Numbered from the stretch's first letter, positions 1 to 64,000 are shown. The stretch: DNA of 64,000 nucleotides from Acidobacteriota bacterium (GCA_035471925.1 DATIPO010000059.1:21003-85002); one strand, 5' to 3'. The notes: a model not told the origin generated them from the sequence alone. A program made the numbers and translations.

Positions 1-827
1 TACGACGGCAAAAGAATGACCTCGATTACCACATCCGCCGTATCGAATCCGATTTGGCCAATGCCCAGGACTCCGAGCGGCTGAAGGAACTGAGCCAGCG
101 GTTGGAGGAGTATCAAGAGCGGGCTGAGGGACTGCGTCGGAGCATATTCTTTGAGTTGGCCGCCCAGGATGACGAAACCGATTTCATCGACGACCAACTC
201 CGCCTGCTTTTGCAGGAATTCGGGGCCGAGCAGTACAGCCTGCCTCCCAGCTTCGTTGAGCGAGTGCGTGACTCCATCCGTCATTTTCAGGAGAACGACC
301 GGGGCAGCATCGAGCAGGTTTTGATCGACCGCCGACAGGACTTCGAGCGTATCCGCCAGACGCTGGCCGACGAGAACCTGCCGCCCGATCTGGCCTACAT
401 GGTTGTGGTGGAAAGCGGCTTCCGTCCGGGCAGCTACAGTCCCCGCGGGGCGGCCGGACCGTGGCAGATGGTGCCGGTGACGGCGCGTTCCTACGGCTTG
501 ACGATCAACGACCAAGTGGACGAACGCCTGGACATGGAGAAGTCGACTCACGCGGCGGCCCGCTACATCCGCCACCTCATCCTGGAATTCGGCACGGGAA
601 GCTCGATTTTATTGGCTCTGGCGGCATACAATACAGGGCAGACGAGGGTCAAGCGCATCATCCGCAGCAACGTGGATGATCCCATGCGCCAGCGCAATTT
701 CTGGTACCTTTACCGCATCAAGGCCTTGCCTGGCGAGACCCGCAATTATGTGCCCAAGGTGATGGCGGCCATCCTGATCGGACGCAATCCCCAGCGCTTC
801 GGGTTCGCGCCGACGATGACCGACTGA
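1..827 (+). CDS. Lytic transglycosylase (SLT domain), 5'-partial. The frame stays open to the left window edge; the listed ORF starts at TTG 54.
   Basis: SLT motifs in the translation: VVVESGF (catalytic Glu-Ser), AAGPWQM, AAYNTG. No in-frame stop from nt 3. Confidence 0.7.
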   Translation, partial: RRQKNDLDYHIRRIESDLANAQDSERLKELSQRLEEYQERAEGLRRSIFFELAAQDDETDFIDDQLRLLLQEFGAEQYSLPPSFVERVRDSIRHFQENDRGSIEQVLIDRRQDFERIRQTLADENLPPDLAYMVVVESGFRPGSYSPRGAAGPWQMVPVTARSYGLTINDQVDERLDMEKSTHAAARYIRHLILEFGTGSSILLALAAYNTGQTRVKRIIRSNVDDPMRQRNFWYLYRIKALPGETRNYVPKVMAAILIGRNPQRFGFAPTMTD

Positions 828-835
828 ACACTGGT

Positions 836-3094
836 ATGGACGAAAGCTCGAAATTCGGCCGCTATGAGATTCTCGAGCGCCTTGGAAAAGGCGGCATGGG
901 AGTCATCTACAAGGCTCACGACGACCAACTTGACCGGGTCGTGGCGCTGAAGACCATCCTGCCCGAATTCGTGTCCAGCCCAGAAGTCAAGGAACGGTTG
1001 ATCCGCGAGGCTCAGGCGGCGGCCCGTCTCCAGCATCCTAACGTCGTCACCATTTTCGACATCGGCGAAACCGACGACAAGCGTCTCTACTTCGCCATGG
1101 AATATGTGCGGGGACGCAGCCTGCGCGAGATCATTCCCTTGCGCATTCCCCTGGAGCGGCGGCTGGAAATCATGGCCGACGTATGCAAGGCCCTGGGTTT
1201 CGCTCACCAGCACGGCATCATTCACCGCGACGTCAAGCCCACCAACGTGTTGCTGGCTGAAGACGGGACGGTCAAGCTCTTCGACTTCGGGATCGCCCAT
1301 TTGGCTGGCTCCTCGCTGACCCGGACGGGAGTGGCCATCGGCACGCCCGAATACATGTCTCCTGAGATGGTGGAGGGAGGGGAACTGGACGCCCGCTCCG
1401 ACATCTTTTCCTGCGGCGTGATGCTCTACGAGATGCTGACCCGCAACAATCCCTTCCGCTCCGACCGCATCACCACAACCATGTACCGCATCGTCCACTC
1501 CAAGCCTTCGGGACTGCGCCAACTGCGCCCCAACCTCCCTGCGGTCTTGGAGGAGATCTTGGCCAAGATGCTGGCCAAGAATCCCGACGAACGCTACTCC
1601 AGCATGGAGGAGGTAGTGGAGGATCTGGAACACATCGTCTCCCGAGGACTGCTCAACAAGGCCGTCAGAGCCAAGGAACTGGGCGATTTGATGGAGCAGG
1701 TGGAGGCCAAGGTGGCGGCCGCCGAAAGCGACCCGCGGGTCCGGCAATTGCTGGAAGAGAAGCTGGCCAAGCCGCTTAGCAGTCGCCGCAGCAAAGTACG
1801 AAAGATCGCAAAGGCCTCAGATACTTCCATCACGATGGCTCACATTGATCGTGAACTGATCTCCTTGCGCCAGTTCGAGGAGCGGCTGGACCAATTCTTG
1901 GACAAAGAACTGCCCCACGAGGTCGAGGAATCCTCTGGGAAAGCCTCGCCTCCGCCGCCGACCGAGGACTCTCATCCCAGAATCGACGACACCGCCGCCA
2001 CCATGCGCTGGGAGGGGGACACCACCGCCCGTCAGGGAATGGCGGCCGCTCTTTCGGCCGAAAGCCAAGCGGAAAGCGCCGGGTCCGCGCAAGCGGAGAA
2101 CGCCGGAGAGCCAGCCAGCACCGCCGGCGAAAAGAGCCCAGAGGAAGCGTCGCCCGCCGTAGCCGGTCGTACCCAAGCGGACGCGGCGGCTGAAAGCGGA
2201 CCGCCCCCGCCTCCCGAACCCCCCAGCGCTGCCGGTGCCGCTGTCACAGGTCGCGAAGAGCCTGCGGAGCGGCCAGAGGAAGAATCCATCGCCGGTGTCG
2301 CCGCTGAAGGGGAAGATGAGGAGGCCTCTGCCCGGCCCCCCGTCAGCGGTCGCCAAGAGCCGGTTGACCGTCCCCGGGACTACGAGACGGAGCCCACCGT
2401 TGTCGTGCCCTCTACTGCGGCGTCGAAGCCCAAGGGCTGGCTGATTCCGGCTTCCATCCTGGCAGGGGTCCTGCTGGTGGCGGTGATTTGGATCGTGGTT
2501 GCGATGTGGCCGGAAAGAGCTCAGCAAACCGCCCAGCAAGCTGGAACGGATGCCTCTCAGGAAGCCTCGCTCGAGGACAGCCAAGCCGGCGGACTCCCTG
2601 ATTCCGAGGCTGGCGCCGAGGACGGCGATTCGCCTCAGCAGTCTGGTGCCGGCAGCGACTCGGGGGCGTCGGCGGGCCAGTTGCAGCCCTCCGGTGGCCA
2701 AGCTGCCCGACCGGCTGCCGCCTCCCAGTCCGGCGGGACACAAGCCGCCGCTCCCGATACGGGAGACTCCAGCCAAGGGTCTCCGAGCGCCCCAGCCGAC
2801 GAGTCTGCTGCGTCCGCCAGCTACAGCTTCGAGGTGCACCAGACCAACGCCCGCAAGAGCCTCATTCCCGGCAACCGAGAATGCGCTGGGACGCTGGAGG
2901 TCCGCGCCGAAATGATCCGCTTCCGCAGCGAAGAATGCACTTCGCGCACCCTGGTCCGCGCCATTTTGAGCGACGTTTCGCTGGAGGAGGGGATTCTCAC
3001 CGTCCGCCAATCGAACGACACCAGCTACACCTTCGCCATCGCCGAGGAGGATCGGGAAAGGCTGACCGAGGCCCTCAGCCGCTTCGACTGGTGA
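836..3094 (+). CDS. Hanks-type Ser/Thr protein kinase, membrane-anchored
   Basis: GKGGMGVIYKA...VALK, HRDVKPTN, DFG, GTPEYMSPE. These are followed by a long Pro/Ala/Glu/Ser-rich low-complexity linker, one TM helix (ILAGVLLVAVIWIVVAMW) and a short C-terminal domain. Confidence 0.9.
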   Translation: MDESSKFGRYEILERLGKGGMGVIYKAHDDQLDRVVALKTILPEFVSSPEVKERLIREAQAAARLQHPNVVTIFDIGETDDKRLYFAMEYVRGRSLREIIPLRIPLERRLEIMADVCKALGFAHQHGIIHRDVKPTNVLLAEDGTVKLFDFGIAHLAGSSLTRTGVAIGTPEYMSPEMVEGGELDARSDIFSCGVMLYEMLTRNNPFRSDRITTTMYRIVHSKPSGLRQLRPNLPAVLEEILAKMLAKNPDERYSSMEEVVEDLEHIVSRGLLNKAVRAKELGDLMEQVEAKVAAAESDPRVRQLLEEKLAKPLSSRRSKVRKIAKASDTSITMAHIDRELISLRQFEERLDQFLDKELPHEVEESSGKASPPPPTEDSHPRIDDTAATMRWEGDTTARQGMAAALSAESQAESAGSAQAENAGEPASTAGEKSPEEASPAVAGRTQADAAAESGPPPPPEPPSAAGAAVTGREEPAERPEEESIAGVAAEGEDEEASARPPVSGRQEPVDRPRDYETEPTVVVPSTAASKPKGWLIPASILAGVLLVAVIWIVVAMWPERAQQTAQQAGTDASQEASLEDSQAGGLPDSEAGAEDGDSPQQSGAGSDSGASAGQLQPSGGQAARPAAASQSGGTQAAAPDTGDSSQGSPSAPADESAASASYSFEVHQTNARKSLIPGNRECAGTLEVRAEMIRFRSEECTSRTLVRAILSDVSLEEGILTVRQSNDTSYTFAIAEEDRERLTEALSRFDW

Positions 3095-3229
3095 AGATCA
3101 GCTCTGGCCGCCGTTTCTATTCCGGGGGCTCCCGGACGATCGTGCCAATCGCCCTGGCAGCAGGGTCGAGGAGGCTGCTGGAGTGGCATCTCAGACGACA
3201 TCGAGTGGCCCTTATGTGTCGTGCTGCGA

Positions 3230-3235
3230 TATAGT
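3230..3235 (+). promoter_or_regulatory. -10-like hexamer TATAGT, 8 nt upstream of the padR ATG (leaderless-type arrangement)
   Basis: The TAnnnT hexamer stands out in GC-rich DNA. No Shine-Dalgarno sequence lies in the 8-nt gap. Confidence 0.4.
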
Positions 3236-3243
3236 GTGGTACG

Positions 3244-3642
3244 ATGGAGAGAACTGGAGGCTACATGGACGGGAAAGATCCTCTTCGACATCTGCCTTTG
3301 ACCCCACAGGTATTTCACATCCTGCTCTCTTTGCTCGATGACGACCTGCATGGCTATGCCATCATTCAGGAAGTCAACAAGCGCACCGGTGGACGGGTCA
3401 AGCTCGGTTCGGGGACCCTTTACGCGGCCATCCGGCGGTTGCTGGAAGCTGAGATGATTGAAGAAAGTGATCACCGCCCTCCCGCCGAACAGGACGACGA
3501 GCGGCGCAAGTACTACCGCATTACCGAGTTCGGACGCCGGGTCGCCGCCGCCGAGGCCGAGCGGCTGGCTGAGCTGGTCGATCAGGCCACCGAGAAAGAA
3601 CTCATCACCCGCCTCCATCCCGCATCCTCCAAGACGGACTGA
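3244..3642 (+). CDS. PadR-family transcriptional regulator
   Basis: Winged-helix PadR signature LTPQVFHILLSLLDDDLHGYAIIQEV...GSGTLYAAIRRLLEAEMIE. The gene ends 2 nt before the permease gene. Confidence 0.85.
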   Translation: MERTGGYMDGKDPLRHLPLTPQVFHILLSLLDDDLHGYAIIQEVNKRTGGRVKLGSGTLYAAIRRLLEAEMIEESDHRPPAEQDDERRKYYRITEFGRRVAAAEAERLAELVDQATEKELITRLHPASSKTD

Positions 3643-3644
3643 CG

Positions 3645-6410
3645 ATGGAACGCTTCTACAGCCTGCTCTTGTGGCTTTATCCCCGCGACCTGCGCAGGCG
3701 TTTCGCAGGCGATATGCGGCGGACTTTCCGCGACCTGCTGGAGCGCGAACGAGACCGCGGAGCGGCGGCCTTGCTCGCGCTGGCACTGCGTGAAGCCTGG
3801 CAGATCTTTGCCGACGCCTTGGGTGAACGTCTGCGCCGCGTTTCCCGCGGACGCATTGGACCCTTCCTTGAGTCACTGGCGCGGGACGTCCGCTTGGCGG
3901 CCCGGGGGCTCAAGGCCAAGCCCGGACTCACGGCGGTGGTGGTCCTGACATTGGCGCTGGCGGTTGGAGCCAACACCTCGGTTTTCAGCGTGGTCCATGC
4001 GGTGCTGTTGCAGCCTTTGCCTTTCCCCCAACCCGAGCAACTGGTGACGATTTGGGAAGATCGGACGGCCCGCGGCGGCTCGGCTAAGGAGTGGATGGAA
4101 TGGCCTGTCCTGCAGGAGCTCAAGCAGCGCACCGACGTCTTGGCTGCTGCGGGTGTCTACGAATTGCGGACGGGAGCGCTGAACCTGAATGGCCCGGTTT
4201 CCGGCAAGTCCGCGTCCAACCCGGCGCAAGCGAGCCAGGAAGCCGCCGGCTCACAGGTCAGCACGATTCAGGCGGCTGTCTCCGGTCAGGTCGGCAGCGG
4301 TCCTCTACAAGTGGTCGCGGCTGATGTCTCGGCGGGCTTTCTCGAGGCCCTCTCCCTGAACCCGCTGATGGGACGCTGGTTTCTGGATCCCACGGAAGAC
4401 CGTCCCGGCGCGCCCAACCTGGTCCTCCTCAGTGAGGAGCTTTGGAAGACCTCCTTCGCATCCCGGACCGACATTGTGGGACGCAAGATCTCTCTCGACA
4501 ACCGAGAGGCCACCGTCATCGGCGTCCTGCCACCTGTGCCCATTCCCGACCTGCAGGAGGCCGACTTGTGGATGAACCTGCGGGCCCGACAACGCTCCTA
4601 CCCGCTGGGACATTTCACCCTCCGGGCCCTGGGACGCCTCAAGCCGGGAATCACCCTGCAAAGCGCCTCCCAGCAGTTGAACGAGGCCTTGGCCGGGGCC
4701 GCCCAAAAGGACGGCCGTTTGGGCGGCATCGCCATCCGCCTGCTTCCCCTCACTCAGGAACTCCAGCCGCAGACGGTGCGTCAGGGACTGATGCTGATGC
4801 TGCTGGCGGCGGGCTGTCTGCTCCTGGCCGGCTGCGCCAACATCGCCGGACTTCTGCTGGGAGGCGTCCTCTCGCGGCGTCCCGAGATGGCCTTGCGCTC
4901 GGCCCTGGGCGGCGGACGCGCGCGCCTGCTGCGCCAAGTAGTGACCGAGAACCTGCTGCTGGCCCTGCTGGGTGGTGCCGGGGGATGGACCGTGGCCTGG
5001 TTGAGCGGATCGCTGCTGCTCGAGCTGGCTCCGCCGGGGCTCCTGCCGCCGCAAGTCTCAGGGACGAGTGCCCTGCAGGCGAACTGGCCGCACCTGCACC
5101 CATCCGCCGCCCTCTTTGCGCTGGCCCTCTCGATCATGGCGGGACTGCTCTTCGGAATCCTGCCCGCGCTTCACCTTTCCCGCTGGCCGGCGTCAGCGCT
5201 TTCCTCTTCCCGCAAGGCGCTGGCCCGCCCTGGACATCCTCGCCTGCGGGCCGCACTAGTGGCGGGACAGGTGTCGCTGGCGCTCCTGCTGCTGGTGGCC
5301 TCGGGGCTCCTTGTGCGCTCCTTCAGCCGGCTGATCCAGGTGGACTTGGGATTCGATCCCCGGGGACGCGTGGCTTTTCACCTCGATACGCCAGACCAGG
5401 CCCAGGCCCAGCGGCTGCTGCAGGAATTGCCGGCGGCGTTGCGCCATGAGCCCGCAATCCGTCAAGCGGCGCTGGTGGCGCCGCTGCCCCTGGGAGGCTC
5501 GGACACCGATGTCGATGTGGCGGCTCTTCCCCCATCTCAGCAAGCTGAGTTCCCCCAGAAGCTTCGTCACGGACCGGTTTGGTATCGGCGGGTCAGCGGC
5601 GGCTACTTCCAGGCCATGGGCATTCCTCTGCTTGCGGGGCGCGCTTTGGACGAAGCCGATCTGCGACTCCAACGCCGGGTAGCCGTGGTCAGCCAGGAGA
5701 CGGCTCATTTCTTCTGGCCCGGCCAGTCGCCGCTGGGACGCCGCCTGGGGACGGGCGAACTGACGGTCGAGGTGGTAGGAGTGGCCGGCGGCGTCCGCCA
5801 CAATGGATTGCGCCAGAGCCCGCGTCCCGAGATCTATGTGCCTGCCACAATGCTCCCCGATGGGGCCATCGATGTCGTTGTGCATTCGTCCCTAACTCCT
5901 CAGGACGTGCACAAGCTCCTCCGGGAGCATCTCAGCGAACTGGCCCCCTCCACGGCTCTTTCGCCACCTGTATCGCTGCAAGACCTTGCCCAGGACGCCC
6001 TGCTGCTGCACCGCTTCCTTACCGTTCTGACGTCGGCCTTCGCCGTCCTGGCCCTGCTCTGCGCTTTGCTGGGAATCGCTTCGGCACTCACCAGCCAGGT
6101 CCAGGGACGGCGCGGTGAACTCGGTTTGCGCTTGGCCCTGGGCGCCCGCCGCCGCCACCTCTTTACCGGCGTCCTGGCCCGCGGCTTGACCCTGACTGCC
6201 GCCGGAATGCTGCTGGGCTGGGCATTATCGGTGCTGCTCTCGGAAGTGGTGGCCGCTAAGCTGGGAGGCGTGCTGTTCCGCACGACTGCAACTGACGAGA
6301 TGACCTATGGGCTGGTTTCGCTCCTTTTGGCAGCGGTCTCTCTAGCCGCCAGCCTCATTCCCGCCTGGCAAGCCTCGCGCACCGACCCCCTGCAAACCCT
6401 GCGGGAATAG
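3645..6410 (+). CDS. Duplicated MacB/FtsX-type ABC permease without a cognate ATPase (acidobacterial duplicated orphan permease-like)
   Basis: 921 aa with two MacB-like periplasmic segments and two FtsX-type TM bundles. The C-terminal end IPAWQASRTDPLQTLRE is typical of FtsX/MacB. Pairing with PadR is typical of this family (from memory). Confidence 0.85.
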   Translation: MERFYSLLLWLYPRDLRRRFAGDMRRTFRDLLERERDRGAAALLALALREAWQIFADALGERLRRVSRGRIGPFLESLARDVRLAARGLKAKPGLTAVVVLTLALAVGANTSVFSVVHAVLLQPLPFPQPEQLVTIWEDRTARGGSAKEWMEWPVLQELKQRTDVLAAAGVYELRTGALNLNGPVSGKSASNPAQASQEAAGSQVSTIQAAVSGQVGSGPLQVVAADVSAGFLEALSLNPLMGRWFLDPTEDRPGAPNLVLLSEELWKTSFASRTDIVGRKISLDNREATVIGVLPPVPIPDLQEADLWMNLRARQRSYPLGHFTLRALGRLKPGITLQSASQQLNEALAGAAQKDGRLGGIAIRLLPLTQELQPQTVRQGLMLMLLAAGCLLLAGCANIAGLLLGGVLSRRPEMALRSALGGGRARLLRQVVTENLLLALLGGAGGWTVAWLSGSLLLELAPPGLLPPQVSGTSALQANWPHLHPSAALFALALSIMAGLLFGILPALHLSRWPASALSSSRKALARPGHPRLRAALVAGQVSLALLLLVASGLLVRSFSRLIQVDLGFDPRGRVAFHLDTPDQAQAQRLLQELPAALRHEPAIRQAALVAPLPLGGSDTDVDVAALPPSQQAEFPQKLRHGPVWYRRVSGGYFQAMGIPLLAGRALDEADLRLQRRVAVVSQETAHFFWPGQSPLGRRLGTGELTVEVVGVAGGVRHNGLRQSPRPEIYVPATMLPDGAIDVVVHSSLTPQDVHKLLREHLSELAPSTALSPPVSLQDLAQDALLLHRFLTVLTSAFAVLALLCALLGIASALTSQVQGRRGELGLRLALGARRRHLFTGVLARGLTLTAAGMLLGWALSVLLSEVVAAKLGGVLFRTTATDEMTYGLVSLLLAAVSLAASLIPAWQASRTDPLQTLRE

Positions 6411-6480
6411 GCCCGAGAATCCATCAGCCCCACGAAGGACGGAAGTCAGCATCTCCAGTCCGGCCTTCGGTCTGGAACTG

Positions 6481-6675
6481 TTATCGCTGATCTGAGGTGG
6501 CGGAAGGGATGGAGACTTCGAGGGCCTCGGTCTGCTCCTGGGGATTGGACTGGCTTCTTCGGTCCGGGACCTCGGAGGGCGTGGAGAGAGCCATGGTCAG
6601 GGCCAGCGCCAGGGCCGACAGGGGCAGGACGCCGGTCAGCACTTCGATCAGCATTTGGCGGATTTGCAGCATCAT
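6481..6675 (-). CDS. Hypothetical small membrane protein (64 aa)
   Basis: Starts MMLQIRQMLIEVLTGVLPLSALALALTMALS (signal-anchor-like). It is preceded by the same promoter-like motif found upstream of the kinase gene at 9649. No homology was recognised. Confidence 0.3.
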   Translation of the reverse strand: MMLQIRQMLIEVLTGVLPLSALALALTMALSTPSEVPDRRSQSNPQEQTEALEVSIPSATSDQR

Positions 6676-6709
6676 CCCTCTCACGAGCGGTTTTCTTCTC
6701 CTCCCACTA

Positions 6710-6741
6710 AGACACGCGCGGAAGGAGCCATCCAACCCTCA
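6710..6741 (-). promoter_or_regulatory. Copy A of a duplicated promoter-like motif (gene sense: TGAGGGTTGGA-N11-GCGCGTGTCT)
   Basis: The 11-nt and 10-nt blocks are identical to those in copy B at 9657..9689. Copy A lies about 35 nt upstream of the small ORF start at 6675. Confidence 0.35.
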
Positions 6742-6760
6742 TGCGGCGAGGAAAAAGTCT

Positions 6761-9649
6761 TCAGGGGAGCTGGGAGAGGCGGTCGAGCTGCTTCTCGGTC
6801 TGCGCCAGCAGGCCCTGGGTGAGAGGGTCGGCGGCATGGATGGGCATGGAAAGCAGGTGGCGCAGCGAAGAAAGATGGTGACGCGATTCTTCCAGGCGTC
6901 CCAGGCGGGCGCTGGCCAAAGCCATATAAGCCTCGGCATAAGGCGAGTCGCCCAATTCTGAGGCGCGCCGCAACTCCTGGCTGGTGGAAAGGTGCTCGAG
7001 CGCGGCTTCGTCGTTTCCGATGCGGTAAGCGAGGACTCCCAGCGTTTGCTGAAAATTCTGCTCGTTGGGCTCTTCGCTGATCAGCAGTTCGAGGGCCTGA
7101 TGCGCTTCTTCCTGAGAGGTCTGTGCCTGCGCCTCGTCCAGCGCCATCTGCCAACCCAGGCGGCCGATATGTTGGCGAATCCGCCTCAGACCACCTTGAT
7201 GACCGCCATCCTTTTCAGCCTTGGCCGAGACGATTCTGTGGGCTCTGAGAGCCGTTTCCAGCGCCCAATCCATCTGGTTCGACCCCGAAGCCAAGCTGGA
7301 CAGGGCCATGTACTGGGAGGCCATTTGCATGCTTTGAGCGCCGAAATTGCGCTCCAGCAAGGGGACGATCCGCTTGGCCAATTGCAGCGTCTCGTCCTTG
7401 CGGTCACCGTCTTTGCGTACGATCTGAAAGAGCCCGTCCATGGCGAAGAGCATCAAATCATAGGGCTTGGGGTCGGAGCGCTCCAGCAGCATGAGGCCGC
7501 GGCTCAGGCACTCCTCAGCTTCCTGCAGGCGGTCGACCCGCTGAAAGAGCGATCCGGCCTTCATGAAGGTGACGCCTTCGATAAGCCCTCCCGGGAAGAG
7601 GGCCTGGTAGTCGCGGGCCAGGCTGAGAGTCATCTCGGCAGCTTCCTCGAGACGCTCGGAGGTCGCCAGCGACTGGATGATCAACTCACGTACAACGGCG
7701 ATTTCGTAGCGTTGCTCGGGGGCCAGCTCCTGGCGAATACGCAAGGCTTCACTGAATTGCCTGATGGCTTCTTCCGACTGTCCGCGCCGGTTGAGCAGCT
7801 CGCCCAACGCAATGCGCGGTTCGCAGAAGGCCAAACCAGCGCCTTCGGGCAAGTCGGAGAAAAGTTCGATCGAGGCGCGCAGATGTTCTTCCGACTCTGC
7901 ATCGCGTCCGCTCAGGTAGAGCAGCTTGCCCAAACGCCCCTCCACCACGCCGGCGTTGTAGCCCGACTCGTCGATCGTGCTCCAGATCTTGAGCGACTCG
8001 CGATAGAGGGTCTCGGCGGCGTTCAGACGTCCCGTGTTCTGCATCTGCAGGGCCAAAGAGGAAAGGGCAGCAGCCACTGTGGGATGGTTTTCGCCGAATA
8101 GCTGTTTGGCTTCTTCGATGACGTCCTCGGTCTCGACTCCCGAGTGTCCTGAGTTATGGGAGTCGATCTCGGTCAGGATGCGTTCCAGAAAGTCGCTGAT
8201 GGCCTGGGAACGCTGAGCCTCGGCGCGGGCTTCCAGGCGGGCCTGCTCGGCGGCGTTCCGTTCGCGTGAAGCCTGTAGGAAGCCGGCCGTGGCCAGGGTC
8301 AACCCCGCGACCAGCGCCAGCATCACAACGGCGGCGGCTGAAACCGCGGCGCGATGACGCCGGACGAACTTGGTGAGGCGGTAGAGCGTGCTGGGCGGAC
8401 CCGCCGAGACGGGACGGTTCTTAAGGTGGCGTGAAATGTCTTCGGCCAGTTCGCTGGCGCTCTGGTAGCGGCGCTTGCGGTCCTTTTCCATGGCCTTGAG
8501 GACGATCCAGTCCAAATCGCCCCGGAAGAGCTTACTCAACGCCCCCGGTTCGCTCCTGCGCCGAGTGGCAACTTGGCGGGCCGAGTCGCCCAGAGAACTG
8601 ACTTTGACCGAAGGCGTAACGGGTTCCTCGTCGCGGATGAGGCGCAGTATCTCGCCATATCCGGCCTTGCGCAGGCGGTCGGAGTCCAGCGGAGTGGCTC
8701 CCGTCAGCAGCTCGTAGAGCAAGACGCCCAGAGAATAGATGTCGGAACGGGTGTCGATATCGAGTCCGCTCATCTCGGCTTGCTCGGGCGACATGTAGGC
8801 GGGTGTTCCGATGAACTGGCGGAACTCGGTGAACAGCGTCTTCTCAGTCAGGCTGCCCTTGGTGGCCTTGGCGATGCCGAAGTCGATGATCTTGGGCACC
8901 GGCTGGCCGTCGTGCAGCGTCACCAGCACGTTGGACGGCTTGATGTCACGGTGGATGATGCCCTTCTGATGAGCGTGCTGGACGGCCCGGCATACAGGGA
9001 TGAAGAGCTCCAACCGCTCACGGGCGCTGAGCTTGTTCTGGTCGCAGTACTCGGTGATGGGCATGCCCCGCACCAGTTCCATGACGAAGTAGGGACGTCC
9101 GCTCTCGGTGGCACCGGCATCCAGCACCTTGGCGATGTTAGGATGATCGGTCAGCGCAAGAGCCTGGCGTTCGGCCTCGAAGCGGGCGATGACCTGCCGG
9201 GTGTCCATGCCCAGCTTGATGATCTTGAGGGCTACCTTGCGCCGCACCGGATCGGTCTGCTCGGCCATGTAGACGGTGCCGAAGCCGCCTTCGCCGATGC
9301 GCTCCAAGATCTTGTAGGGCCCGATTCGGGTGCCGGGCTGCTCGGGCACCGAGCCCCGCCGGGGCAGGGGAGAAAGCGTGCGGTCGTCGGGAGAAGAGGG
9401 ATCATCCTGGGAGCGATCGCCTCCCTCGACGTCGTGGGGTGCTGCCTCCGCGTGCGGCTGTGGGGTGGCGTGGATTTCCAGTTGGCGGGTGTCGTCGTCG
9501 CTGTGAGCCAGCAGCGAGTCGACTTCGGCCCGCAGTTCAAGGTCGTCCCCGCAGGCCCGGTCCAGAAACGTGGCCCGATCCTCGGGGGGGAGCACCCGCA
9601 CTTGGTGGAAGAGTTCCTCGATGCGCCGAAATCGTTCTTTATCCATCAT
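6761..9649 (-). CDS. Hanks-type Ser/Thr protein kinase with a TM helix and a large TPR-like C-terminal domain
   Basis: GEGGFGTVYMA...VALKII, HRDIKPSNVL, DFGIAK, GTPAYMSPEQ. TM helix AAVVMLALVAGLTLATAGFL, then about 480 aa of helical TPR-like repeats. Confidence 0.9.
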   Translation of the reverse strand: MMDKERFRRIEELFHQVRVLPPEDRATFLDRACGDDLELRAEVDSLLAHSDDDTRQLEIHATPQPHAEAAPHDVEGGDRSQDDPSSPDDRTLSPLPRRGSVPEQPGTRIGPYKILERIGEGGFGTVYMAEQTDPVRRKVALKIIKLGMDTRQVIARFEAERQALALTDHPNIAKVLDAGATESGRPYFVMELVRGMPITEYCDQNKLSARERLELFIPVCRAVQHAHQKGIIHRDIKPSNVLVTLHDGQPVPKIIDFGIAKATKGSLTEKTLFTEFRQFIGTPAYMSPEQAEMSGLDIDTRSDIYSLGVLLYELLTGATPLDSDRLRKAGYGEILRLIRDEEPVTPSVKVSSLGDSARQVATRRRSEPGALSKLFRGDLDWIVLKAMEKDRKRRYQSASELAEDISRHLKNRPVSAGPPSTLYRLTKFVRRHRAAVSAAAVVMLALVAGLTLATAGFLQASRERNAAEQARLEARAEAQRSQAISDFLERILTEIDSHNSGHSGVETEDVIEEAKQLFGENHPTVAAALSSLALQMQNTGRLNAAETLYRESLKIWSTIDESGYNAGVVEGRLGKLLYLSGRDAESEEHLRASIELFSDLPEGAGLAFCEPRIALGELLNRRGQSEEAIRQFSEALRIRQELAPEQRYEIAVVRELIIQSLATSERLEEAAEMTLSLARDYQALFPGGLIEGVTFMKAGSLFQRVDRLQEAEECLSRGLMLLERSDPKPYDLMLFAMDGLFQIVRKDGDRKDETLQLAKRIVPLLERNFGAQSMQMASQYMALSSLASGSNQMDWALETALRAHRIVSAKAEKDGGHQGGLRRIRQHIGRLGWQMALDEAQAQTSQEEAHQALELLISEEPNEQNFQQTLGVLAYRIGNDEAALEHLSTSQELRRASELGDSPYAEAYMALASARLGRLEESRHHLSSLRHLLSMPIHAADPLTQGLLAQTEKQLDRLSQLP

Positions 9650-9656
9650 CTCACCT

Positions 9657-9689
9657 AGACACGCGCAAAAGCCCCGCCTCCAACCCTCA
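9657..9689 (-). promoter_or_regulatory. Copy B of the duplicated promoter-like motif (gene sense: TGAGGGTTGGA-N12-GCGCGTGTCT), ending 7 nt before the kinase ATG
   Basis: Sequence identity with copy A. It can be read as a -35 GGGTTG, a 17-18 nt spacer and a -10 GTGTCT. The start codon lies 7 nt downstream. Confidence 0.35.
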
Positions 9690-9983
9690 CCGTAGATGTG
9701 GCAACAGCCAAGTCCCGGCTCGCTGTTAGGCGAGCCATTCCATAGCCCAGGGTAAAGCGAGCCGCGAAGCGGCGCAGCGGCACCCTGGGTTCAAGGAACT
9801 CATGACCCGAACGCTGCAAGCGTGTCATAGCGTACGGGCCGGCTCGGCACTCTTGACGTCCTGGACTAGTCTACTCAGAAGCCCGACGGTATGTGGAAAA
9901 CGGTGCTTGGCGGGGACATCTGCCCTCAACCAACGCACAGCCGGGATCGGTCCGAATGACCTGCCTGGCGGACCGGCAGGCGG

Positions 9984-10559
9984 TCAGGCGCTGCGCTGGG
10001 CCTCGCGGCTGAGCCAGGAACGGGCGAAGGCCCAGTCGCGCTCGACGGTGGCCAGCGAAACATCCAGGGCTTGGGCGACTTCCTTCATTTCTAATCCCCA
10101 CACCACGCGCAGGCGCACGACGTCGGCCTTGCGCTCGTCGAGTTCCTGCAGGCGCTGCAGGGCATCGCGCAGGACGTCCACGTCGATGCCTGGCTGATCG
10201 TCGATCTGGCCGTCGATCTGCAAGGTCACCCGTTCCATGTGTCCGCCTCGCTTGGCCGCGCCCCGGCGGCGCTGATAGTCGCTGAGGACACGCAGCATGA
10301 TACGGGTGGCGATGGCAAAGAAATGGCGGCGGTTGTCGAATCCGCGCCGCTGTTTGATGAGCTTGAGGAACGATTCGTTGACCAAAGCCGCCGGCTCCAG
10401 CGTAACGGCCTCGGCTTGGGCGCCGTAGCGCCGGCGCAGATGAGCTTCCGCCAGCCGGCGCAGGTCGGCGTAGACGGTTTCCATCAACTCGTCCATGGCG
10501 CCTTCGCGTCCGTCGTCGACGTCGTGCAGCAGTCGGGTGATCTGGTGGGTGTCCGTCAT
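9984..10559 (-). CDS. ECF-type RNA polymerase sigma factor (kinase-associated ECF group, TIGR02999-like)
   Basis: N-terminus ITRLLHDVDDGREGAMDELMETVYADLRRLAEAHL, and region 4 RKADVVRLRVVWGLEMKEVAQALDVSLATVERDW. The ATG at 10559 is preferred over the listed TTG at 10571. Confidence 0.8.
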   Translation of the reverse strand: MTDTHQITRLLHDVDDGREGAMDELMETVYADLRRLAEAHLRRRYGAQAEAVTLEPAALVNESFLKLIKQRRGFDNRRHFFAIATRIMLRVLSDYQRRRGAAKRGGHMERVTLQIDGQIDDQPGIDVDVLRDALQRLQELDERKADVVRLRVVWGLEMKEVAQALDVSLATVERDWAFARSWLSREAQRSA

Positions 10560-10736
10560 AGGCACATGCAAGAACGCTGAGATGACCTCAGATATTCAAT
10601 GCGCCAGTGTAGCATTTGCGTCAGCTTCGAAGAGATGGCCCAGGTGGCCCAGATCAAGAACCGCGGGACCGGGTCAGCTGAGCTGCTCGGCAAGGCTTGT
10701 GAGACAGATCTGCGAGTCGGTGATCTTGGAACCAGT

Positions 10737-10795
10737 CCCGCGAAGAGCGCAAGGGGTCGCGAGGGGAAGACACGAGAACGCACGCTCTTCGCGGG
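10737..10795. repeat. Perfect 13-bp inverted repeat (CCCGCGAAGAGCG / CGCTCTTCGCGGG) with a 33-nt spacer, in an intergenic region
   Basis: Read directly from the sequence. Flanking ACCAG/CTGGT extends the stem with a one-base bulge. Confidence 0.6.
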
Positions 10796-10958
10796 CTGGT
10801 CTGGAGGAGTCGGAAGGGCAAGTCGGCAGACGGGGCGGGGGCCGGACTCCCAGCCGCAGGGATCGCCGGGCGATCTCATACGGCCGAGAAAATGCGGAGA
10901 CCCTCACAGCCGCCGCAAAAAGCGACCTGCGTGGGAACCCGCTGGCCACCCAGCGGCC

Positions 10959-11309
10959 CTAGCTGCCGTGATGAAGGTACTCCTCCAGAAGGCCCTGCAA
11001 TTCTTGAAAGCGGGTCTGAATCTCCTCACTCAGGTCGGGGATGCCCTGCAAGGACGGAACCGGGGGCTGGGGAGGATCGTCGACTCCCGCCAGCAGCTCC
11101 GACGCCGAGGTGTCGAGGGCCCGCGCGATGTTGATCAGGAATCCCAGCGAGGGACGTTTGACGGCCCGTTCCACTTCGCTGATGTAGCCGGGTTCGTAGC
11201 CTCCGGCTTCAGCCAGTTGTTCCTGGGTCAGTTTCATTTCCACCTTTCGCCGCCGACGGATGTTAGCGCCGATACGCGCGGCGATCTCCTCTTCAAAATG
11301 TCCGTTCAT
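10959..11309 (-). CDS. XRE-family helix-turn-helix transcriptional regulator
   Basis: HTH LTQEQLAEAGGYEPGYISEVERAVKRPSLGFLINIARAL. The ATG at 11309 (MNGHFEEE) is preferred over the listed start at 11405. Confidence 0.7.
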   Translation of the reverse strand: MNGHFEEEIAARIGANIRRRRKVEMKLTQEQLAEAGGYEPGYISEVERAVKRPSLGFLINIARALDTSASELLAGVDDPPQPPVPSLQGIPDLSEEIQTRFQELQGLLEEYLHHGS

Positions 11310-11589
11310 GTCAGATTCAGCCTCTCTTGCCAGCCTGGCCCCTGGTCTGACAGCGGCAGGCCGCTCGTCTCCGTGAGGTCCAGGCATTGATATCGACTTT
11401 TTCAACAGCTTCCTGCCAAGGATGTGCTTAGTTTAGGACGTGACGCTTGGTGTGTCAAGCAAAAAACTTCAAGTGGGCTACATCGAAGGTCGGGGCGGTC
11501 CCGTCGTAATGCGGTCTTGGACAGGCGGCTCTTAAGAAAGTGCCGGGAATCGAGGCCCGGGGGAACTGGAAGCGCCCGCACAGAGCCGC

Positions 11590-11595
11590 TACGAT
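11590..11595 (+). promoter_or_regulatory. -10-like hexamer TACGAT, 9 nt upstream of the GTG start at 11605
   Basis: TAnnnT hexamer with no Shine-Dalgarno sequence in the gap. Confidence 0.3.
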
Positions 11596-11604
11596 AGCAG
11601 GATC

Positions 11605-12093
11605 GTGAGCGACATCGAAAAGGTCTTGGACGGGCTTGGCATCGGCTATCGGCGATATGACCATCCAGCCGTATACACCGTTGAGCAAGTGGAGGAAGTG
11701 ATTCCCGACCTGCCGGGTGCGAAGACCAAGAACCTCTTCCTGCGCGACCGCAAGGGCCGGCGCCATTTTCTCATCGTGGTGGCCGCTCGCAAGCGGGTCG
11801 ATCTGAAGGCTTGTGCCCAAGACCTCGGGGCGGGAAAGCTCAGCTTCGCCTCGGAAGAACGCCTGCGCAAGCACTTGGGTGTGGACGCTGGTGCCGTCAC
11901 CCTCCTGGCTCTGATCAACGATTCCGAGAGACAGGTCGAAGTCTTCATCGACCGCGCCATCTGGGAATCCGAAGAGGTCCAGTGCCATCCGCTGGTCAAT
12001 ACGGCCACTCTGGTCCTTTCCCACCAAGGACTGAGGGACTTTCTGGCAGGCAGCGGGCACGATTTCCAGGTTCTGGACGTCCCCAGCCGCTGA
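11605..12093 (+). CDS. YbaK/ProX-type aminoacyl-tRNA trans-editing domain protein
   Basis: 162 aa with a YbaK-like pattern: YDHPAVYTVEQ...GAKTKNLFLRD...VDAGAVTLLALIND...CHPLVNTATL. Confidence 0.75.
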   Translation: MSDIEKVLDGLGIGYRRYDHPAVYTVEQVEEVIPDLPGAKTKNLFLRDRKGRRHFLIVVAARKRVDLKACAQDLGAGKLSFASEERLRKHLGVDAGAVTLLALINDSERQVEVFIDRAIWESEEVQCHPLVNTATLVLSHQGLRDFLAGSGHDFQVLDVPSR

Positions 12094-12354
12094 GCGCCGA
12101 TCTCTCTGCTTCTGGTCCGTCTTCGGCTCGGACTGCTTGGAAGGGGACTCTGGGGTGTGGGGGCAAGCCTCTTGGACTTCCACTGCTTGATGCCCTCGTC
12201 CTCCTCCAGAGAAGCCATAGGCAGCAGGGTCAACATGTCTCAAAAGAGGCAAGCGGAGATCGGCTTGAAAGAGCTGGGGAGAGTCGAACACCGGCACCCG
12301 GCAAAATAATGCTTGGTGAATCAAGCGTTGGTGGGTTAGGGTAGGGACAGGCTT

Positions 12355-12711
12355 ATGACTCTCGGAGCGTATCTCAGGAGCTTGCGCCAGGCCAAGGGGA
12401 TGACCTTGCGGGCGGTGGAAAAGGAAAGCGGCGTCTCCAACGCCTACTTGAGCCAACTGGAAAACGGCAAGCTCAAGAATCCTTCTCCGCCCATCCTGCA
12501 CAAGCTGTCCCAGGTTTATAGCGCCTCCTATCAGGTGTTGATGGAGAAGGCCGGCTATCTCATGCCTTCCGCATCCCCCGGCGATAAGAAAGCAGGCAGT
12601 TCGGGCCAGCGCAAAGGGCACTTGCCCACCTTCGCGGTGGAGGACTTGACGGAGGAGGAGGAAGAGGAACTTCTCCGCTATCTGGCCTTCATCCGCTCGC
12701 GCAGGGAGTGA
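12355..12711 (+). CDS. XRE-family helix-turn-helix transcriptional regulator
   Basis: LRSLRQAKGMTLRAVEKESGVSNAYLSQLENGKLKNPSPPILHKLSQVY. Confidence 0.8.
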   Translation: MTLGAYLRSLRQAKGMTLRAVEKESGVSNAYLSQLENGKLKNPSPPILHKLSQVYSASYQVLMEKAGYLMPSASPGDKKAGSSGQRKGHLPTFAVEDLTEEEEEELLRYLAFIRSRRE

Positions 12712-12934
12712 AACGGCAGGACGGTTCGGGCGGATACAGCTCCCGGGCTGGCTGCGGGCGGGCCATAGCCTATGCCAGGATCAGGCAGCGGCGAGCATCG
12801 CGAGACGGCGCCACCCTGAGTTTGGGCGGTGGTTTCCGAGAACGTGAAAGCGTGAGATAGCGCGGCAGGGCGCCTTAACGCTTTTGGGCAGGGTACTTGG
12901 GTCCGAGAGTTCGAGTGTTGCAGAGAGGCACAGG

Positions 12935-13822
12935 ATGGCCAGAAAAGAGGACGACGCCACCGTCGATGCCCAGGCGCGGCGGCAGATCCGCGAGACGGCT
13001 GATTTGCTGCTGCGCAAAGCGGGCGCTTATGGGCGGTTTCCCACCCCGGTGCCCGATTTGGTGGCAGCCGCCGAGTTGAACATCGAGATGGACGTCTCTC
13101 TCAACTCGGGCTTTCTGCAGCGCCTTTACGCCGAACTGGGTGAGACCGTCAAGCGGGCGCTGGACAAGGTCCTGGGAGTCCTCGACCGGCGGGGACGCTT
13201 CATCTATCTCGACCATGCGGTGCATGAAAAGAAGCGTGTCTTTCTCTCCCTCCACGAGATCGCCCACGACTTCCTTCCCTGGCAGCGCGACTTGTGGGCC
13301 TTTTTGGAAGAGTCGGAACACACCATCGACCCGGACATGCGCGAGCAGTTCGAGCGCGAGGCCAACGTCTTTGCCAGCGATGTGCTTTTTCAGTTGGACG
13401 CCTTCCGCGATGAGGCCGCCGACCTCCCCATGGGGTTCGACACCGTCCTCAAGCTCTCCCGGCGTTACGGTTCGAGTTTCTACGCCGCCGCCCGTCGCTA
13501 TGCCGCAAGCCTGGGGCAGCCCTGCGCTCTGGTGGTTTTCAACCAGCCTCATCCGCCTTCGGCCAAGTGCCTGACGGTGCGGCGGACGATTCTCTCGGAG
13601 GCCTTCCGCCGGCGTTTCGGCGAAGACTACTGGGCCGACAGCTACGGTCCCGAATCGGTCTTCACCATCAACCGCCCGGAACCCGGGAATGCGGGCTTCC
13701 GTCCCATCCCCATCCGCCTGCGCAACCTGCGCGAAGAAACCGAGGAAATGCGCTTGGAGGCCTTCGATTCCGGCTTCCAGATCCACTACCTCGTCTACCC
13801 TCCTCAGGGCTCGATGAAGTGA
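12935..13822 (+). CDS. ImmA/IrrE-family (COG2856-like) zinc metallopeptidase
   Basis: HExxH motif in LSLHEIAHDFLPW. It is paired with the upstream XRE regulator. The ATG at 12935 (GAGAGG upstream) is preferred over the listed TTG at 12884. Confidence 0.7.
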   Translation: MARKEDDATVDAQARRQIRETADLLLRKAGAYGRFPTPVPDLVAAAELNIEMDVSLNSGFLQRLYAELGETVKRALDKVLGVLDRRGRFIYLDHAVHEKKRVFLSLHEIAHDFLPWQRDLWAFLEESEHTIDPDMREQFEREANVFASDVLFQLDAFRDEAADLPMGFDTVLKLSRRYGSSFYAAARRYAASLGQPCALVVFNQPHPPSAKCLTVRRTILSEAFRRRFGEDYWADSYGPESVFTINRPEPGNAGFRPIPIRLRNLREETEEMRLEAFDSGFQIHYLVYPPQGSMK

Positions 13823-13826
13823 TCGA

Positions 13827-14363
13827 ATGACAGTCGGACGGGGGGAGAGGCTATACTGTGGGGCGGTGGAAACTGGGCGAGCACAAAAGGAAATCATCGT
13901 CGAGGTCAACGGACGGGAAATCCGCCGCAGCGTCGAACCGCGGCTGCTGCTGAGCGACTTTTTGCGTCACGAGGCGGATCTGACCGGCACCCACGTGGGA
14001 TGCGAGCATGGAGTGTGCGGTGCCTGCACCGTACTGATGGATGGGGAAGCGGTGCGCTCGTGCCTGATCTTCGCCGTCCAAGCCAACCGGCGATCTTTGA
14101 CTACCGTGGAAGGACTGCAGGCGCCTGAAGGGCGCGATTTGCATCCCTTGCAGGAAGCCTTTCGCGAGAAACACGGGCTGCAGTGTGGATTCTGCACGCC
14201 CGGCATCCTCATGACGCTGATTCCATTTCTGCGCGACAACCCGCGTCCTCGGAAGGAGCAGATCCGCGAGGCGCTCTCGGGGAACCTGTGCCGCTGCACT
14301 GGCTATGTCAAGATTGTGGAGGCGGTGCAGGAGTATGTGAGCCGGACGGGGGGCGGGGCGTGA
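13827..14363 (+). CDS. [2Fe-2S]-binding small subunit of a xanthine dehydrogenase/CoxSLM-family enzyme
   Basis: Cys clusters CEHGVCGACTV and CGFCTPG...CRCTGY. An alternative start exists at 13866. Confidence 0.9.
   Translation: MTVGRGERLYCGAVETGRAQKEIIVEVNGREIRRSVEPRLLLSDFLRHEADLTGTHVGCEHGVCGACTVLMDGEAVRSCLIFAVQANRRSLTTVEGLQAPEGRDLHPLQEAFREKHGLQCGFCTPGILMTLIPFLRDNPRPRKEQIREALSGNLCRCTGYVKIVEAVQEYVSRTGGGA
13852..13857 (+). promoter_or_regulatory. -10-like hexamer TATACT, 8 nt upstream of an in-frame GTG at 13866
   Basis: Starting at GTG 13866 would give a typical CoxS length of about 165 aa. Confidence 0.3.
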
Positions 14364-16726
14364 AACATATCGGAAAGCCCGTCCGCCGCAACGAGGACGC
14401 GCGGCTGCTCACCGGCAAGGCCGTCTTCGTTGACGACGTCCACTTGCCCGCAATGCTGCACGCCGCCTTCGTTCGCAGCGACTATGCCCACGGACGCATC
14501 GTCTCCGTCGACACCCGCCAGGCGCTCGAACTTCCGGGCGTTGCGGCCGTCTACACGGCAGAGGACTTGGGTGACTACTGGAGACCGGGTCCGTTGCTGG
14601 TGCCGCCGCCTCCGGTCGAGGAGAAGACCTTTCATGCCCGCACCCAGGTGCCTTTGGCCCGCGACAAGGTTCGCCACGTGGGCGAGCCCATCGCATTGGT
14701 GCTGGCCGAAAGCCGCTACATCGCCGAGGACGCCGTCGAACTGGTGGAGGTAGAAATCGATCCTCTGGACGCCGTGGTCGACCTCGAACAAGCCTTGGAC
14801 GAGCAAGCACCGCTCATCCACGACGACTTGGACAGCAACCTCTCGGCCGAGGTTCGCCAGAGCAAGGGCGACTACCAGGGGGCCCGCCGACAGGCGGCTG
14901 TGGTGGTCAGACGACGCTTCGAGTACGACCGGGGCGCTTCAGCGGCCATCGAGAATCGCGGTATCGTAGCCTCCTGGGACGGCCGCGACCAGCACTTGAC
15001 GGTGTGGGATTCGACCCAGGCGCCGATCCCCATCCGCAATGGGTTGGCGGAGATGCTGGGGCTGTCGGAGTCGCAGGTTCGGGTCATCGCGCCCTTTATC
15101 GGGGGCGGATTCGGTCCTAAAATCATGATGTTCTACCCCGAAGAGGTGCTGCTGCCCTGGGCTTCGATGCAGTTGCAGCGTCCCCTCAAGTGGATTGAGG
15201 ACCGCGAGGAAAACTTCTACGCCACCACCCAGGAGAGGGGCCAGATCCATTGGGCCGAGATCGCTTTGGACGCCGAGGGCCGCATCCTGGGTGTTCGCGA
15301 CGACTTCCTCCACGACGCCGGCGCCTACGATCCCTACGGCCTGACCGTCCCCATCAACACCCAGTGCACGCTGCTGGGCTGCTACCAAGTGCCCAACTAC
15401 GACAGTCACTTCAAAGCCGTGTTCACCAACAAGCCCATCGTCACGCCATACCGCGGGGCGGGACGCCAGCACGGCGTCTTCGTGATGGAGCGGCTGCTGG
15501 ACCTGGCGGCCCGCGAGATGGACCTGGACCGGGCCGAGATCCGCCGCCGCAACTTGATTCCGCCGGAGGCTTTCCCCTACGACAACGAAATCATCTTTCA
15601 GGACTTCCGTCCGCTGGTTTACGACTCGGGCAATTATCCTCGGTGCCTGGAACGGGCGCTGGAGATGATCGACTATGACGACTTCCTTTCCAGGCAGCAG
15701 CCCAAAGCCCGTCGGGAGGGTCGCCTGCTGGGGCTGGGCCTGGTCACCTACGTCGAGGGGACGGGCATCGGTCCCTACGAGGGGGTGCGCATCACCGTGG
15801 AGTCGTCGGGCAAGGTCAACCTGGTGACCGGGGTGGGGACGCAGGGGCAGGGCCATTACACCTCCTTTGCCCAGGTGGCGGCTGAGCAACTGGGCGTCGG
15901 CGTCGAGGACGTGCGGGTGGTGACCGGCGATACCCGGGAGTTCCACTGGGGCACCGGGACCTTCGCCAGCCGCGGCGCCGTGGTGGCGGGCAACGCCTGT
16001 CACAACGCCGCCAAGGATGTACGCCGAAAGATCCTGGAGCAGGCCTCGGAGGCGCTGGAAGCGGCTCAGGAGGACCTGGTGCTGGAGGAGGGAAAGGTCT
16101 ACGTCAAGGGCTCGCCCGAGTCTTCGGTTTCGCTTGGGGAGCTGGCGGTGAGGGCCAATCCGCTGCGGGGAGCCGTCCGTCACGGCGCCGAGCCGGGACT
16201 GGAATCGACGTCCTACTACGGACCCGAGCAGGGCGCCACGGCCAACGGCGTCCACGCCATGATCGTGGAGGTCGATGCCGAGACCTGCCAGGTCAAGATC
16301 GTCCGCTATGCCGTGGTCCACGACTGCGGACGGGTCCTCAACCCGCTGATTCTGGACGGCCAGATCGAGGGCGGCGTGGCTCAGGGCATCGGCAACGCCT
16401 TCTACGAGCAGCTTCACTTCGACCAAACAGGGCAGCTTCTCAACGCCTCCTTTATGGACTTTCTGCTGCCCACCGCTCTCGACATGCCCGACCTCGACAT
16501 GGATCACTTCGAGACCCCTTCGCCTCTCAATGCGTTGGGCGTCAAGGGGGCCGGTGAAGCAGGAGCCATCCCGGTGGCCGCCGCCTTCGCCCAGGCTGTC
16601 GAGGACGCGCTGCAGCCGCTGGCCCCGGGCTTGGAAATCCTCGAGATTCCGCTCAGCCCCAACCGGCTCTTCGAGATCCTCAGCGAGCATCGCGACCGCC
16701 GAGACGACGGCAGGGGGGACGCGTGA
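14360..16726 (+). CDS. Molybdopterin-binding large subunit (form-II CoxL-like)
   Basis: GTG 14360 overlaps the small-subunit stop (GTGA). N-terminus KPVRRNEDARLLTGKA. The active-site loop is PYRGAGRQHG. The listed start at 14183 lies inside the previous gene. Confidence 0.9.
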   Translation: MKHIGKPVRRNEDARLLTGKAVFVDDVHLPAMLHAAFVRSDYAHGRIVSVDTRQALELPGVAAVYTAEDLGDYWRPGPLLVPPPPVEEKTFHARTQVPLARDKVRHVGEPIALVLAESRYIAEDAVELVEVEIDPLDAVVDLEQALDEQAPLIHDDLDSNLSAEVRQSKGDYQGARRQAAVVVRRRFEYDRGASAAIENRGIVASWDGRDQHLTVWDSTQAPIPIRNGLAEMLGLSESQVRVIAPFIGGGFGPKIMMFYPEEVLLPWASMQLQRPLKWIEDREENFYATTQERGQIHWAEIALDAEGRILGVRDDFLHDAGAYDPYGLTVPINTQCTLLGCYQVPNYDSHFKAVFTNKPIVTPYRGAGRQHGVFVMERLLDLAAREMDLDRAEIRRRNLIPPEAFPYDNEIIFQDFRPLVYDSGNYPRCLERALEMIDYDDFLSRQQPKARREGRLLGLGLVTYVEGTGIGPYEGVRITVESSGKVNLVTGVGTQGQGHYTSFAQVAAEQLGVGVEDVRVVTGDTREFHWGTGTFASRGAVVAGNACHNAAKDVRRKILEQASEALEAAQEDLVLEEGKVYVKGSPESSVSLGELAVRANPLRGAVRHGAEPGLESTSYYGPEQGATANGVHAMIVEVDAETCQVKIVRYAVVHDCGRVLNPLILDGQIEGGVAQGIGNAFYEQLHFDQTGQLLNASFMDFLLPTALDMPDLDMDHFETPSPLNALGVKGAGEAGAIPVAAAFAQAVEDALQPLAPGLEILEIPLSPNRLFEILSEHRDRRDDGRGDA

Positions 16727-17628
16727 AGCCTCCGGCCTTCGACTACCATGCCCCGCGCACCGACGAGGAGGCCCTCGACCTGCTCAGCCGCTTCGGAGGC
16801 GAAGCCAAGATCCTGGCCGGGGGGCAGAGCCTCATCCCGGCCATGAACTTCCGGCTGGCGCGTCCGGCCGTGCTCATCGACCTCAACGGCATCGGCGACT
16901 TGGCCTACGTCGTAGAGGAGGCCTCGGGGGGCGTCCGCATCGGTTCCATGACCCGCCAGCGAACGGTGGAAACCAGTTCGCTGGTGCGCGACTGCTCGCC
17001 GCTGCTGCATGCTGCCATGCCCTGGGTGGCCCACGTCCAGATCCGCAACCGGGGCACCCTGGGAGGGAGCTTGGCCCACGCCGATCCCGCTGCCGAGCTG
17101 CCGGCCGTGATGCTGGCCATGCGGGCCCGCTTCCGCTTGGAGAACAACGAAGACGAGCGCTGGCTTGAGGCTCGCGACTTTTTTACAGGATTCTTCGCGA
17201 CGGCCCTGGCCGAGGACGAAATGCTGTGCGAAATCGTTGTCCCCTGCCTGCCGTCCTACTCAGGGACCGCCTTCCGCGAGTTCGCCCGGCGCCACGGAGA
17301 CTACGCCTTGGCCGGCTGCTGCGCCGTCCTCACGCTGGAGGAAGGCCAGGGGGACTCGTCCGCCGATCAGACCATCAAAGACGCCCGCCTCACCTATTTC
17401 TCGGTGGCCGACGGACCAGTTGAGGCCGTCCAGGCGCAGTCCTTGCTGCTCGGCCAGTCTCCCGCCGAGGGTCTCTTTGCCGAGGCCGCCTACACCGCGG
17501 CTCAGACTGACCTTGACCCACCTGGAGACATCCACGCCAGTCCCGCCTTCCGGCGCCAACTCGTGGAGGTCCTCACTGGGCAGGCTCTGGCAGAGGCTTT
17601 GAAGAAAGCACTCGAGGCAAAGGACTAG
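16723..17628 (+). CDS. FAD-binding medium subunit (CoxM-like)
   Basis: ILAGGQSLIPAMNFRLARP and GTLGGSLAHADPAAELP. GTG 16723 overlaps the large-subunit stop (GTGA). Confidence 0.9.
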   Translation: MKPPAFDYHAPRTDEEALDLLSRFGGEAKILAGGQSLIPAMNFRLARPAVLIDLNGIGDLAYVVEEASGGVRIGSMTRQRTVETSSLVRDCSPLLHAAMPWVAHVQIRNRGTLGGSLAHADPAAELPAVMLAMRARFRLENNEDERWLEARDFFTGFFATALAEDEMLCEIVVPCLPSYSGTAFREFARRHGDYALAGCCAVLTLEEGQGDSSADQTIKDARLTYFSVADGPVEAVQAQSLLLGQSPAEGLFAEAAYTAAQTDLDPPGDIHASPAFRRQLVEVLTGQALAEALKKALEAKD

Positions 17629-17707
17629 ACCAGTCCTTTGCCGGGGATGGCAGGCCGTCCATAGCCCCACCGACCAGAGGAGCGCGCTAGGCGGCTCTCC
17701 TGTGTGT

Positions 17708-17713
17708 TAGTCT
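17708..17713 (+). promoter_or_regulatory. -10-like hexamer TAGTCT, 9 nt upstream of the ftsH ATG at 17723
   Basis: TAnnnT hexamer with no Shine-Dalgarno sequence in the gap. Confidence 0.3.
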
Positions 17714-17722
17714 TTGGCAGCG

Positions 17723-19813
17723 ATGCATAGTGAGTGGCGCACACCTGCGCGGGGACCGGAAATACTGTTGGCTGAATCTTCCGATCAGAAGAAGTCCTCC
17801 AAGAAAGGCGATTCGTCTGGATCCGGGGGCGGAGGCCTGGGCGGCTTCGGCCAGGGCATGCAGTCTTGGTCGCTGATTTGGCGGATCTTGTTTGTAGCCG
17901 CCCTCATCTGGCTGCTGCTGCAGATTCCCTGGGGCGGACCGGAAGGCCGCACCATCAGCTACACGCAGTTCAAGCGCTACGTCGAGCAGGGAAGGGTGGC
18001 TGAGATCACCGTCCAAGGCGAGCAGGTGACCGGACGCCTCAAGAATTCCTGGTCGAGCCCGCCGGCCAGCAGCGAGGGCTCGCAAAGCCAGGGGGGCAGC
18101 GGGGCTTCCTCCTCGACGGCTCAGGCTCAGAGTCAGGGAGCCCAGTTTGTCACCTATCTGCCCACTTTCGGCGACGACGACCTGCTTCAGGAACTGCGCG
18201 ACCAGGGCGTCGAGATCAAGACCCGCCCCAAGGGAGAGGGCGAGAATCTGTGGATGATCATCTTCACCCTGATGCCCTTTATCTTCCTCATCGCCCTGGG
18301 TTTCTTCTTCATGCGCCGCATGCAGAGTCAGGGGCAGGGCATCTTCAACATCGGCAAGTCGCGGGCCAAGTCCTACGACCGCAGCGGCAAACGCACGAGT
18401 TTCGAGGAGGTGGCCGGATGTGAGGGCGCCAAGCAGGAATTGCAGGAGCTGATCGCCTTCCTGAAGGACCCCCAGCGCTTCCGGCGCCTGGGCGGCAAGC
18501 CTCCCACGGGCGTTTTGCTGGTCGGGCCTCCGGGAACGGGAAAAACGCTGCTGGCCCGCGCCACGGCGGGCGAAGCCGACGTCCCATTCTTCAGCCTCAC
18601 CGGTTCCGACTTCATGGAGATGTTTGTGGGCGTGGGTGCTTCGCGGGTCCGCGACCTGTTTGACCAAGCCCGCAAGAATGCCCCCTGCATCGTCTTCATC
18701 GACGAACTCGATTCCATCGGCCGCCGCCGCGGGGCCGGACTGGGCGGCGGACATGACGAGCGCGAGCAGACGCTCAATCAGCTTCTTTCCGAGATGGACG
18801 GCTTCGAGTCACATCACGGAGTCATCGTACTGGCCGCCACCAACCGTCCCGACATTCTGGACCGGGCCTTGCTGCGCCCGGGACGGTTTGACCGCCACGT
18901 GACCGTTGACATGCCCACCGCCAAAGCCCGCGAAGCCATCATCCGCGTCCACACCCGCCAGACGCCGCTGGGGGATGATGTCGACATTCAGGAGCTGGCC
19001 CGGGCCACTCCCGGCTTCAGCGGCGCCGACCTTGAGAACCTGGTCAACGAAGCGGCCCTCTTGGCGGGACGCGAGGACAAGAACGCCGTGGACCGGGACT
19101 CTTTCGAGCAGGCCCGCGACAAGGTCCTTATGGGACTTCGCCGCGAGGGCCTAACCCTGGGCAAGCGGGAGCGCCGCATCCTGGCCTACCACGAAGCCGG
19201 ACACGCCGTTGTGGCCGCCAAGCTGCCCAACGCCGATCCCGTCCACAAAGTCACCATCATCCCCCGCGGACGCGCCATGGGCGTGACCCAGCAGCTTCCC
19301 ACCGAGGACAAGTACCTCTATGACAAGGAATACCTGGTCGACCGGCTGGCCGTGATCTTGGGCGGACGCGCTTCGGAGCGCTTGATCTTCGATACGTCCA
19401 CCAGCGGGGCTGCCGACGATCTCCAGCAGGCCGCCCGCATGGCCCGCAAGATGGTGGTCGAGTGGGGAATGAGCGAACGGGTCGGCCAACTGGCCTGGGG
19501 CGGCGAGCAAGAGGAAGTCTTCCTGGGCCACGACCTCACTCAGCGCCGTCACTACAGCGAGTCCACCGCCGATGAAATCGACGACGAGATGAAGAAGATC
19601 GTCGCCTCTGCCTTCCAACGCGCCACCAACACCCTCAAAGAGAACCGCTCCGGCCTCGACAACTTGGCCAATCGCCTTCTGGAACGCGAGGAGGTCGACG
19701 GCAAGGAAGTCCTCAAGCTGGTCACCGGCGAGAACGGAGATTCAGACGCCGACAGCGAGTCCGTTGATAAAGCCAGCGTTGGCGAATCATCCGGCGGCGA
19801 CTCAGAGGAGTGA
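17723..19813 (+). CDS. ftsH: ATP-dependent zinc metalloprotease FtsH
   Basis: Walker A GPPGTGKT, Walker [12 protein letters not shown] region, and zinc site HEAGHAVVA. There are two N-terminal TM helices. The listed ORF start is TTG 17714. Confidence 0.95.
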
Positions 19814-20228
19814 CCCCATGGGTCCACCTCTGCGGGGCGGATCATCTTCATTCAAGTTGCAGGACACGAGACCCACACCGCTGTACAGGCGTATTCACGC
19901 TTCAGGAAACAATGAGGAGAAGCGAGGGCAATGGGTACTGATGTCAACAAACCAACTTGGCCAACTACGTTCGGGGAGAGGACGGGTCCGAGAAGGACGG
20001 AACGCCATGGAACTCGACCCAGGTTTACCGGCGTATCGAGGGTCAATGGCGAGTCGTCCACGTGCATTGGTCGTTTACCCGCCATCCGGCTGCCATGGAA
20101 GGGCTCATGGCGTGACTCGCGTCGTGGAGAAGGCTGAGATCGGGTGGACGACCGCTTGTCTTTGCCGTCTAAGTGTCTGGGGACAGACTCGCCGCACTGC
20201 CGGGCGAGATCTTTTCCATCCGCGGGTG

Positions 20229-20234
20229 TACAAT
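20229..20234 (+). promoter_or_regulatory. -10-like hexamer TACAAT, 7 nt upstream of ATG 20242
   Basis: TAnnnT hexamer with no Shine-Dalgarno sequence in the gap. Confidence 0.35.
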
Positions 20235-20241
20235 CGGCGGG

Positions 20242-22572
20242 ATGAGTTGGGAGATCGGGGTGTTGCTGGGGTTGTTGGCCGTGATGGCCATTCTCTTCGT
20301 GAGCGAAAAGCTCCCTGTCGACCTGACGGCAATGCTGGGACTGGTGGTTTTGATCGCCATCGGGTTCGTCCCGCCCGAAGAGGCTTTTGACGGCTTCGCC
20401 TCGCCTGCGGTCATCACCATGCTGTCGGTCTTCTTCGTCAGCGGAGCCATGCGCCAGACGGGAGTGGCTGACGCAGTGGGATCGGCCGTCCACCGGGTCA
20501 TCGGCAGCCGCGAGATACCGCTCATGGTGGCCGTCATGGTAGTTGCGGCGGCATTGTCGGCCTTTATGAATAATGTGGCCGCCTGCGCGGTGCTCTTGCC
20601 GGCGGTGGCCAGCATCTGCCGAAAGTCGCAGGTGCCCTCTTCGCGCTTGTTCCTGCCGCTGGCCTTCGCGGCTATTCTGGGCGGGACCATCACCCTGGTG
20701 GGAACGCCGCCCAATATCCTGTCGGCAGCGGTGCTGGCCGAGAGAGGATACGAGCCCTTCAGCCTCTTCGACTTCGCTCCATTAGGCCTGATCATGACGG
20801 GCGCGGGAATCGTCTTTATGGCCACACTGGGACGCTTGCTGCTGCCCGTCCGCGATCCTTTGGCCAATCTTTCAGGACGCCGCTTGGCCCGCCTCTACGA
20901 CTTGGAAGAGAAGCTCTTCTCCATCCGCATTCCCAAGGCCTCCCGCCTCAACGGCATGACGCTGCGGGAGTCCCACCTGGGGCGGACGCTGGGCGTGCAG
21001 GTCGTAGGCATCGTCCGCCGAGGCAAGAAGAACTTGACGCCCGAAGGCAACACCCTCCTGCAAGGCGATGACGTTTTGATGGTGCGCGGCGCCCCCTCCA
21101 AGGTTGAGGAGCTCTTCAACATGCTGGGAGTGGAGATCGGCACCGTCAAGTCCGGCGACCTTAAGCATGTGTCCCCTGAAGTGCGGGGAGTTCGGGCCGT
21201 GATTCCCGCTGGGTCTCCCCTTCTGGGCGAGACCATCCGGCACATGCGCTTCCGGCAGCGTTTTGAAGTGGTGGTGGCCGCGCTGCGTCGCGACGGTGAG
21301 GTGGTCGAGGACAGCCGGAGCCTGCCCCTGCGCAGGGGCGACGAGCTTTTCTTGCTGGGCTCGCGCGTTCGGCTCGAAGCACTCGCCCAGGCTCTCAAAT
21401 GGTCAGACCTGCAGGGTGGGACCGCCGGGGAGATCCTGCAGGACCTGGAGGAACACGTCTTCATGCTGCGCATTCCCTCAGGGTCGAAGCTGGCCGGACG
21501 TACTGTAGCCGAGAGCCGCATGGGTGAGCTAATCGGCCTGACGGTGGCGGGAATCGTCCGCTCGGGAGAAACGCTGCTGCCAATAGCGCCTGAAGAGCGC
21601 ATCCGCAGCGGCGACGAGTTGCTGGTCAGCGGAGATCCGCGCCGCGCCCGCACGCTGCTGGAATTGGGCGGCACCGACCTCAAGCGCGACCTCCCTCCGG
21701 CGGGGATCGAGTCCGAGGAGGTGGGAATCGCCGAGGCCATCGTGGCACCCCGTTCCGAAGTTTCGGGACGCAGCCTGTCGGAACTGCACTTTCGCGACCG
21801 CACAGGACTCAACGTCCTGGGCATTTGGCGCGAAGGTGAAGCTCTGCTCGAGCGGCTTTCCCGCATACCGCTGCGCTTTGGCGACGCCCTCCTGCTGCAA
21901 GGCCCCTGGGAGCGCATCCGCCTGCTGGCTAACAATCCCGACTACATCCTGCTCACGCCCCTGTCCTGGCAGGAGCGGCGCACGGGACGCGCCCCCTTCG
22001 CCCTGCTGGCTCTGGCGCTGATGATCGTCCTGGTGGTGACCGGATATCAGCCCGTCCATGTGGCGGCTTTCCTGGCCGCCATCGTGTGCGCCCTTTCGGG
22101 AGCCATCACCATGCAGGAGGCCTACCGGACGATCGAATGGAAAGCGATTTTCCTGATGGCCGCCATTCTGCCCATGGGAGCGGCCATGGAAACCACCGGG
22201 GCAGCCACGCTGATCTCCGGCACGGTCACCGATCTAGCAGGACCCCATGGTCCCACCGCCGTTTCGGCCGGTCTCTTCACGCTTTCCAGCCTGCTCAGCC
22301 AATCGCTCGACGGAGCGCCCACCGTGGTGCTGCTGGCCCCCGTCATCCTCCAGACCGCCGGCTCCCTGGCCATCTCGCCCCACGCCCTCATGATGGGCGC
22401 TACCTTGGCCGCTTCGGTTCTCTTCCTGACTCCCTTCAGCGGCAAGGCCAGTCTGCTGGTCATGGGTCCGGGAGGCTACCGCGTGGCCGACTTCCTGCGC
22501 GTCGGCTTCCCCCTGACGCTCATCCTGCTGGCCATTCTGGTTTTCCTGGTCCCCGTCTTCTACCCCTATTAG
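20242..22572 (+). CDS. SLC13/DASS-type permease with four internal TrkA-C (RCK_C) domains
   Basis: Polytopic N- and C-terminal halves flank four roughly 65-aa repeats of the form ...IP.GS.L.G.T..E......G..V..I.R.GE.......L..GD.L.. . ATG 20242 (MSWEIGVLLG) is preferred over the listed start at 20173. Confidence 0.85.
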   Translation: MSWEIGVLLGLLAVMAILFVSEKLPVDLTAMLGLVVLIAIGFVPPEEAFDGFASPAVITMLSVFFVSGAMRQTGVADAVGSAVHRVIGSREIPLMVAVMVVAAALSAFMNNVAACAVLLPAVASICRKSQVPSSRLFLPLAFAAILGGTITLVGTPPNILSAAVLAERGYEPFSLFDFAPLGLIMTGAGIVFMATLGRLLLPVRDPLANLSGRRLARLYDLEEKLFSIRIPKASRLNGMTLRESHLGRTLGVQVVGIVRRGKKNLTPEGNTLLQGDDVLMVRGAPSKVEELFNMLGVEIGTVKSGDLKHVSPEVRGVRAVIPAGSPLLGETIRHMRFRQRFEVVVAALRRDGEVVEDSRSLPLRRGDELFLLGSRVRLEALAQALKWSDLQGGTAGEILQDLEEHVFMLRIPSGSKLAGRTVAESRMGELIGLTVAGIVRSGETLLPIAPEERIRSGDELLVSGDPRRARTLLELGGTDLKRDLPPAGIESEEVGIAEAIVAPRSEVSGRSLSELHFRDRTGLNVLGIWREGEALLERLSRIPLRFGDALLLQGPWERIRLLANNPDYILLTPLSWQERRTGRAPFALLALALMIVLVVTGYQPVHVAAFLAAIVCALSGAITMQEAYRTIEWKAIFLMAAILPMGAAMETTGAATLISGTVTDLAGPHGPTAVSAGLFTLSSLLSQSLDGAPTVVLLAPVILQTAGSLAISPHALMMGATLAASVLFLTPFSGKASLLVMGPGGYRVADFLRVGFPLTLILLAILVFLVPVFYPY

Positions 22573-22925
22573 CGGCCCTAGGGCCCCAACCGAATCCCCA
22601 TGGTCGAAGTATAGCCGCATCCCCCCGAACCGACACCTACAGACCCTCCCGAGGGCAAAGATCGATCTACTGGACCCGTAGCCGCGGAGGGATGCAGCGC
22701 CTCGCTGCGCCACGGCCTATCGCGACAGGGCTTTGAACTCGGCCCTCCCAAGGGAATTCAAACAGTCCTGCAACGTGCGCACGGGTCCGGCGAAGCAAAA
22801 GCCCGGATTGGGCTCCAGCAAACGGGCCTGTGCGCTGTACCCTGAGCCGGATGAACTCGTTAGACAGGGCAGGTGCCATGTCGGAAAAGCAATGATGGGG
22901 ATCGCTCCGACAGGCCGTTTGGTTT

Positions 22926-23684
22926 CTACCTGTTAGTTGGCGGGAAGGTTGTCCAGGAGAGTTCCTCGACCAGTATCGCCACAATCGAGATCGGTTGGTC
23001 GGAGGACAGGTCCACGACGCCGCGAAACTCAGTTTGATCGGGGAAGAACGTGCTTTCATTGAGGAACTGGACGACCTTGCCGCGGGGTCCCAAGGGAACC
23101 TCGGTTTCTGCCACAATCTCTCCCGTTCTCAACCGCAGAGTCACGGTGACGGTGGTTTCCTGCTCGTTGGTATTCAGTATCGCCAGTCCGGTTGAACCGG
23201 CTTCTCCTCCAATCTGACCAATCGAAGTCAAGGAGTGGGCTACCGGCCCGCTTTGAACCGCTGCTGAGGCGATGGCTTCATTGGTTTGTATGACTTCATA
23301 GCGAATATTTGCCAAGACATGGACTGATTGGGAGGGGGCGACTCGAGCCCAACCCAGTTGCACGAAGGGCCCCCGTAAGGTGGTCAGAGAAGCGGATCCC
23401 CGGGGCGGCAGGTCCAGAGTCCGTACGCTGACGTCGCCTCCCGGCGGCCCGCTGATGTCGGAAAAGCGCTCCATCGGCTCTCCCTCGTCCGAGGTCAGGC
23501 TGACGGTTACTGAAACGGGTTCATCACCGGTATTGATGACAAAAATCTCAGTCCGAAAACCCCTGCCAGTGTCGCCAATTTCCTGTCCATCTACGACATG
23601 AGGAATGAACTCTTCGCTCTGAGCGAGCATAATGGCCCCGCTCAACATCAGCAGCGCACTGGTCAGAATGAGTCGGAAACTCAT
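22926..23684 (-). CDS. Secreted protein made of two copies of an uncharacterised beta-rich module
   Basis: Signal peptide MSFRLILTSALLMLSGAIMLAQS. The module is shared with the C-termini of the proteins at 29715..31868 and 39700..41406. Confidence 0.6.
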   Translation of the reverse strand: MSFRLILTSALLMLSGAIMLAQSEEFIPHVVDGQEIGDTGRGFRTEIFVINTGDEPVSVTVSLTSDEGEPMERFSDISGPPGGDVSVRTLDLPPRGSASLTTLRGPFVQLGWARVAPSQSVHVLANIRYEVIQTNEAIASAAVQSGPVAHSLTSIGQIGGEAGSTGLAILNTNEQETTVTVTLRLRTGEIVAETEVPLGPRGKVVQFLNESTFFPDQTEFRGVVDLSSDQPISIVAILVEELSWTTFPPTNR

Positions 23685-24015
23685 TGCGATCTCCTTTTAC
23701 TTCTGCCAGATCGAGGGGGACATTTGCTGGCTGGATAGTGATCTGATCCCGCCCCTCAGCCGAGATATTTGCGCCCCGGTACCCGGTAGAGCCCTTGCGC
23801 TTAGGAAGTCCCAGTTTAGTCCAACAGGGATAAGCGGTGCAGAATGCCCAAGCCCGCAATGGGTAGGTGAAGTGCGTCGGGCAGGTCACCAGAGATGAGC
23901 CACGACGGGGGTGGAGCGGAGGACTCGACCCTCGACCCGGCGGGGGCCGGTTTGCTACTCTGACGGTGATTGCACGAAGTGATGCAAGGGGCCTTAACCG
24001 GACCATCGCCGGCTT

Positions 24016-25698
24016 ATGAGCAAGCTTGATCGACAGACCACCATTGGGGCTCGGCCGACCGTCCAGCCGAGTTCGTTTACGCGGCGCCTTCTGGGCCAGG
24101 GATTTCTTCCGGCGCGGATGGTCCGACGGGGGCAGGTTTCCTATCGGGAAGAGATCCGTAGGTTGCTGCAAGCACGCCTCAAGGCCGCCGGACTCTTCCT
24201 GCTGGTGGCGCATCTGGCCTTCACCCTGCTCTCCGTGATGGTGGACTTCGAACCTCCGCTGGGATTGGCAGGGCAGATCTTCATGCTGGGGGTGTGGGTG
24301 GCGGTGACGGGATCGCTCTTCTATTGGCCTGAGCTTTCCTTGCCCCGGCTGCGCTTGTTGGAAGTGACGATTCTGGTGGTTTCGGCGCTCTATTTAGGGA
24401 CGACCAACTACATCGAGATGCAGGATTTCGCCCTCCTGCGCTCCGCGGGCGGTCCAGAGTCGTACCAAGCCCTCATCGGACGGCTGGCGCAGGTGACGTC
24501 GGTTTCCCACCTGCTGCCCTACATATGGCTGATGCTGCTCTATGGAATGCTCATTCCCAACATCTGGCAACGGGCGGCGCTGGCCTGCCTCCCGGTGGCG
24601 TTGACTCCGATCGCAGCGCGTTTGATCTTTCGCGCTGGACATCCCGAGGTCAGCGGGGTGGCTTCGATGGAAACGATCGCCCTCAATCTCTTCCTCATCA
24701 CACTGGGCTACGCCTCGGCCGTTTACGGCACCTACGTGATCAATTCGCTGCGGGTGGAAGCCTTCGAAGCCCGCCGCATGGGGCAATACGAACTGGTGGA
24801 AAAGCTGGGCTCCGGCGGCATGGGAGAAGTCTGGAAGGGACGCCACCGCATGCTGGCCCGTCCCGCGGCCATCAAGCTGATCCGCACCGACATGCTGGGG
24901 ACCCAGACACCGGAACAGGCCCATCTGGTCTTGCAGCGCTTCGAAAAAGAAGCCCAAGCCACCGCGGGGCTCAACTCGCCCCACTCCATTATGGTCTATG
25001 ACTTCGGCATCACTGAAAACGAGACCTTCTACTACGTCATGGAGCTTCTTGACGGCCTCGACTTGGAGAGCCTGGTGCGCCAGTTCGGTCCCGTGCCAAG
25101 CTCGCGGGCCCTTCACCTGCTTGTGCAGGCTTGCGAGTCGCTGGCCGACGCCCACGCTTCGGGACTCATCCACCGCGACATCAAACCCGCCAACCTCTTC
25201 ACCTGCCGCCTGGGACGCGTTTCGGACTTCGTCAAGGTGCTCGACTTCGGGTTGGTCAAAGACCGCGAATTGGGCGATGAACCCCAGATGCTGACTCAAG
25301 CCGGAGCCATCACCGGCACTCCCGCCTGCATCGCCCCCGAACAGGCGCTGGGCCAGGACATCGACCACCGCGCCGACCTCTACGGCCTGGGATGCGTGGC
25401 CTATTGGCTGGTGACAGGACGGAGCGTCTTTCAAGGCGACAGCGTCATGGCCGTGCTGGCCGATCACATCAAGACCAGTCCCGACCCGCCCTCTCAGGTT
25501 TCGGAAATGGCTGTGGCTGACGATCTCGAGTCGGTCATTCTGAGCTGTTTGGCCAAATCCCCTGAGGACCGTCCCGACAGCGCCGAAGCCTTGGCCGAAG
25601 CCCTCAAGCACTGCCGCGACTACGGGTCCTGGGAGCCGGCTAAGGCCGCCCAGTGGTGGGACCGCCACCGGGGTCGGACAGAAGAGCACGTCTCTTGA
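24016..25698 (+). CDS. Ser/Thr protein kinase with an N-terminal polytopic membrane domain
   Basis: About 6 TM helices, then GSGGMGEVWKG...AIKLI, HRDIKPANLF, DFGLVK, GTPACIAPEQ. Confidence 0.85.
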   Translation: MSKLDRQTTIGARPTVQPSSFTRRLLGQGFLPARMVRRGQVSYREEIRRLLQARLKAAGLFLLVAHLAFTLLSVMVDFEPPLGLAGQIFMLGVWVAVTGSLFYWPELSLPRLRLLEVTILVVSALYLGTTNYIEMQDFALLRSAGGPESYQALIGRLAQVTSVSHLLPYIWLMLLYGMLIPNIWQRAALACLPVALTPIAARLIFRAGHPEVSGVASMETIALNLFLITLGYASAVYGTYVINSLRVEAFEARRMGQYELVEKLGSGGMGEVWKGRHRMLARPAAIKLIRTDMLGTQTPEQAHLVLQRFEKEAQATAGLNSPHSIMVYDFGITENETFYYVMELLDGLDLESLVRQFGPVPSSRALHLLVQACESLADAHASGLIHRDIKPANLFTCRLGRVSDFVKVLDFGLVKDRELGDEPQMLTQAGAITGTPACIAPEQALGQDIDHRADLYGLGCVAYWLVTGRSVFQGDSVMAVLADHIKTSPDPPSQVSEMAVADDLESVILSCLAKSPEDRPDSAEALAEALKHCRDYGSWEPAKAAQWWDRHRGRTEEHVS

Positions 25699-25766
25699 GT
25701 CTCCGTCCTGCCTGGCCATGAACCGAACACTCCGTTAGGGATGCTCAGGTTGCTGGTGCCTGTTAG

Positions 25767-25803
25767 ACTATTCTTCAAGTTGATTTCCGTGTCTAAGAAT
25801 AGT
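25767..25803 (+). promoter_or_regulatory. Inverted repeat ACTATTCTT-N19-AAGAATAGT, overlapping a second pair TTAGAC/GTCTAA, upstream of the S8 peptidase gene
   Basis: Read directly from the sequence. It lies in an AT-richer leader about 30 nt before the GAGGAGG Shine-Dalgarno sequence. Confidence 0.4.
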
Positions 25804-25833
25804 GGCTGCCCGAAAACGAATTGAGGAGGGCTG

Positions 25834-27705
25834 ATGTCGGTTCAACTAAATCGCCGCTTCATGGAACGGCTCATTCTGGGCAACTGGGACGTCCAGCGCT
25901 TCACCCAGGACTCCCCCGTTCTGCCCGACGTGTGGGTGCGCTATGGGGAGGAGCCCGATGAGCCCCTCGACCTCATCCTGACTCCCGAGCGTGAATTCGA
26001 TTCCGGCAAGGTCGTTCAGATCCTGCGGGAGCGCTGTCGGCGGCTGCGAAACCTCGAAGCCGGGGGCGAGGAGGAAGGAGCCAACGCCGAGAGGCCGCTT
26101 AAGCCCCGCCTGGCCTACACTCAGGGACACATCGCCGCCCGCTTCTATCTGGAGCAGATGGTCCGCTTAATTCTGCCTACAACCGAGTGGTGGAAGGACC
26201 TGTTGGGTGAAGAAGGGGCAGATTGGGACTGGGAGAGAATCCAGGACATCCTAGCCGAGGGATTGCCGAGCGTCGACAACGGCGGACTCGGTCGGCAGCC
26301 GCCTGAGCTTTCCAGGGAACTCCAGCAGCAGGTCTGGACGGTGCGGCTCCTGGGAACCCTCGAATGCCGTCGACGGGAGCGTGAACCCGGGGCCGGTTTG
26401 GAGGCCAAGGACGGATTTTACCCACCCTCCCTGATCATCGGGGACTTCCGCAAGCTCATCGGGAGCGTGCCTCCAGATGTGGGTCCCCCCTTGATTCATC
26501 TCGTCAGCCGCAACCGCCCTTCCAACCTGGCGGTGGACCGTTCCTGCCTGGCCGTCAAGGCCGACGCGGCCCGGCGTCTGTTCAAGGTGGATTGCAGCAA
26601 GATCAACTGGGCCGTGATCGACAGCGGAATCGATGCCCGCCATCAGGCCTTTCTTGAGGATCCCAGCAAGGCAAAAGACAATGACACCTCGGAAGAGTAC
26701 CTGCAATGGACTCGGGTCAAGGCCACTTACGATTTTACACGCGTGCGCGACCTGCTCGATCCCGACATCCTGGAGAGCAGCAACCGTCCCGATTACCTGA
26801 CCGAGCTGCTGGAGGAAGGCGAGGATGAGCTCAGCGAGCAACTCGGCGAATTGAAGCGCCGCCTTCTCTTCGGACGTCCGGTGGACTGGAGCCTTTTGGA
26901 AGATTTCTTGCGTGTGCCGCATATCCAAGGCCAGTACAGAGAGCCCAAGAGCGAGCACGGCACCCACGTGGCCGGAATCCTGGGCGCTGCCGGAAAGATG
27001 GAGGGAGTGTGCCCCGACATCCGACTCTACGACTTGCGCGTGGTGCGGCCGGGAGGCGACAACGATGAGTTCTCCGTGTTGGCAGCCCTGCAGTTCGTGC
27101 AGCATCTCAATGAACGCAAGGACTTCTTCGCCATCCACGGAGCCAACATCAGCCTTTCCATTACTCACGCCGTTGAGAACTATGCCTGCGGACGCACTCC
27201 CGTCTGCAACGAGTGCGCCAACCTGGTCAATTCAGGCGTGGTGGTGGTGGCCGCGGCCGGCAATCAAGGCTACCTGCGCTACCGCACCGAGGAAGGCGAG
27301 TCGGTGAGCGGCTACCGCACCGTCAGCATCACCGATCCGGGAAACGCCGCCGCTGTCATCACCGTGGGGGCCACTCACCGCTCCAATCCCCACAGCTACG
27401 GCGTCAGCTTCTTCTCCAGCCGCGGACCCACAGGCGACGGACGCTGCAAACCTGACTTGGTGGCGCCTGGGGAGAAGATCAACGCCCCCGTCCCCAACGG
27501 CAAGGCCTGCAAGGACGGCACCAGCATGGCGGCTCCCCACGTCAGCGGAGCCGCAGCCATGCTCATGGCCCGCCACCGCGAATTCGTGGGACGTCCGGCT
27601 GAAATCAAGGACATCCTCTGCCGCACGGCCACCGATTTGGGACGCGAGCGCTACTTTCAGGGCGCGGGGATGTTGGACGTCTTGAGAGCTTTGCAGTCCA
27701 TCTGA
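25834..27705 (+). CDS. S8 (subtilisin-like) serine peptidase with a roughly 260-aa uncharacterised N-terminal region and no signal peptide
   Basis: Catalytic triad contexts AVIDSGIDARH (Asp), HGTHVAGILG (His) and GTSMAAPHVSGAAA (Ser). A strong Shine-Dalgarno sequence GAGGAGG precedes the start. Confidence 0.85.
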   Translation: MSVQLNRRFMERLILGNWDVQRFTQDSPVLPDVWVRYGEEPDEPLDLILTPEREFDSGKVVQILRERCRRLRNLEAGGEEEGANAERPLKPRLAYTQGHIAARFYLEQMVRLILPTTEWWKDLLGEEGADWDWERIQDILAEGLPSVDNGGLGRQPPELSRELQQQVWTVRLLGTLECRRREREPGAGLEAKDGFYPPSLIIGDFRKLIGSVPPDVGPPLIHLVSRNRPSNLAVDRSCLAVKADAARRLFKVDCSKINWAVIDSGIDARHQAFLEDPSKAKDNDTSEEYLQWTRVKATYDFTRVRDLLDPDILESSNRPDYLTELLEEGEDELSEQLGELKRRLLFGRPVDWSLLEDFLRVPHIQGQYREPKSEHGTHVAGILGAAGKMEGVCPDIRLYDLRVVRPGGDNDEFSVLAALQFVQHLNERKDFFAIHGANISLSITHAVENYACGRTPVCNECANLVNSGVVVVAAAGNQGYLRYRTEEGESVSGYRTVSITDPGNAAAVITVGATHRSNPHSYGVSFFSSRGPTGDGRCKPDLVAPGEKINAPVPNGKACKDGTSMAAPHVSGAAAMLMARHREFVGRPAEIKDILCRTATDLGRERYFQGAGMLDVLRALQSI

Positions 27706-27731
27706 CGTTGATCTTAGAAGGAGTTCAAAAA

Positions 27732-28934
27732 ATGTTCTTTACTTTAGAAGCCGTGAAGGCCAAGCACGGAGACAGTCTTCTTGTTCACCTCGGGACGCAG
27801 GGCGATCGCCGTCTGCTGATTATCGACGGAGGTCCGTCAGGAGTTTACGAAGACTTCCTCAAACCCCGCCTGCAAAAACTCAGCGGGGGAAAGGCGGGTC
27901 TGCCGGTACGCATGTTGATGGTCAGCCACATCGACGACGACCACATCAACGGCGTCCTGGACATGACCGCCGAGTTGGAGCAGCAACGCCAAGACCAGGA
28001 AGAGCTGTCGTACGACATCCGTACCCTGTGGCACAACAGCTTCAACGACATCATGGGCGATGAGGCCGACGAAGTGCTCAAGAGCTTTCAGGACGAGGTC
28101 GGCCCCGTGGACACCGCCTCGCTGGAAGGAGAAGTCGAGTTCACGGGCCCCATCAGCAAGGGTACGGCGTTGGTGCTGGCCAGCGTCCCCCAAGGACGTA
28201 CCTTGCGCAATCGTTGCGAGGCCCTGGGACTCTCCGTCAACAAGCCCTTCCGCGGACTGGTGTTGTCTCTCGACAAGGGAGAAGCTATCGATCCGCCTTT
28301 GGCGCCACAAGTCGAAACCATCGTCGTAGGCCCCAGCATCAAGCGGGTCAAGGAATTCCGCGAGGAGTGGGACAAGATCCTCAAGGAAAAGGACTTGGCT
28401 CAGGACCCCGACGAAGTGGCGACCGCGGCCTATGAGGACAAATCGCCCTTCAACCTGGCCAGCATCGTGGTGCTGATGCGCTGCCAGGGCAAGAGCATGC
28501 TGTTGACGGGGGACGCCCGGGGCGACGACATCCTGGCTGGCCTCTCGCGCAACAAGCTGCTCGACGGCGAAGGACGCCTGCACGTCGACATCCTCAAGCT
28601 GCCCCACCACGGCAGCGACCGCAACGTGGAGACCAACTTTTTCCGCTCCATCACCGCCGACCATTACGTCGTGTCGGGCGACGGCCGCCATCACAATCCT
28701 GAAATCGCAACCTTCGAGATGCTCTTCTCAGCCCGCCGCGACGATGACCGCCCCTTCACCATCCACATGACCTACGCCCCGGATGATCTGAAGATCAACA
28801 GCAAGAAGGCCTTTCCGGTCAAGAAACTGAAGGAAGTCTTCCGCCGCGAGAAGGAAGCAGGTCGGGACTTTACGCTCGTCCATCCCGCTGGAGAGAAGTC
28901 GCTTAAGGTCAACCTTCTGGACGCCATCCCCTGA
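27732..28934 (+). CDS. MBL-fold (ComEC-type metallo-beta-lactamase-like) hydrolase
   Basis: LIIDGGP, MVSHIDDDHINGV (HxHxDH-like), LLTGDARGDD, LKLPHHGSDRN, YVVSGDGRHHNP. Shine-Dalgarno sequence GAAGGAG at 27717-27723. The listed start is TTG 27708. Confidence 0.7.
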   Translation: MFFTLEAVKAKHGDSLLVHLGTQGDRRLLIIDGGPSGVYEDFLKPRLQKLSGGKAGLPVRMLMVSHIDDDHINGVLDMTAELEQQRQDQEELSYDIRTLWHNSFNDIMGDEADEVLKSFQDEVGPVDTASLEGEVEFTGPISKGTALVLASVPQGRTLRNRCEALGLSVNKPFRGLVLSLDKGEAIDPPLAPQVETIVVGPSIKRVKEFREEWDKILKEKDLAQDPDEVATAAYEDKSPFNLASIVVLMRCQGKSMLLTGDARGDDILAGLSRNKLLDGEGRLHVDILKLPHHGSDRNVETNFFRSITADHYVVSGDGRHHNPEIATFEMLFSARRDDDRPFTIHMTYAPDDLKINSKKAFPVKKLKEVFRREKEAGRDFTLVHPAGEKSLKVNLLDAIP

Positions 28935-29571
28935 GCACGAGCAACCCGATCACCATCAGCGCCGGCAGGAAAAGCAGGTAATTGTAGCTGCTGGAGGCAG
29001 ATTCGATCTGCCAATCAGGGGCAGGCCATCCGCCTGTTTTGCCGGCCTTAGCGGAAGGTTGGGTCAAAAGAAATCGGTTGTTGGCGGCGTCAAGCAGGGC
29101 GGCCCTTTCCTGTCCCTCGGCATCGACTGCGGTGACGTGCAGGCGGTAGCCGCGGGGAAAGTCATTCAGCAGCGGCACCTCAAGGACCAAAGGGCTGCCT
29201 GGGGCGGCGTCAATTGAAAAGCGATAGACCGCGTGGCGCCTGTCGTCGCTGGAGACCGCGCGAACCGACTCCAAGCGCAGCGGTGGCGGGGGAGGGTCCG
29301 ATTGGCGGGACTCCAGCCGGATCAGGTCGTAGGCCAGCTTGCGCAATTGCCCCTCGGAGAGGTCGGCATCCTTCTCAGCAGAGCCGGAGGGCAGAGCTTG
29401 GCGGGCGGCTAGCGCCAAGCGCAAATCGTGCTGGGCGAGAGTCAACGTCAGGTCTATTCTGCCTGAGGGGGAGGAGACGGCTTCAAGGCTGCCCAGTCCG
29501 GGGTCATGTGCAATGCTCCAGGCTGAGGTCAGCAAGAAGAGGGTAAAGACGGAAAAAAGGCGTTGATGCAT
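28909..29571 (-). CDS. Hypothetical exported protein with a C-terminal TM anchor
   Basis: Signal peptide MHQRLFSVFTLFLLTSAWSIA followed by HDPG, and a C-terminal helix YLLFLPALMVIGLLVL. It is the last gene of the TPR-DUF4331 operon. ATG 29571 is preferred. Confidence 0.5.
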   Translation of the reverse strand: MHQRLFSVFTLFLLTSAWSIAHDPGLGSLEAVSSPSGRIDLTLTLAQHDLRLALAARQALPSGSAEKDADLSEGQLRKLAYDLIRLESRQSDPPPPPLRLESVRAVSSDDRRHAVYRFSIDAAPGSPLVLEVPLLNDFPRGYRLHVTAVDAEGQERAALLDAANNRFLLTQPSAKAGKTGGWPAPDWQIESASSSYNYLLFLPALMVIGLLVLRGWRPEG

Positions 29572-29714
29572 GAATGTTCCTTTCCGGAGTCGAAGGGCGC
29601 GGATCGGCTCCCCTCCGCGATGGAGCCCGCGGAGGGGAGCCGGCGACCCGGTCAATCCGGGCCTGAAAGGGGCCGCCGAGGGGTTGACGGCGGACTCGCC
29701 CCTTTTTTCAAGGC

Positions 29715-31868
29715 TCAGTTCAAGGGAGACACCGGCAGAGTTGTGAACTCGCCGGCTTGCAGACCCAGTTCGAGCGCCGTGGCGGCCACTGAACCCCCCT
29801 CGACGCGGACGGCCAGCGTGCCTTCGAACCCGTCCAAGTCGGTGCCTTCGAAGAGCTCGGTGATGAAGCGCGAGAGCTGTCCCTGAGCGGCCAGATCCTC
29901 GACCATGGCGGAGGCCACCTGCTGCCCCTGGGCGTCGAGAAGGGTCAGGTTGAGGCTGACGGGAGAGGCTTCCACGTTGCGGACGGCCAAGCCGGTGTTG
30001 ATACCGTCTCGATTGCGTACGGGCACCGTGAAACGGCTCAGGGGAGAACTGGCCTGCACGCCTGCCACTCCAGCCGCCGGGTTGCGGAAGCGGATCACGC
30101 CTGCCAGCGGGTTGTCCGCTGTCACCTCGGCCGACCCCACGGCCAGGGAACCTTGACCGCTGGTGGCAATGGTCAGCGATCCCAGGGCGGGAATCATGAA
30201 CTCGACTTGGCTGGCGGGGCCTGCCGACTGGAGCAAGAGCTGTCCGCTGCCGCCGCCGTCCTCGATGCCGACCTCAAGAGGATTACCGGCTTGATCGCGG
30301 AAGGCCGCCACGCCGTTGACTTGGGCGGTGGTGGAGAGGTTGCTGAGCACGATCTCGCTGCTGAACATCTGTCCGTTGCCGAACTGGGCGAAGAACAACC
30401 GCGTGTCGAGCGCGCCGTCGTGGTGGTCGTGATTGCGTCCGTTGAGGGGAGTGGCAGCGTAGGGAAAGACTTTGTTGTAGCTGATGTCGTTGGAGTCCAC
30501 TGAATCGCCAGCGGGTCCGCGGACGGTCAGCGGATCGGTCCTCAGATCGCTGATCAGGGCCGTGACGGCGATGTCGATGACATCGTCTCCGAAGCGCCGT
30601 CCGTTGGGCCAGCCGCCCGGAATCGTGCCCTGGGGAAATCCCGGCAGTCCGGGCTGTACTTGGCTGGTCAGGGCGTCGCCTCCGAAGACGCTGAGCCGTG
30701 AGAAACCTTCGTCATCGGGCGGACCCGCCAAACGGGCTGGACCGGTGGAGAGGTCGACCTTGATCAAGTCGGGAATGAAGATGGCGGCGATGTCGGTCCG
30801 TCCGCTTTCGGGGGCCGGGCCATTGCCGGCGAAGACGATGGCATTGATGAGTGCCGCCAGTTCAGGATTCAGAGCATACTGCTGGAAGAGCTCCGCATCG
30901 CGCTCTGGAGTCGTACGGTTGTAGAGGTCCTTGTCCTGAAGTGCCACCAGGGCTTCGCAAAAGAGCGGGTTGCCTTGGCGTCCCACTTGGACGAAATCGC
31001 CGTCGAAGACCGGCGCTCCTCCTTCGAGGGGCAGGATCGTCAGCGTCCGGCGGCTGGTGGTGGCATAAGCGCCGGCCACCTGTTGGCCGCCGCCCAGCGC
31101 CGATAGCGGGATGTCCAGAGCGATGGTGTGGACATTGTACCCGCCTTGGGAATCAAAAGGACCTTGGGCGCCGCGCAGTTGCAGCAGATCGAAGACGGCT
31201 TGGATGTCGCCGTAGAATCCGTCGTCGCGCTGGCCCGCGAAGGCCCGGTGCCCGTCGCTCAACTGGCAAATCGTCTGCTGAGTGTAGCGGTCGAGTTCAG
31301 CGGACGTCCCAACCCCTGCTTTGGCCGGATTCTCGCCGTTGTCGGCGCGGTTGTAGAAGGGAGTGGCGATGCCCTGGTTGTTGGGCGGCACCACGCAGTC
31401 TCCCAACTCGCGCTGCATGTCGGTGCGGTGGTCGACCTGAGTCACGGTGTAGCGCTGGGTCAGGTTCTGGGCTGTATCGTCCACGTCCTGCACGACGCCC
31501 AGGTAGCTCTGCAAGATGGTGCCCTGGTTCTTGAAGGTGGTTTGGAAGCGGAACTGGTAGGTCAGCGTGGCGCGTCCGGCGGCCACGTCGTCACCCAAGG
31601 AAACGTGCAGCTCGTAAAGCACGTTGTCGTCGAAGTTGTACTTGTTGGGGCCGATGCCGGGTTCCTCAAAGGGATAGACGGACAGGGCCGTTGTCAGATA
31701 TTGCGTGGAGCCGTCGCTGCTTCGGAAAGCGTAGACGTCGGTCGTATTAGCGGCGTCGTCGAGGGTGATCAGCGGGGCGTCCATGTGGCTTGAGGCCAGC
31801 AAGGTGGCGCTGCAAAGCGATGCCGCCAGCATAGCTAGAATGAAGATCGGATTTCGGTCTTTTCGCAT
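29715..31868 (-). CDS. DUF4331-family secreted protein with the C-terminal tandem module
   Basis: Signal peptide, then SSHMDAPLITLDDAANTTDVYAF (DUF4331-like N-terminus, recalled from memory). The last 229 aa (29718..30404) are the shared module. Confidence 0.7.
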   Translation of the reverse strand: MRKDRNPIFILAMLAASLCSATLLASSHMDAPLITLDDAANTTDVYAFRSSDGSTQYLTTALSVYPFEEPGIGPNKYNFDDNVLYELHVSLGDDVAAGRATLTYQFRFQTTFKNQGTILQSYLGVVQDVDDTAQNLTQRYTVTQVDHRTDMQRELGDCVVPPNNQGIATPFYNRADNGENPAKAGVGTSAELDRYTQQTICQLSDGHRAFAGQRDDGFYGDIQAVFDLLQLRGAQGPFDSQGGYNVHTIALDIPLSALGGGQQVAGAYATTSRRTLTILPLEGGAPVFDGDFVQVGRQGNPLFCEALVALQDKDLYNRTTPERDAELFQQYALNPELAALINAIVFAGNGPAPESGRTDIAAIFIPDLIKVDLSTGPARLAGPPDDEGFSRLSVFGGDALTSQVQPGLPGFPQGTIPGGWPNGRRFGDDVIDIAVTALISDLRTDPLTVRGPAGDSVDSNDISYNKVFPYAATPLNGRNHDHHDGALDTRLFFAQFGNGQMFSSEIVLSNLSTTAQVNGVAAFRDQAGNPLEVGIEDGGGSGQLLLQSAGPASQVEFMIPALGSLTIATSGQGSLAVGSAEVTADNPLAGVIRFRNPAAGVAGVQASSPLSRFTVPVRNRDGINTGLAVRNVEASPVSLNLTLLDAQGQQVASAMVEDLAAQGQLSRFITELFEGTDLDGFEGTLAVRVEGGSVAATALELGLQAGEFTTLPVSPLN

Positions 31869-31915
31869 AAGTTCTCCTGTGAGATTTCAATGAAGTCGTA
31901 GACACTTAAGGGCTT

Positions 31916-33250
31916 TTAGGGGTGTTGCGGACTGGGGGCCGAGTCCAGCAGTGCGGCTTCGGACGGAAGCAGCGTCTGCCGCATGTTCTCGGCCCGCGCC
32001 AGGAAGCGTGAGGCCTCTTGGTGGTCACCCGCCCGTGTGGAGATCAGGCCCGCGTGAAGATAAAGGCGGGCGTCGGGGGTATCGAGGGCGAGGGCTTTCT
32101 GCATGGCGTCCCGGGCTTCTCGAAAGCGCCCCGCGGAATGGAGGGCCCAGGCCAAGGCGTCGTGTGTAAACACGTCCTGCCTGAGCTCCAGCTCTCGGCG
32201 AGCCAACCTTAGGGCCTCATCGGGTGATCGGCTTTGGCGGGTGGCCAGGAAGAGGGCTGCCGTACGGGGGTCGTCAGCGGGACCCTTTTCGCTCAGCTCG
32301 ACCTCTAACTCGCGGGCTTGGCCGTCCCGTCCCAGAAGGCGGAGGGTATCGGCCAGGACCCAGAGGTACTCGGGGAGGGGATTCAGCCGTGCGGCTTCTT
32401 GCAAGGCCGGCAGCGCTGCTTGAGGATCGCCCTGGGCCAAGTGGATGCGTCCGCGCATCAGCAGTGCCGGGGCGTACCCTGGGTGTAGTTGTTCGGCGCT
32501 CTCCACCGCGTTCAGGGAAGCCCGGATCCGACCAGCCTGAAGCTGATACCAGGCCAGCCGGGAAAAGGCCCAAGCGGCCGCCTCGGAGTCCCGGTTTCCC
32601 GCCGCAGCCGCAGCAGTCATCAGTTCCACGGCCCCCTCCAGATCTCCCTTAAGCCAGCGGACGTGGGCGGCCCGCATGTAGGCCTTGGGCCCCGGCTTCA
32701 GGTCGAGCATGCGCTGGTAGGCCCGGGCCGCCTCCTCGATCTTGCCCTGCTCTTGCAGCACGTCTCCCAGCAGTCCGAAGTCGTAGGGCAAGCCGCGCAC
32801 CTCAACCAGGCGCCGGGCCACTTCCTCGGCTTCAGGGAACTGATGGAGACTGTGCAGGACATGCCCCCGCAGCAGCATGGCGGGAGGGTGCTCCGGGGCG
32901 TCCGCTGCCTGCTGCAAGCACTGAGCGCAGGCCTGGGCCTGAGTGTAGAAGCCGGGATCGTAGGCCGTGCGCGCCTTGGAGACGAAGAGCCAACCCAAGC
33001 GCTCCAAACGGCGCAACGGCCTGGGCGTGGTGGCAATGGACTCCTGCGCTTTTCGGATCTGCCCGTCGAGATCTCCGGAACCTCCAGGAGGCAACAGGGC
33101 CAGTTGGCAGGCTTGAGATTCGGGCAATGAGAATGCGGCCGTCTCGCCGGAAGCCTGCGGGGCGCAGCCCACAGCCACCGAGAGTCCGAGCAGGAGGAAG
33201 GGAATCAGGAAGCAGTGCGGGTGGGAAGCAGTTTCTTTTGTCATATTCAC
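31916..33250 (-). CDS. TPR-repeat lipoprotein
   Basis: Lipobox LLGLSVAVGC, with multiple TPR-like A..Y...L...P......A repeats. Confidence 0.8.
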   Translation of the reverse strand: MNMTKETASHPHCFLIPFLLLGLSVAVGCAPQASGETAAFSLPESQACQLALLPPGGSGDLDGQIRKAQESIATTPRPLRRLERLGWLFVSKARTAYDPGFYTQAQACAQCLQQAADAPEHPPAMLLRGHVLHSLHQFPEAEEVARRLVEVRGLPYDFGLLGDVLQEQGKIEEAARAYQRMLDLKPGPKAYMRAAHVRWLKGDLEGAVELMTAAAAAGNRDSEAAAWAFSRLAWYQLQAGRIRASLNAVESAEQLHPGYAPALLMRGRIHLAQGDPQAALPALQEAARLNPLPEYLWVLADTLRLLGRDGQARELEVELSEKGPADDPRTAALFLATRQSRSPDEALRLARRELELRQDVFTHDALAWALHSAGRFREARDAMQKALALDTPDARLYLHAGLISTRAGDHQEASRFLARAENMRQTLLPSEAALLDSAPSPQHP

Positions 33251-33316
33251 CTACCCAGTTCGCAAGCGGAGGCGATTTGGATGCAGGGAAAAGAATTTCT
33301 TCTGCTATGCTTTGCC

Positions 33317-33345
33317 GGAACCTTGATGTGACGCACACCCGGTCG
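33317..33345 (+). promoter_or_regulatory. Possible ECF-type promoter GGAACC-N17-CGGTCG upstream of the sigma factor gene
   Basis: Resembles the generic ECF GGAAC/CGT architecture. It lies about 55 nt before ATG 33398. Confidence 0.3.
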
Positions 33346-33397
33346 GCTGCGGTGAAATTCCGTCCCGTGAGCCCGGAAGGTCCCGCGCAGGAAGGCA

Positions 33398-33943
33398 ATG
33401 AGCGACGTTTTGCAGCAGATCGCCAATGGAAAGGCTTCGGCGGTCGAGGATTGCCTCGACCTCTACGGAGGATTGGTGTGGAGCATCGCCCGCCGCTTCT
33501 CCTCTACAGCGGCTCAAGCTGAAGAAGCCGTACAGGAGATTTTCCTCCACTTGTGGCAACAGGCCTCGCGTTTCGACCCCGGCAAGGGTTCCGAGAAAGC
33601 CTTCGTGGCCATGGTGGCCCGGCGGCGCATGATCGACGAACTCAGACGTCTCGAAAACCGGCCCAGGGAACTTCCCCTGGAGAACCTGCCTGAAAATCCG
33701 ACCAGCCGCGCGGACCAAAGGCTGGAACGCAGCCTAGAGGCCCAACTGGCCAGCCGGGCTCTGGACGGCCTCAAACCCGATCAGCGGCGGGCCATCATCC
33801 TCTCGGTTTGCTACGGCTACACTCACGCCGAGATTTCGGAAGCCACCAGCACTCCCCTGGGGACTGTGAAGTCCTACATTTCACGGGGACTGAAAAAAGT
33901 GCGCGAATGCCTGTTGGAGGGAAAGGGGGCGGCCAGCCGATGA
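33398..33943 (+). CDS. ECF-type RNA polymerase sigma factor
   Basis: Region 2 EEAVQEIFLHLWQQASRFD...FVAMVARRRMIDELRR, and region 4 RRAIILSVCYGYTHAEISEATSTPLGTVKSYISRGLKKV. Confidence 0.85.
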   Translation: MSDVLQQIANGKASAVEDCLDLYGGLVWSIARRFSSTAAQAEEAVQEIFLHLWQQASRFDPGKGSEKAFVAMVARRRMIDELRRLENRPRELPLENLPENPTSRADQRLERSLEAQLASRALDGLKPDQRRAIILSVCYGYTHAEISEATSTPLGTVKSYISRGLKKVRECLLEGKGAASR

Positions 33944-34731
33944 GCATGAGACGACTGGAAGAATTGTTGATTCTCAGAGCTTCGCAGGGACTGTCGTTGG
34001 CCCAGCAGCGCGAGCTCGACGAGCTTCTGCGCGATGCCCCCGGGGAGTTCGACGCCCAGGAGTACGAGTACGCGGCCGCCGCCGTCGAAATGGCCTTCAA
34101 CGAGGGGCAGGAACTGCCTCCGTCGCTGCGCCGCAAAATCGCGGCCCAGGGTCAACGTGTCCTGGCACAGAAGCAAGAACCCGCTCGGGCCGCAGAGGCC
34201 TCCCCGCAGCCTCAGGAAGTCTCAAGTTGGGTGACCTGGGGCGGTTGGCTGGCTGCGGCCGTCGTGCTCTTGGCCTTTCTCTTGCTGTTTCAGGACCAGA
34301 TCTTTGAGGGAAGCCCCCAAGGGCGTGACTGGGCCGAACTGCGTCAGGAACTTCTCGACGAGGCCGGCGATGTCATCCTGGTCCCCTGGAGCGCCACCGA
34401 GGATGAGGCCTCTCTGCCGGAGGCCTCGGGCGACGTGGTGTGGAGCAATTCGCGTCAGGAGGGCTACATCCGCATCTCCGGCTTGCGACCCAACGATCCC
34501 TCCCGAAGCCAGTATCAGTTCTGGATCTTCGATCAACTTCGCGACCAGCGCTTTCCCGTCAGCGGAGGCGTCTTCGACATGCCCGCCCAACAAGACGAAA
34601 TCATCCTGCCCATCCGAAACTGGCTGAGGGTCTATCAGCCCGGGATGTTTGCTGTTACCGTCGAGCAGCCGGGGGGCGTTATGGTCTCTGACCGCTCGCG
34701 CATCGCCTTGTTGGCCCAGCGACAGCCCTAA
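33940..34731 (+). CDS. Anti-sigma factor (RskA-like C-terminal domain)
   Basis: ATG 33940 overlaps the sigma gene stop (ATGA). It has one TM helix (WLAAAVVLLAFLLLF). The C-terminus QYQFWIFDQ...PVSGGVFD...MFAVTVEQPGG resembles an anti-sigma-K domain. Confidence 0.7.
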   Translation: MSMRRLEELLILRASQGLSLAQQRELDELLRDAPGEFDAQEYEYAAAAVEMAFNEGQELPPSLRRKIAAQGQRVLAQKQEPARAAEASPQPQEVSSWVTWGGWLAAAVVLLAFLLLFQDQIFEGSPQGRDWAELRQELLDEAGDVILVPWSATEDEASLPEASGDVVWSNSRQEGYIRISGLRPNDPSRSQYQFWIFDQLRDQRFPVSGGVFDMPAQQDEIILPIRNWLRVYQPGMFAVTVEQPGGVMVSDRSRIALLAQRQP

Positions 34732-34938
34732 GGCCTCCCCGAACCCATGCTGAAACGTCTTGACGAGCGGCCTCATCTCAGCATCGTCTGCATTTGAAAT
34801 GGCGCAGAGGAACGGCTAGACTGCGACGCTGTGCCTGTGCTGGAACCTTGGAGCGAACCGCCAAGCCTGTTCAAGGCCGCTGGCAGGAATCGCGGCATAT
34901 AGAGAGATTCTTCTCGCAAAGAGCAATCGGAGTGAATC

Positions 34939-35991
34939 ATGGCCGAAAGAGTCGTCATTATCGGATCGGGTCCCGCCGGCTGGGCGGCCGCCATCTACGC
35001 AGCCCGCGCCGAACTGGAACCGCTGGTCTTCGAAGGAGCCCCTACCGAGGAGAACCGCCAAAAGGGTACGCTGCCGCTGGGCCAGTTGGCCTTGACCACG
35101 GAAGTAGAAAACTATCCCGGCTTTCCCTCCGGCAATTTAGAGGGGTACCTCGACGACTCCATCGATGAGGAGCGCCGCCAATACATGGCGCCCCACGAGA
35201 AAAAGGGCGTCTCCGGGCCTGAGTTGATGGAGTTGATGCGCCAGCAAGCCGCCAATTTCGGTACCCGCATCATCACCGACGACATCGTCAGGGTCGACCT
35301 CTCCCAGCGCCCTTTTAGGCTCGAGAGCCTGGAAGGCGAGAAAATTGAAGCCCAAGCCGTCATCGTGGCCACCGGCGCCCGCGCCAAGTACCTGGGTTTG
35401 GAGTCGGAACAGCGCTTCAAGAACAACGGCGTCTCGGCCTGCGCGGTCTGCGACGGGGCTCTTCCGCGCTTTCGCAACCATCCCTTGGTGGTGGTTGGAG
35501 GGGGCGACACCGCCATGGAGGAGGCGACCTTCTTGGGCAAGTTCGCCTCCAAGGTCTACGTCGTCCATCGCCGCGACGAGCTGAGAGCCAGCAAGATCAT
35601 GGCCGAACGGGCCCTTCAACATCCCAAGATCGAGATGAAGTGGGACGCGGTGGTCGAAGAGGTCCTGGGCAATGAAGAAGACGGCGTGCAAGCCGTGCGC
35701 ATCCGCAGCACCAAGAGCCCCAGCCAGACCGAGGAATTGGAAGCCTCGGGCCTGTTCCTGGCGATTGGACACATACCCAACACCGCCTTTCTGGACGACC
35801 AAGTGGAGACGAATGAGGTAGGCTACATCAGGTGGACCAAACCCTTCCGCACCGAAACTTCGGTGGAGGGTGTTTTCGCCGCTGGAGACGTGGCCGACGA
35901 CCACTACCGGCAAGCCGTGACGGCGGCGGGCACTGGCTGCATGGCGGCCCTCGACGCCGAACGCTGGCTGGCCGAGAAGGGACTCATCTGA
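34939..35991 (+). CDS. trxB: Thioredoxin-disulfide reductase
   Basis: [17 protein letters not shown], redox-active CAVCDG, NADPH site [12 protein letters not shown], and FAAGDVAD. Confidence 0.9.
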
Positions 35992-36004
35992 TACGCCCTC
36001 TCGG

Positions 36005-37816
36005 GTGGAGGCCGATTTGGGTTTCGCCAACCTTCAAGACTATCTGCGCGAGGTCGACCGCCGAGGACTGCTGCGGCGGGTCCGGGCGCCCGTCGATCCT
36101 TACTTGGAGATCGCCGAGATCCATCGGCGGGTGATCGCGGCCGGAGGGCCGGTGCTCCTCTTCGAAAACGTCCAGGGAAGCTCCTTCCCTGTGGTGACCA
36201 ACCTCTTCGGTTCGCAAGAGCGCATCGACTTGGCTTTCGGAGAGGATCCCAAACGTTTCGTGGAGTTCGCTGCCCGCGCACCGGAGGAACTGCTCCCCCC
36301 TAAGGCCAGGGTGCTGTGGAAGCACCGTGGACTGCTGAAAAAAGGCCTGCACATCGGACTCAAGCGCCGCTCCGCCGGAGCCGTCACCCAATCCGTGCAG
36401 GACTCGCCCCGGCTCAGCCAACTGCCCCTGCTCACCTCCTGGATTGAAGACGGCGGCCCCTTCGTGACCTTGCCGCTGGTCTACACGGAAGATCCCGACA
36501 GCGGACAGCACAACCTGGGCATGTACCGCATCCAGCAGCATTCCGACTCCACCACGGGAATCCATTGGCAGATCGGCAAGGGCGGGGGCTTTCACTACCA
36601 CAAGGCCGAGGAGCGGGGGGAGCCGCTTCCGCTCACCCTCTTCATCGGAGGTCCTCCGGCGCTGATCCTGGCCGCCATCGCGCCGCTGCCCGAAAACGTC
36701 CCCGAACTGATGCTGGCCTCCCTGTTGCAGGGCAAGCGCCTGACGGTCACCGATTCGCCGCACGGACATCCGCATCCTCTGGTGGCCGAGGCCGAGTTCG
36801 CTCTACAAGGACACGTGCCGCCTCACGAGCGCCTCCCGGAGGGCCCCTTCGGAGACCACTACGGCTACTACTCGCTGCGCCACGACTACCCGGTCTTTCA
36901 CGTCGACAAGGTGTATCACCGAAAGGAAGCCATTTATCCGGCCACGGTAGTGGGCAAGCCGCGCCAAGAGGACTTCTACATCGGCGACTACCTGCAGGAC
37001 CTGCTCTCGCCGCTCTTCCCGCTGGTCATGCCGGGCGTGGTCGATCTGTGGAGCTACGGCGAAACCGGCTATCACGCTCTCAGCGCCGCCGTTCTGCGCG
37101 AACGATACGGACGCGAGGCCATGGCGTCGGCCTTCCGCATCCTGGGCGAAGGGCAGCTTTCGCTGACCAAGTTTCTGCTGGCTCTCGACCGTCCCATGGA
37201 CCTCAACAACTTCCCTGCGGTGCTGACCTACATTCTGGAGAGGGCCGACTTCAGCCGCGACCTCTACGTCTTCTCCAACCTCTCCATGGACACCCTCGAC
37301 TACAGCGGACCAGAAGTCAACAAAGGCAGCAAGGGAATCCTGCTGGGACTGGGAGAAAAGCGGCGCGAGCTGCCCGGATCCTTTTCAGGCAGCCTGCCGC
37401 GGGGAGTGCGGCGGGCTGAAACGTACATTCCCGGCTGCCTGGTCTTGGAAGGACAGCCCTATGACGTCGAACCCGGGCAAGCCCAGCGCCTGACCGAGTG
37501 GGACGACTTCAGTGATTTTCCGCTGCTTATTGTGGTCGACGACAGCCGCAAAACGGTTGCAACCCACCCTCGCTTCCTGTGGACGGTCTTCACCCGCTTC
37601 GAGCCCGCCGGAGACATCTGCTCGCGCAAGGTGTCCGTGCAACGCCATCATCTGGGTTATACGCCGCCCATCTGCATCGACGCCCGCATCAAGCCTCACT
37701 ATCCTGAGGAGCTCTTCTGCGATCCCGACACGGCCAAGACGGTAAGCCAACGCTGGGGAGAATACTTTCCAGAGGGCGGGGTAGAGATGGGCGACAGCGA
37801 CGTGGCCAACCTCTAA
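36005..37816 (+). CDS. UbiD-family (prenylated-FMN-dependent) decarboxylase
   Basis: N-terminus LQDYLREVDRRGLLRRVRAPVDPYLEIAEIHRRVIAAGGPVLLFENVQGS, plus length and architecture. The start is GTG. Confidence 0.85.
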   Translation: MEADLGFANLQDYLREVDRRGLLRRVRAPVDPYLEIAEIHRRVIAAGGPVLLFENVQGSSFPVVTNLFGSQERIDLAFGEDPKRFVEFAARAPEELLPPKARVLWKHRGLLKKGLHIGLKRRSAGAVTQSVQDSPRLSQLPLLTSWIEDGGPFVTLPLVYTEDPDSGQHNLGMYRIQQHSDSTTGIHWQIGKGGGFHYHKAEERGEPLPLTLFIGGPPALILAAIAPLPENVPELMLASLLQGKRLTVTDSPHGHPHPLVAEAEFALQGHVPPHERLPEGPFGDHYGYYSLRHDYPVFHVDKVYHRKEAIYPATVVGKPRQEDFYIGDYLQDLLSPLFPLVMPGVVDLWSYGETGYHALSAAVLRERYGREAMASAFRILGEGQLSLTKFLLALDRPMDLNNFPAVLTYILERADFSRDLYVFSNLSMDTLDYSGPEVNKGSKGILLGLGEKRRELPGSFSGSLPRGVRRAETYIPGCLVLEGQPYDVEPGQAQRLTEWDDFSDFPLLIVVDDSRKTVATHPRFLWTVFTRFEPAGDICSRKVSVQRHHLGYTPPICIDARIKPHYPEELFCDPDTAKTVSQRWGEYFPEGGVEMGDSDVANL

Positions 37817-37932
37817 GTCCCGTTTGTGGGCAAAGTGTAGAGAGACTCCTCGACCGGCCGAGAGCCTATGGGGGGAGGGGCTTGGGACGTGATGCAGATC
37901 TCCCTTGGTTGCCCAAGTGTGGTATCTTAACC

Positions 37933-38067
37933 GGACAAGGAAAAAGGAGGGCAGCTTGCTGATCCGCCCTCCTTCACAACGTGATCCGAATCTATATGGA
38001 AAGCCCGGGCGCAGGCCCGAGCAGCAGGGTTAGAGGGCGCCTCAGGGACGAGGCGCCCTTTTTTCTT
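37933..38067 (+). ncRNA. Candidate small RNA of about 135 nt (function unknown)
   Basis: Extended -10 TGgTATCTT at 37919-37927. Hairpin AAGGAGGGC/GCCCTCCTT at 37944-37974. The RNA would end at the intrinsic terminator 38035-38067. No convincing ORF or Shine-Dalgarno sequence. Confidence 0.3.
38035..38067 (+). terminator. Rho-independent terminator
   Basis: GGGCGCCTC-AGGGAC-GAGGCGCCC (perfect 9-bp GC stem) followed by TTTTTTCTT. Confidence 0.75.
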
Positions 38068-38335
38068 GGCACTTGGCGCCGTTCTCAGCACCGGCTCATG
38101 CAACAATGAGAAGGTAGCAGTTGACCGAAGGGGTTTGAGGAGCCCTTCGACTGCTCTCAGTTCAAATGTCAAAGTCGTATCGACCGTCTATCTCGAAGCC
38201 TGAAACTCTTGACTTTCAGGCGCTTTCACTTACTTAAGACGCCCCCCTCGGTTGAAGGGTTTCAAATCAGCCGCGATTTTCACGCAGCCTCGCTTGGCAC
38301 CCCTCGCCCTGCCGTTCCCGATGCCTCCGCGCATG

Positions 38336-38341
38336 TATAAT
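38336..38341 (+). promoter_or_regulatory. Consensus -10 hexamer TATAAT, 8 nt upstream of the tyrS ATG
   Basis: Perfect TATAAT in GC-rich DNA, with no Shine-Dalgarno sequence between it and ATG 38350. Confidence 0.45.
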
Positions 38342-38349
38342 ACCCGGCC

Positions 38350-39621
<1,272 letters not shown>

Positions 39622-39699
39622 CGATCGCTGTTTCGCCCGAGGGGAAGGCGTGCCAGTGGCGAAACTTCAGGGCGGGCCAGGCTCCCTGGAGCGGAGAGT

Positions 39700-41406
39700 G
39701 TGAACATCATGAAGCGACACGCCGCCCAATCTACTGGGGATTTCTGCAAAGATAATCCACAGTTCCAACAGAAATCAGACGCCCTTGGCCGGGCCACTGT
39801 GGCGGCCTTCGCCCTCCTTGTCGGGATGGCCGGGTTGATGCTCCCGTTCAACCAGCCACTGGAAGCTGGGGAGATCCGTGGATTCTGGGAGGAGCTGTCC
39901 CCCATGCCCACGCCCCGGCAAGAGGTGGCCGCGGTCCTGCTGGACGGCGAAATGTATGTCTTGGGCGGGCTGCTCACCGGCGGATTGACCAGCAACGCGG
40001 TCGAGATCTTCAATCCCGAAACCAACCAGTGGCGGACGGGCGTGGCCCTGCCGAGGGGCATCCACCACGGATCGGCGGCGGTGCTGGACGGCAAGATCTA
40101 CTCAGTGGGCGGATTCGGGGCCGGACAGCCTATTTTCGCCACCCCCATCGTGGACGTCTACGAGTTCGATCCCCAGCAGGAAGGGTGGCAGGCGCGGGCC
40201 TCCCTGCCTTCCGTGCGCGGATCGCTCTTCACTGTGGCCTTAGGTGGACGCCTCTACGCCATCGGCGGACGCGATGTCTCCAACAGCAACACCAACGTGA
40301 CCGTCTACGATCCCCAGCAAGATCAGTGGAGCTCGGCCGCCTCCCTTCCGGTGGGACTTGATCATTTAGCCGCCGCCGCCTTGGACGGCAAGATCTACGT
40401 GGCTGGCGGACGCGTGACCCAAGGCGGGGGATTCGTGCGCAACGACGACGCATCCTTCGTCTATGACCCCGACGCCGATGAGTGGACCCCCATTGCCGAC
40501 CTGCCCACCGCCCGATCGGGGCATGCCGCCATCGGAGCCGCCGGCTTCCTGCTGGTCATCGGCGGCGAGATTCCCGGGGTTTTCGGAGTCAACGAGGTCT
40601 ACGATCCCGCCCAGGACCGCTGGTTCGCGCTGCCGGACCTTCCCACGCCTCGCCACGGGCTGGGCATCGTGGCATCGGGCGACCGCATCTTCACCGCCGG
40701 GGGCGGCACCAGGGCCGGCTTCGAGGCTACGGGACAAAGCGAGGTCTTCAACGTTCTGGGCGAGGTCTCCTCGCTGCCGCAGATGGCTGCCGGTCCCGAT
40801 ATCACGTCACGCTTGGTGTTGGGCAATCCCGGGCCGGACTCAGCCACCGTCATGGTGGAGTTCCACAGCGGACCGGAGGGAACCGACCGGGTCCTTTCCC
40901 TGGACGGGCAAAGCGCCTCGCAATTCCAGCGCAGCATCGAGCCCGAGGGCGTCGTCACCTTGACCACCGATCCTGAGCCGTCCAATGTGACCGCAGGCGT
41001 TACGGTCTACTCCAACGCGCCTCTGCTGGGCAACGTGCTCTTCTCCGGACCTCTGGGCTTTGCAGGTGTGGCCTCGACGCGAGGGGGGACCCGGCTCTTC
41101 CTCAACGCCTCGCGCCAGTCGGCTGAGGGTGCCGATTCGGGCGTGGCCCTTTCCGACCTTTCCGGTGTTTCCGGCAACGTGGTCCTCACACTTCTGGCAT
41201 CTGACGGCGCAGAACTGGCTCAGGCCGAGATTTCCTTGCAAGGATTCGGCCATACGGCCCGCTTCCTGTCCGAGATCTTCGGGGACGGCCTTCCAGAGGA
41301 CTTCACCGGCTCCCTGCGCATCGAGTCCGAGGGGCGGCTGGGGGCCGTGGCCATTCTGGTGCGTCCTGGCCAGTTCGCGACGTTGCCGGTGCGTGTCGTG
41401 GAGTAG
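39700..41406 (+). CDS. Secreted Kelch-repeat protein with the C-terminal tandem module
   Basis: Six blades (GEMYVLGG, GKIYSVGG, GRLYAIGG, GKIYVAGG, GFLLVIGG, DRIFTAGG). The last 212 aa (40768..41403) are the shared module. The start is 39700 or 39709. Confidence 0.8.
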   Translation: MNIMKRHAAQSTGDFCKDNPQFQQKSDALGRATVAAFALLVGMAGLMLPFNQPLEAGEIRGFWEELSPMPTPRQEVAAVLLDGEMYVLGGLLTGGLTSNAVEIFNPETNQWRTGVALPRGIHHGSAAVLDGKIYSVGGFGAGQPIFATPIVDVYEFDPQQEGWQARASLPSVRGSLFTVALGGRLYAIGGRDVSNSNTNVTVYDPQQDQWSSAASLPVGLDHLAAAALDGKIYVAGGRVTQGGGFVRNDDASFVYDPDADEWTPIADLPTARSGHAAIGAAGFLLVIGGEIPGVFGVNEVYDPAQDRWFALPDLPTPRHGLGIVASGDRIFTAGGGTRAGFEATGQSEVFNVLGEVSSLPQMAAGPDITSRLVLGNPGPDSATVMVEFHSGPEGTDRVLSLDGQSASQFQRSIEPEGVVTLTTDPEPSNVTAGVTVYSNAPLLGNVLFSGPLGFAGVASTRGGTRLFLNASRQSAEGADSGVALSDLSGVSGNVVLTLLASDGAELAQAEISLQGFGHTARFLSEIFGDGLPEDFTGSLRIESEGRLGAVAILVRPGQFATLPVRVVE

Positions 41407-41435
41407 GCCCGTGCTGGCCAGCGCTTCGCCCAGCT

Positions 41436-43070
41436 TCACTCGGAAGGCGGAATCCGCTTAAAAACCAGCACCCGGTGTTGCAGGAGCCAGGCCAGCAGAC
41501 GCAGGGCACGGCGGGGCGGCAGATTCCAGGACTCCAGCAGCGAGGAAGCGCGGCAGGGTTGGTCCAGAGGCTCCAGGAGCCGCTGGACGGGGATTCCCTG
41601 CAGAAAAGCCACAGGACGATCAAACCGGGGATGGTAAAGGGCAGGGAAGGGCCGGATGAAGTCCTCCACCAGCACCGGGGCGGGAGCGATCTCGCTGTCC
41701 GCGTGCAGCTTTACACCCAGGTCGGGACGTCTGCGGAGAGGCTCCAGCAGAGCAAGCACGTCCGCCGAATCGGCAGATGGAAGAGACGGCCCCAGGTCCT
41801 CCCAGGATGGACTGCCGTTGAAGGCTGAGGGAAGGCTCCGAGCCCTTTCTCTCCAAAACGACGTGTTCCAGCGGTGGAGGCAGAGGCGCGCATAGCGCGC
41901 CGTCAGTTGCTGATGAAATTCCACCGCCTCACGGCAACGGTCTCGGTAAAAGCGTCGAGCCCAGCGGGCATCGCGGGGACGCGACAGGATCGTATGCACG
42001 GTAGCGGCACCCTGCAGTCCGCTGCGGATGGCGGCTTGGACGCCTTGCGAGGAAAGCGGATCGATGGAAAGAGCTGCTTCGCCCAGCTTGATCCAACAAA
42101 AGTTGACCGGATCGAGGTCGGCTGTCGAAGTGGCGTCACAGGCTTCCACGGCGGTTTGGGGAACGCCCTGGAGACAGGCGTGCAGAAGGTGCGAACGCTC
42201 CAGCAAGGTCTCGTAGATCTCCTGAAGCACATCGCGGTTGGAAAGCGCGGGGTGCTCTCCGCCACCTGCGGCGGTTTCAAGATCTTCCGGCAGCTCGGCC
42301 AGATGCCCGGGATCGAGAAAGACGCAGGCGTTGAAGGTTCCGCCGGGCAAGGGAGCACCCCAATACCAGCAGTCGGAGCGGGCCTCGACGCGGGTCTCGT
42401 CACCCTCCCCAGGCACATCGCGCCAGTAGGCGTAAAGCGCCAGAGTGCGGGGTGCGCTGCGCTCTTTGATTCCGCCCAGGACGCCCCTGCGTCCGCTGGC
42501 ATCGGCAATGAAGCGACAGCGCAGGCGCACCCGTGTAGCGGAATCTTGAAGGGCAACTTCGACAAGCTGCCTGGGGTCTTGATCCTGCTCGACCGGCAGC
42601 AACGGAAGCAGCGGGTATGCCGGCTGCAACAAGCGCACTCCGGCCTGACACGCACCCCTGAGCAGCAAGTCGTCAAAATGGCCTCGTTCGACCTGGAAAC
42701 CAGGCGCATCAGCACCGTCGGCGGTAGAAAGAGGCTCTCCCGCCTCGCGGTCTCCCGATTCGCGTTCGCCCCTGTCGCGGTTTCGGCCTTCCTGGTGTTG
42801 AGTCTCCCGGCCCGGCCACAGGACGTGGGCTTCCCGCGGGCGCAGGAATCCCGCCTTTTCGATGGCCGCACGCATCTCGAGCTGGTCGAGCAGGGGAAGA
42901 ATGCCAGGCGGAAGCGACTCGCCGATGTGGGGACGCGGAAAGGCCAGCTTTTCGACCATGACCACCTGGTAGCCGAGCTGAGCCATGCGTCGGGCAAAGG
43001 ACGAACCGGCGGGACCGGCTCCGATGACGCAAACGTCGCATTCCATTAATTCGGCTAAGCGATCATTCAT
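41436..43070 (-). CDS. FAD-dependent monooxygenase/halogenase-like flavoprotein (LodB/QhpG-like by context)
   Basis: Dinucleotide fold CDVCVIGAGPAGSSFARRMAQLGYQVVMVEK, and a WYWGAP motif resembling the halogenase-type WxWxIP. It is the last gene of the operon. Confidence 0.75.
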   Translation of the reverse strand: MNDRLAELMECDVCVIGAGPAGSSFARRMAQLGYQVVMVEKLAFPRPHIGESLPPGILPLLDQLEMRAAIEKAGFLRPREAHVLWPGRETQHQEGRNRDRGERESGDREAGEPLSTADGADAPGFQVERGHFDDLLLRGACQAGVRLLQPAYPLLPLLPVEQDQDPRQLVEVALQDSATRVRLRCRFIADASGRRGVLGGIKERSAPRTLALYAYWRDVPGEGDETRVEARSDCWYWGAPLPGGTFNACVFLDPGHLAELPEDLETAAGGGEHPALSNRDVLQEIYETLLERSHLLHACLQGVPQTAVEACDATSTADLDPVNFCWIKLGEAALSIDPLSSQGVQAAIRSGLQGAATVHTILSRPRDARWARRFYRDRCREAVEFHQQLTARYARLCLHRWNTSFWRERARSLPSAFNGSPSWEDLGPSLPSADSADVLALLEPLRRRPDLGVKLHADSEIAPAPVLVEDFIRPFPALYHPRFDRPVAFLQGIPVQRLLEPLDQPCRASSLLESWNLPPRRALRLLAWLLQHRVLVFKRIPPSE

Positions 43071-43095
43071 GGTCGCCGAGGGGGTTCGCTGATGG

Positions 43096-44409
43096 TCATG
43101 GAGCGAAGAACTTCGGGCAATCCTTCAGCAGGCGGACATAGGCCTGCAAGCAATAGTGCAGCCATCCGCGGATGTAGTCGCAGGCCGGGCGTCCCCGGTG
43201 AATCACTTCGTGATGGCAGCCGCCGCCGCACAGGTAGCGGGCCCAGCAGCCGCTGCAAGGTTGCTGGAAATGGACGTGTCGCTCCTGCAGCCATTGTGCT
43301 TGGCGGCCACGGTCGAGGCCCTCCTCAAGGCTGCCCATGGCCCCGCTTGGGTCGTCCACGAAGCGGTGGCAGGCAAAAAGGTCTCCCTGAGCCGAGACGC
43401 CGAAATAGCCGCCGCCCGCGCCGCAGGGATAGGGGCGATGGGTTCCGCGGTGGATCTCCTTCAGAGCCGTCGTCAAATTGGAGAAGGGATAGCGCGCCCC
43501 ATCCCGCAGCCGCTCTTCGAACTGACGCCCGCAAGCGATCATTTGATCGAGCATGATCTTGAGGTCGTCGGCTCTCATCTCAGCCCGGCCGGTGGGCGAG
43601 CTGAGCATGGGCGAGAATCCTACGCTGTGGAATCCCATCTCGATCAGGCCCTCCAAGGTAGACGGCAGGTCAAGGCGTCCCGGGGTCACGGTGACGCGGG
43701 CCGAGACCTGCATCCGCCTCTGCTTGGCGAGCAGGGGACGCACCCGCTTGAGGATGCGCTCAAAGCTCCCCCGTCCGTCCTTGAAAGGACGGCTCTGGTC
43801 GTGGCTTTCTCCCAGGCCGTCCAGGCTCACCGTCACCGAGAAGCCATGGCGCTCCAGGAAATCGCCGTCCTGGGAAGTCAAGAGAGTGCCGTTAGTGGTC
43901 AGCGACAGTCCCAGTTTGATTCCCTTGCGGCGGGCCTGTCGGTGAGCATAATCGGCCGCCTGGCGCAGCACCGGGCGGTTGACCAGAGGTTCGCCTCCCA
44001 GGAAGGCCAATTGGACCCTGTCTCCGGGACCGGCCTCCTCAAAAAGCCGGTCGACCGAAGCCAAGGCCGTCTCCAGGGGCATGTTTTGGGCCTTGCCGCC
44101 AAAGGAGCCTTCCTGGGCGTAGCAGTAAACACACCCCAGGTTGCATTTTTGAGCCACGGCCAAAGAGAGAGCCCTCACCGGCATCGACTCTGGAGCCTGA
44201 TCGTCGATGTAGGCGGCAGGCGCATCCAGTCCGAAGCGGCGAAGCAGCTCTTGGGCTTGCTGCTGGTCCCTGCTGTCCCAAGCTTCCTGCAACTGGGCGG
44301 CAGCGTCGTCATCCAGCCCATAGATGCGGGTGCCGTCAGAGAGCAACAAGTGGGGTCCTTGGGCCGTCGGGAAGAGATGTCCGAGGGGGAGCCGGAGCTG
44401 GCTGCTCAT
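43096..44409 (-). CDS. Radical SAM enzyme with a SPASM domain (anSME/QhpD-like maturase)
   Basis: CNLGCVYC (CxxxCxxC). C-terminal Cys-rich SPASM region CGAGGGYFGVSAQGDLFACHRF...CSGCWARYLCGGGCHHE. The N-terminal extension is about 85 aa. Confidence 0.85.
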   Translation of the reverse strand: MSSQLRLPLGHLFPTAQGPHLLLSDGTRIYGLDDDAAAQLQEAWDSRDQQQAQELLRRFGLDAPAAYIDDQAPESMPVRALSLAVAQKCNLGCVYCYAQEGSFGGKAQNMPLETALASVDRLFEEAGPGDRVQLAFLGGEPLVNRPVLRQAADYAHRQARRKGIKLGLSLTTNGTLLTSQDGDFLERHGFSVTVSLDGLGESHDQSRPFKDGRGSFERILKRVRPLLAKQRRMQVSARVTVTPGRLDLPSTLEGLIEMGFHSVGFSPMLSSPTGRAEMRADDLKIMLDQMIACGRQFEERLRDGARYPFSNLTTALKEIHRGTHRPYPCGAGGGYFGVSAQGDLFACHRFVDDPSGAMGSLEEGLDRGRQAQWLQERHVHFQQPCSGCWARYLCGGGCHHEVIHRGRPACDYIRGWLHYCLQAYVRLLKDCPKFFAP

Positions 44410-44448
44410 GCGTTTTAGCCTCCGCAGGACTGGAGATTCGCGGACGTC

Positions 44449-45234
44449 TCAGTCTTGGGGTTCGTCTTCGTCCTGCCCTCGGATGATGAAGCGCAACTGT
44501 TCCCAGTCGCGAAACAGGTCCTCATAGCTGACCAAGTCCGCGTTGCGAAGGGAATAGGTCTTGGGCGTATCGGGTCCACGGTCTTTGTGGAGCCAGTTCT
44601 GCCCTTGGGTGACCCCGTTTTCCTCTTCCGAGTTGACAAAGTCGGGACGCGAGGCCGCCCAGTAGTAGCAGGCACATTCCCGGTAGTCGTTCTGCCAGGG
44701 AGAGCACAGACTCTGGGTCAATTCGCCGGGCTGGGCCAAGGAGGCCGCCAGCACCGCGCTCTCGCCATCGGGGACGCCTTCCTGCTCGAAGATGCGCCGC
44801 ACTTGCAGGTTGACTTCGGTGACCTGCTGGCTGTTGCGGTCATAGAATCCGCAGCGCACCTCGTTGCCGCCGCGCTCGACAATGGAGGCCAGTGCGTTGG
44901 CCCACTCCAAGCTGGATCCGCTGAGGTTCTGGACCGGACCGCCGCTTACTTGCGGGCCGCTCACTTGGGTCCAGATGTCCTCGCCCTCGACGCTGACCAG
45001 CAACTGGCCGCGGAAGCCTTCCAACTGAGGGTCTTCGATGTCGACCACCAGCGGACGGGCTTCATGCAGGACGAGTCCCACAAAAATGCGCCGCCAAATG
45101 TTGCGGAAATCAAACTCCAGCCCAGGAAAGCAGTTGGAGATGGCGGTGACCGGCTGGGTGGCGGGAGGGTTGCCGCGGGCCCGGTATTGAAGCTGGGCCG
45201 AGACGTTCTTGGGATCGATCTTGTTGTTGGCCAC
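44449..45234 (-). CDS. LodA/GoxA-like quinoprotein, C-terminal part (separate cistron)
   Basis: GELTQSLCSPWQNDYRECACYYWAASRPD resembles the LodA ...LTKRMACPWQADFFNC...YWWPPQSP region (from memory). The tail LFRDWEQLRFI resembles the LodA C-terminus. The gene has its own GTG start with Shine-Dalgarno sequence AAGGAGG. Confidence 0.6.
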   Translation of the reverse strand: MANNKIDPKNVSAQLQYRARGNPPATQPVTAISNCFPGLEFDFRNIWRRIFVGLVLHEARPLVVDIEDPQLEGFRGQLLVSVEGEDIWTQVSGPQVSGGPVQNLSGSSLEWANALASIVERGGNEVRCGFYDRNSQQVTEVNLQVRRIFEQEGVPDGESAVLAASLAQPGELTQSLCSPWQNDYRECACYYWAASRPDFVNSEEENGVTQGQNWLHKDRGPDTPKTYSLRNADLVSYEDLFRDWEQLRFIIRGQDEDEPQD

Positions 45235-45244
45235 GGTTCCTCCT

Positions 45245-46969
45245 TCAGGAGAGACTGGCGATCCAGCGTTCGATGACTTCCAGTCCCGTCCGCCCGGTGC
45301 CCGGCACGGGACGCGAAAAGGGTGCGTTCATAGGGTGTCCGGGATTGCGCAAGATGCGGACGATGGCCGAGTTGGCGGGATCGCCCGGCACCACCAGCGG
45401 CTGTCCCCGGACGGCCCCGGAAAGAGCACCCTGCGCCGGTTGATTGAGCAGGTGCTGAATGAGCTGGTCGGGATCGGCGAAGCGCGACGACAAGGGCTCG
45501 GCGCCGCTGGGGATGCCGGCGTGCAGCGGAGCGCGCGACTGGAAGTGCTGGATCAGCCTGCGCAAGTCGTCCTCGGGAGAAGCGTCCGCGGGCGGCTCAG
45601 GCTGGTCGGGCTCCTCGTCCCTGATGACCCGCCCTTCGGCCGAGGCCTGAATCTGGGCCCGCTGGCGCCGCGTCAGGGCCAGGTGCAGTCCGTCGCTGCC
45701 CCGCATCATGGCGGGCATCTTGTGGCGTCCGGCGTTGGAGAGGTCGCCCACTTCGCGAAACTGACGGACGATGTCCAGGAACCAGGCATTGCTACCGTCC
45801 GCTAGCGCCTGTACGGTATTGGCGTGAAAGTTGCGGACGGCTGAAGGGTCGACGTTCATGTTGAAGATCGGCTCGAAAGCTCGCCCGTAGCCTTGGTCTT
45901 GGCCCGCCATGTTGTTGCTGTTGTTGCCCACGCCGCCGACGTTCTGGTTGCCGTTCATGACACGGGTTTCCATCAGACGTACCGTATCCAGGGCGTGGCG
46001 GACAATCTCCTGGGGACGCGAGGCCTCCACATCTTCGACCTCGGGACCCAGGGCCATCTGTTCCAACTCGTCGGCCAAGTTGCGCACGTGGAGGCTGTCA
46101 GGAGCGAAGTCGGGCGGTCCCGAGGAAATGCGGGCCAGGGCCGTCAGCGTCTCGGCTTGGCCCCCGTCCTCGGCGGGCAGGTCCAGGCTGACTTCAACGA
46201 TTCCGTCGCAGGCGTCGTCGAGATAGCCCACGCTTACATAGCGTCCGGTCTGAGAATTGAAGCGTCCAGTGTAGATGTTGCCCGGCACGGTAGAGGTCGG
46301 AGTGCCCGGCTGTCCGTCGAAGTGATTGTCCCATGTGCCTCGAGAGGCGTCGTAAACGTCGTCCACCGTGTTGGGATCGCCGGCCGCGGGTCCATAGACC
46401 TTGCCCGGGCCCGGAACGAAGCGGAGCCGGATCTCGGGGAACTCGTCGTTGGGCTCCAGGTACTGGACCGATCCGAAGGGGATTGACTTGCCATCCTTGA
46501 AATTGACGCACTCTCCTCGAAGATCATGGTTCTGGTGGTCGCTGAAGGGGCCGCTGTCGGCCTCCACCTTGTCGCCGTCGCGGCCGGTGCGGCGAAAAGC
46601 CTTGAGATTGGCAGTGCGGACGCGCCAGCGCATGTCCGAGGGAGACAGTCCCAAGTCCTCTAAGTGCTGCGCTGTAAGCGGCTCCAAGGAGCCTTCGTCT
46701 TCAAAGGCCGCCCACACTTCGAGAAAGGGCGCCACCGGGCGGATGCGTCCTTGCCCATCACGGAAACGGACCGAGGAAGGCGTCTCAAGTCCGGTTATCC
46801 TGCCGTCCTCCACCACCAGTGTCTCGGCGGGAATCAGTTCACGATAGGCCGTTGGATCCTCCTTGAAGTCCTGCAAATCATAGTTGTCCATAGGCTGGTC
46901 AGAGGACCCGATACGAGCGATAGCCATTGGTGGCAATATGCGAATCTGCTTGATTGTCCTGACGGGCAT
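45245..46969 (-). CDS. LodA/GoxA-like quinoprotein, N-terminal part, with an extra C-terminal tail
   Basis: IRILPPMAIARIGSS resembles LodA hPxIGVARLGN. SSGPPDFAP resembles GSPDFAP. KMPAMMRGSDG resembles LPLMPMNSGSN (all from memory). ATG 46969 is preferred over the listed start at 47023. Confidence 0.6.
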   Translation of the reverse strand: MPVRTIKQIRILPPMAIARIGSSDQPMDNYDLQDFKEDPTAYRELIPAETLVVEDGRITGLETPSSVRFRDGQGRIRPVAPFLEVWAAFEDEGSLEPLTAQHLEDLGLSPSDMRWRVRTANLKAFRRTGRDGDKVEADSGPFSDHQNHDLRGECVNFKDGKSIPFGSVQYLEPNDEFPEIRLRFVPGPGKVYGPAAGDPNTVDDVYDASRGTWDNHFDGQPGTPTSTVPGNIYTGRFNSQTGRYVSVGYLDDACDGIVEVSLDLPAEDGGQAETLTALARISSGPPDFAPDSLHVRNLADELEQMALGPEVEDVEASRPQEIVRHALDTVRLMETRVMNGNQNVGGVGNNSNNMAGQDQGYGRAFEPIFNMNVDPSAVRNFHANTVQALADGSNAWFLDIVRQFREVGDLSNAGRHKMPAMMRGSDGLHLALTRRQRAQIQASAEGRVIRDEEPDQPEPPADASPEDDLRRLIQHFQSRAPLHAGIPSGAEPLSSRFADPDQLIQHLLNQPAQGALSGAVRGQPLVVPGDPANSAIVRILRNPGHPMNAPFSRPVPGTGRTGLEVIERWIASLS

Positions 46970-47137
46970 GATTTTCAAAATGTCATAGGACCGATCATCT
47001 GTCAAGGAAAATATCAGCAGCAAAAAATGAAGGTTTCATTAGGGTTGGATGGGTTTCCTTCAGCAACCACTGAGCGAGGCAAGTCGCTCCTGAGAACAGA
47101 GGCTCCACAATCGGCAATAAGGTACACTGACCGGCTG

Positions 47138-47533
47138 ATGAAAGTGTGTCCCTTCTGTTCTCAGCCCTTGGAAGATTCGGCTACTCAATGTACGCGCTGC
47201 GGACGTTCTCAGATCTTCAACGAAGATGACCGGCCGGCTCTAGGTTGGCCGGGCTGTTTGCTTTTCGGGACGACACTCGTGCTTTCCATCGTGGGATTGG
47301 CCCTTTTGATGGGACTTCTCTTTGGATGGATGCCCCGCGCCTTGAACAGCACCTGGGGCGGAAGCGCACTGCTGCTGCTCCTAATGGCCTTGGCGGGCCA
47401 CCGCCTCCGCCGTTACCTGGAAGGCCGTCAGGCCCAGACGCAAGAGGGGGAGGGAGCGCCGGAGGTCGAGATCTTGAGCCCAGGCGAAGAAGAAGCTTCG
47501 CTGCCTCAACCCGATAAGCCTCGAGAGGATTAG
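47138..47533 (+). CDS. Zinc-ribbon membrane protein (131 aa)
   Basis: CPFC...CTRC ribbon, two TM helices and an acidic tail. Only the C-terminal third of the listed ORF 46664..47533 is plausible. Confidence 0.5.
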   Translation: MKVCPFCSQPLEDSATQCTRCGRSQIFNEDDRPALGWPGCLLFGTTLVLSIVGLALLMGLLFGWMPRALNSTWGGSALLLLLMALAGHRLRRYLEGRQAQTQEGEGAPEVEILSPGEEEASLPQPDKPRED

Positions 47534-48405
47534 AGATCGGCGCTGAAGAGGACGTTCTCTTCTCCCCGCTGTTGGATCAGCTTCTTGATTTGCTTCACCA
47601 ACTCGTCGCGGCGCTTGCTCAGAGCCTTGATCTCAGGCGGTCGCAGGACGTCTGAGAAGGAGCTTTCGATGTTTTTTTTGTCGAGCTCCTGGAGCTTCTC
47701 CCAAACTTCGCGATCGACGTACGGCACCTTGTCAGGGGCGTGAAGGTACTTAAAGCGGCGAAAAGACTGAGTGTGGTCGATCAGCCAGATATTCCAATCA
47801 GGATCGATGAGCAGGTTACCTTGATGACGGTCGATGTTAGCCACCAGATTGTCAAAAAGGTTCATGGTCAGCATCTGAGCCGTCCACAGCCACTCGTCGG
47901 GAGGTTCGATGCCATTTTGGCGGCGGTCCCGCTCCATAGTGGCATGCTCAACCCAGGCCTGAAGGGTGCCCCGGTGGCCCTCGATCTCGCGGATGACGGT
48001 GGGTGGAACCAACTTCAATCCCAGCATCCGGCTGAGGCGGAACGCCGCCACTTCGAAGATGGCGTCGTCGCGGTGATTCTGCATGAAGGACGGATGTCGC
48101 GGATCTGGAATCTGACCCTCGCGGGAAATGTCGCGAAAGGCGGCATGCATCTGGATGCCGTCCTTCTCAAGCAGGACCTTGCGGGTCTTGTTGAGGCCCT
48201 CGGATATCTGCTTCCAACTGACCACCCGCGCAGTGCGCAGAAACTCCAGCGCTTCCTCTTCTGTGTCAAAAGGCACAGGCGTGCCCGCGGGACTGACCCA
48301 GGTCAGCGGGTGATCATATTTCACTTCCAGCGGCCCGGCTTGAAAGGCCCCGAAACTAGACACGCTGAGAATGATCAGCGATAGAACATAGCCAATCGAC
48401 TTCAT
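47530..48405 (-). CDS. Secreted PI3/PI4-kinase-like (HipA-like fold) protein
   Basis: Signal peptide MKSIGYVLSLIILSVSSFGAFQA. Catalytic-loop-like NIDRHQGNLLI and metal-binding-like WLIDHTQSF. The gene is visibly AT-richer than its neighbours. Confidence 0.55.
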   Translation of the reverse strand: MKSIGYVLSLIILSVSSFGAFQAGPLEVKYDHPLTWVSPAGTPVPFDTEEEALEFLRTARVVSWKQISEGLNKTRKVLLEKDGIQMHAAFRDISREGQIPDPRHPSFMQNHRDDAIFEVAAFRLSRMLGLKLVPPTVIREIEGHRGTLQAWVEHATMERDRRQNGIEPPDEWLWTAQMLTMNLFDNLVANIDRHQGNLLIDPDWNIWLIDHTQSFRRFKYLHAPDKVPYVDREVWEKLQELDKKNIESSFSDVLRPPEIKALSKRRDELVKQIKKLIQQRGEENVLFSADL

Positions 48406-48586
48406 GTTGCTTCTTCTCCCGAATAGTAGGGAAGCACTCCGCATGCCAAACAATGCTTCGCCGGAACCGCCAGTTGAGGCCGCGAAGATCAAACATTTCG
48501 ATGACGCTGTCTAACCATTTGGTTAGATTGAACGCCCCCGAGAAGTTGCAGCCCGGTTATCGGATGCCGCAATCAGGCATTTGGCT

Positions 48587-49495
48587 TCATTTTTCCTGGC
48601 GGGCACGCAGGGAGGAGCGGTGGAGGAGGTTCTTGAGGGATTCAGGGGACAGGGATTGGATGTCGTCCTGGTACTTGAGGACGGCGCCCAAAGTGTCTTC
48701 CACCACTTGTTCGTCAAGTTGATGGCGGTCGAGGGCGATGAGCGCTGAAGTCCAGTCGAGGGTCTCGGCCACGCCAGGAGCCTTGAAAAGTTCCAGGGAG
48801 CGGAGTTCCTGCACTAAGGCGGTCACTTGGCGGGCCAGTTCTTCCCCGGCTTGGGGACGTTTGGCCCGCACGATGGCCAACTCGCGTTGGAAAGAGGGAT
48901 AGTCGATCCAGTGGTAGAGGCAGCGGCGCTTCAGGGCGTCATGAATTTCGCGGGTACGGTTGGAGGTGAGAATCACCACCGGCCGCTCCTGGGCGTGAAT
49001 GGTCCCCAACTCGGGCACGGTCACCTGAAAATCAGAGAGCAGCTCCAGCAGAAAGGCCTCGAACTCTTCATCGGCCCGGTCGAGTTCATCGATCAGCAGC
49101 ACCGGCGCACGCCCTTCGCTGGAGGCTTCCAGAGCTTGTAAAAGGGGACGTGTGAGCAGGAACTCGCGGCTGTAGAGGCTGCGTTCGATGTCGTCTCGGG
49201 GTGCACCCGAGGCTTCCATCACGCGCAGGTGGAGAAGTTGGCGGGCATAGTCCCATTCATAAAGGGCCGAAGCGGCGTCCAGTCCTTCGTAGCATTGCAG
49301 GCGGATCAAGCGGGTGTCGAGGATGCGGGCCAGTACCTTGGCCACCTCGGTCTTGCCCACTCCCGCTTCGCCTTCCAGAAAAAGAGGCTTTTCCAGCTTG
49401 AGGCTGAGGAAAACCGCCGTCTCCAGTCCTCGCTCGGCGATGTAGTCGTGGGTGAGGAGTTGCTCATGCATCTCCTCAATGGATTGGGGTTTCAT
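48587..49495 (-). CDS. MoxR-type AAA+ ATPase (CoxD-like)
   Basis: Walker A GEAGVGKT and Walker B VLLIDELDRA. ATG 49495 (MKPQSIEEMH) is preferred; the listed N-terminal extension to 49801 is Arg/Pro-rich junk. Confidence 0.85.
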   Translation of the reverse strand: MKPQSIEEMHEQLLTHDYIAERGLETAVFLSLKLEKPLFLEGEAGVGKTEVAKVLARILDTRLIRLQCYEGLDAASALYEWDYARQLLHLRVMEASGAPRDDIERSLYSREFLLTRPLLQALEASSEGRAPVLLIDELDRADEEFEAFLLELLSDFQVTVPELGTIHAQERPVVILTSNRTREIHDALKRRCLYHWIDYPSFQRELAIVRAKRPQAGEELARQVTALVQELRSLELFKAPGVAETLDWTSALIALDRHQLDEQVVEDTLGAVLKYQDDIQSLSPESLKNLLHRSSLRARQEK

Positions 49496-49700
49496 GTGGG
49501 TCTCGCCTCCTCGAAGAGGCGCACACGGCAGCGGCGCGGACGTCGATCGCCGCCTCTTCCTGCGCCGGTGTCCTGTCCATCCCGAATAGGACGCCCACGC
49601 GTCTGGGGGGCCGCCTGCCGGCTCCGGCATCCTCGCCAGTGTGAAGGAGCTTGAAGTTGCCGCACATTGAAACCAGGCTGGCGCCGCACTTGTGAGCGCC

Positions 49701-50561
49701 TCACTGGCCCAGCGCTGAGCGGACGGCCCGCTTGAAGTAGACGCCGCACATGGCCCGCCGGTAATCGCGCGGAGCATGGAGGTCGTCCATGACATCGTCA
49801 CCCAATTCGTCCATCAGGGCCTGGGCGGCCGCGCTCAGGGAGTCTTCGTCCAAGCGCGAGCCGGCCAGAGCTAGCTCGGCGGCTGGAGAACGGGTGGCGC
49901 TAGGGACGGCTCCGGTGACGGCCACGCGGGCTGAGGCGCATTCTTCATCCTCTACCTCTAAGATGACGCAGATGCCCACCAAGGCGTAGCGCGAGGCGGG
50001 ATGCGGCAGCTTGACGTAAGAGGTGGCCTTGTCGGCCAGACTGGGGATTTCGACGGCGAAGAGCAATTCCTCTGCTTTGAGATCGGTTTCGAACAGGCCG
50101 GTGAAAAAGTCATCGGCCGCCACCGAACGCTGGCCTTCAGGACCCATCAGATGCAGCGTGGCGCCGGCGGCCAGCACCACGGCCGGCGGGTCGGAGGCGG
50201 GATCGGCGTGGGCCAGGTTGCCTCCCAGGGTTCCCCAGTTGCGCACTTGCGGATCACCGATGCGCGAAGCCGCTGAAGCCAGGGCAGGGCAGTGCTCCTG
50301 GACGTCGGCTGAGGCGGCGATCTGGGCGTGGGTTGTCAAGGCGCCGATGCGCAGGGAGCCGCCATCGGCAGCAATCTGGCGCAGTTCGTCGAGCCGACCG
50401 ATGTCGACCAGTTTCTGGGGCTGGGCCAAGCGCAGGTTCATGGCCGGAATCAGGCTGTGCCCTCCCGCCAGTGCTTTGGCATCGCCGGAAGCCAGCATTT
50501 GGAGGGCTTCCTGCAGGGACTCCGCGCGTTCATATTGGAATGATGATGGCCGCATGCTCAT
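49701..50561 (-). CDS. FAD-binding medium subunit (CoxM-like), second locus
   Basis: ALAGGHSLIPAMNLRLAQP and GTLGGNLAHADPASDPP. The start overlaps the large-subunit stop (ATGA). Confidence 0.9.
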   Translation of the reverse strand: MSMRPSSFQYERAESLQEALQMLASGDAKALAGGHSLIPAMNLRLAQPQKLVDIGRLDELRQIAADGGSLRIGALTTHAQIAASADVQEHCPALASAASRIGDPQVRNWGTLGGNLAHADPASDPPAVVLAAGATLHLMGPEGQRSVAADDFFTGLFETDLKAEELLFAVEIPSLADKATSYVKLPHPASRYALVGICVILEVEDEECASARVAVTGAVPSATRSPAAELALAGSRLDEDSLSAAAQALMDELGDDVMDDLHAPRDYRRAMCGVYFKRAVRSALGQ

Positions 50562-52930
50562 GATTGCTTCCTTGTGACGTTATTGGCCTTGGCCTCCTGG
50601 ATGGCTTTCCAAACCCGGGGCGGGGTCATGGGCATTTCGATCTGCTCCACGCCCAGCGGACGCAGGGCGTCGATGACGGCGTTGTAGACAGTGACCGTGC
50701 TGGCAATGGTGCCCGTTTCGCCGATTCCCTTGACGCCCAGCGGATGGTGGGGCGAAGGAGTTTCGGTGTGGCCTAGTTCGAAGTTGGGGAACATGTCGGC
50801 CCGCGGCACGGTGTAGTCCATCATCGAGCCTGTGATCAATTGTCCCTGCTCGTCGTAGGCAGCGCCCTCGTAGAGAGTCTGGCCCACACCCTGAACCACT
50901 CCGCCGTGGACTTGTCCAGCCACGATGACGGGGTTGATCTGGGGGCCGCAGTCGTCCACGGCGATATAGCGCTTGAGTTCCACGTGACCGGTCTCGCGGT
51001 CCACCTCCACCACTGCCAGATGGCAGCCGAAGGGATAAACGAAGTTGGGCGGATCATAGAACTGACTGGCTTCCAGCCCGGGATCCATGCCTTCCGGCAG
51101 ATCCCAGGCCACGGTGGCCATGAGGGCCAAGTCCTGAATCGTCTTATGCTCTTCGGGCGAGCCTTTGACGAAAAACTTGCCGTCTTCGTAGGCGATGTCT
51201 TCCTGGGCCGCTTCCAGCAGATGGGCGGCCAGAGCCTTGCACTTGTCCTTGACCTTGCGGGCGGCCAGGGCCAAGGCGGCGCCTGAGACGGGGGTAGTGC
51301 GGCTTCCGTAAGTGCCCCAACCCATGGGAGTCTGGTCGGTGTCTCCGTGGACCACTTCGATGTCTTCGACCGGGAAGCCGAGTTCGTCGGACACGATCTG
51401 GGCGAAGGTGGTCTCTTCGCCCTGACCATGAGGATTAGTGCCGATCATGACTTGGACTTTCCCAGTGGCCGAGACGCGCACGATACAGGACTCCCACAGT
51501 CCGCCCTGGAAGCCCGTGGCTCCGGCCACCTGGCTGGGTCCCAGGCCGCAGATTTCGGCGTAGGTGGTGACGCCGACTCCCAGCAGGCGACCGTCCTGGC
51601 GGGCTTGCTCCTGTTCTTGGCGCAGATCTTCGTAGCCGGCCATCTCCAGAGCCTGGTCGAGCACGGCCTGGTAATTGCCGCTGTCGTAAGTGAGGCCGGT
51701 CGCCACGTCGTAGCCGTCCTGGAAAGGCGGGATGAGGTTCTTGCGGCGCAGCTCGACGGGATCCATCTCCAGTTCGGCAGCCAGCTTGTCGACTAGCCGC
51801 TCCACCAGGAAGATGGCCTCGGGACGTCCGGCGCCGCGGTAGGCGTCAGTGGGCGTTGTGGTTGTGAAGACCCCGATCGATTCGCAGCGGGCGTGCTCGA
51901 AGCGGTAGACGTTGCAGTACATGAGCCCATGCAGAATGGTGGGGACGCCGGGTCCAGCCGTGGACAAGTATCCTCCCATGGCAGCGTAGACCTTGCCGCG
52001 AATAGCCACCATGGTCCCGTCCTTCTTGGCGGCCAGGTCGACGTATTCGACATGGTCGCGTCCGTGGATGGTGGCCTGGTAGTTTTCGCTGCGGGTCTCC
52101 GTCCACTTGACGGGCCGTCCCAGCTTGCGGGCTGCCCAAGCGACAAGGATCTCGTCGGCATAAACCGGAATCTTGCTGCCGAATCCGCCGCCCACTTCTT
52201 CAGCCACCACCCGCAGCTTGTTGTCGGGAATGCCCAGCACCAGACCCATTGCGTGGCGGTGAATGTGAGGATTCTGGCTGGTGCACCAGACCGTCATCTC
52301 TCCCGAAGCATCGTTGTACTGGGCCATGGCGGCGCGGGGTTCCATGGCGGTGGGCAGCAGGCGCTGCTGGACGATGCGTTCGGAAACCACCACGTCGGCT
52401 TCTTCGAAAGCCTTCTCGACTTCTTCGTCGCCGCTGGAGGCCACCCAGCGGAAGGCGATGTTATTGGGGACTCCGCCATAGAGGCGGGGAGCGCCTTCCT
52501 GAGTGGCTTTTTCAGGGTCGACGACAGCGTCGAGAGGCTTATATTCAACTTCCACTAGTTCGGCGGCGTCTTCGGCCTGATAGCGGCTTTCGGCCAGCAC
52601 AACAGCCACTCCGTCCCCCACGTAGCGCACGCGCTTCTTGGCCAGGGCGGGGTGGTCGGGCGTCTTGAGGTCGGCGTCGGGGACCAGCCAGGCGCAAGGT
52701 ACAGGCTCGCAGTCCAAATCCTGGCCTGTGAAAACGGCCATCACGCCGGGAGCGTCCTTGGCGGCTCGGATGTCGATGCTTTTGATGCGGGCGTGAGCGT
52801 GGGGCGAGCGGACGACGGCCATGTGGAGGGTCCTTGGCAGCACCATGTCGTCTGTGTAGAGAGCTTTGCCGGTGATCAGCCGGGGATCTTCGCGGCGCTT
52901 GATTCCGGAGCCGAAGATGCGCGTGCTCAT
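50558..52930 (-). CDS. Molybdopterin-binding large subunit (form-II CoxL-like), second locus
   Basis: ATG 52930 overlaps the small-subunit stop (ATGA). N-terminus [14 protein letters not shown]. The active-site loop is [11 protein letters not shown]. Confidence 0.9.
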
Positions 52931-53409
52931 GAGGAGCCTCCCTTCATGTGGCGGGCCGCTTCTTGCACGGCGGCGACGATGTTCTGGTAGCCGGTGCAGC
53001 GACAAAGATTGCCTTCCAGTCCGTGGCGGATCTCGGCTTCGCTGAGTTGGTCAGGCGAGGAGTGCTGTTCCAGCAGGGCGGCGGCGGCCATGATCATGCC
53101 TGGTGTGCAGTAGCCGCACTGCAGCCCATGCTTCTCCCAAAACGCTTCTTGCATGGGGTGCAGTTGGCCGTCCTGGGCCAGGCCCTCGATAGTGGTGACT
53201 TGGCGGCCGTCTGCTTGAGCCGCCAGGCAAGCGCAGGACTTGAGGGAGCGCCCGTCCATGTGGACGGTGCAGGCGCCGCACTGACTGGTGTCGCAGCCGA
53301 TGTTGGTGCCCGTCAGCCCCAGCTCCTCGCGCAGGAAGTGGACCAGCAGCATGCGGGGTTCGATGTCGCGCTCGTAGCGCGTCCCATTGACAGTGAGGGA
53401 GACTTTCAT
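52927..53409 (-). CDS. [2Fe-2S]-binding small subunit (CoxS-like), second locus
   Basis: [11 protein letters not shown] and CGYCTPG...CRCTGY. Confidence 0.9.
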
Positions 53410-53413
53410 CCTC

Positions 53414-53971
53414 CTACTCCTCTTCTTTTTTCTTCTTCGAGAACATGTCTTTGACCACGTCTTTGGCGATGCCGGCGGCGATCTTGGTGCTGGACGGTCC
53501 CTTGAGGTTGGCCTCGGTGCCGCTGATGCGGGCTTGGATGACTTGGTCCAGGGTTTCCAGGCTCTGGCGGGTGATGGAGCGGGCGGTGGTGTCGAGCAGA
53601 CGCTGGCCTACGCCTGCGATGCGTCCGCCGACGTTGGCCTCAACGCTATAGCCCAACGTAGTCTTGCCCTCCTCTTCGGCATCCTCAAGGGTGATGTGAC
53701 CCTCTCCCTTGATGAATCCGCTGGGACCGCGGCCGTCGATGTTCATGTCATAGCTCTCGGGCTCGTCAAGATTGCTGAGTTGGACAGTACCCTGGAACTT
53801 GCCTTGAACTGGACCCACCTTGACGTTGAGGGCGCCTTTGTAGGTATTGTCGTCGGTCCTGTCCAAGCGTTCGCATCCGGGCATGATCTTGGCAATCACG
53901 TTCGGGTCTAGCAGCGCATCCCAAACCTCTTGGCGGGGCGCATCAAAGGTATAACTTCCTTTCAACTTCAT
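53414..53971 (-). CDS. SRPBCC-fold CoxG-like protein
   Basis: [34 protein letters not shown]...[12 protein letters not shown] 53971 is preferred over the listed start at 54208. Confidence 0.8.
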
Positions 53972-54114
53972 CTCGTTCTCTTCCTTTCGCGCCAATAAGA
54001 TATCAGGCTTGAGGAAGAAGCGCGATGTCTGTCGCGAGGTGATCAACAAGTTGGCGCACGACTCAAGCTTCGGCGCCCGGCTGGCCTCCCGGCTCTGATC
54101 GTGGAGGCGGCCCG

Positions 54115-56019
54115 CTAGTGCTCGCCGGTGGGATCTTCGTCGACCGAAGTGCTGGCGGGGAGGGAAAAATAGATGGTGGCGCCCATGTTGAGAGCCCCTT
54201 TGGCCCAAACTTCGCCACCATGGCGCGCCACGATGCGCTTGACCAGGAACAAGCCAGCTCCCGGTCCGGGATAGTCGCTGCCTTTGTGGAGCTTCTGAAA
54301 AAGCCCGAAGAGCCGGTCGAGCTTTTCGATCTCGAATCCCACGCCGTTGTCGCGCACATAATAGACGTAGTTTCCTTCTTCGTTCTGGGATCCGACTTCG
54401 ATTTCCGGTGCCTCGACTTTTTGGCTGAATTTGAAGGCATTTGAGATCAGTTCGCTGAACACTCTCCTCAACTGCCGCTGGTCACCTCGCACCGGGAAAA
54501 GCGTGCGCATGGAAAAGCGCACGCTCATGTCCGGATACTGGGAGGAGATTTCTCGGTAGACGGAGCGGGCCAGCGCCGACATGTCGACTTGGGTGAATTT
54601 GAAGGGCTGGCGCTGCAGGCGGGCCGCCTTATTGAGTTGAAGCACGATGGTCCCGGCTGAGCGGGCCGCTTCGTTGATGAGCTGGACGTAGCGCCGTCCT
54701 CCAACCCCAAGCTGCTTGGAGTCACGCAGCAGGGAACGGGAAAAGGAGGAAACCGCTCCAATGGGCTCTTGGAGGCGGCGCCCGGTGGCCTCGGCGAAAA
54801 CTTCGACCTCGCCGGCGGCTTCCTGAAGCTGAGAGCTGAGGGCTTTGACCTGCTTTTGCAATTCTTCGCTCGAGGGTGCGTCGCTGTGGACGTTGGGGTT
54901 ATGGGCCAAGTCGATGGAAAAAGCCGTCCACTGGGCGATCTCGCCCTCTTCGTCGCGCTGTCCCAGCAGAACCTGGCGGACGGGAATCTCCTGGCGGCGC
55001 CGGGTGACCAGCGAGGTTTCACCGCTCCAAAGTCCGGACGCGGTCTTCTCCAGCACCTCTTTACGGTAGCGGCGGTAGGCCCAATCGGGCATCACGCTGC
55101 GCAGCGTCAGGTCGCTGCTTTCCAGATCGCCCACCCCCAGCACCTGACGTCCTTGTTCGTTGAGGTAGGTGATGGCTCCGGCAGGTTCGAAGGACATGAC
55201 GATTTCAGCGGTTGATTCGCGAAGGCGCTTGAGCTGCTTGAGTGCGTCCTGGGCCCGTCTCAGATGCCTCGATTGATAGAGAGCCAAACCTGTCTTTCCA
55301 AGGAACTCCAACTGGTCGGCGTCGAACAGGCGCAGTCCTTTGGAGTGCAGGGACAACACTCCGATGGGTCCTTGGGGTCCGTCCAGCAGGACGCAGGCGG
55401 TGCTGGTCACGTTTTGCTGGTTGAGGAAGGCGGCTAATTGGTCGTCCTCATCGTCGGCGGGAACTTCGATGACTTCGGGGTCTTTCTGAGCCAGCATGGT
55501 CTGAGCGGTAGGCTGGTGGGCGTCGAAGGACATGCCGGTTAAGCGGTCCTTCCAGCCGGTCTGCACTCTGACCCTGAGCCGGCCACCGTCAGGATCGCTC
55601 TCCAGGAGCAGGGAATAGTCGCAGTGAAGGGCGTCGGCGGTGGCCTGACAGGCTTCCTCGGCCAAGGTCTTCCAGTTGGCGGCGGTGAGAGCCCGCTGGA
55701 AGAGGCGTCCCGTGCGCTGGGTCTGGTTGCGGGCCCGTTCGGCCTTTTCGGCGCGGTCTTCCAGTCCCCGGAAAGATTCACTCAGGCGGCGCAGGAAAAG
55801 CAGCAGCACGATGGGAGGGATCAGCGCCAGCAGCCCGCCGAACCAGCCTCCCGGACGCAGCCAGGCGCCGGCCGCCGCACCCGCCAGCAAGATCAGGGCG
55901 AAGGCTGCCAGCGTCCGCCAGGGACGTTCGTCATCGGCCCGTCCGGCTTGCCGCCAAGCCCAGACGGCGGCGGCGGCTTGAAGCAAAGCCGCAATGATCC
56001 ACAGCACCAGTTCCGTCAT
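54115..56019 (-). CDS. Membrane GAF-PAS histidine-kinase-like protein with a degenerate H-box
   Basis: The HATPase_c N, G1 and G2 boxes are intact (ELISNAFKF, VRDNGVGF, GPGAGLFLVKRIV). The DHp H-box reads FAEATGRRLQEPIG, with Arg where the phospho-acceptor His is expected. The start is 56019 (Shine-Dalgarno present) or 56055. Confidence 0.8.
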   Translation of the reverse strand: MTELVLWIIAALLQAAAAVWAWRQAGRADDERPWRTLAAFALILLAGAAAGAWLRPGGWFGGLLALIPPIVLLLFLRRLSESFRGLEDRAEKAERARNQTQRTGRLFQRALTAANWKTLAEEACQATADALHCDYSLLLESDPDGGRLRVRVQTGWKDRLTGMSFDAHQPTAQTMLAQKDPEVIEVPADDEDDQLAAFLNQQNVTSTACVLLDGPQGPIGVLSLHSKGLRLFDADQLEFLGKTGLALYQSRHLRRAQDALKQLKRLRESTAEIVMSFEPAGAITYLNEQGRQVLGVGDLESSDLTLRSVMPDWAYRRYRKEVLEKTASGLWSGETSLVTRRRQEIPVRQVLLGQRDEEGEIAQWTAFSIDLAHNPNVHSDAPSSEELQKQVKALSSQLQEAAGEVEVFAEATGRRLQEPIGAVSSFSRSLLRDSKQLGVGGRRYVQLINEAARSAGTIVLQLNKAARLQRQPFKFTQVDMSALARSVYREISSQYPDMSVRFSMRTLFPVRGDQRQLRRVFSELISNAFKFSQKVEAPEIEVGSQNEEGNYVYYVRDNGVGFEIEKLDRLFGLFQKLHKGSDYPGPGAGLFLVKRIVARHGGEVWAKGALNMGATIYFSLPASTSVDEDPTGEH

Positions 56020-56086
56020 GACTTCACTTACCTTACTCCAACGCCCCGGCCGCATTGTGTGGAAATCATCACAGAAAGTCCAAAGA

Positions 56087-57181
56087 CTAGGTCTCGCGTT
56101 CGGGCAAGGCTTCAGCCGAAGAGAGCAGGGTTCCCAGCCAGCGCAGGTCGCCGCTGTTCTCCAACAGAATTTTGACGATCATGGTCAGCGGAACGGACAG
56201 CAACATTCCCAGCGGACCCCAGACCCATCCCCAAAACACCAGTGACAGCAACACCACCAAGCTGGAGAGCCCCAGCCTGTGTCCCAGAACACGTGGCTCC
56301 AGTACGTTACCAAGCAGCATGTTGACGGCTACATAGCCGGTGATGACTCCGAAGGCGGTTCCCACCGATCCGTTGATCAGAGCCAGTCCCAAGGGAGGCA
56401 GAGCCGCAACGATGGATCCGATGGTCGGAATGTAGTTGAGCAAGAAGCCCAGCACGCCCCACAGAACCGGGAAGCTCACCCCCCAGGCCCAGCACCAGAA
56501 ACCCAACAGCAGTCCCGTCACTAGGCTGATCACGGTCTTGATGGCCAAGTAGTCCCGCACTTGGCGGGATATGTTGGAAAAGCGGTCCATCGATTCGGGA
56601 CGCATGCCCATCTGGCGCATGGCCACCTGAGCCTTTTTGGGGAATCCAGCCGCCTCCAGCAGGATGAAGATAGTCGTGAGCAGGGCCATGAAGGTGTTGG
56701 AGAAGAGCAGGAGAAGGGAACTGACCAGCCGGCCGACCAAGCCCACCGCCGAGCCCATTACCGAGGCCGGATCGAAAAGCGCCATGAAAGAAAAATCGTC
56801 TTGAACCAGTCCTTGGGTCACCAGCATCTCCCGCAGCGGTTCGCTCAGGGAGAGAAGGCGCTGCTCCAAGATCTCCTGGTAAATGGGCCAGGCCGCCATG
56901 AAATCACGTCCCGAGTCGGCGACCAGCAGTCCCAACAAAGCGAACAATGAGATCAGGCCCAAGAAGACGATGAGGACGGCTAAACCCGAGGGGACCCCCC
57001 GTTCCTGCATCAGGCGCATGGGAGTCACGGCCAGCATGGCCAAGAACATGGAGAGGAGCAGGACCGGCAGGATGCTTTGAGCCTCCCGCAGGCCAGCCAC
57101 AATGACCACAAAGCAGGCGGCCAAGAACAGCGCCCGCGTACCCGTTCCCGGACCACCTCCATCCTGGCTGACATGCTGCAT
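56087..57181 (-). CDS. AI-2E family (PerM/UPF0118) transporter
   Basis: Eight-TM profile with family motif LLNYIPTIGSIVAALPP and LSSLVVLLSLVFWGWVWGPLGMLLSVPLT. Confidence 0.85.
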   Translation of the reverse strand: MQHVSQDGGGPGTGTRALFLAACFVVIVAGLREAQSILPVLLLSMFLAMLAVTPMRLMQERGVPSGLAVLIVFLGLISLFALLGLLVADSGRDFMAAWPIYQEILEQRLLSLSEPLREMLVTQGLVQDDFSFMALFDPASVMGSAVGLVGRLVSSLLLLFSNTFMALLTTIFILLEAAGFPKKAQVAMRQMGMRPESMDRFSNISRQVRDYLAIKTVISLVTGLLLGFWCWAWGVSFPVLWGVLGFLLNYIPTIGSIVAALPPLGLALINGSVGTAFGVITGYVAVNMLLGNVLEPRVLGHRLGLSSLVVLLSLVFWGWVWGPLGMLLSVPLTMIVKILLENSGDLRWLGTLLSSAEALPERET

Positions 57182-57375
57182 TTCGCCAGCAGTCTACTCC
57201 TCCAGCCTGACTTGAACCCGCCTCCCGGCCTTAGCACAGGAAGCAGGCACAACTCCGCCGCCGCCTCGAAGGACAGTCATGAGGGGGGGCGCGAACGGAC
57301 GGGCACTGCCAAATGCCCATGGAATCGACCTTTGTCGCTGAGGCTTAGGTCATTTGTGAACTTGCCCGGCCCGCT

Positions 57376-57846
57376 TCATTGCTTTGAGATGTGGAGCTTG
57401 AGCCCTTCGTGGCTGGCCCTGAAGCCCAGGCTCTCATAGAAGCGCAGCGCCTTAGGGCGCCGCTTATCGGTTGTCAACTGAACCACATGACAGCCTTGCT
57501 CACGGGCCAAGCTGACGGCATGCTCGACAAGGGTCCTCCCAACGCCCCGTCCCCGCAAGGACCGGTTGACCCGGACGCTTTCAATCATGGCCCGCCATCG
57601 TCCGCGATAGGTCAGGTAAGGTATGAAAGTGAGCTGGAGGAAACCCGCTACCCGGCCCTCGCTCTCCGCGATTAGAAGCCGATTGTTGGGGTCTTGATCG
57701 ATGGCTTGAAAGGCTTCAAAGTAGCGCTTGGGAAGCGGATCATCCTGGGGATTTTCCCGCTCTTGGCCCAACGGATCATCAGCCAATAGGCTAACCAACG
57801 TAGTGACATCGTTTTGAGTTGCATTACGAAACTTAACTGGGAGCAT
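57376..57846 (-). CDS. GNAT-family N-acetyltransferase
   Basis: Acetyl-CoA site VRVNRSLRGRGVGRTLVEHAV, and C-terminal FYESLGF. Confidence 0.85.
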   Translation of the reverse strand: MLPVKFRNATQNDVTTLVSLLADDPLGQERENPQDDPLPKRYFEAFQAIDQDPNNRLLIAESEGRVAGFLQLTFIPYLTYRGRWRAMIESVRVNRSLRGRGVGRTLVEHAVSLAREQGCHVVQLTTDKRRPKALRFYESLGFRASHEGLKLHISKQ

Positions 57847-58090
57847 TGCTTTGGTTAGGTTGGTTGAGGTCAGTGGTTGGCTTATTAGTTTATGGTCAAC
57901 CTGGATTCATGCCGATCTTCTTGGTAAGCTCTTTTCGACCAAAATCTCGTCGGGGGACCGATATACTATATTTCTTTGGTTCGGGTGGCCAGTCGGTGGA
58001 CCGGTCGAACTTTGAACTGCTCGGTTGCTCTCTGATGTCGGACTCAAGCAGTCCGTCTTCAAGCGGGGCTGGGAGGCTCGGATTCTTGAT

Positions 58091-61000
58091 ATGCCTGTGA
58101 AATCATCTATCGCCATGGTTCTGTTGTGGCTGGCGGGGTTGACCCCGCTGATTGCCCAGCCCACCTTCTCGAAAGTGTTCACGCCCGATACGATTGGGCC
58201 AGACAGCGCCAGCCGCCTGCGCTTTGACATCACCAACGGCAGTCCCGTACCAGTGGAGAACCTGGCCTTTACCGACATCCTGCCCGCCGGCCTCAGCATC
58301 GTTGACCCCACGGTGTTGACCAACACCTGCGGGGGAACGCTGACCGCGCCCGATGGAGGAGACACCATCACGCTGAGCGGAGGCATGGTGGCCGGCAGCG
58401 GCGCATGCTTCATCGAGGTGGATGTGACAGGTTCGATGGCTGGCACCTTCATGAACGTCTCGGGCGATTTGACCTCTGATGCCGGAAACAGCGGTCCGGC
58501 TACCGACGACTTGACGATCAGCACCGACCGTCCCCTGTTCAGCAAGAGCTTTTCTCCGCCCTCCATTCCCTTCGGGGCCCGCTCCACTCTGACATTCACG
58601 ATCGAGAACCAGACCATGGGATTCTTCGTCGGCCTGGCCTTTGTCGATGATTTGCCGACGGGAATGGAGATTGCCGACCCACCTGCCCTCACCAATACTT
58701 GCGGTGGAACTCTGACCGCCACCTCCGGCACCACCTCGATTTCCCTGCTGAATGGCATTCTCGCGGGGCTCAGCACCTGCGAGATCAGTTTCGACGTGGT
58801 GGCTCGCGCCGCGGGCGTGCTGATCAACTCGTCCGGCGCGCTGGCCGCCCGCAATCAGATCAATCAAGACCGCGCCAGCGGATTCGCCAACGCCGACCTG
58901 CAAGTCATCACTGAGACCGTAGGCATCGAAAAGGCCTTTACCGATGATCCTGTTCCGCCCGGCGGCACGGTGACGCTCGAGTTCACCATCAGCAACCGCG
59001 ACCGCGATTTCGAAGCGGTCAACGTCGCCTTCAGCGACAACTTGGATGCCACCCTGACAGGATTAGTGGCCACAGGGCTGCCCCAAATGGACGTGTGTGG
59101 CCCAGGCTCACTGCTCTCCGGAACCAGCTCCGTCTCTCTCACAGGCGGGTCAATCCCCGCTGGCGACTCCTGTACTTTCAGCGTGACCTTGCAGGTACCG
59201 GCGGCGGCCGTTCCTGATGAATATCCCAACGTTTCATCTGGCGTGTCGGGCGATTTGGGCGGTGTGGGCTTCATGAGCCAGGGCGCTCAGGACAGCCTTT
59301 TCGTAACCGGGGCCCCGGTGTTGACCAAGACTTTTCTAACCAACCCTGTCGGAGCCGGCGATACGACCACCATTGAGTTCACGATCGACAACGCCAACGA
59401 CGCCTCCGTTTCCAGCATCGCCTTTTCCGACAACCTGACGGCCTTTCTTTCCGGCGCAATGGTGACTTCGCTGCCGGCGAGTGGTTTTTGCGGAGGAGGA
59501 TCGACGCTGGTTACGGCGGTGGTTACAGGCGAGCTGTTTCTCTTCATGAGCAACGGCTCCCTCCCCGCCAATGACTCCTGCACTTTCCAGGTGGATCTCC
59601 TCATCCCCGAAGGCGGCAGCGGCGGAGACTTCGTCAACACGACATCCAATATCACCGCCGACTTGGAAATCATCGACATGCCCCCGGAGCCCCAGACGGG
59701 CAATTCAGCCAGCGCCACGCTTACAGTGGTGGGGGGACCGCTTCTGTCCAAGGCTTTCACCGACGATCCGGTGGACGCGGGCCAGACGGTGACGCTGGAA
59801 TTCACCCTGACCCACGATGAATTCGCGCCCGCTGACGCCACGGGAATTACCTTCACCGACGAGTTGAATGCCGTCGTGGCGGGTCTGGCGGCCGTCGGCT
59901 TGCCCCAAAACGACATTTGCGGCATGGGCTCTCAGATCTCTGGAAGCAGCCTCCTGACCCTGACGGGTGGGGCGTTGGCACCGGGCGCGTCCTGTACTTT
60001 CGCGGTGACGCTGCAGGTCCCCGCTGGAGCCTTGCCCGGCAGCTTCCTCAATACCACTTCTTTGGTGACCTCGACTGTATCAGGGGTCACGACCAGCAGC
60101 GCCGCAGCGAGCGACACGCTGATCATCGGCGGCGTGGAATTCACCAAGACGTTCATCGGTGATCCAGTTGCACCGGGCGATACCGTCGATCTTGAATTCA
60201 CTATCACCAACGACACCCTCTCCGACGTGACAGGTTTCTTCTTCACCGACAGCCTGAGTTCCGTGATTTCGGGCTTGCAAGTCGAGGGCGCTCTGCCCAC
60301 CGAGCCCTGCGGAGTGGGTTCGTCGGTGAGTGGAACCACCAACCTGATCTTCTCGGGGGGTATGGTGACGGCAGGGACTTTCTGCACTTTCAGCGTCACT
60401 CTCAGGGTCCCAATGGGCGCGGACGGCGACTTTCCAAATGTGACGAGTTTTCCGACCTTCATGATCGGGGGTCAAGCCGCCTCGCTTGAACCGGCCACCG
60501 ACATACTCTCCGTCACTTCGGAGCTTCTCTCGATTTCCAAGTCGTTTACGGGCGATCCTGTGCCTCCGGGAGGGACGGTGACGCTGGAATTCACAGTCAC
60601 CAACCTCAGCCCCTCCAGCCAGGCGGACTCCATTACCTTCACCGACGACCTGGACGCCGCTCTTTCCGGTCTCGAGGCAGTAGGCTTGCCGGTCAACGAC
60701 GTTTGCGGCATGGGCTCGCAGTTGAGCGGAACCAGCCTCCTGACTCTTACTGGGGGCGTGCTCTCCGCCGGCGGATCCTGCACCTTCGACGTGACCCTCC
60801 AGGTGCCCGCCATGGTGCCGGGCGGGCTGAGCTTTACCAACACCACCAGCAGCGTGAGCGGGCAGATCAACGGAATTGCCGTCACCGGTCCCCCGGCCTC
60901 CGACAACTTGCTGGTCAGCCTCCTGTCGTTGAGCAAGCAGTTTCTGAGCGCCGCGGTTCCCAATGGCAGCGTCACGCTGCGCTTTATGATCGAGAATCTG

Positions 61001-63664
61001 AGTTCCAGCGTGGCGGCATCCGGTTTGGCCTTCACCGACGACCTTGACGCCGTCATTTCGGGGTTGGTCGCCAGCGGTTTGCCCGCCAACGATGTTTGCG
61101 GAATGGGCTCCCAGATCTCGGGAACCTCCTTTCTCACCTTCACCGGGGGTTCGCTGGCCCCGCTGGCGTCATGCACCTTTGACGTCACCCTGCAGGTACC
61201 GGGGAGTGCCGTTCCTGGAAGTTTTCTAAACTCCAGCAGTGACCTTTTTCAGTCGGGACTCGATGTGGCTCCTTCGTCAAGCGACTCGCTGATCATTGAG
61301 CCGCCGCCAACCTTCGGCAAGGCTTTTTCCAGTCCCGTCACCATCATCGGCGGCACGGTGACCCTGACCTTCACGATCGACAACAGCGCCAGTTCGCTGG
61401 CGGCCACCGGGCTGAATTTCACCGACGGCCTGCCGGCTGGCTTGCAGGTGGCATTGGTTCCCAACGCATCCACCACCTGCACGGGGGGAACCCTGACCGC
61501 AGTTGCCGGTTCAGGCACCATCAGCTACACCGGAGGAACGGTGGCGGCCGGCAGTTCCTGCACGGTTCAGGTGGACGTGACAGGCGTTGGGGCGGGGAAT
61601 CAAAACAACGTGTCGGGCGACTTGACCTCCTCCTCCGGCAACAGCGGCCCGGCTTCCGATTCCATCACCGTCAATCCGCCTCCAGGCTTCACCAAGGTCT
61701 TCGCACCCGATACTATTCCGGTGGGCACCAACAGCACCCTGACTTTCACCATCGACAATAGCGCCAGCACGGTGGACGCGACGGGATTGACCTTTAGCGA
61801 CGATCTGCCCACCAACGTGATCGTGGCCACCCCGCCCAACGCCTCCACCACCTGTACCGGCGGCACTCTGACAGCCGCAGCGGCGTCTTCCCAGATTTCC
61901 TATAGCGGAGGGGCGGTGTCGGCCGGGGCCTCCTGCACGGTGCAGGTCGATGTCACGGGAAGCACGTCCGGGATGTTCGTCAATACTTCCGGCAACTTGA
62001 CTTCGAACCTGGGCAACAGCGGGACCGCCAGCGATACCCTGTTCGTCAACGATCCTCCGCTTTTCTCCAAGAGCTTTGCGCCCGACACCATCCTTGTCGG
62101 TGGAATCAGCACTTTGACCTTCACCCTCGACAACTCCTCCAGCACGGCAGACGCAACCGGACTTAGCTTCCTTGACAACCTGCCAGCCGAGGTCGAAATC
62201 GCCTCGCCCTCCAATGCCTCCACAACTTGCACGGGAGGCACGCTGACGGCGGTGGCGGGATCGACGCAGATCTCCTACAGCGGGGGGACGGTGGGAGCCT
62301 CCTCGGTCTGCACCCTCCAAGTCGACGTCACCGGCGTGGCGGGAGGCATCGGCAGCAACGTCAGCGGCGACTTGACGTCGTCGCTGGGAAACAGCGGGAC
62401 GGCCAGCGACACCATCACCGTCAATGCTCCGCCCCTCTTCAGCAAGAGCTTTGCGCCCGACACCATTCCCCTCGAAACGGTCAGCACCTTGACCTTCACT
62501 ATTGAAAACAACGCCAGCGTGGCCGATGCGACGGGGCTCGATTTCGTCGACGACCTGCCCGCCGATGTCGTTGTGGCCTCACCGGCCAATGCCTCAACCA
62601 CCTGCACGGGAGGCACGCTGACGGCGGTGGAAGGGTCGTCTCAGATCTCCTACACCGGCGGAACGGTTGTCGCTTCCGCAACCTGCACCGTTCAAGCCGA
62701 CGTCACGGGCAACGCCGCGGGCGTCAAGAACAACCTATCGGGAGATCTGACGTCCTCCTTGGGCAACAGCGGCACGGCCGCGGCGTCCCTGACCGTCAAC
62801 CCGCCGCCCACCTTCGCCAAGAGCTTTGCGCCCAATCCCATCCCGCAAGGCACGGACACTACCCTGACCTTTACGATTGACAACAGCGCCAGTACAGCCG
62901 AGGCCACGGGGCTGGACTTTAGCGACGACCTTCCGGCCGGCATAACGGTCTCGGCTACGCCCAACGCCTCCACAACCTGCACCGGAGGCACCCTGACGGC
63001 CAGCGCCGGATCGTCGCAGATCACCTACAGCGGCGGGACGGTCGGTGCCGGAGCTTCGTGCACGCTTCAGGTGGACGTGACCGGGAATGACTCCGGCATG
63101 CAGGTCAACACCACGGGCAATCTGACCTCCTCGCTGGGCGACAGCGGAACCGCCAGCGATACCCTGACCGTCAATGCCCCCACTACCTTTACCAAGGCTT
63201 TCTCCACTCCGGCGGCGGTGACCGGGCAAGTCTTCACCCTGATCTTCACCATCGACAACTCCACCAGCACCGCCGCCGCCACGGGACTCAGCTTCTTGGA
63301 CAACCTTCCCATGGGGATGACGGTGGCCGATCCAGCCAACGCTTCGACGACCTGCACGGGAGGGACTTTGACAGCCGTGTCCGGCTCAGATCAGGTGTCC
63401 TACACGGGAGGGTCGGTGGCGGCCATGGCGGTTTGTACCGTCCAGGTAGACGTCACGGTGTCTGGCGACAGCGGATCGTTGTCCAACACCACTGAGGAGT
63501 TGACCTCCTCGCTGGGCAGCAGCGGAACCGCCACTGCCGACATCCAAGTGATTCCTGGGGATGTGGAAGAGATTCCCGTCCTCAGTCCTTGGGGCCTTGT
63601 GGGACTGGCGGGGCTGCTCATCCTGGCCGCTTGGAGACGATTGTCGAGGAGAGGCGCAGGCTAG
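58091..63664 (+). CDS. Giant secreted repeat protein (1857 aa, 14 Ig-like/DUF11-like repeats) with an IPTL-CTERM-like sorting tail
   Basis: Signal peptide MPVKSSIAMVLLWLAGLTPLIAQ, 14 tandem repeats of 124-140 aa, and C-terminus IPVLSPWGLVGLAGLLILAAWRRLSRR. ATG 58091 is preferred over the listed start at 58025. Confidence 0.85.
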   Translation: MPVKSSIAMVLLWLAGLTPLIAQPTFSKVFTPDTIGPDSASRLRFDITNGSPVPVENLAFTDILPAGLSIVDPTVLTNTCGGTLTAPDGGDTITLSGGMVAGSGACFIEVDVTGSMAGTFMNVSGDLTSDAGNSGPATDDLTISTDRPLFSKSFSPPSIPFGARSTLTFTIENQTMGFFVGLAFVDDLPTGMEIADPPALTNTCGGTLTATSGTTSISLLNGILAGLSTCEISFDVVARAAGVLINSSGALAARNQINQDRASGFANADLQVITETVGIEKAFTDDPVPPGGTVTLEFTISNRDRDFEAVNVAFSDNLDATLTGLVATGLPQMDVCGPGSLLSGTSSVSLTGGSIPAGDSCTFSVTLQVPAAAVPDEYPNVSSGVSGDLGGVGFMSQGAQDSLFVTGAPVLTKTFLTNPVGAGDTTTIEFTIDNANDASVSSIAFSDNLTAFLSGAMVTSLPASGFCGGGSTLVTAVVTGELFLFMSNGSLPANDSCTFQVDLLIPEGGSGGDFVNTTSNITADLEIIDMPPEPQTGNSASATLTVVGGPLLSKAFTDDPVDAGQTVTLEFTLTHDEFAPADATGITFTDELNAVVAGLAAVGLPQNDICGMGSQISGSSLLTLTGGALAPGASCTFAVTLQVPAGALPGSFLNTTSLVTSTVSGVTTSSAAASDTLIIGGVEFTKTFIGDPVAPGDTVDLEFTITNDTLSDVTGFFFTDSLSSVISGLQVEGALPTEPCGVGSSVSGTTNLIFSGGMVTAGTFCTFSVTLRVPMGADGDFPNVTSFPTFMIGGQAASLEPATDILSVTSELLSISKSFTGDPVPPGGTVTLEFTVTNLSPSSQADSITFTDDLDAALSGLEAVGLPVNDVCGMGSQLSGTSLLTLTGGVLSAGGSCTFDVTLQVPAMVPGGLSFTNTTSSVSGQINGIAVTGPPASDNLLVSLLSLSKQFLSAAVPNGSVTLRFMIENLSSSVAASGLAFTDDLDAVISGLVASGLPANDVCGMGSQISGTSFLTFTGGSLAPLASCTFDVTLQVPGSAVPGSFLNSSSDLFQSGLDVAPSSSDSLIIEPPPTFGKAFSSPVTIIGGTVTLTFTIDNSASSLAATGLNFTDGLPAGLQVALVPNASTTCTGGTLTAVAGSGTISYTGGTVAAGSSCTVQVDVTGVGAGNQNNVSGDLTSSSGNSGPASDSITVNPPPGFTKVFAPDTIPVGTNSTLTFTIDNSASTVDATGLTFSDDLPTNVIVATPPNASTTCTGGTLTAAAASSQISYSGGAVSAGASCTVQVDVTGSTSGMFVNTSGNLTSNLGNSGTASDTLFVNDPPLFSKSFAPDTILVGGISTLTFTLDNSSSTADATGLSFLDNLPAEVEIASPSNASTTCTGGTLTAVAGSTQISYSGGTVGASSVCTLQVDVTGVAGGIGSNVSGDLTSSLGNSGTASDTITVNAPPLFSKSFAPDTIPLETVSTLTFTIENNASVADATGLDFVDDLPADVVVASPANASTTCTGGTLTAVEGSSQISYTGGTVVASATCTVQADVTGNAAGVKNNLSGDLTSSLGNSGTAAASLTVNPPPTFAKSFAPNPIPQGTDTTLTFTIDNSASTAEATGLDFSDDLPAGITVSATPNASTTCTGGTLTASAGSSQITYSGGTVGAGASCTLQVDVTGNDSGMQVNTTGNLTSSLGDSGTASDTLTVNAPTTFTKAFSTPAAVTGQVFTLIFTIDNSTSTAAATGLSFLDNLPMGMTVADPANASTTCTGGTLTAVSGSDQVSYTGGSVAAMAVCTVQVDVTVSGDSGSLSNTTEELTSSLGSSGTATADIQVIPGDVEEIPVLSPWGLVGLAGLLILAAWRRLSRRGAG
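58160..58918 (+). repeat. Two type-A coding repeats (about 125 aa; ...F.D.LP.G......TNTCGGTLTA...G....C.I.VDV.)
   Basis: Periodicity read from the translation. Confidence 0.8.
58919..61306 (+). repeat. Six type-B coding repeats (about 133 aa; ...F.DDPV..G.TVTLEFT......F.D.L.A..SGL.A.GLP..DVCGMGSQ.SGTS.LTLTGG.L....SCTF.VTLQVP)
   Basis: Periodicity read from the translation. Confidence 0.8.
61307..63571 (+). repeat. Six type-A coding repeats (about 126 aa; P.F.K.FAPDTI....STLTFTIDNSAS...ATGL.F.D.LP.......NASTTCTGGTLTA..GS.QISY.GG.V....SCT.QVDVTG), highly similar at the DNA level
   Basis: Periodicity read from the translation and from recurring DNA strings such as aacgcctccaccacctg. Confidence 0.85.
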
Positions 63665-64000
63665 GCTCCCTCGTCCGAATGCCACCATTCGCGCAGCTCG
63701 CTGCACAGTCCGTCGCGCTTAAATCGGAGCAGAAAGATACCGTCGAGCCGGACTTGCGTCTCCGATGCCTTTCGTGTGAAAGAGCAGCTCCAGTGCGCAA
63801 TGCTGAGCTCGGCATCGTTGGCCAGGATGCGCCATCCGAAGCAGATTTCTTGCTGGGTTGAGGTGGCCTCTCGGAAAGCCTCAGCCAGTTCCTTCCGGCC
63901 CTTTTGGGGCTCCTGGAAGGGCGTCCAGAAGTAGCGGACATCTGGGGTGAAAAGTGCCGTAAAGGCATCGGCATCGGTCTCCTGCCAGGCCTCTCCGTAG
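63661..64000 (-). CDS. NTF2-like/SnoaL-like (DUF4440-like) protein, 5'-partial (N-terminus beyond the right window edge)
   Basis: This frame is not in the ORF track because no start lies in the window. The reverse frame from 63999 reads YGEAWQETDADAFTALFTPDVRYFWTPF...ELAEAF...CFGWRILANDAELSIAHWSCSF...VRLDGIFLLRFKRDGLCSELREWWH, with a stop at 63661-63663. Confidence 0.6.
   Translation of the reverse strand, partial: YGEAWQETDADAFTALFTPDVRYFWTPFQEPQKGRKELAEAFREATSTQQEICFGWRILANDAELSIAHWSCSFTRKASETQVRLDGIFLLRFKRDGLCSELREWWHSDEGA

Follow-up and report, generated by a model that had tools for sequence, protein, structure and literature searches.

A four-gene cassette that probably encodes a LodA/GoxA-like, two-subunit quinoprotein together with QhpD- and QhpG-like maturases

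Introduction

The closest described parallels to the locus analyzed here come from two groups of enzymes that carry cysteine tryptophylquinone (CTQ). In quinohemoprotein amine dehydrogenase (QHNDH), the cofactor is built on QhpC, a small subunit of ∼80 aa made with a cleaved 28-residue leader; the thioethers are formed first, and the Trp is then dihydroxylated on the QhpC–QhpD complex (PMC7876137, PMC11951088). Members of the LodA/GoxA group (lysine and glycine oxidases), on the other hand, are recognized as one chain of ∼650–820 aa that passes either the Pfam LodA_N and LodA_C or the NCBIfam LodA/GoxA thresholds, and the sole maturase is a flavoprotein of the LodB/GoxB type, whose gene adjoins that of the oxidase. 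In LodA, the CTQ Trp follows the Cys at a distance of 65 residues. A census of lodA-like genes from 2015 covers single-chain proteins only, with lodB adjacent, never mentions a radical SAM gene, and records ferritin-like genes beside fungal lodA-like genes (PMC4417212).

Two further systems are relevant for comparison. The radical SAM/SPASM maturases CteB, PapB, and those of SCIFF peptides act on short leader–core peptides, and RiPP clusters are recognized by such a precursor accompanied by a protease or transporter. The VioA/VioB pairing joins an amino-acid oxidase to a VioB/RebD-domain protein.

Here, we describe a cassette of four genes (g1 to g4) located in a 64-kb stretch of DNA, referred to as the window. 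Found widely among soil bacteria, the cassette encodes proteins that bear only the annotation "hypothetical protein." A split LodA-like system with both types of maturase was not found described in the searchable literature.

Results and Discussion

Gene organization and conservation of the cassette

Four ORFs on the minus strand make up the cassette (positions 41436–46969; Table 1), and the gaps between them amount to 10 (g1/g2), 39 (g2/g3), and 25 (g3/g4) nt in the ORF listing. This agrees with the first-pass annotation, all quoted motifs of which were also recovered from the translated ORFs: IRILPPMAIARIGSS, SSGPPDFAP, and KMPAMMRGSDG in g1, and GELTQSLCSPWQNDYRECACYYWAASRPD and the tail LFRDWEQLRFI in g2. 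An alternative start of g1, a TTG at 47023, would yield a protein of 592 aa; we consider the ATG at 46969 the better start because homologues begin at an equivalent "M..I..IRILPP." The neighbors of the cassette in the window encode a Kelch protein, a kinase-like protein, and MoxR/CoxLM-like proteins.

Table 1. Features of the cassette (positions counted from the first nucleotide of the window).
Feature	Position	Strand	Remark
g1, large subunit	45245..46969	-	574 aa; LodA/GoxA-like scaffold protein
g1, aa 248–314, GYLDDACDG...SSGPPDFAPD	46028..46228	-	best-conserved block common to LodA and GoxA
g1, C-terminal module, aa 450–574	45248..45622	-	∼125 aa; subset of relatives only
AGGAGG Shine-Dalgarno of g2	45239..45244	-	directly after the TGA stop of g1
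g2, small subunit	44449..45234	-	261 aa; GTG start; predicted substrate of g3 and g4
g2, PDZ-like beta domain, aa about 50–145	44800..45087	-	tentative
g2, predicted cross-linked cofactor loop, aa 177–198, CSPWQNDYRECACYYWAASRPD	44641..44706	-	invariant pattern
g3, QhpD-like radical SAM/SPASM enzyme	43096..44409	-	437 aa
g3, CxxxCxxC (CNLGCVYC; C89/C93/C96), aa 89–96	44122–44145	-	
g3, SPASM Cys cluster, aa 328–412	43174–43428	-	seven Cys
g4, QhpG-type FAD monooxygenase	41436..43070	-	544 aa

The separation of g1 from g2 is genuine and conserved. The stop codon of g1 (45245–45247) is followed by the AGGAGG, another 4 nt, and the GTG of g2 (45232–45234), an arrangement that had already been read as a real split and not a frameshift. 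This reading is borne out by stand-alone g2 homologues of 250–290 aa, which populate >1,400 clusters at 90% identity; the majority of related loci likewise have distinct ORFs for g1 and g2, in many cases with a 4-nt overlap. Natural fusions were also found (g1–g2, ferritin–g1, g2–ferritin, and g1–g2–ferritin); the split is thus not universal, and the g1–g2 fusions mark the two proteins as a single unit.

Synteny was assessed in the best 80 loci, drawn from 370 species and at least nine phyla. The order g1-g2-g3-g4 is kept in 71 of them; among the other nine, six are cut by contig ends, and three contain g1–g2 but no adjacent g3/g4. Because the same order recurs this often, the arrangement is far beyond chance, and the linkage of the radical SAM gene, for which such a neighborhood survey had been proposed as a check, held with only these three absences. 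A locus of a diverged sister family contains g1-like, QhpD-like, g2-like, and QhpG-like genes in a rearranged order. That the four genes are mere neighbors, with g3 and g4 serving an unlinked QHNDH or being unrelated to g1 and g2, would fit the 3 of about 74 untruncated loci lacking adjacent g3/g4. Such a coincidence is scarcely credible, however, given the order retained across phyla and the same genes in the sister family; moreover, beyond the four cassette genes and a ferritin-like gene, no gene cluster is common to more than 9 of the 81 loci, and among the genes next to g3/g4, no canonical QhpC-type gene was noticed.

In about 70 of the 80 related loci, the ferritin-like protein (PF12902) is encoded beside g1 or exists as a fusion with either g1 or g2. 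It also matches the VioB model (E 1e-15), albeit partially and far below the cut-off. Via this partner, the relatives resemble the VioA/VioB pairing; the partner is missing from the 64-kb window. This fifth partner of most relatives is, accordingly, not visible from the window sequence alone.

At family level, g1 and g2 together resemble LodA

Judged by single-protein scores, the products of g1 and g2 (split into 574 and 261 aa) fall outside the LodA/GoxA families: Pfam LodA_N scores 19.4 bits against g1 (gathering score 26.3), LodA_C scores 23.4 against g2 (gathering score 25), and the NCBIfam single-chain models GoxA and LodA reach 20.5 (threshold 750) and 16.4 (threshold 600), respectively. 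Many g1 homologues, however, have a precomputed PF17990 match. A profile of the g1+g2 family matches LodA with E=6.8e-7 in three collinear segments, so that the two proteins line up with one LodA chain, and GoxA with E=1.4e-4. By sequence as well as by fold, LodA and GoxA are the only significant PDB relatives of the g1 family. Thus, the family-level homology of g1+g2 to LodA/GoxA is real despite the subthreshold scores.

Within g1, the block best conserved in LodA and GoxA (Table 1) has DWYDDISDG...GSPDFAPE as its LodA counterpart. Most g1 homologues align to query residues 1–445 only; eight (L001–L005, L020, L064, and L080) span the full length. A Pfam search of the C-terminal module gave zero matches, and this module sits N-terminally in the proteins P0147 and P0188. 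No signal peptide of g1 was evident by eye.

To compare folds, a natural g1–g2 fusion (51% identical) modeled with AF2 (pLDDT 85, pTM 0.89) was used. All of its 43 significant PDB fold matches are LodA/GoxA chains, with E down to 5e-12; global TM-scores (Foldseek) are nevertheless low, 0.36–0.39 for LodA and 0.25–0.31 for GoxA, so the overall match is weak. Only three segments of the fusion model are of low confidence, the loop (624–642), the g1/g2 linker (433–441), and the C-terminal tail (702–709). In a model of g2 alone, which has zero significant Foldseek matches in the PDB, LodA included, they are loop residues 178–182 and 190–196 as well as residues 32–39. The poor placement of the most conserved loop by AF2 is consistent with a structure reliant on cross-links.

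g2 had been taken for the C-terminal core of LodA. This stands for a motif of ∼45 residues, PG[DE]LT...PWQxDxxxC, which includes the Asp and the CTQ Cys; the remainder is not LodA-like and looks like a PDZ-like domain and a small cofactor module. In its overall architecture, a conserved N-terminal segment precedes the beta domain and the C-terminal cofactor module. The PDZ matches obtained with Foldseek are nonsignificant (HtrA 3mh6, probability 0.96, E 0.11; RseP PDZ2; GRASP), and two g2 homologues carry PF17820. Out of 18,950 NCBIfam models, only QH_gamma (24/24) and LodA (23/24) are matched by more than one g2 family member. By the QH_gamma standard for the small subunit (∼80 aa mature, cleavable leader), g2 does not belong: it has 261 aa and scores 14.7 bits, far below the cut-off of 50.

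Two putative maturases resembling those of QHNDH

As in LodA/GoxA loci, a halogenase-like flavoprotein is encoded downstream, but it is preceded by a radical SAM gene between g2 and g4, and g4 itself is of the QhpG type, with an extra C-terminal region, not of the LodB type. NF049967 (QhpG) matches g4 with 271.9 bits over the full profile (1–423), above the cut-off of 240, and LodB (94) and GoxB (74) remain far below their cut-offs of 400; the earlier designation "LodB/QhpG-like" can thereby be narrowed to the latter. Of 10 g4 orthologues taken from other loci, nine likewise exceed the QhpG cut-off and not those of LodB/GoxB. The protein contains GAGPAG at aa 17, WYWGAP at aa 235, and a low-complexity insertion at about aa 88–125.

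g3 combines the CxxxCxxC motif with a full set of SPASM Cys, as do CteB, PapB, and the SCIFF maturases. Its best NCBIfam match is TIGR03906 (QhpD; 331 bits, profile positions 46–458 of 467), below the cut-off of 453, which indicates a sister subfamily of QhpD and not an equivalog. The thioether-forming PapB and SCIFF maturases and the nif11-type maturases range from 222 to 264 bits, the top value being that of PapB; within the PDB, g3 is closest to CteB (5wgg; E 9e-52 over 360 residues), likewise a thioether-forming enzyme. The N-terminal ∼85 aa, previously considered an extension that could serve in peptide recognition, turned out to be a normal domain common to QhpD and CteB. A role as sulfatase maturase, clustering with which would have spoken against the proposed function, was rejected: anSME (TIGR03942) ranks tenth with 97 bits (cut-off 349).

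The membership of g3 in the radical SAM/SPASM peptide-maturase clade also raises the question whether g2 is a RiPP-like precursor from which the cross-linked loop is released as a peptide, with g1 as a tailoring or immunity protein. We regard this as very improbable. The candidate substrate of g3 is a conserved protein subunit of ∼260 aa with an internal loop, not a short leader–core peptide; genes for RiPP cleavage or export are not conserved beside the cassette; and fusing g2 to g1 and/or a ferritin-like domain would be senseless for a released peptide. Unlike in QHNDH, no QhpE-like protease, QhpF-like exporter, heme subunit (QhpA is a diheme protein), or QhpB propeller is conserved near the cassette across the 81 loci, and the partner of g2 is LodA-like.

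The predicted cofactor loop of g2

The loop follows the pattern C177-x2-W-x2-D183-x3-C187-x-C189-x2-W192-x5-D198. Its residues are invariant in 94 aligned g2 homologues, which also share Y191 and W180, and the full pattern occurs in 120/120 g2 matches and 19/19 sister-family proteins listed. Family profiles align the loop with QhpC of P. putida such that C177, D183, C187, C189, W192, and D198 correspond to C27, D33, C37, C41, W43, and D49, respectively, and P197 to P48. In this alignment, g2 contains counterparts of the Cys–Asp pairs C27–D33 and C41–D49 and of the CTQ residues C37/W43; a counterpart of the third thioether pair, C7–E16, is absent from the alignment. The loop had been put forward as a cross-linking substrate on the basis of its composition, and its likeness to QhpC is closer than was claimed. 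D183 and C187, both invariant, align in addition with LodA D512 and C516 (3weu numbering) within PWQxDxxxC; in all three proteins, an Asp thus precedes the Cys of CTQ (in g2, the predicted one) by four residues.

The alignment with QhpC is limited to a core of 22–40 residues, and two spacings differ by one (C187–W192, 5 versus 6 in QhpC; C189–D198, 9 versus 8). The hhalign comparison, a short match, gave a probability of 7.9% (P=0.004). The similarity nevertheless exceeds that of composition-matched shuffles, of which only 0.26% of 8,000 reached the median real score (p about 0.003).

Two other fates of this loop have to be weighed. g3 and g4 may modify it to something other than CTQ, either a different protein-derived cofactor or a structural cross-linked loop, in which thioethers or other cross-links would be combined with a Trp or Tyr that is singly hydroxylated, halogenated, or otherwise modified. 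Consistent with this, the solved structures closest to g4 by sequence are flavin halogenases (QhpG, 7ctq, is also among the matches), g4 has a WxWxxP-like motif, Y191 and W180 are invariant, and the homology to QhpC is statistically weak, with its deviating spacings. We nevertheless think it unlikely: measured along the whole profile, g4 and its orthologues score above the QhpG equivalog cut-off; D-x3-C, a motif specific to CTQ enzymes, is common to LodA, GoxA, and QhpC; and all six positions modified in QhpC are invariant in g2.

Alternatively, CTQ could be formed in the manner of LodA, between C187 and a distant Trp such as W214, by a LodB-like g4, with g3 either adding stabilizing thioethers or being unrelated. 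In its upstream half (PGELTQSLCSPWQND), the motif is indeed closer to LodA than to QhpC, the long Cys–Trp distance in LodA would fit, and the g2 family proper keeps W214 without exception. The equivalent of W214 is Phe, however, in many sister-family proteins that have retained the rest of the loop together with both the radical SAM and the flavoprotein partner, whereas W192 is invariant there; g4 is of the QhpG and not the LodB type; and W192, P197, and D198 align with W43, P48, and D49 of QhpC. A LodA-style cofactor is, hence, quite unlikely.

A proposed maturation route

The operon probably encodes a two-subunit quinoprotein together with two dedicated maturases, in which a CTQ-type cofactor would be formed by QhpC-style maturation on a LodA-like scaffold. 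The notion of a hybrid between a LodA-type scaffold and both kinds of maturase, with which the first-pass annotation had started, is supported by the profiles, the fold matches, the linkage, and the QhpG score. Whereas the homologies, conserved residues, synteny, and fusions were obtained directly by computation, we infer the substrate, the identity of the Trp, and every chemical step of the following route.

g1 would supply the LodA/GoxA-type scaffold, and g2 the cofactor, on its 22-residue loop. g3 would bind unmodified g2 and install the Cys-to-Asp thioethers C177–D183 and C189–D198; g4 would next dihydroxylate W192, and C187 would join its indole ring to give CTQ. D183, like D512 of LodA and D33 of QhpC, would lie beside the quinone as the catalytic base. 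Mature g2 would then assemble with g1 and oxidize a primary amine or amino acid, with O2 or another electron acceptor. A folded protein of 261 aa is an unusual substrate for a radical SAM enzyme, which speaks against this route.

If our main reading is true, the cassette represents a new, previously undescribed class of CTQ-type quinoprotein.

Organization of the gene cluster

The cassette consists of four minus-strand ORFs separated by gaps of 10, 39, and 25 nt, which encode a LodA/GoxA-like large subunit (g1), a small subunit with a predicted cofactor loop (g2), a QhpD-like radical SAM/SPASM enzyme (g3), and a QhpG-type FAD monooxygenase (g4). The ORF list placed all four exactly where the first-pass annotation had, and every motif quoted there was recovered from them. 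The proposed GTG start of g2 behind a Shine-Dalgarno sequence at the g1 stop was confirmed as well: AGGAGG directly follows the g1 stop codon and is separated from GTG by 4 nt. The public gene call for g1 (P0121, 548 aa) starts ∼26 codons later than the ATG at 46969 and thus lacks the conserved N-terminus IRILPPxAIARxGSS. A promoter/terminator scan of the gene cluster yielded nothing above chance level and was uninformative. The G+C content in the window is 59-67%, and the window contains no tRNA genes.

Features of the cassette and its surroundings in the window
Feature	Position	Strand	Description
g1	45245..46969	minus	ORF, 574 aa
g1 C-terminal module	45248-45622		∼125 aa (aa 450-574); …PLVVPGDPANSAIVRIL…HPMN…IERWIASLS
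g2	44449..45234	minus	ORF, 261 aa, GTG start
g2 segment with PDZ-like matches	44800-45087		residues ∼50-145
g2 predicted cofactor loop	44641-44706		aa 177-198
g3	43096..44409	minus	ORF, 437 aa
g4	41436..43070	minus	ORF, 544 aa
g4 insertion	42700-42810		aa ∼88-125, charged, low complexity (QHQEGRNRDRGERESGDREAGEPLSTADGADAPG)
Kelch-repeat protein	39700-41406	plus	568 aa, convergent with g4; flank, not conserved with cassette
Small zinc-ribbon membrane ORF	47138-47533	plus	divergent from g1; flank, not conserved with cassette
PI3/PI4-kinase/Fam20C-like protein	47530-48492	minus	flank, not conserved with cassette
MoxR-like ATPase, then CoxM- and CoxL-like molybdenum hydroxylase subunits	48587-53005	minus	
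ORF	58025-63664	plus	1,879 aa, farther along the window than the MoxR/CoxM/CoxL-like genes

Relation of g1 and g2 to LodA and GoxA

As single sequences, g1 and g2 gave only sub-threshold matches to LodA_N, LodA_C, GoxA, LodA, and QH_gamma, and PDB searches retrieved GoxA/LodA only at E ∼0.5-0.8, so family profiles were needed to establish the link. A profile built from homologues, fused as well as separate, matched LodA (E = 6.8e-7) in three collinear segments (an N-terminal one, the GYLDD...GPPDFAPD block, and the PGELT...PWQNDYREC block) and GoxA at 1.4e-4. The AF2 model of P0204, a natural g1-g2 fusion ∼50% identical to the g1/g2 proteins of the window (pLDDT 85, pTM 0.89), had 43 fold matches in the PDB at E ≤ 1e-3, all of them LodA or GoxA chains (best 5e-12). 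Its global TM-score against LodA was only 0.36-0.39, which marks it as a distant relative. Judged by profiles and predicted folds, the family-level link to LodA/GoxA appears firm, and to this extent the earlier assignment of both genes stands. The idea of g2 as a complete LodA C-terminal domain was dropped: the AF2 model of g2 alone (pLDDT 80) had no significant fold match in the PDB. What g2 has in common with LodA is a ∼45-residue motif around the cofactor Cys. The g2-alone model also gave weak PDZ-like fold matches (HtrA, RseP, and GRASP), and two g2 homologues carry a PDZ_6 Pfam match.

The two maturase-like enzymes

Originally described as LodB/QhpG-like, g4 sides with QhpG: it matched the NCBI QhpG model over the entire profile length with 271.9 bits (curated cut-off 240), versus 94 bits for LodB and 74 bits for GoxB, far below their cut-offs (400 each). 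The QhpG cut-off was also passed by nine of 10 g4 orthologues drawn from other loci, and the relatives of g4 among solved structures are flavin halogenases and QhpG (7ctq). The low-complexity insertion of g4 listed in the table stands out against both the QhpG profile and the orthologues.

The radical SAM/SPASM enzyme g3 contains C89/C93/C96 plus the full SPASM Cys set. Its top family was QhpD (331 bits, nearly full length, but under the cut-off of 453), followed by PapB, nif11-type, and SCIFF, which are thioether-forming peptide maturases; among solved structures, CteB, likewise thioether-forming, comes closest (E = 9e-52). Assignment as a sulfatase maturase was rejected, the anaerobic sulfatase maturase model giving 97 bits compared with 331 for QhpD. 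The N-terminal extension of ∼85 aa, suggested earlier as a possible peptide-recognition element, turned out to be a domain that g3 has in common with QhpD and CteB.

The predicted cofactor loop of g2

Residues invariant in 94 aligned g2 homologues include C177, P179, W180, D183, C187, C189, Y191, W192, R196, P197, D198, and W214. The LodA segment PWQADFFNC aligns with PWQNDYREC of g2, such that D183 corresponds to D512 and C187 to C516 (native 3weu numbering), the essential Asp and the CTQ Cys of LodA, respectively, in agreement with the numbering of the alignment. With QhpC of P. putida (1jmx_G), hmmsearch and hhalign gave the identical register: C177=C27, D183=D33, C187=C37, C189=C41, W192=W43, P197=P48, and D198=D49. 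In QhpC, CTQ arises from C37 and W43, and QhpD introduces three Cys-Asp/Glu thioethers, among them C27-D33 and C41-D49. Asp33, Trp42-Trp43, all three thioethers, and the action of QhpG on cross-linked QhpC have been confirmed (PMC7876137).

Comparing the g2 family with QhpC by hhalign gave P = 0.004 at a probability of 7.9%, with a QhpC alignment that is poor because most database entries of QhpC are truncated gene calls. A shuffle control was therefore added, in which the median real score was reached by 0.26% of 8,000 composition-matched shuffles. Of 18,950 NCBIfam models, only QH_gamma (24/24) and LodA (23/24) matched more than one of 24 g2 members. The similarity between g2 and QhpC is short and statistically modest, but specific. 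All 120 g2 hits contained the full pattern C.PW..D...C.C..W.....D, as did 116 of 148 representatives examined; most of the other 32 stop short of the loop region, and four end or diverge inside the motif or right behind it and are apparently truncated or frameshifted calls. This most conserved segment of the family (residues 624-642 in P0204) had a pLDDT <50 in both otherwise confident AF2 models. The only other such segments were the g1/g2 linker and C-terminal tail of the fusion model and residues 32-39 of the g2-alone model. Low-confidence placement of the most conserved loop would be in keeping with a loop that needs cross-links to adopt its conformation.

In the sister family of diverged g2 relatives, the equivalent of W214 is often Phe and W192 is invariant, which favours W192 as the candidate modified Trp. 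The C-terminal 75 residues of g2 had no LodA match in the PDB, so the equivalent of LodA's CTQ Trp is not assignable by sequence. A LodA-style cofactor using a distant Trp would agree with the LodA register of D183 and C187, not with W192 as the modified residue, and is considered quite improbable.

Occurrence and gene order

A pattern scan (one genome per species) identified 370 related loci, and an exhaustive HMMER search 614 clusters (50% identity) at E ≤ 1e-3. The nearest locus, in an Acidobacteria MAG, encodes proteins with 64-72% identity. Among the best 80 of the 370 loci, 71 have g1-g2-g3-g4 in identical order and orientation, six further ones are cut by contig ends, and three (L004, L039, and L062) have g1-g2 without adjacent g3/g4. 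The radical SAM gene, the unexpected member of the cluster as first described, is linked in the 71 loci, and only these three uncut ones are without it. That the four genes are merely adjacent, as g1-g2 occurring by itself in three loci might suggest, was rejected in view of the 71 complete cassettes, and has next to no probability. In place of g3/g4, L039 (945-2759 and 8020-9537) contains genes for a flavin amine oxidase and a DyP-type peroxidase in the vicinity, and L062 (8739-10328 and 12354-13634) an ATP-grasp gene together with another radical SAM gene.

Host phyla are Acidobacteriota, Myxococcota, Actinomycetota, Bacteroidota, Verrucomicrobiota, Planctomycetota, Pseudomonadota, Chloroflexota, and Gemmatimonadota, including Streptomyces, myxobacteria, and Bradyrhizobium/Rhizobium plasmids. 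On rhizobial and other plasmids, the genes are annotated "hypothetical protein", "radical SAM protein", or "FAD-dependent monooxygenase". Clustering of all ORFs of the loci revealed no widely conserved neighbour besides a ferritin-like gene.

The ferritin-like partner and natural fusions

This partner (∼480 aa, with a PF12902 domain, two ExxH-type motifs, and a partial match to the VioB model) is present in about 70 of 80 related loci (e.g., L012:4185-5615, L033:4130-5587, and L003:4008-6989), in most of them directly upstream of g1, or joined to the g1 N-terminus in proteins of 990-1,030 aa. A search of the window found it absent throughout the 64 kb, and the nearest relatives of the window lack it too; L002, L005, and L080 are likewise without it, and their g1 carries an extra C-terminal module like that of the window. 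This module, for which no Pfam match was obtained, occurs only in g1 proteins without a separate ferritin-like gene or with the ferritin-like part fused; P0147 and P0188 have it at their N-terminus. In L082 (Rhizobium plasmid pRL9b4), the neighbour is a divergently oriented ferritin-like gene of 909 aa, and the gene after g4 encodes a tyrosinase.

Natural g1-g2 fusions are found in P0204, P0219, P0223 (121 members), and P0207, and at loci L042, L069, L070, and L075. In the sister family (P0365, P0371, P0374, P0401, P0386, and P0363), the g2 core and a ferritin-like domain form one protein, and one of its members is a g1-g2-ferritin triple fusion of 1,110 aa. At L081:3329-9948, the order is g1-like, QhpD-like radical SAM, g2-ferritin fusion, and QhpG-like, which is the parts list of the cassette in another order. 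Genes for a heme subunit, a protease, or an exporter are not conserved near the cassette. Peptide maturases rank next among the families of g3, but g2 is repeatedly part of larger proteins and a protease or exporter is missing; the reading of g2 as a released RiPP was rejected as very improbable.

Proposed maturation and comparison with known systems

A 2025 review gives three enzymes as the only ones with CTQ, quinohemoprotein amine dehydrogenase (QHNDH), LodA, and GoxA, with two apparently unrelated biogenesis routes (PMC11951088). The cassette would work like the maturation of QhpC by QhpD and QhpG. However, it lacks a peptide of QhpC size, none of QhpA, B, E, and F is conserved nearby, and the g3 score lies under the QhpD cut-off; it is, therefore, not a QHNDH. 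Compared with LodA/GoxA, g1 and g2 are related but below the family thresholds, and the maturase is not LodB-type. A 2015 census of lodA-like genes contains no mention of radical SAM genes, and reports ferritin-like genes beside fungal lodA-like genes (PMC4417212). Identity of the cassette family with the Group IV/unclassified proteins of that census was rejected: those inspected consist of a single chain of 481-1114 aa, and their listed lodB-like genes have adjacent or near-adjacent locus tags. In the full-text literature outside subscription-only papers, no description of the cassette (CTQ, QhpD/QhpG, LodA with radical SAM) was found.

In the proposed mechanism, which is the best-supported one, g3 would make the C177-D183 and C189-D198 thioethers in g2, W192 would be dihydroxylated by g4, and C187 would close the cysteine tryptophylquinone, with D183 beside the quinone; mature g2 would assemble with g1. 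Computation shows the homologies, conserved residues, synteny, and fusions; we infer this chemistry, as well as substrate, electron acceptor, and cellular location. By eye, neither g1 nor g2 has an obvious signal peptide. By analogy with QhpC, it is somewhat probable that the cassette encodes a two-subunit LodA-related quinoprotein whose small subunit is matured by this specific chemistry, and highly probable that, in looser terms, g3 and g4 modify the g2 loop. A modification product other than CTQ is rather unlikely. Tentative, and open to considerable doubt, is the wider proposal of a fourth, so far unrecognised tryptophylquinone enzyme class, an evolutionary bridge between LodA/GoxA and QhpC, in which a radical SAM enzyme would construct a thioether-caged CTQ of the QhpC type within a folded subunit of a LodA-like protein, in most members acting together with, or fused to, a di-iron ferritin-like/VioB-domain partner. 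If true, this partner would point to new chemistry, for example, amine or amino-acid oxidation with O2 reduction but without H2O2, or imine coupling, and the cofactor might even be a new Trp-derived species instead of CTQ.

As a two-subunit quinoprotein matured like QhpC, the cassette would join both CTQ routes, with QhpD/QhpG-type maturases acting on a LodA-type scaffold. Interest in LodA-like oxidases stems from their use as antimicrobials and biosensors. If correct, this assignment would define a new quinoprotein class in at least 370 species, would suggest that LodA and QhpC share the origin of their CTQ-bearing segments, and would provide a case of a radical SAM/SPASM "peptide" maturase acting on a protein subunit. 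Every maturation step is directly testable by co-expression and mass spectrometry, and hundreds of "hypothetical protein" genes would gain a testable function.
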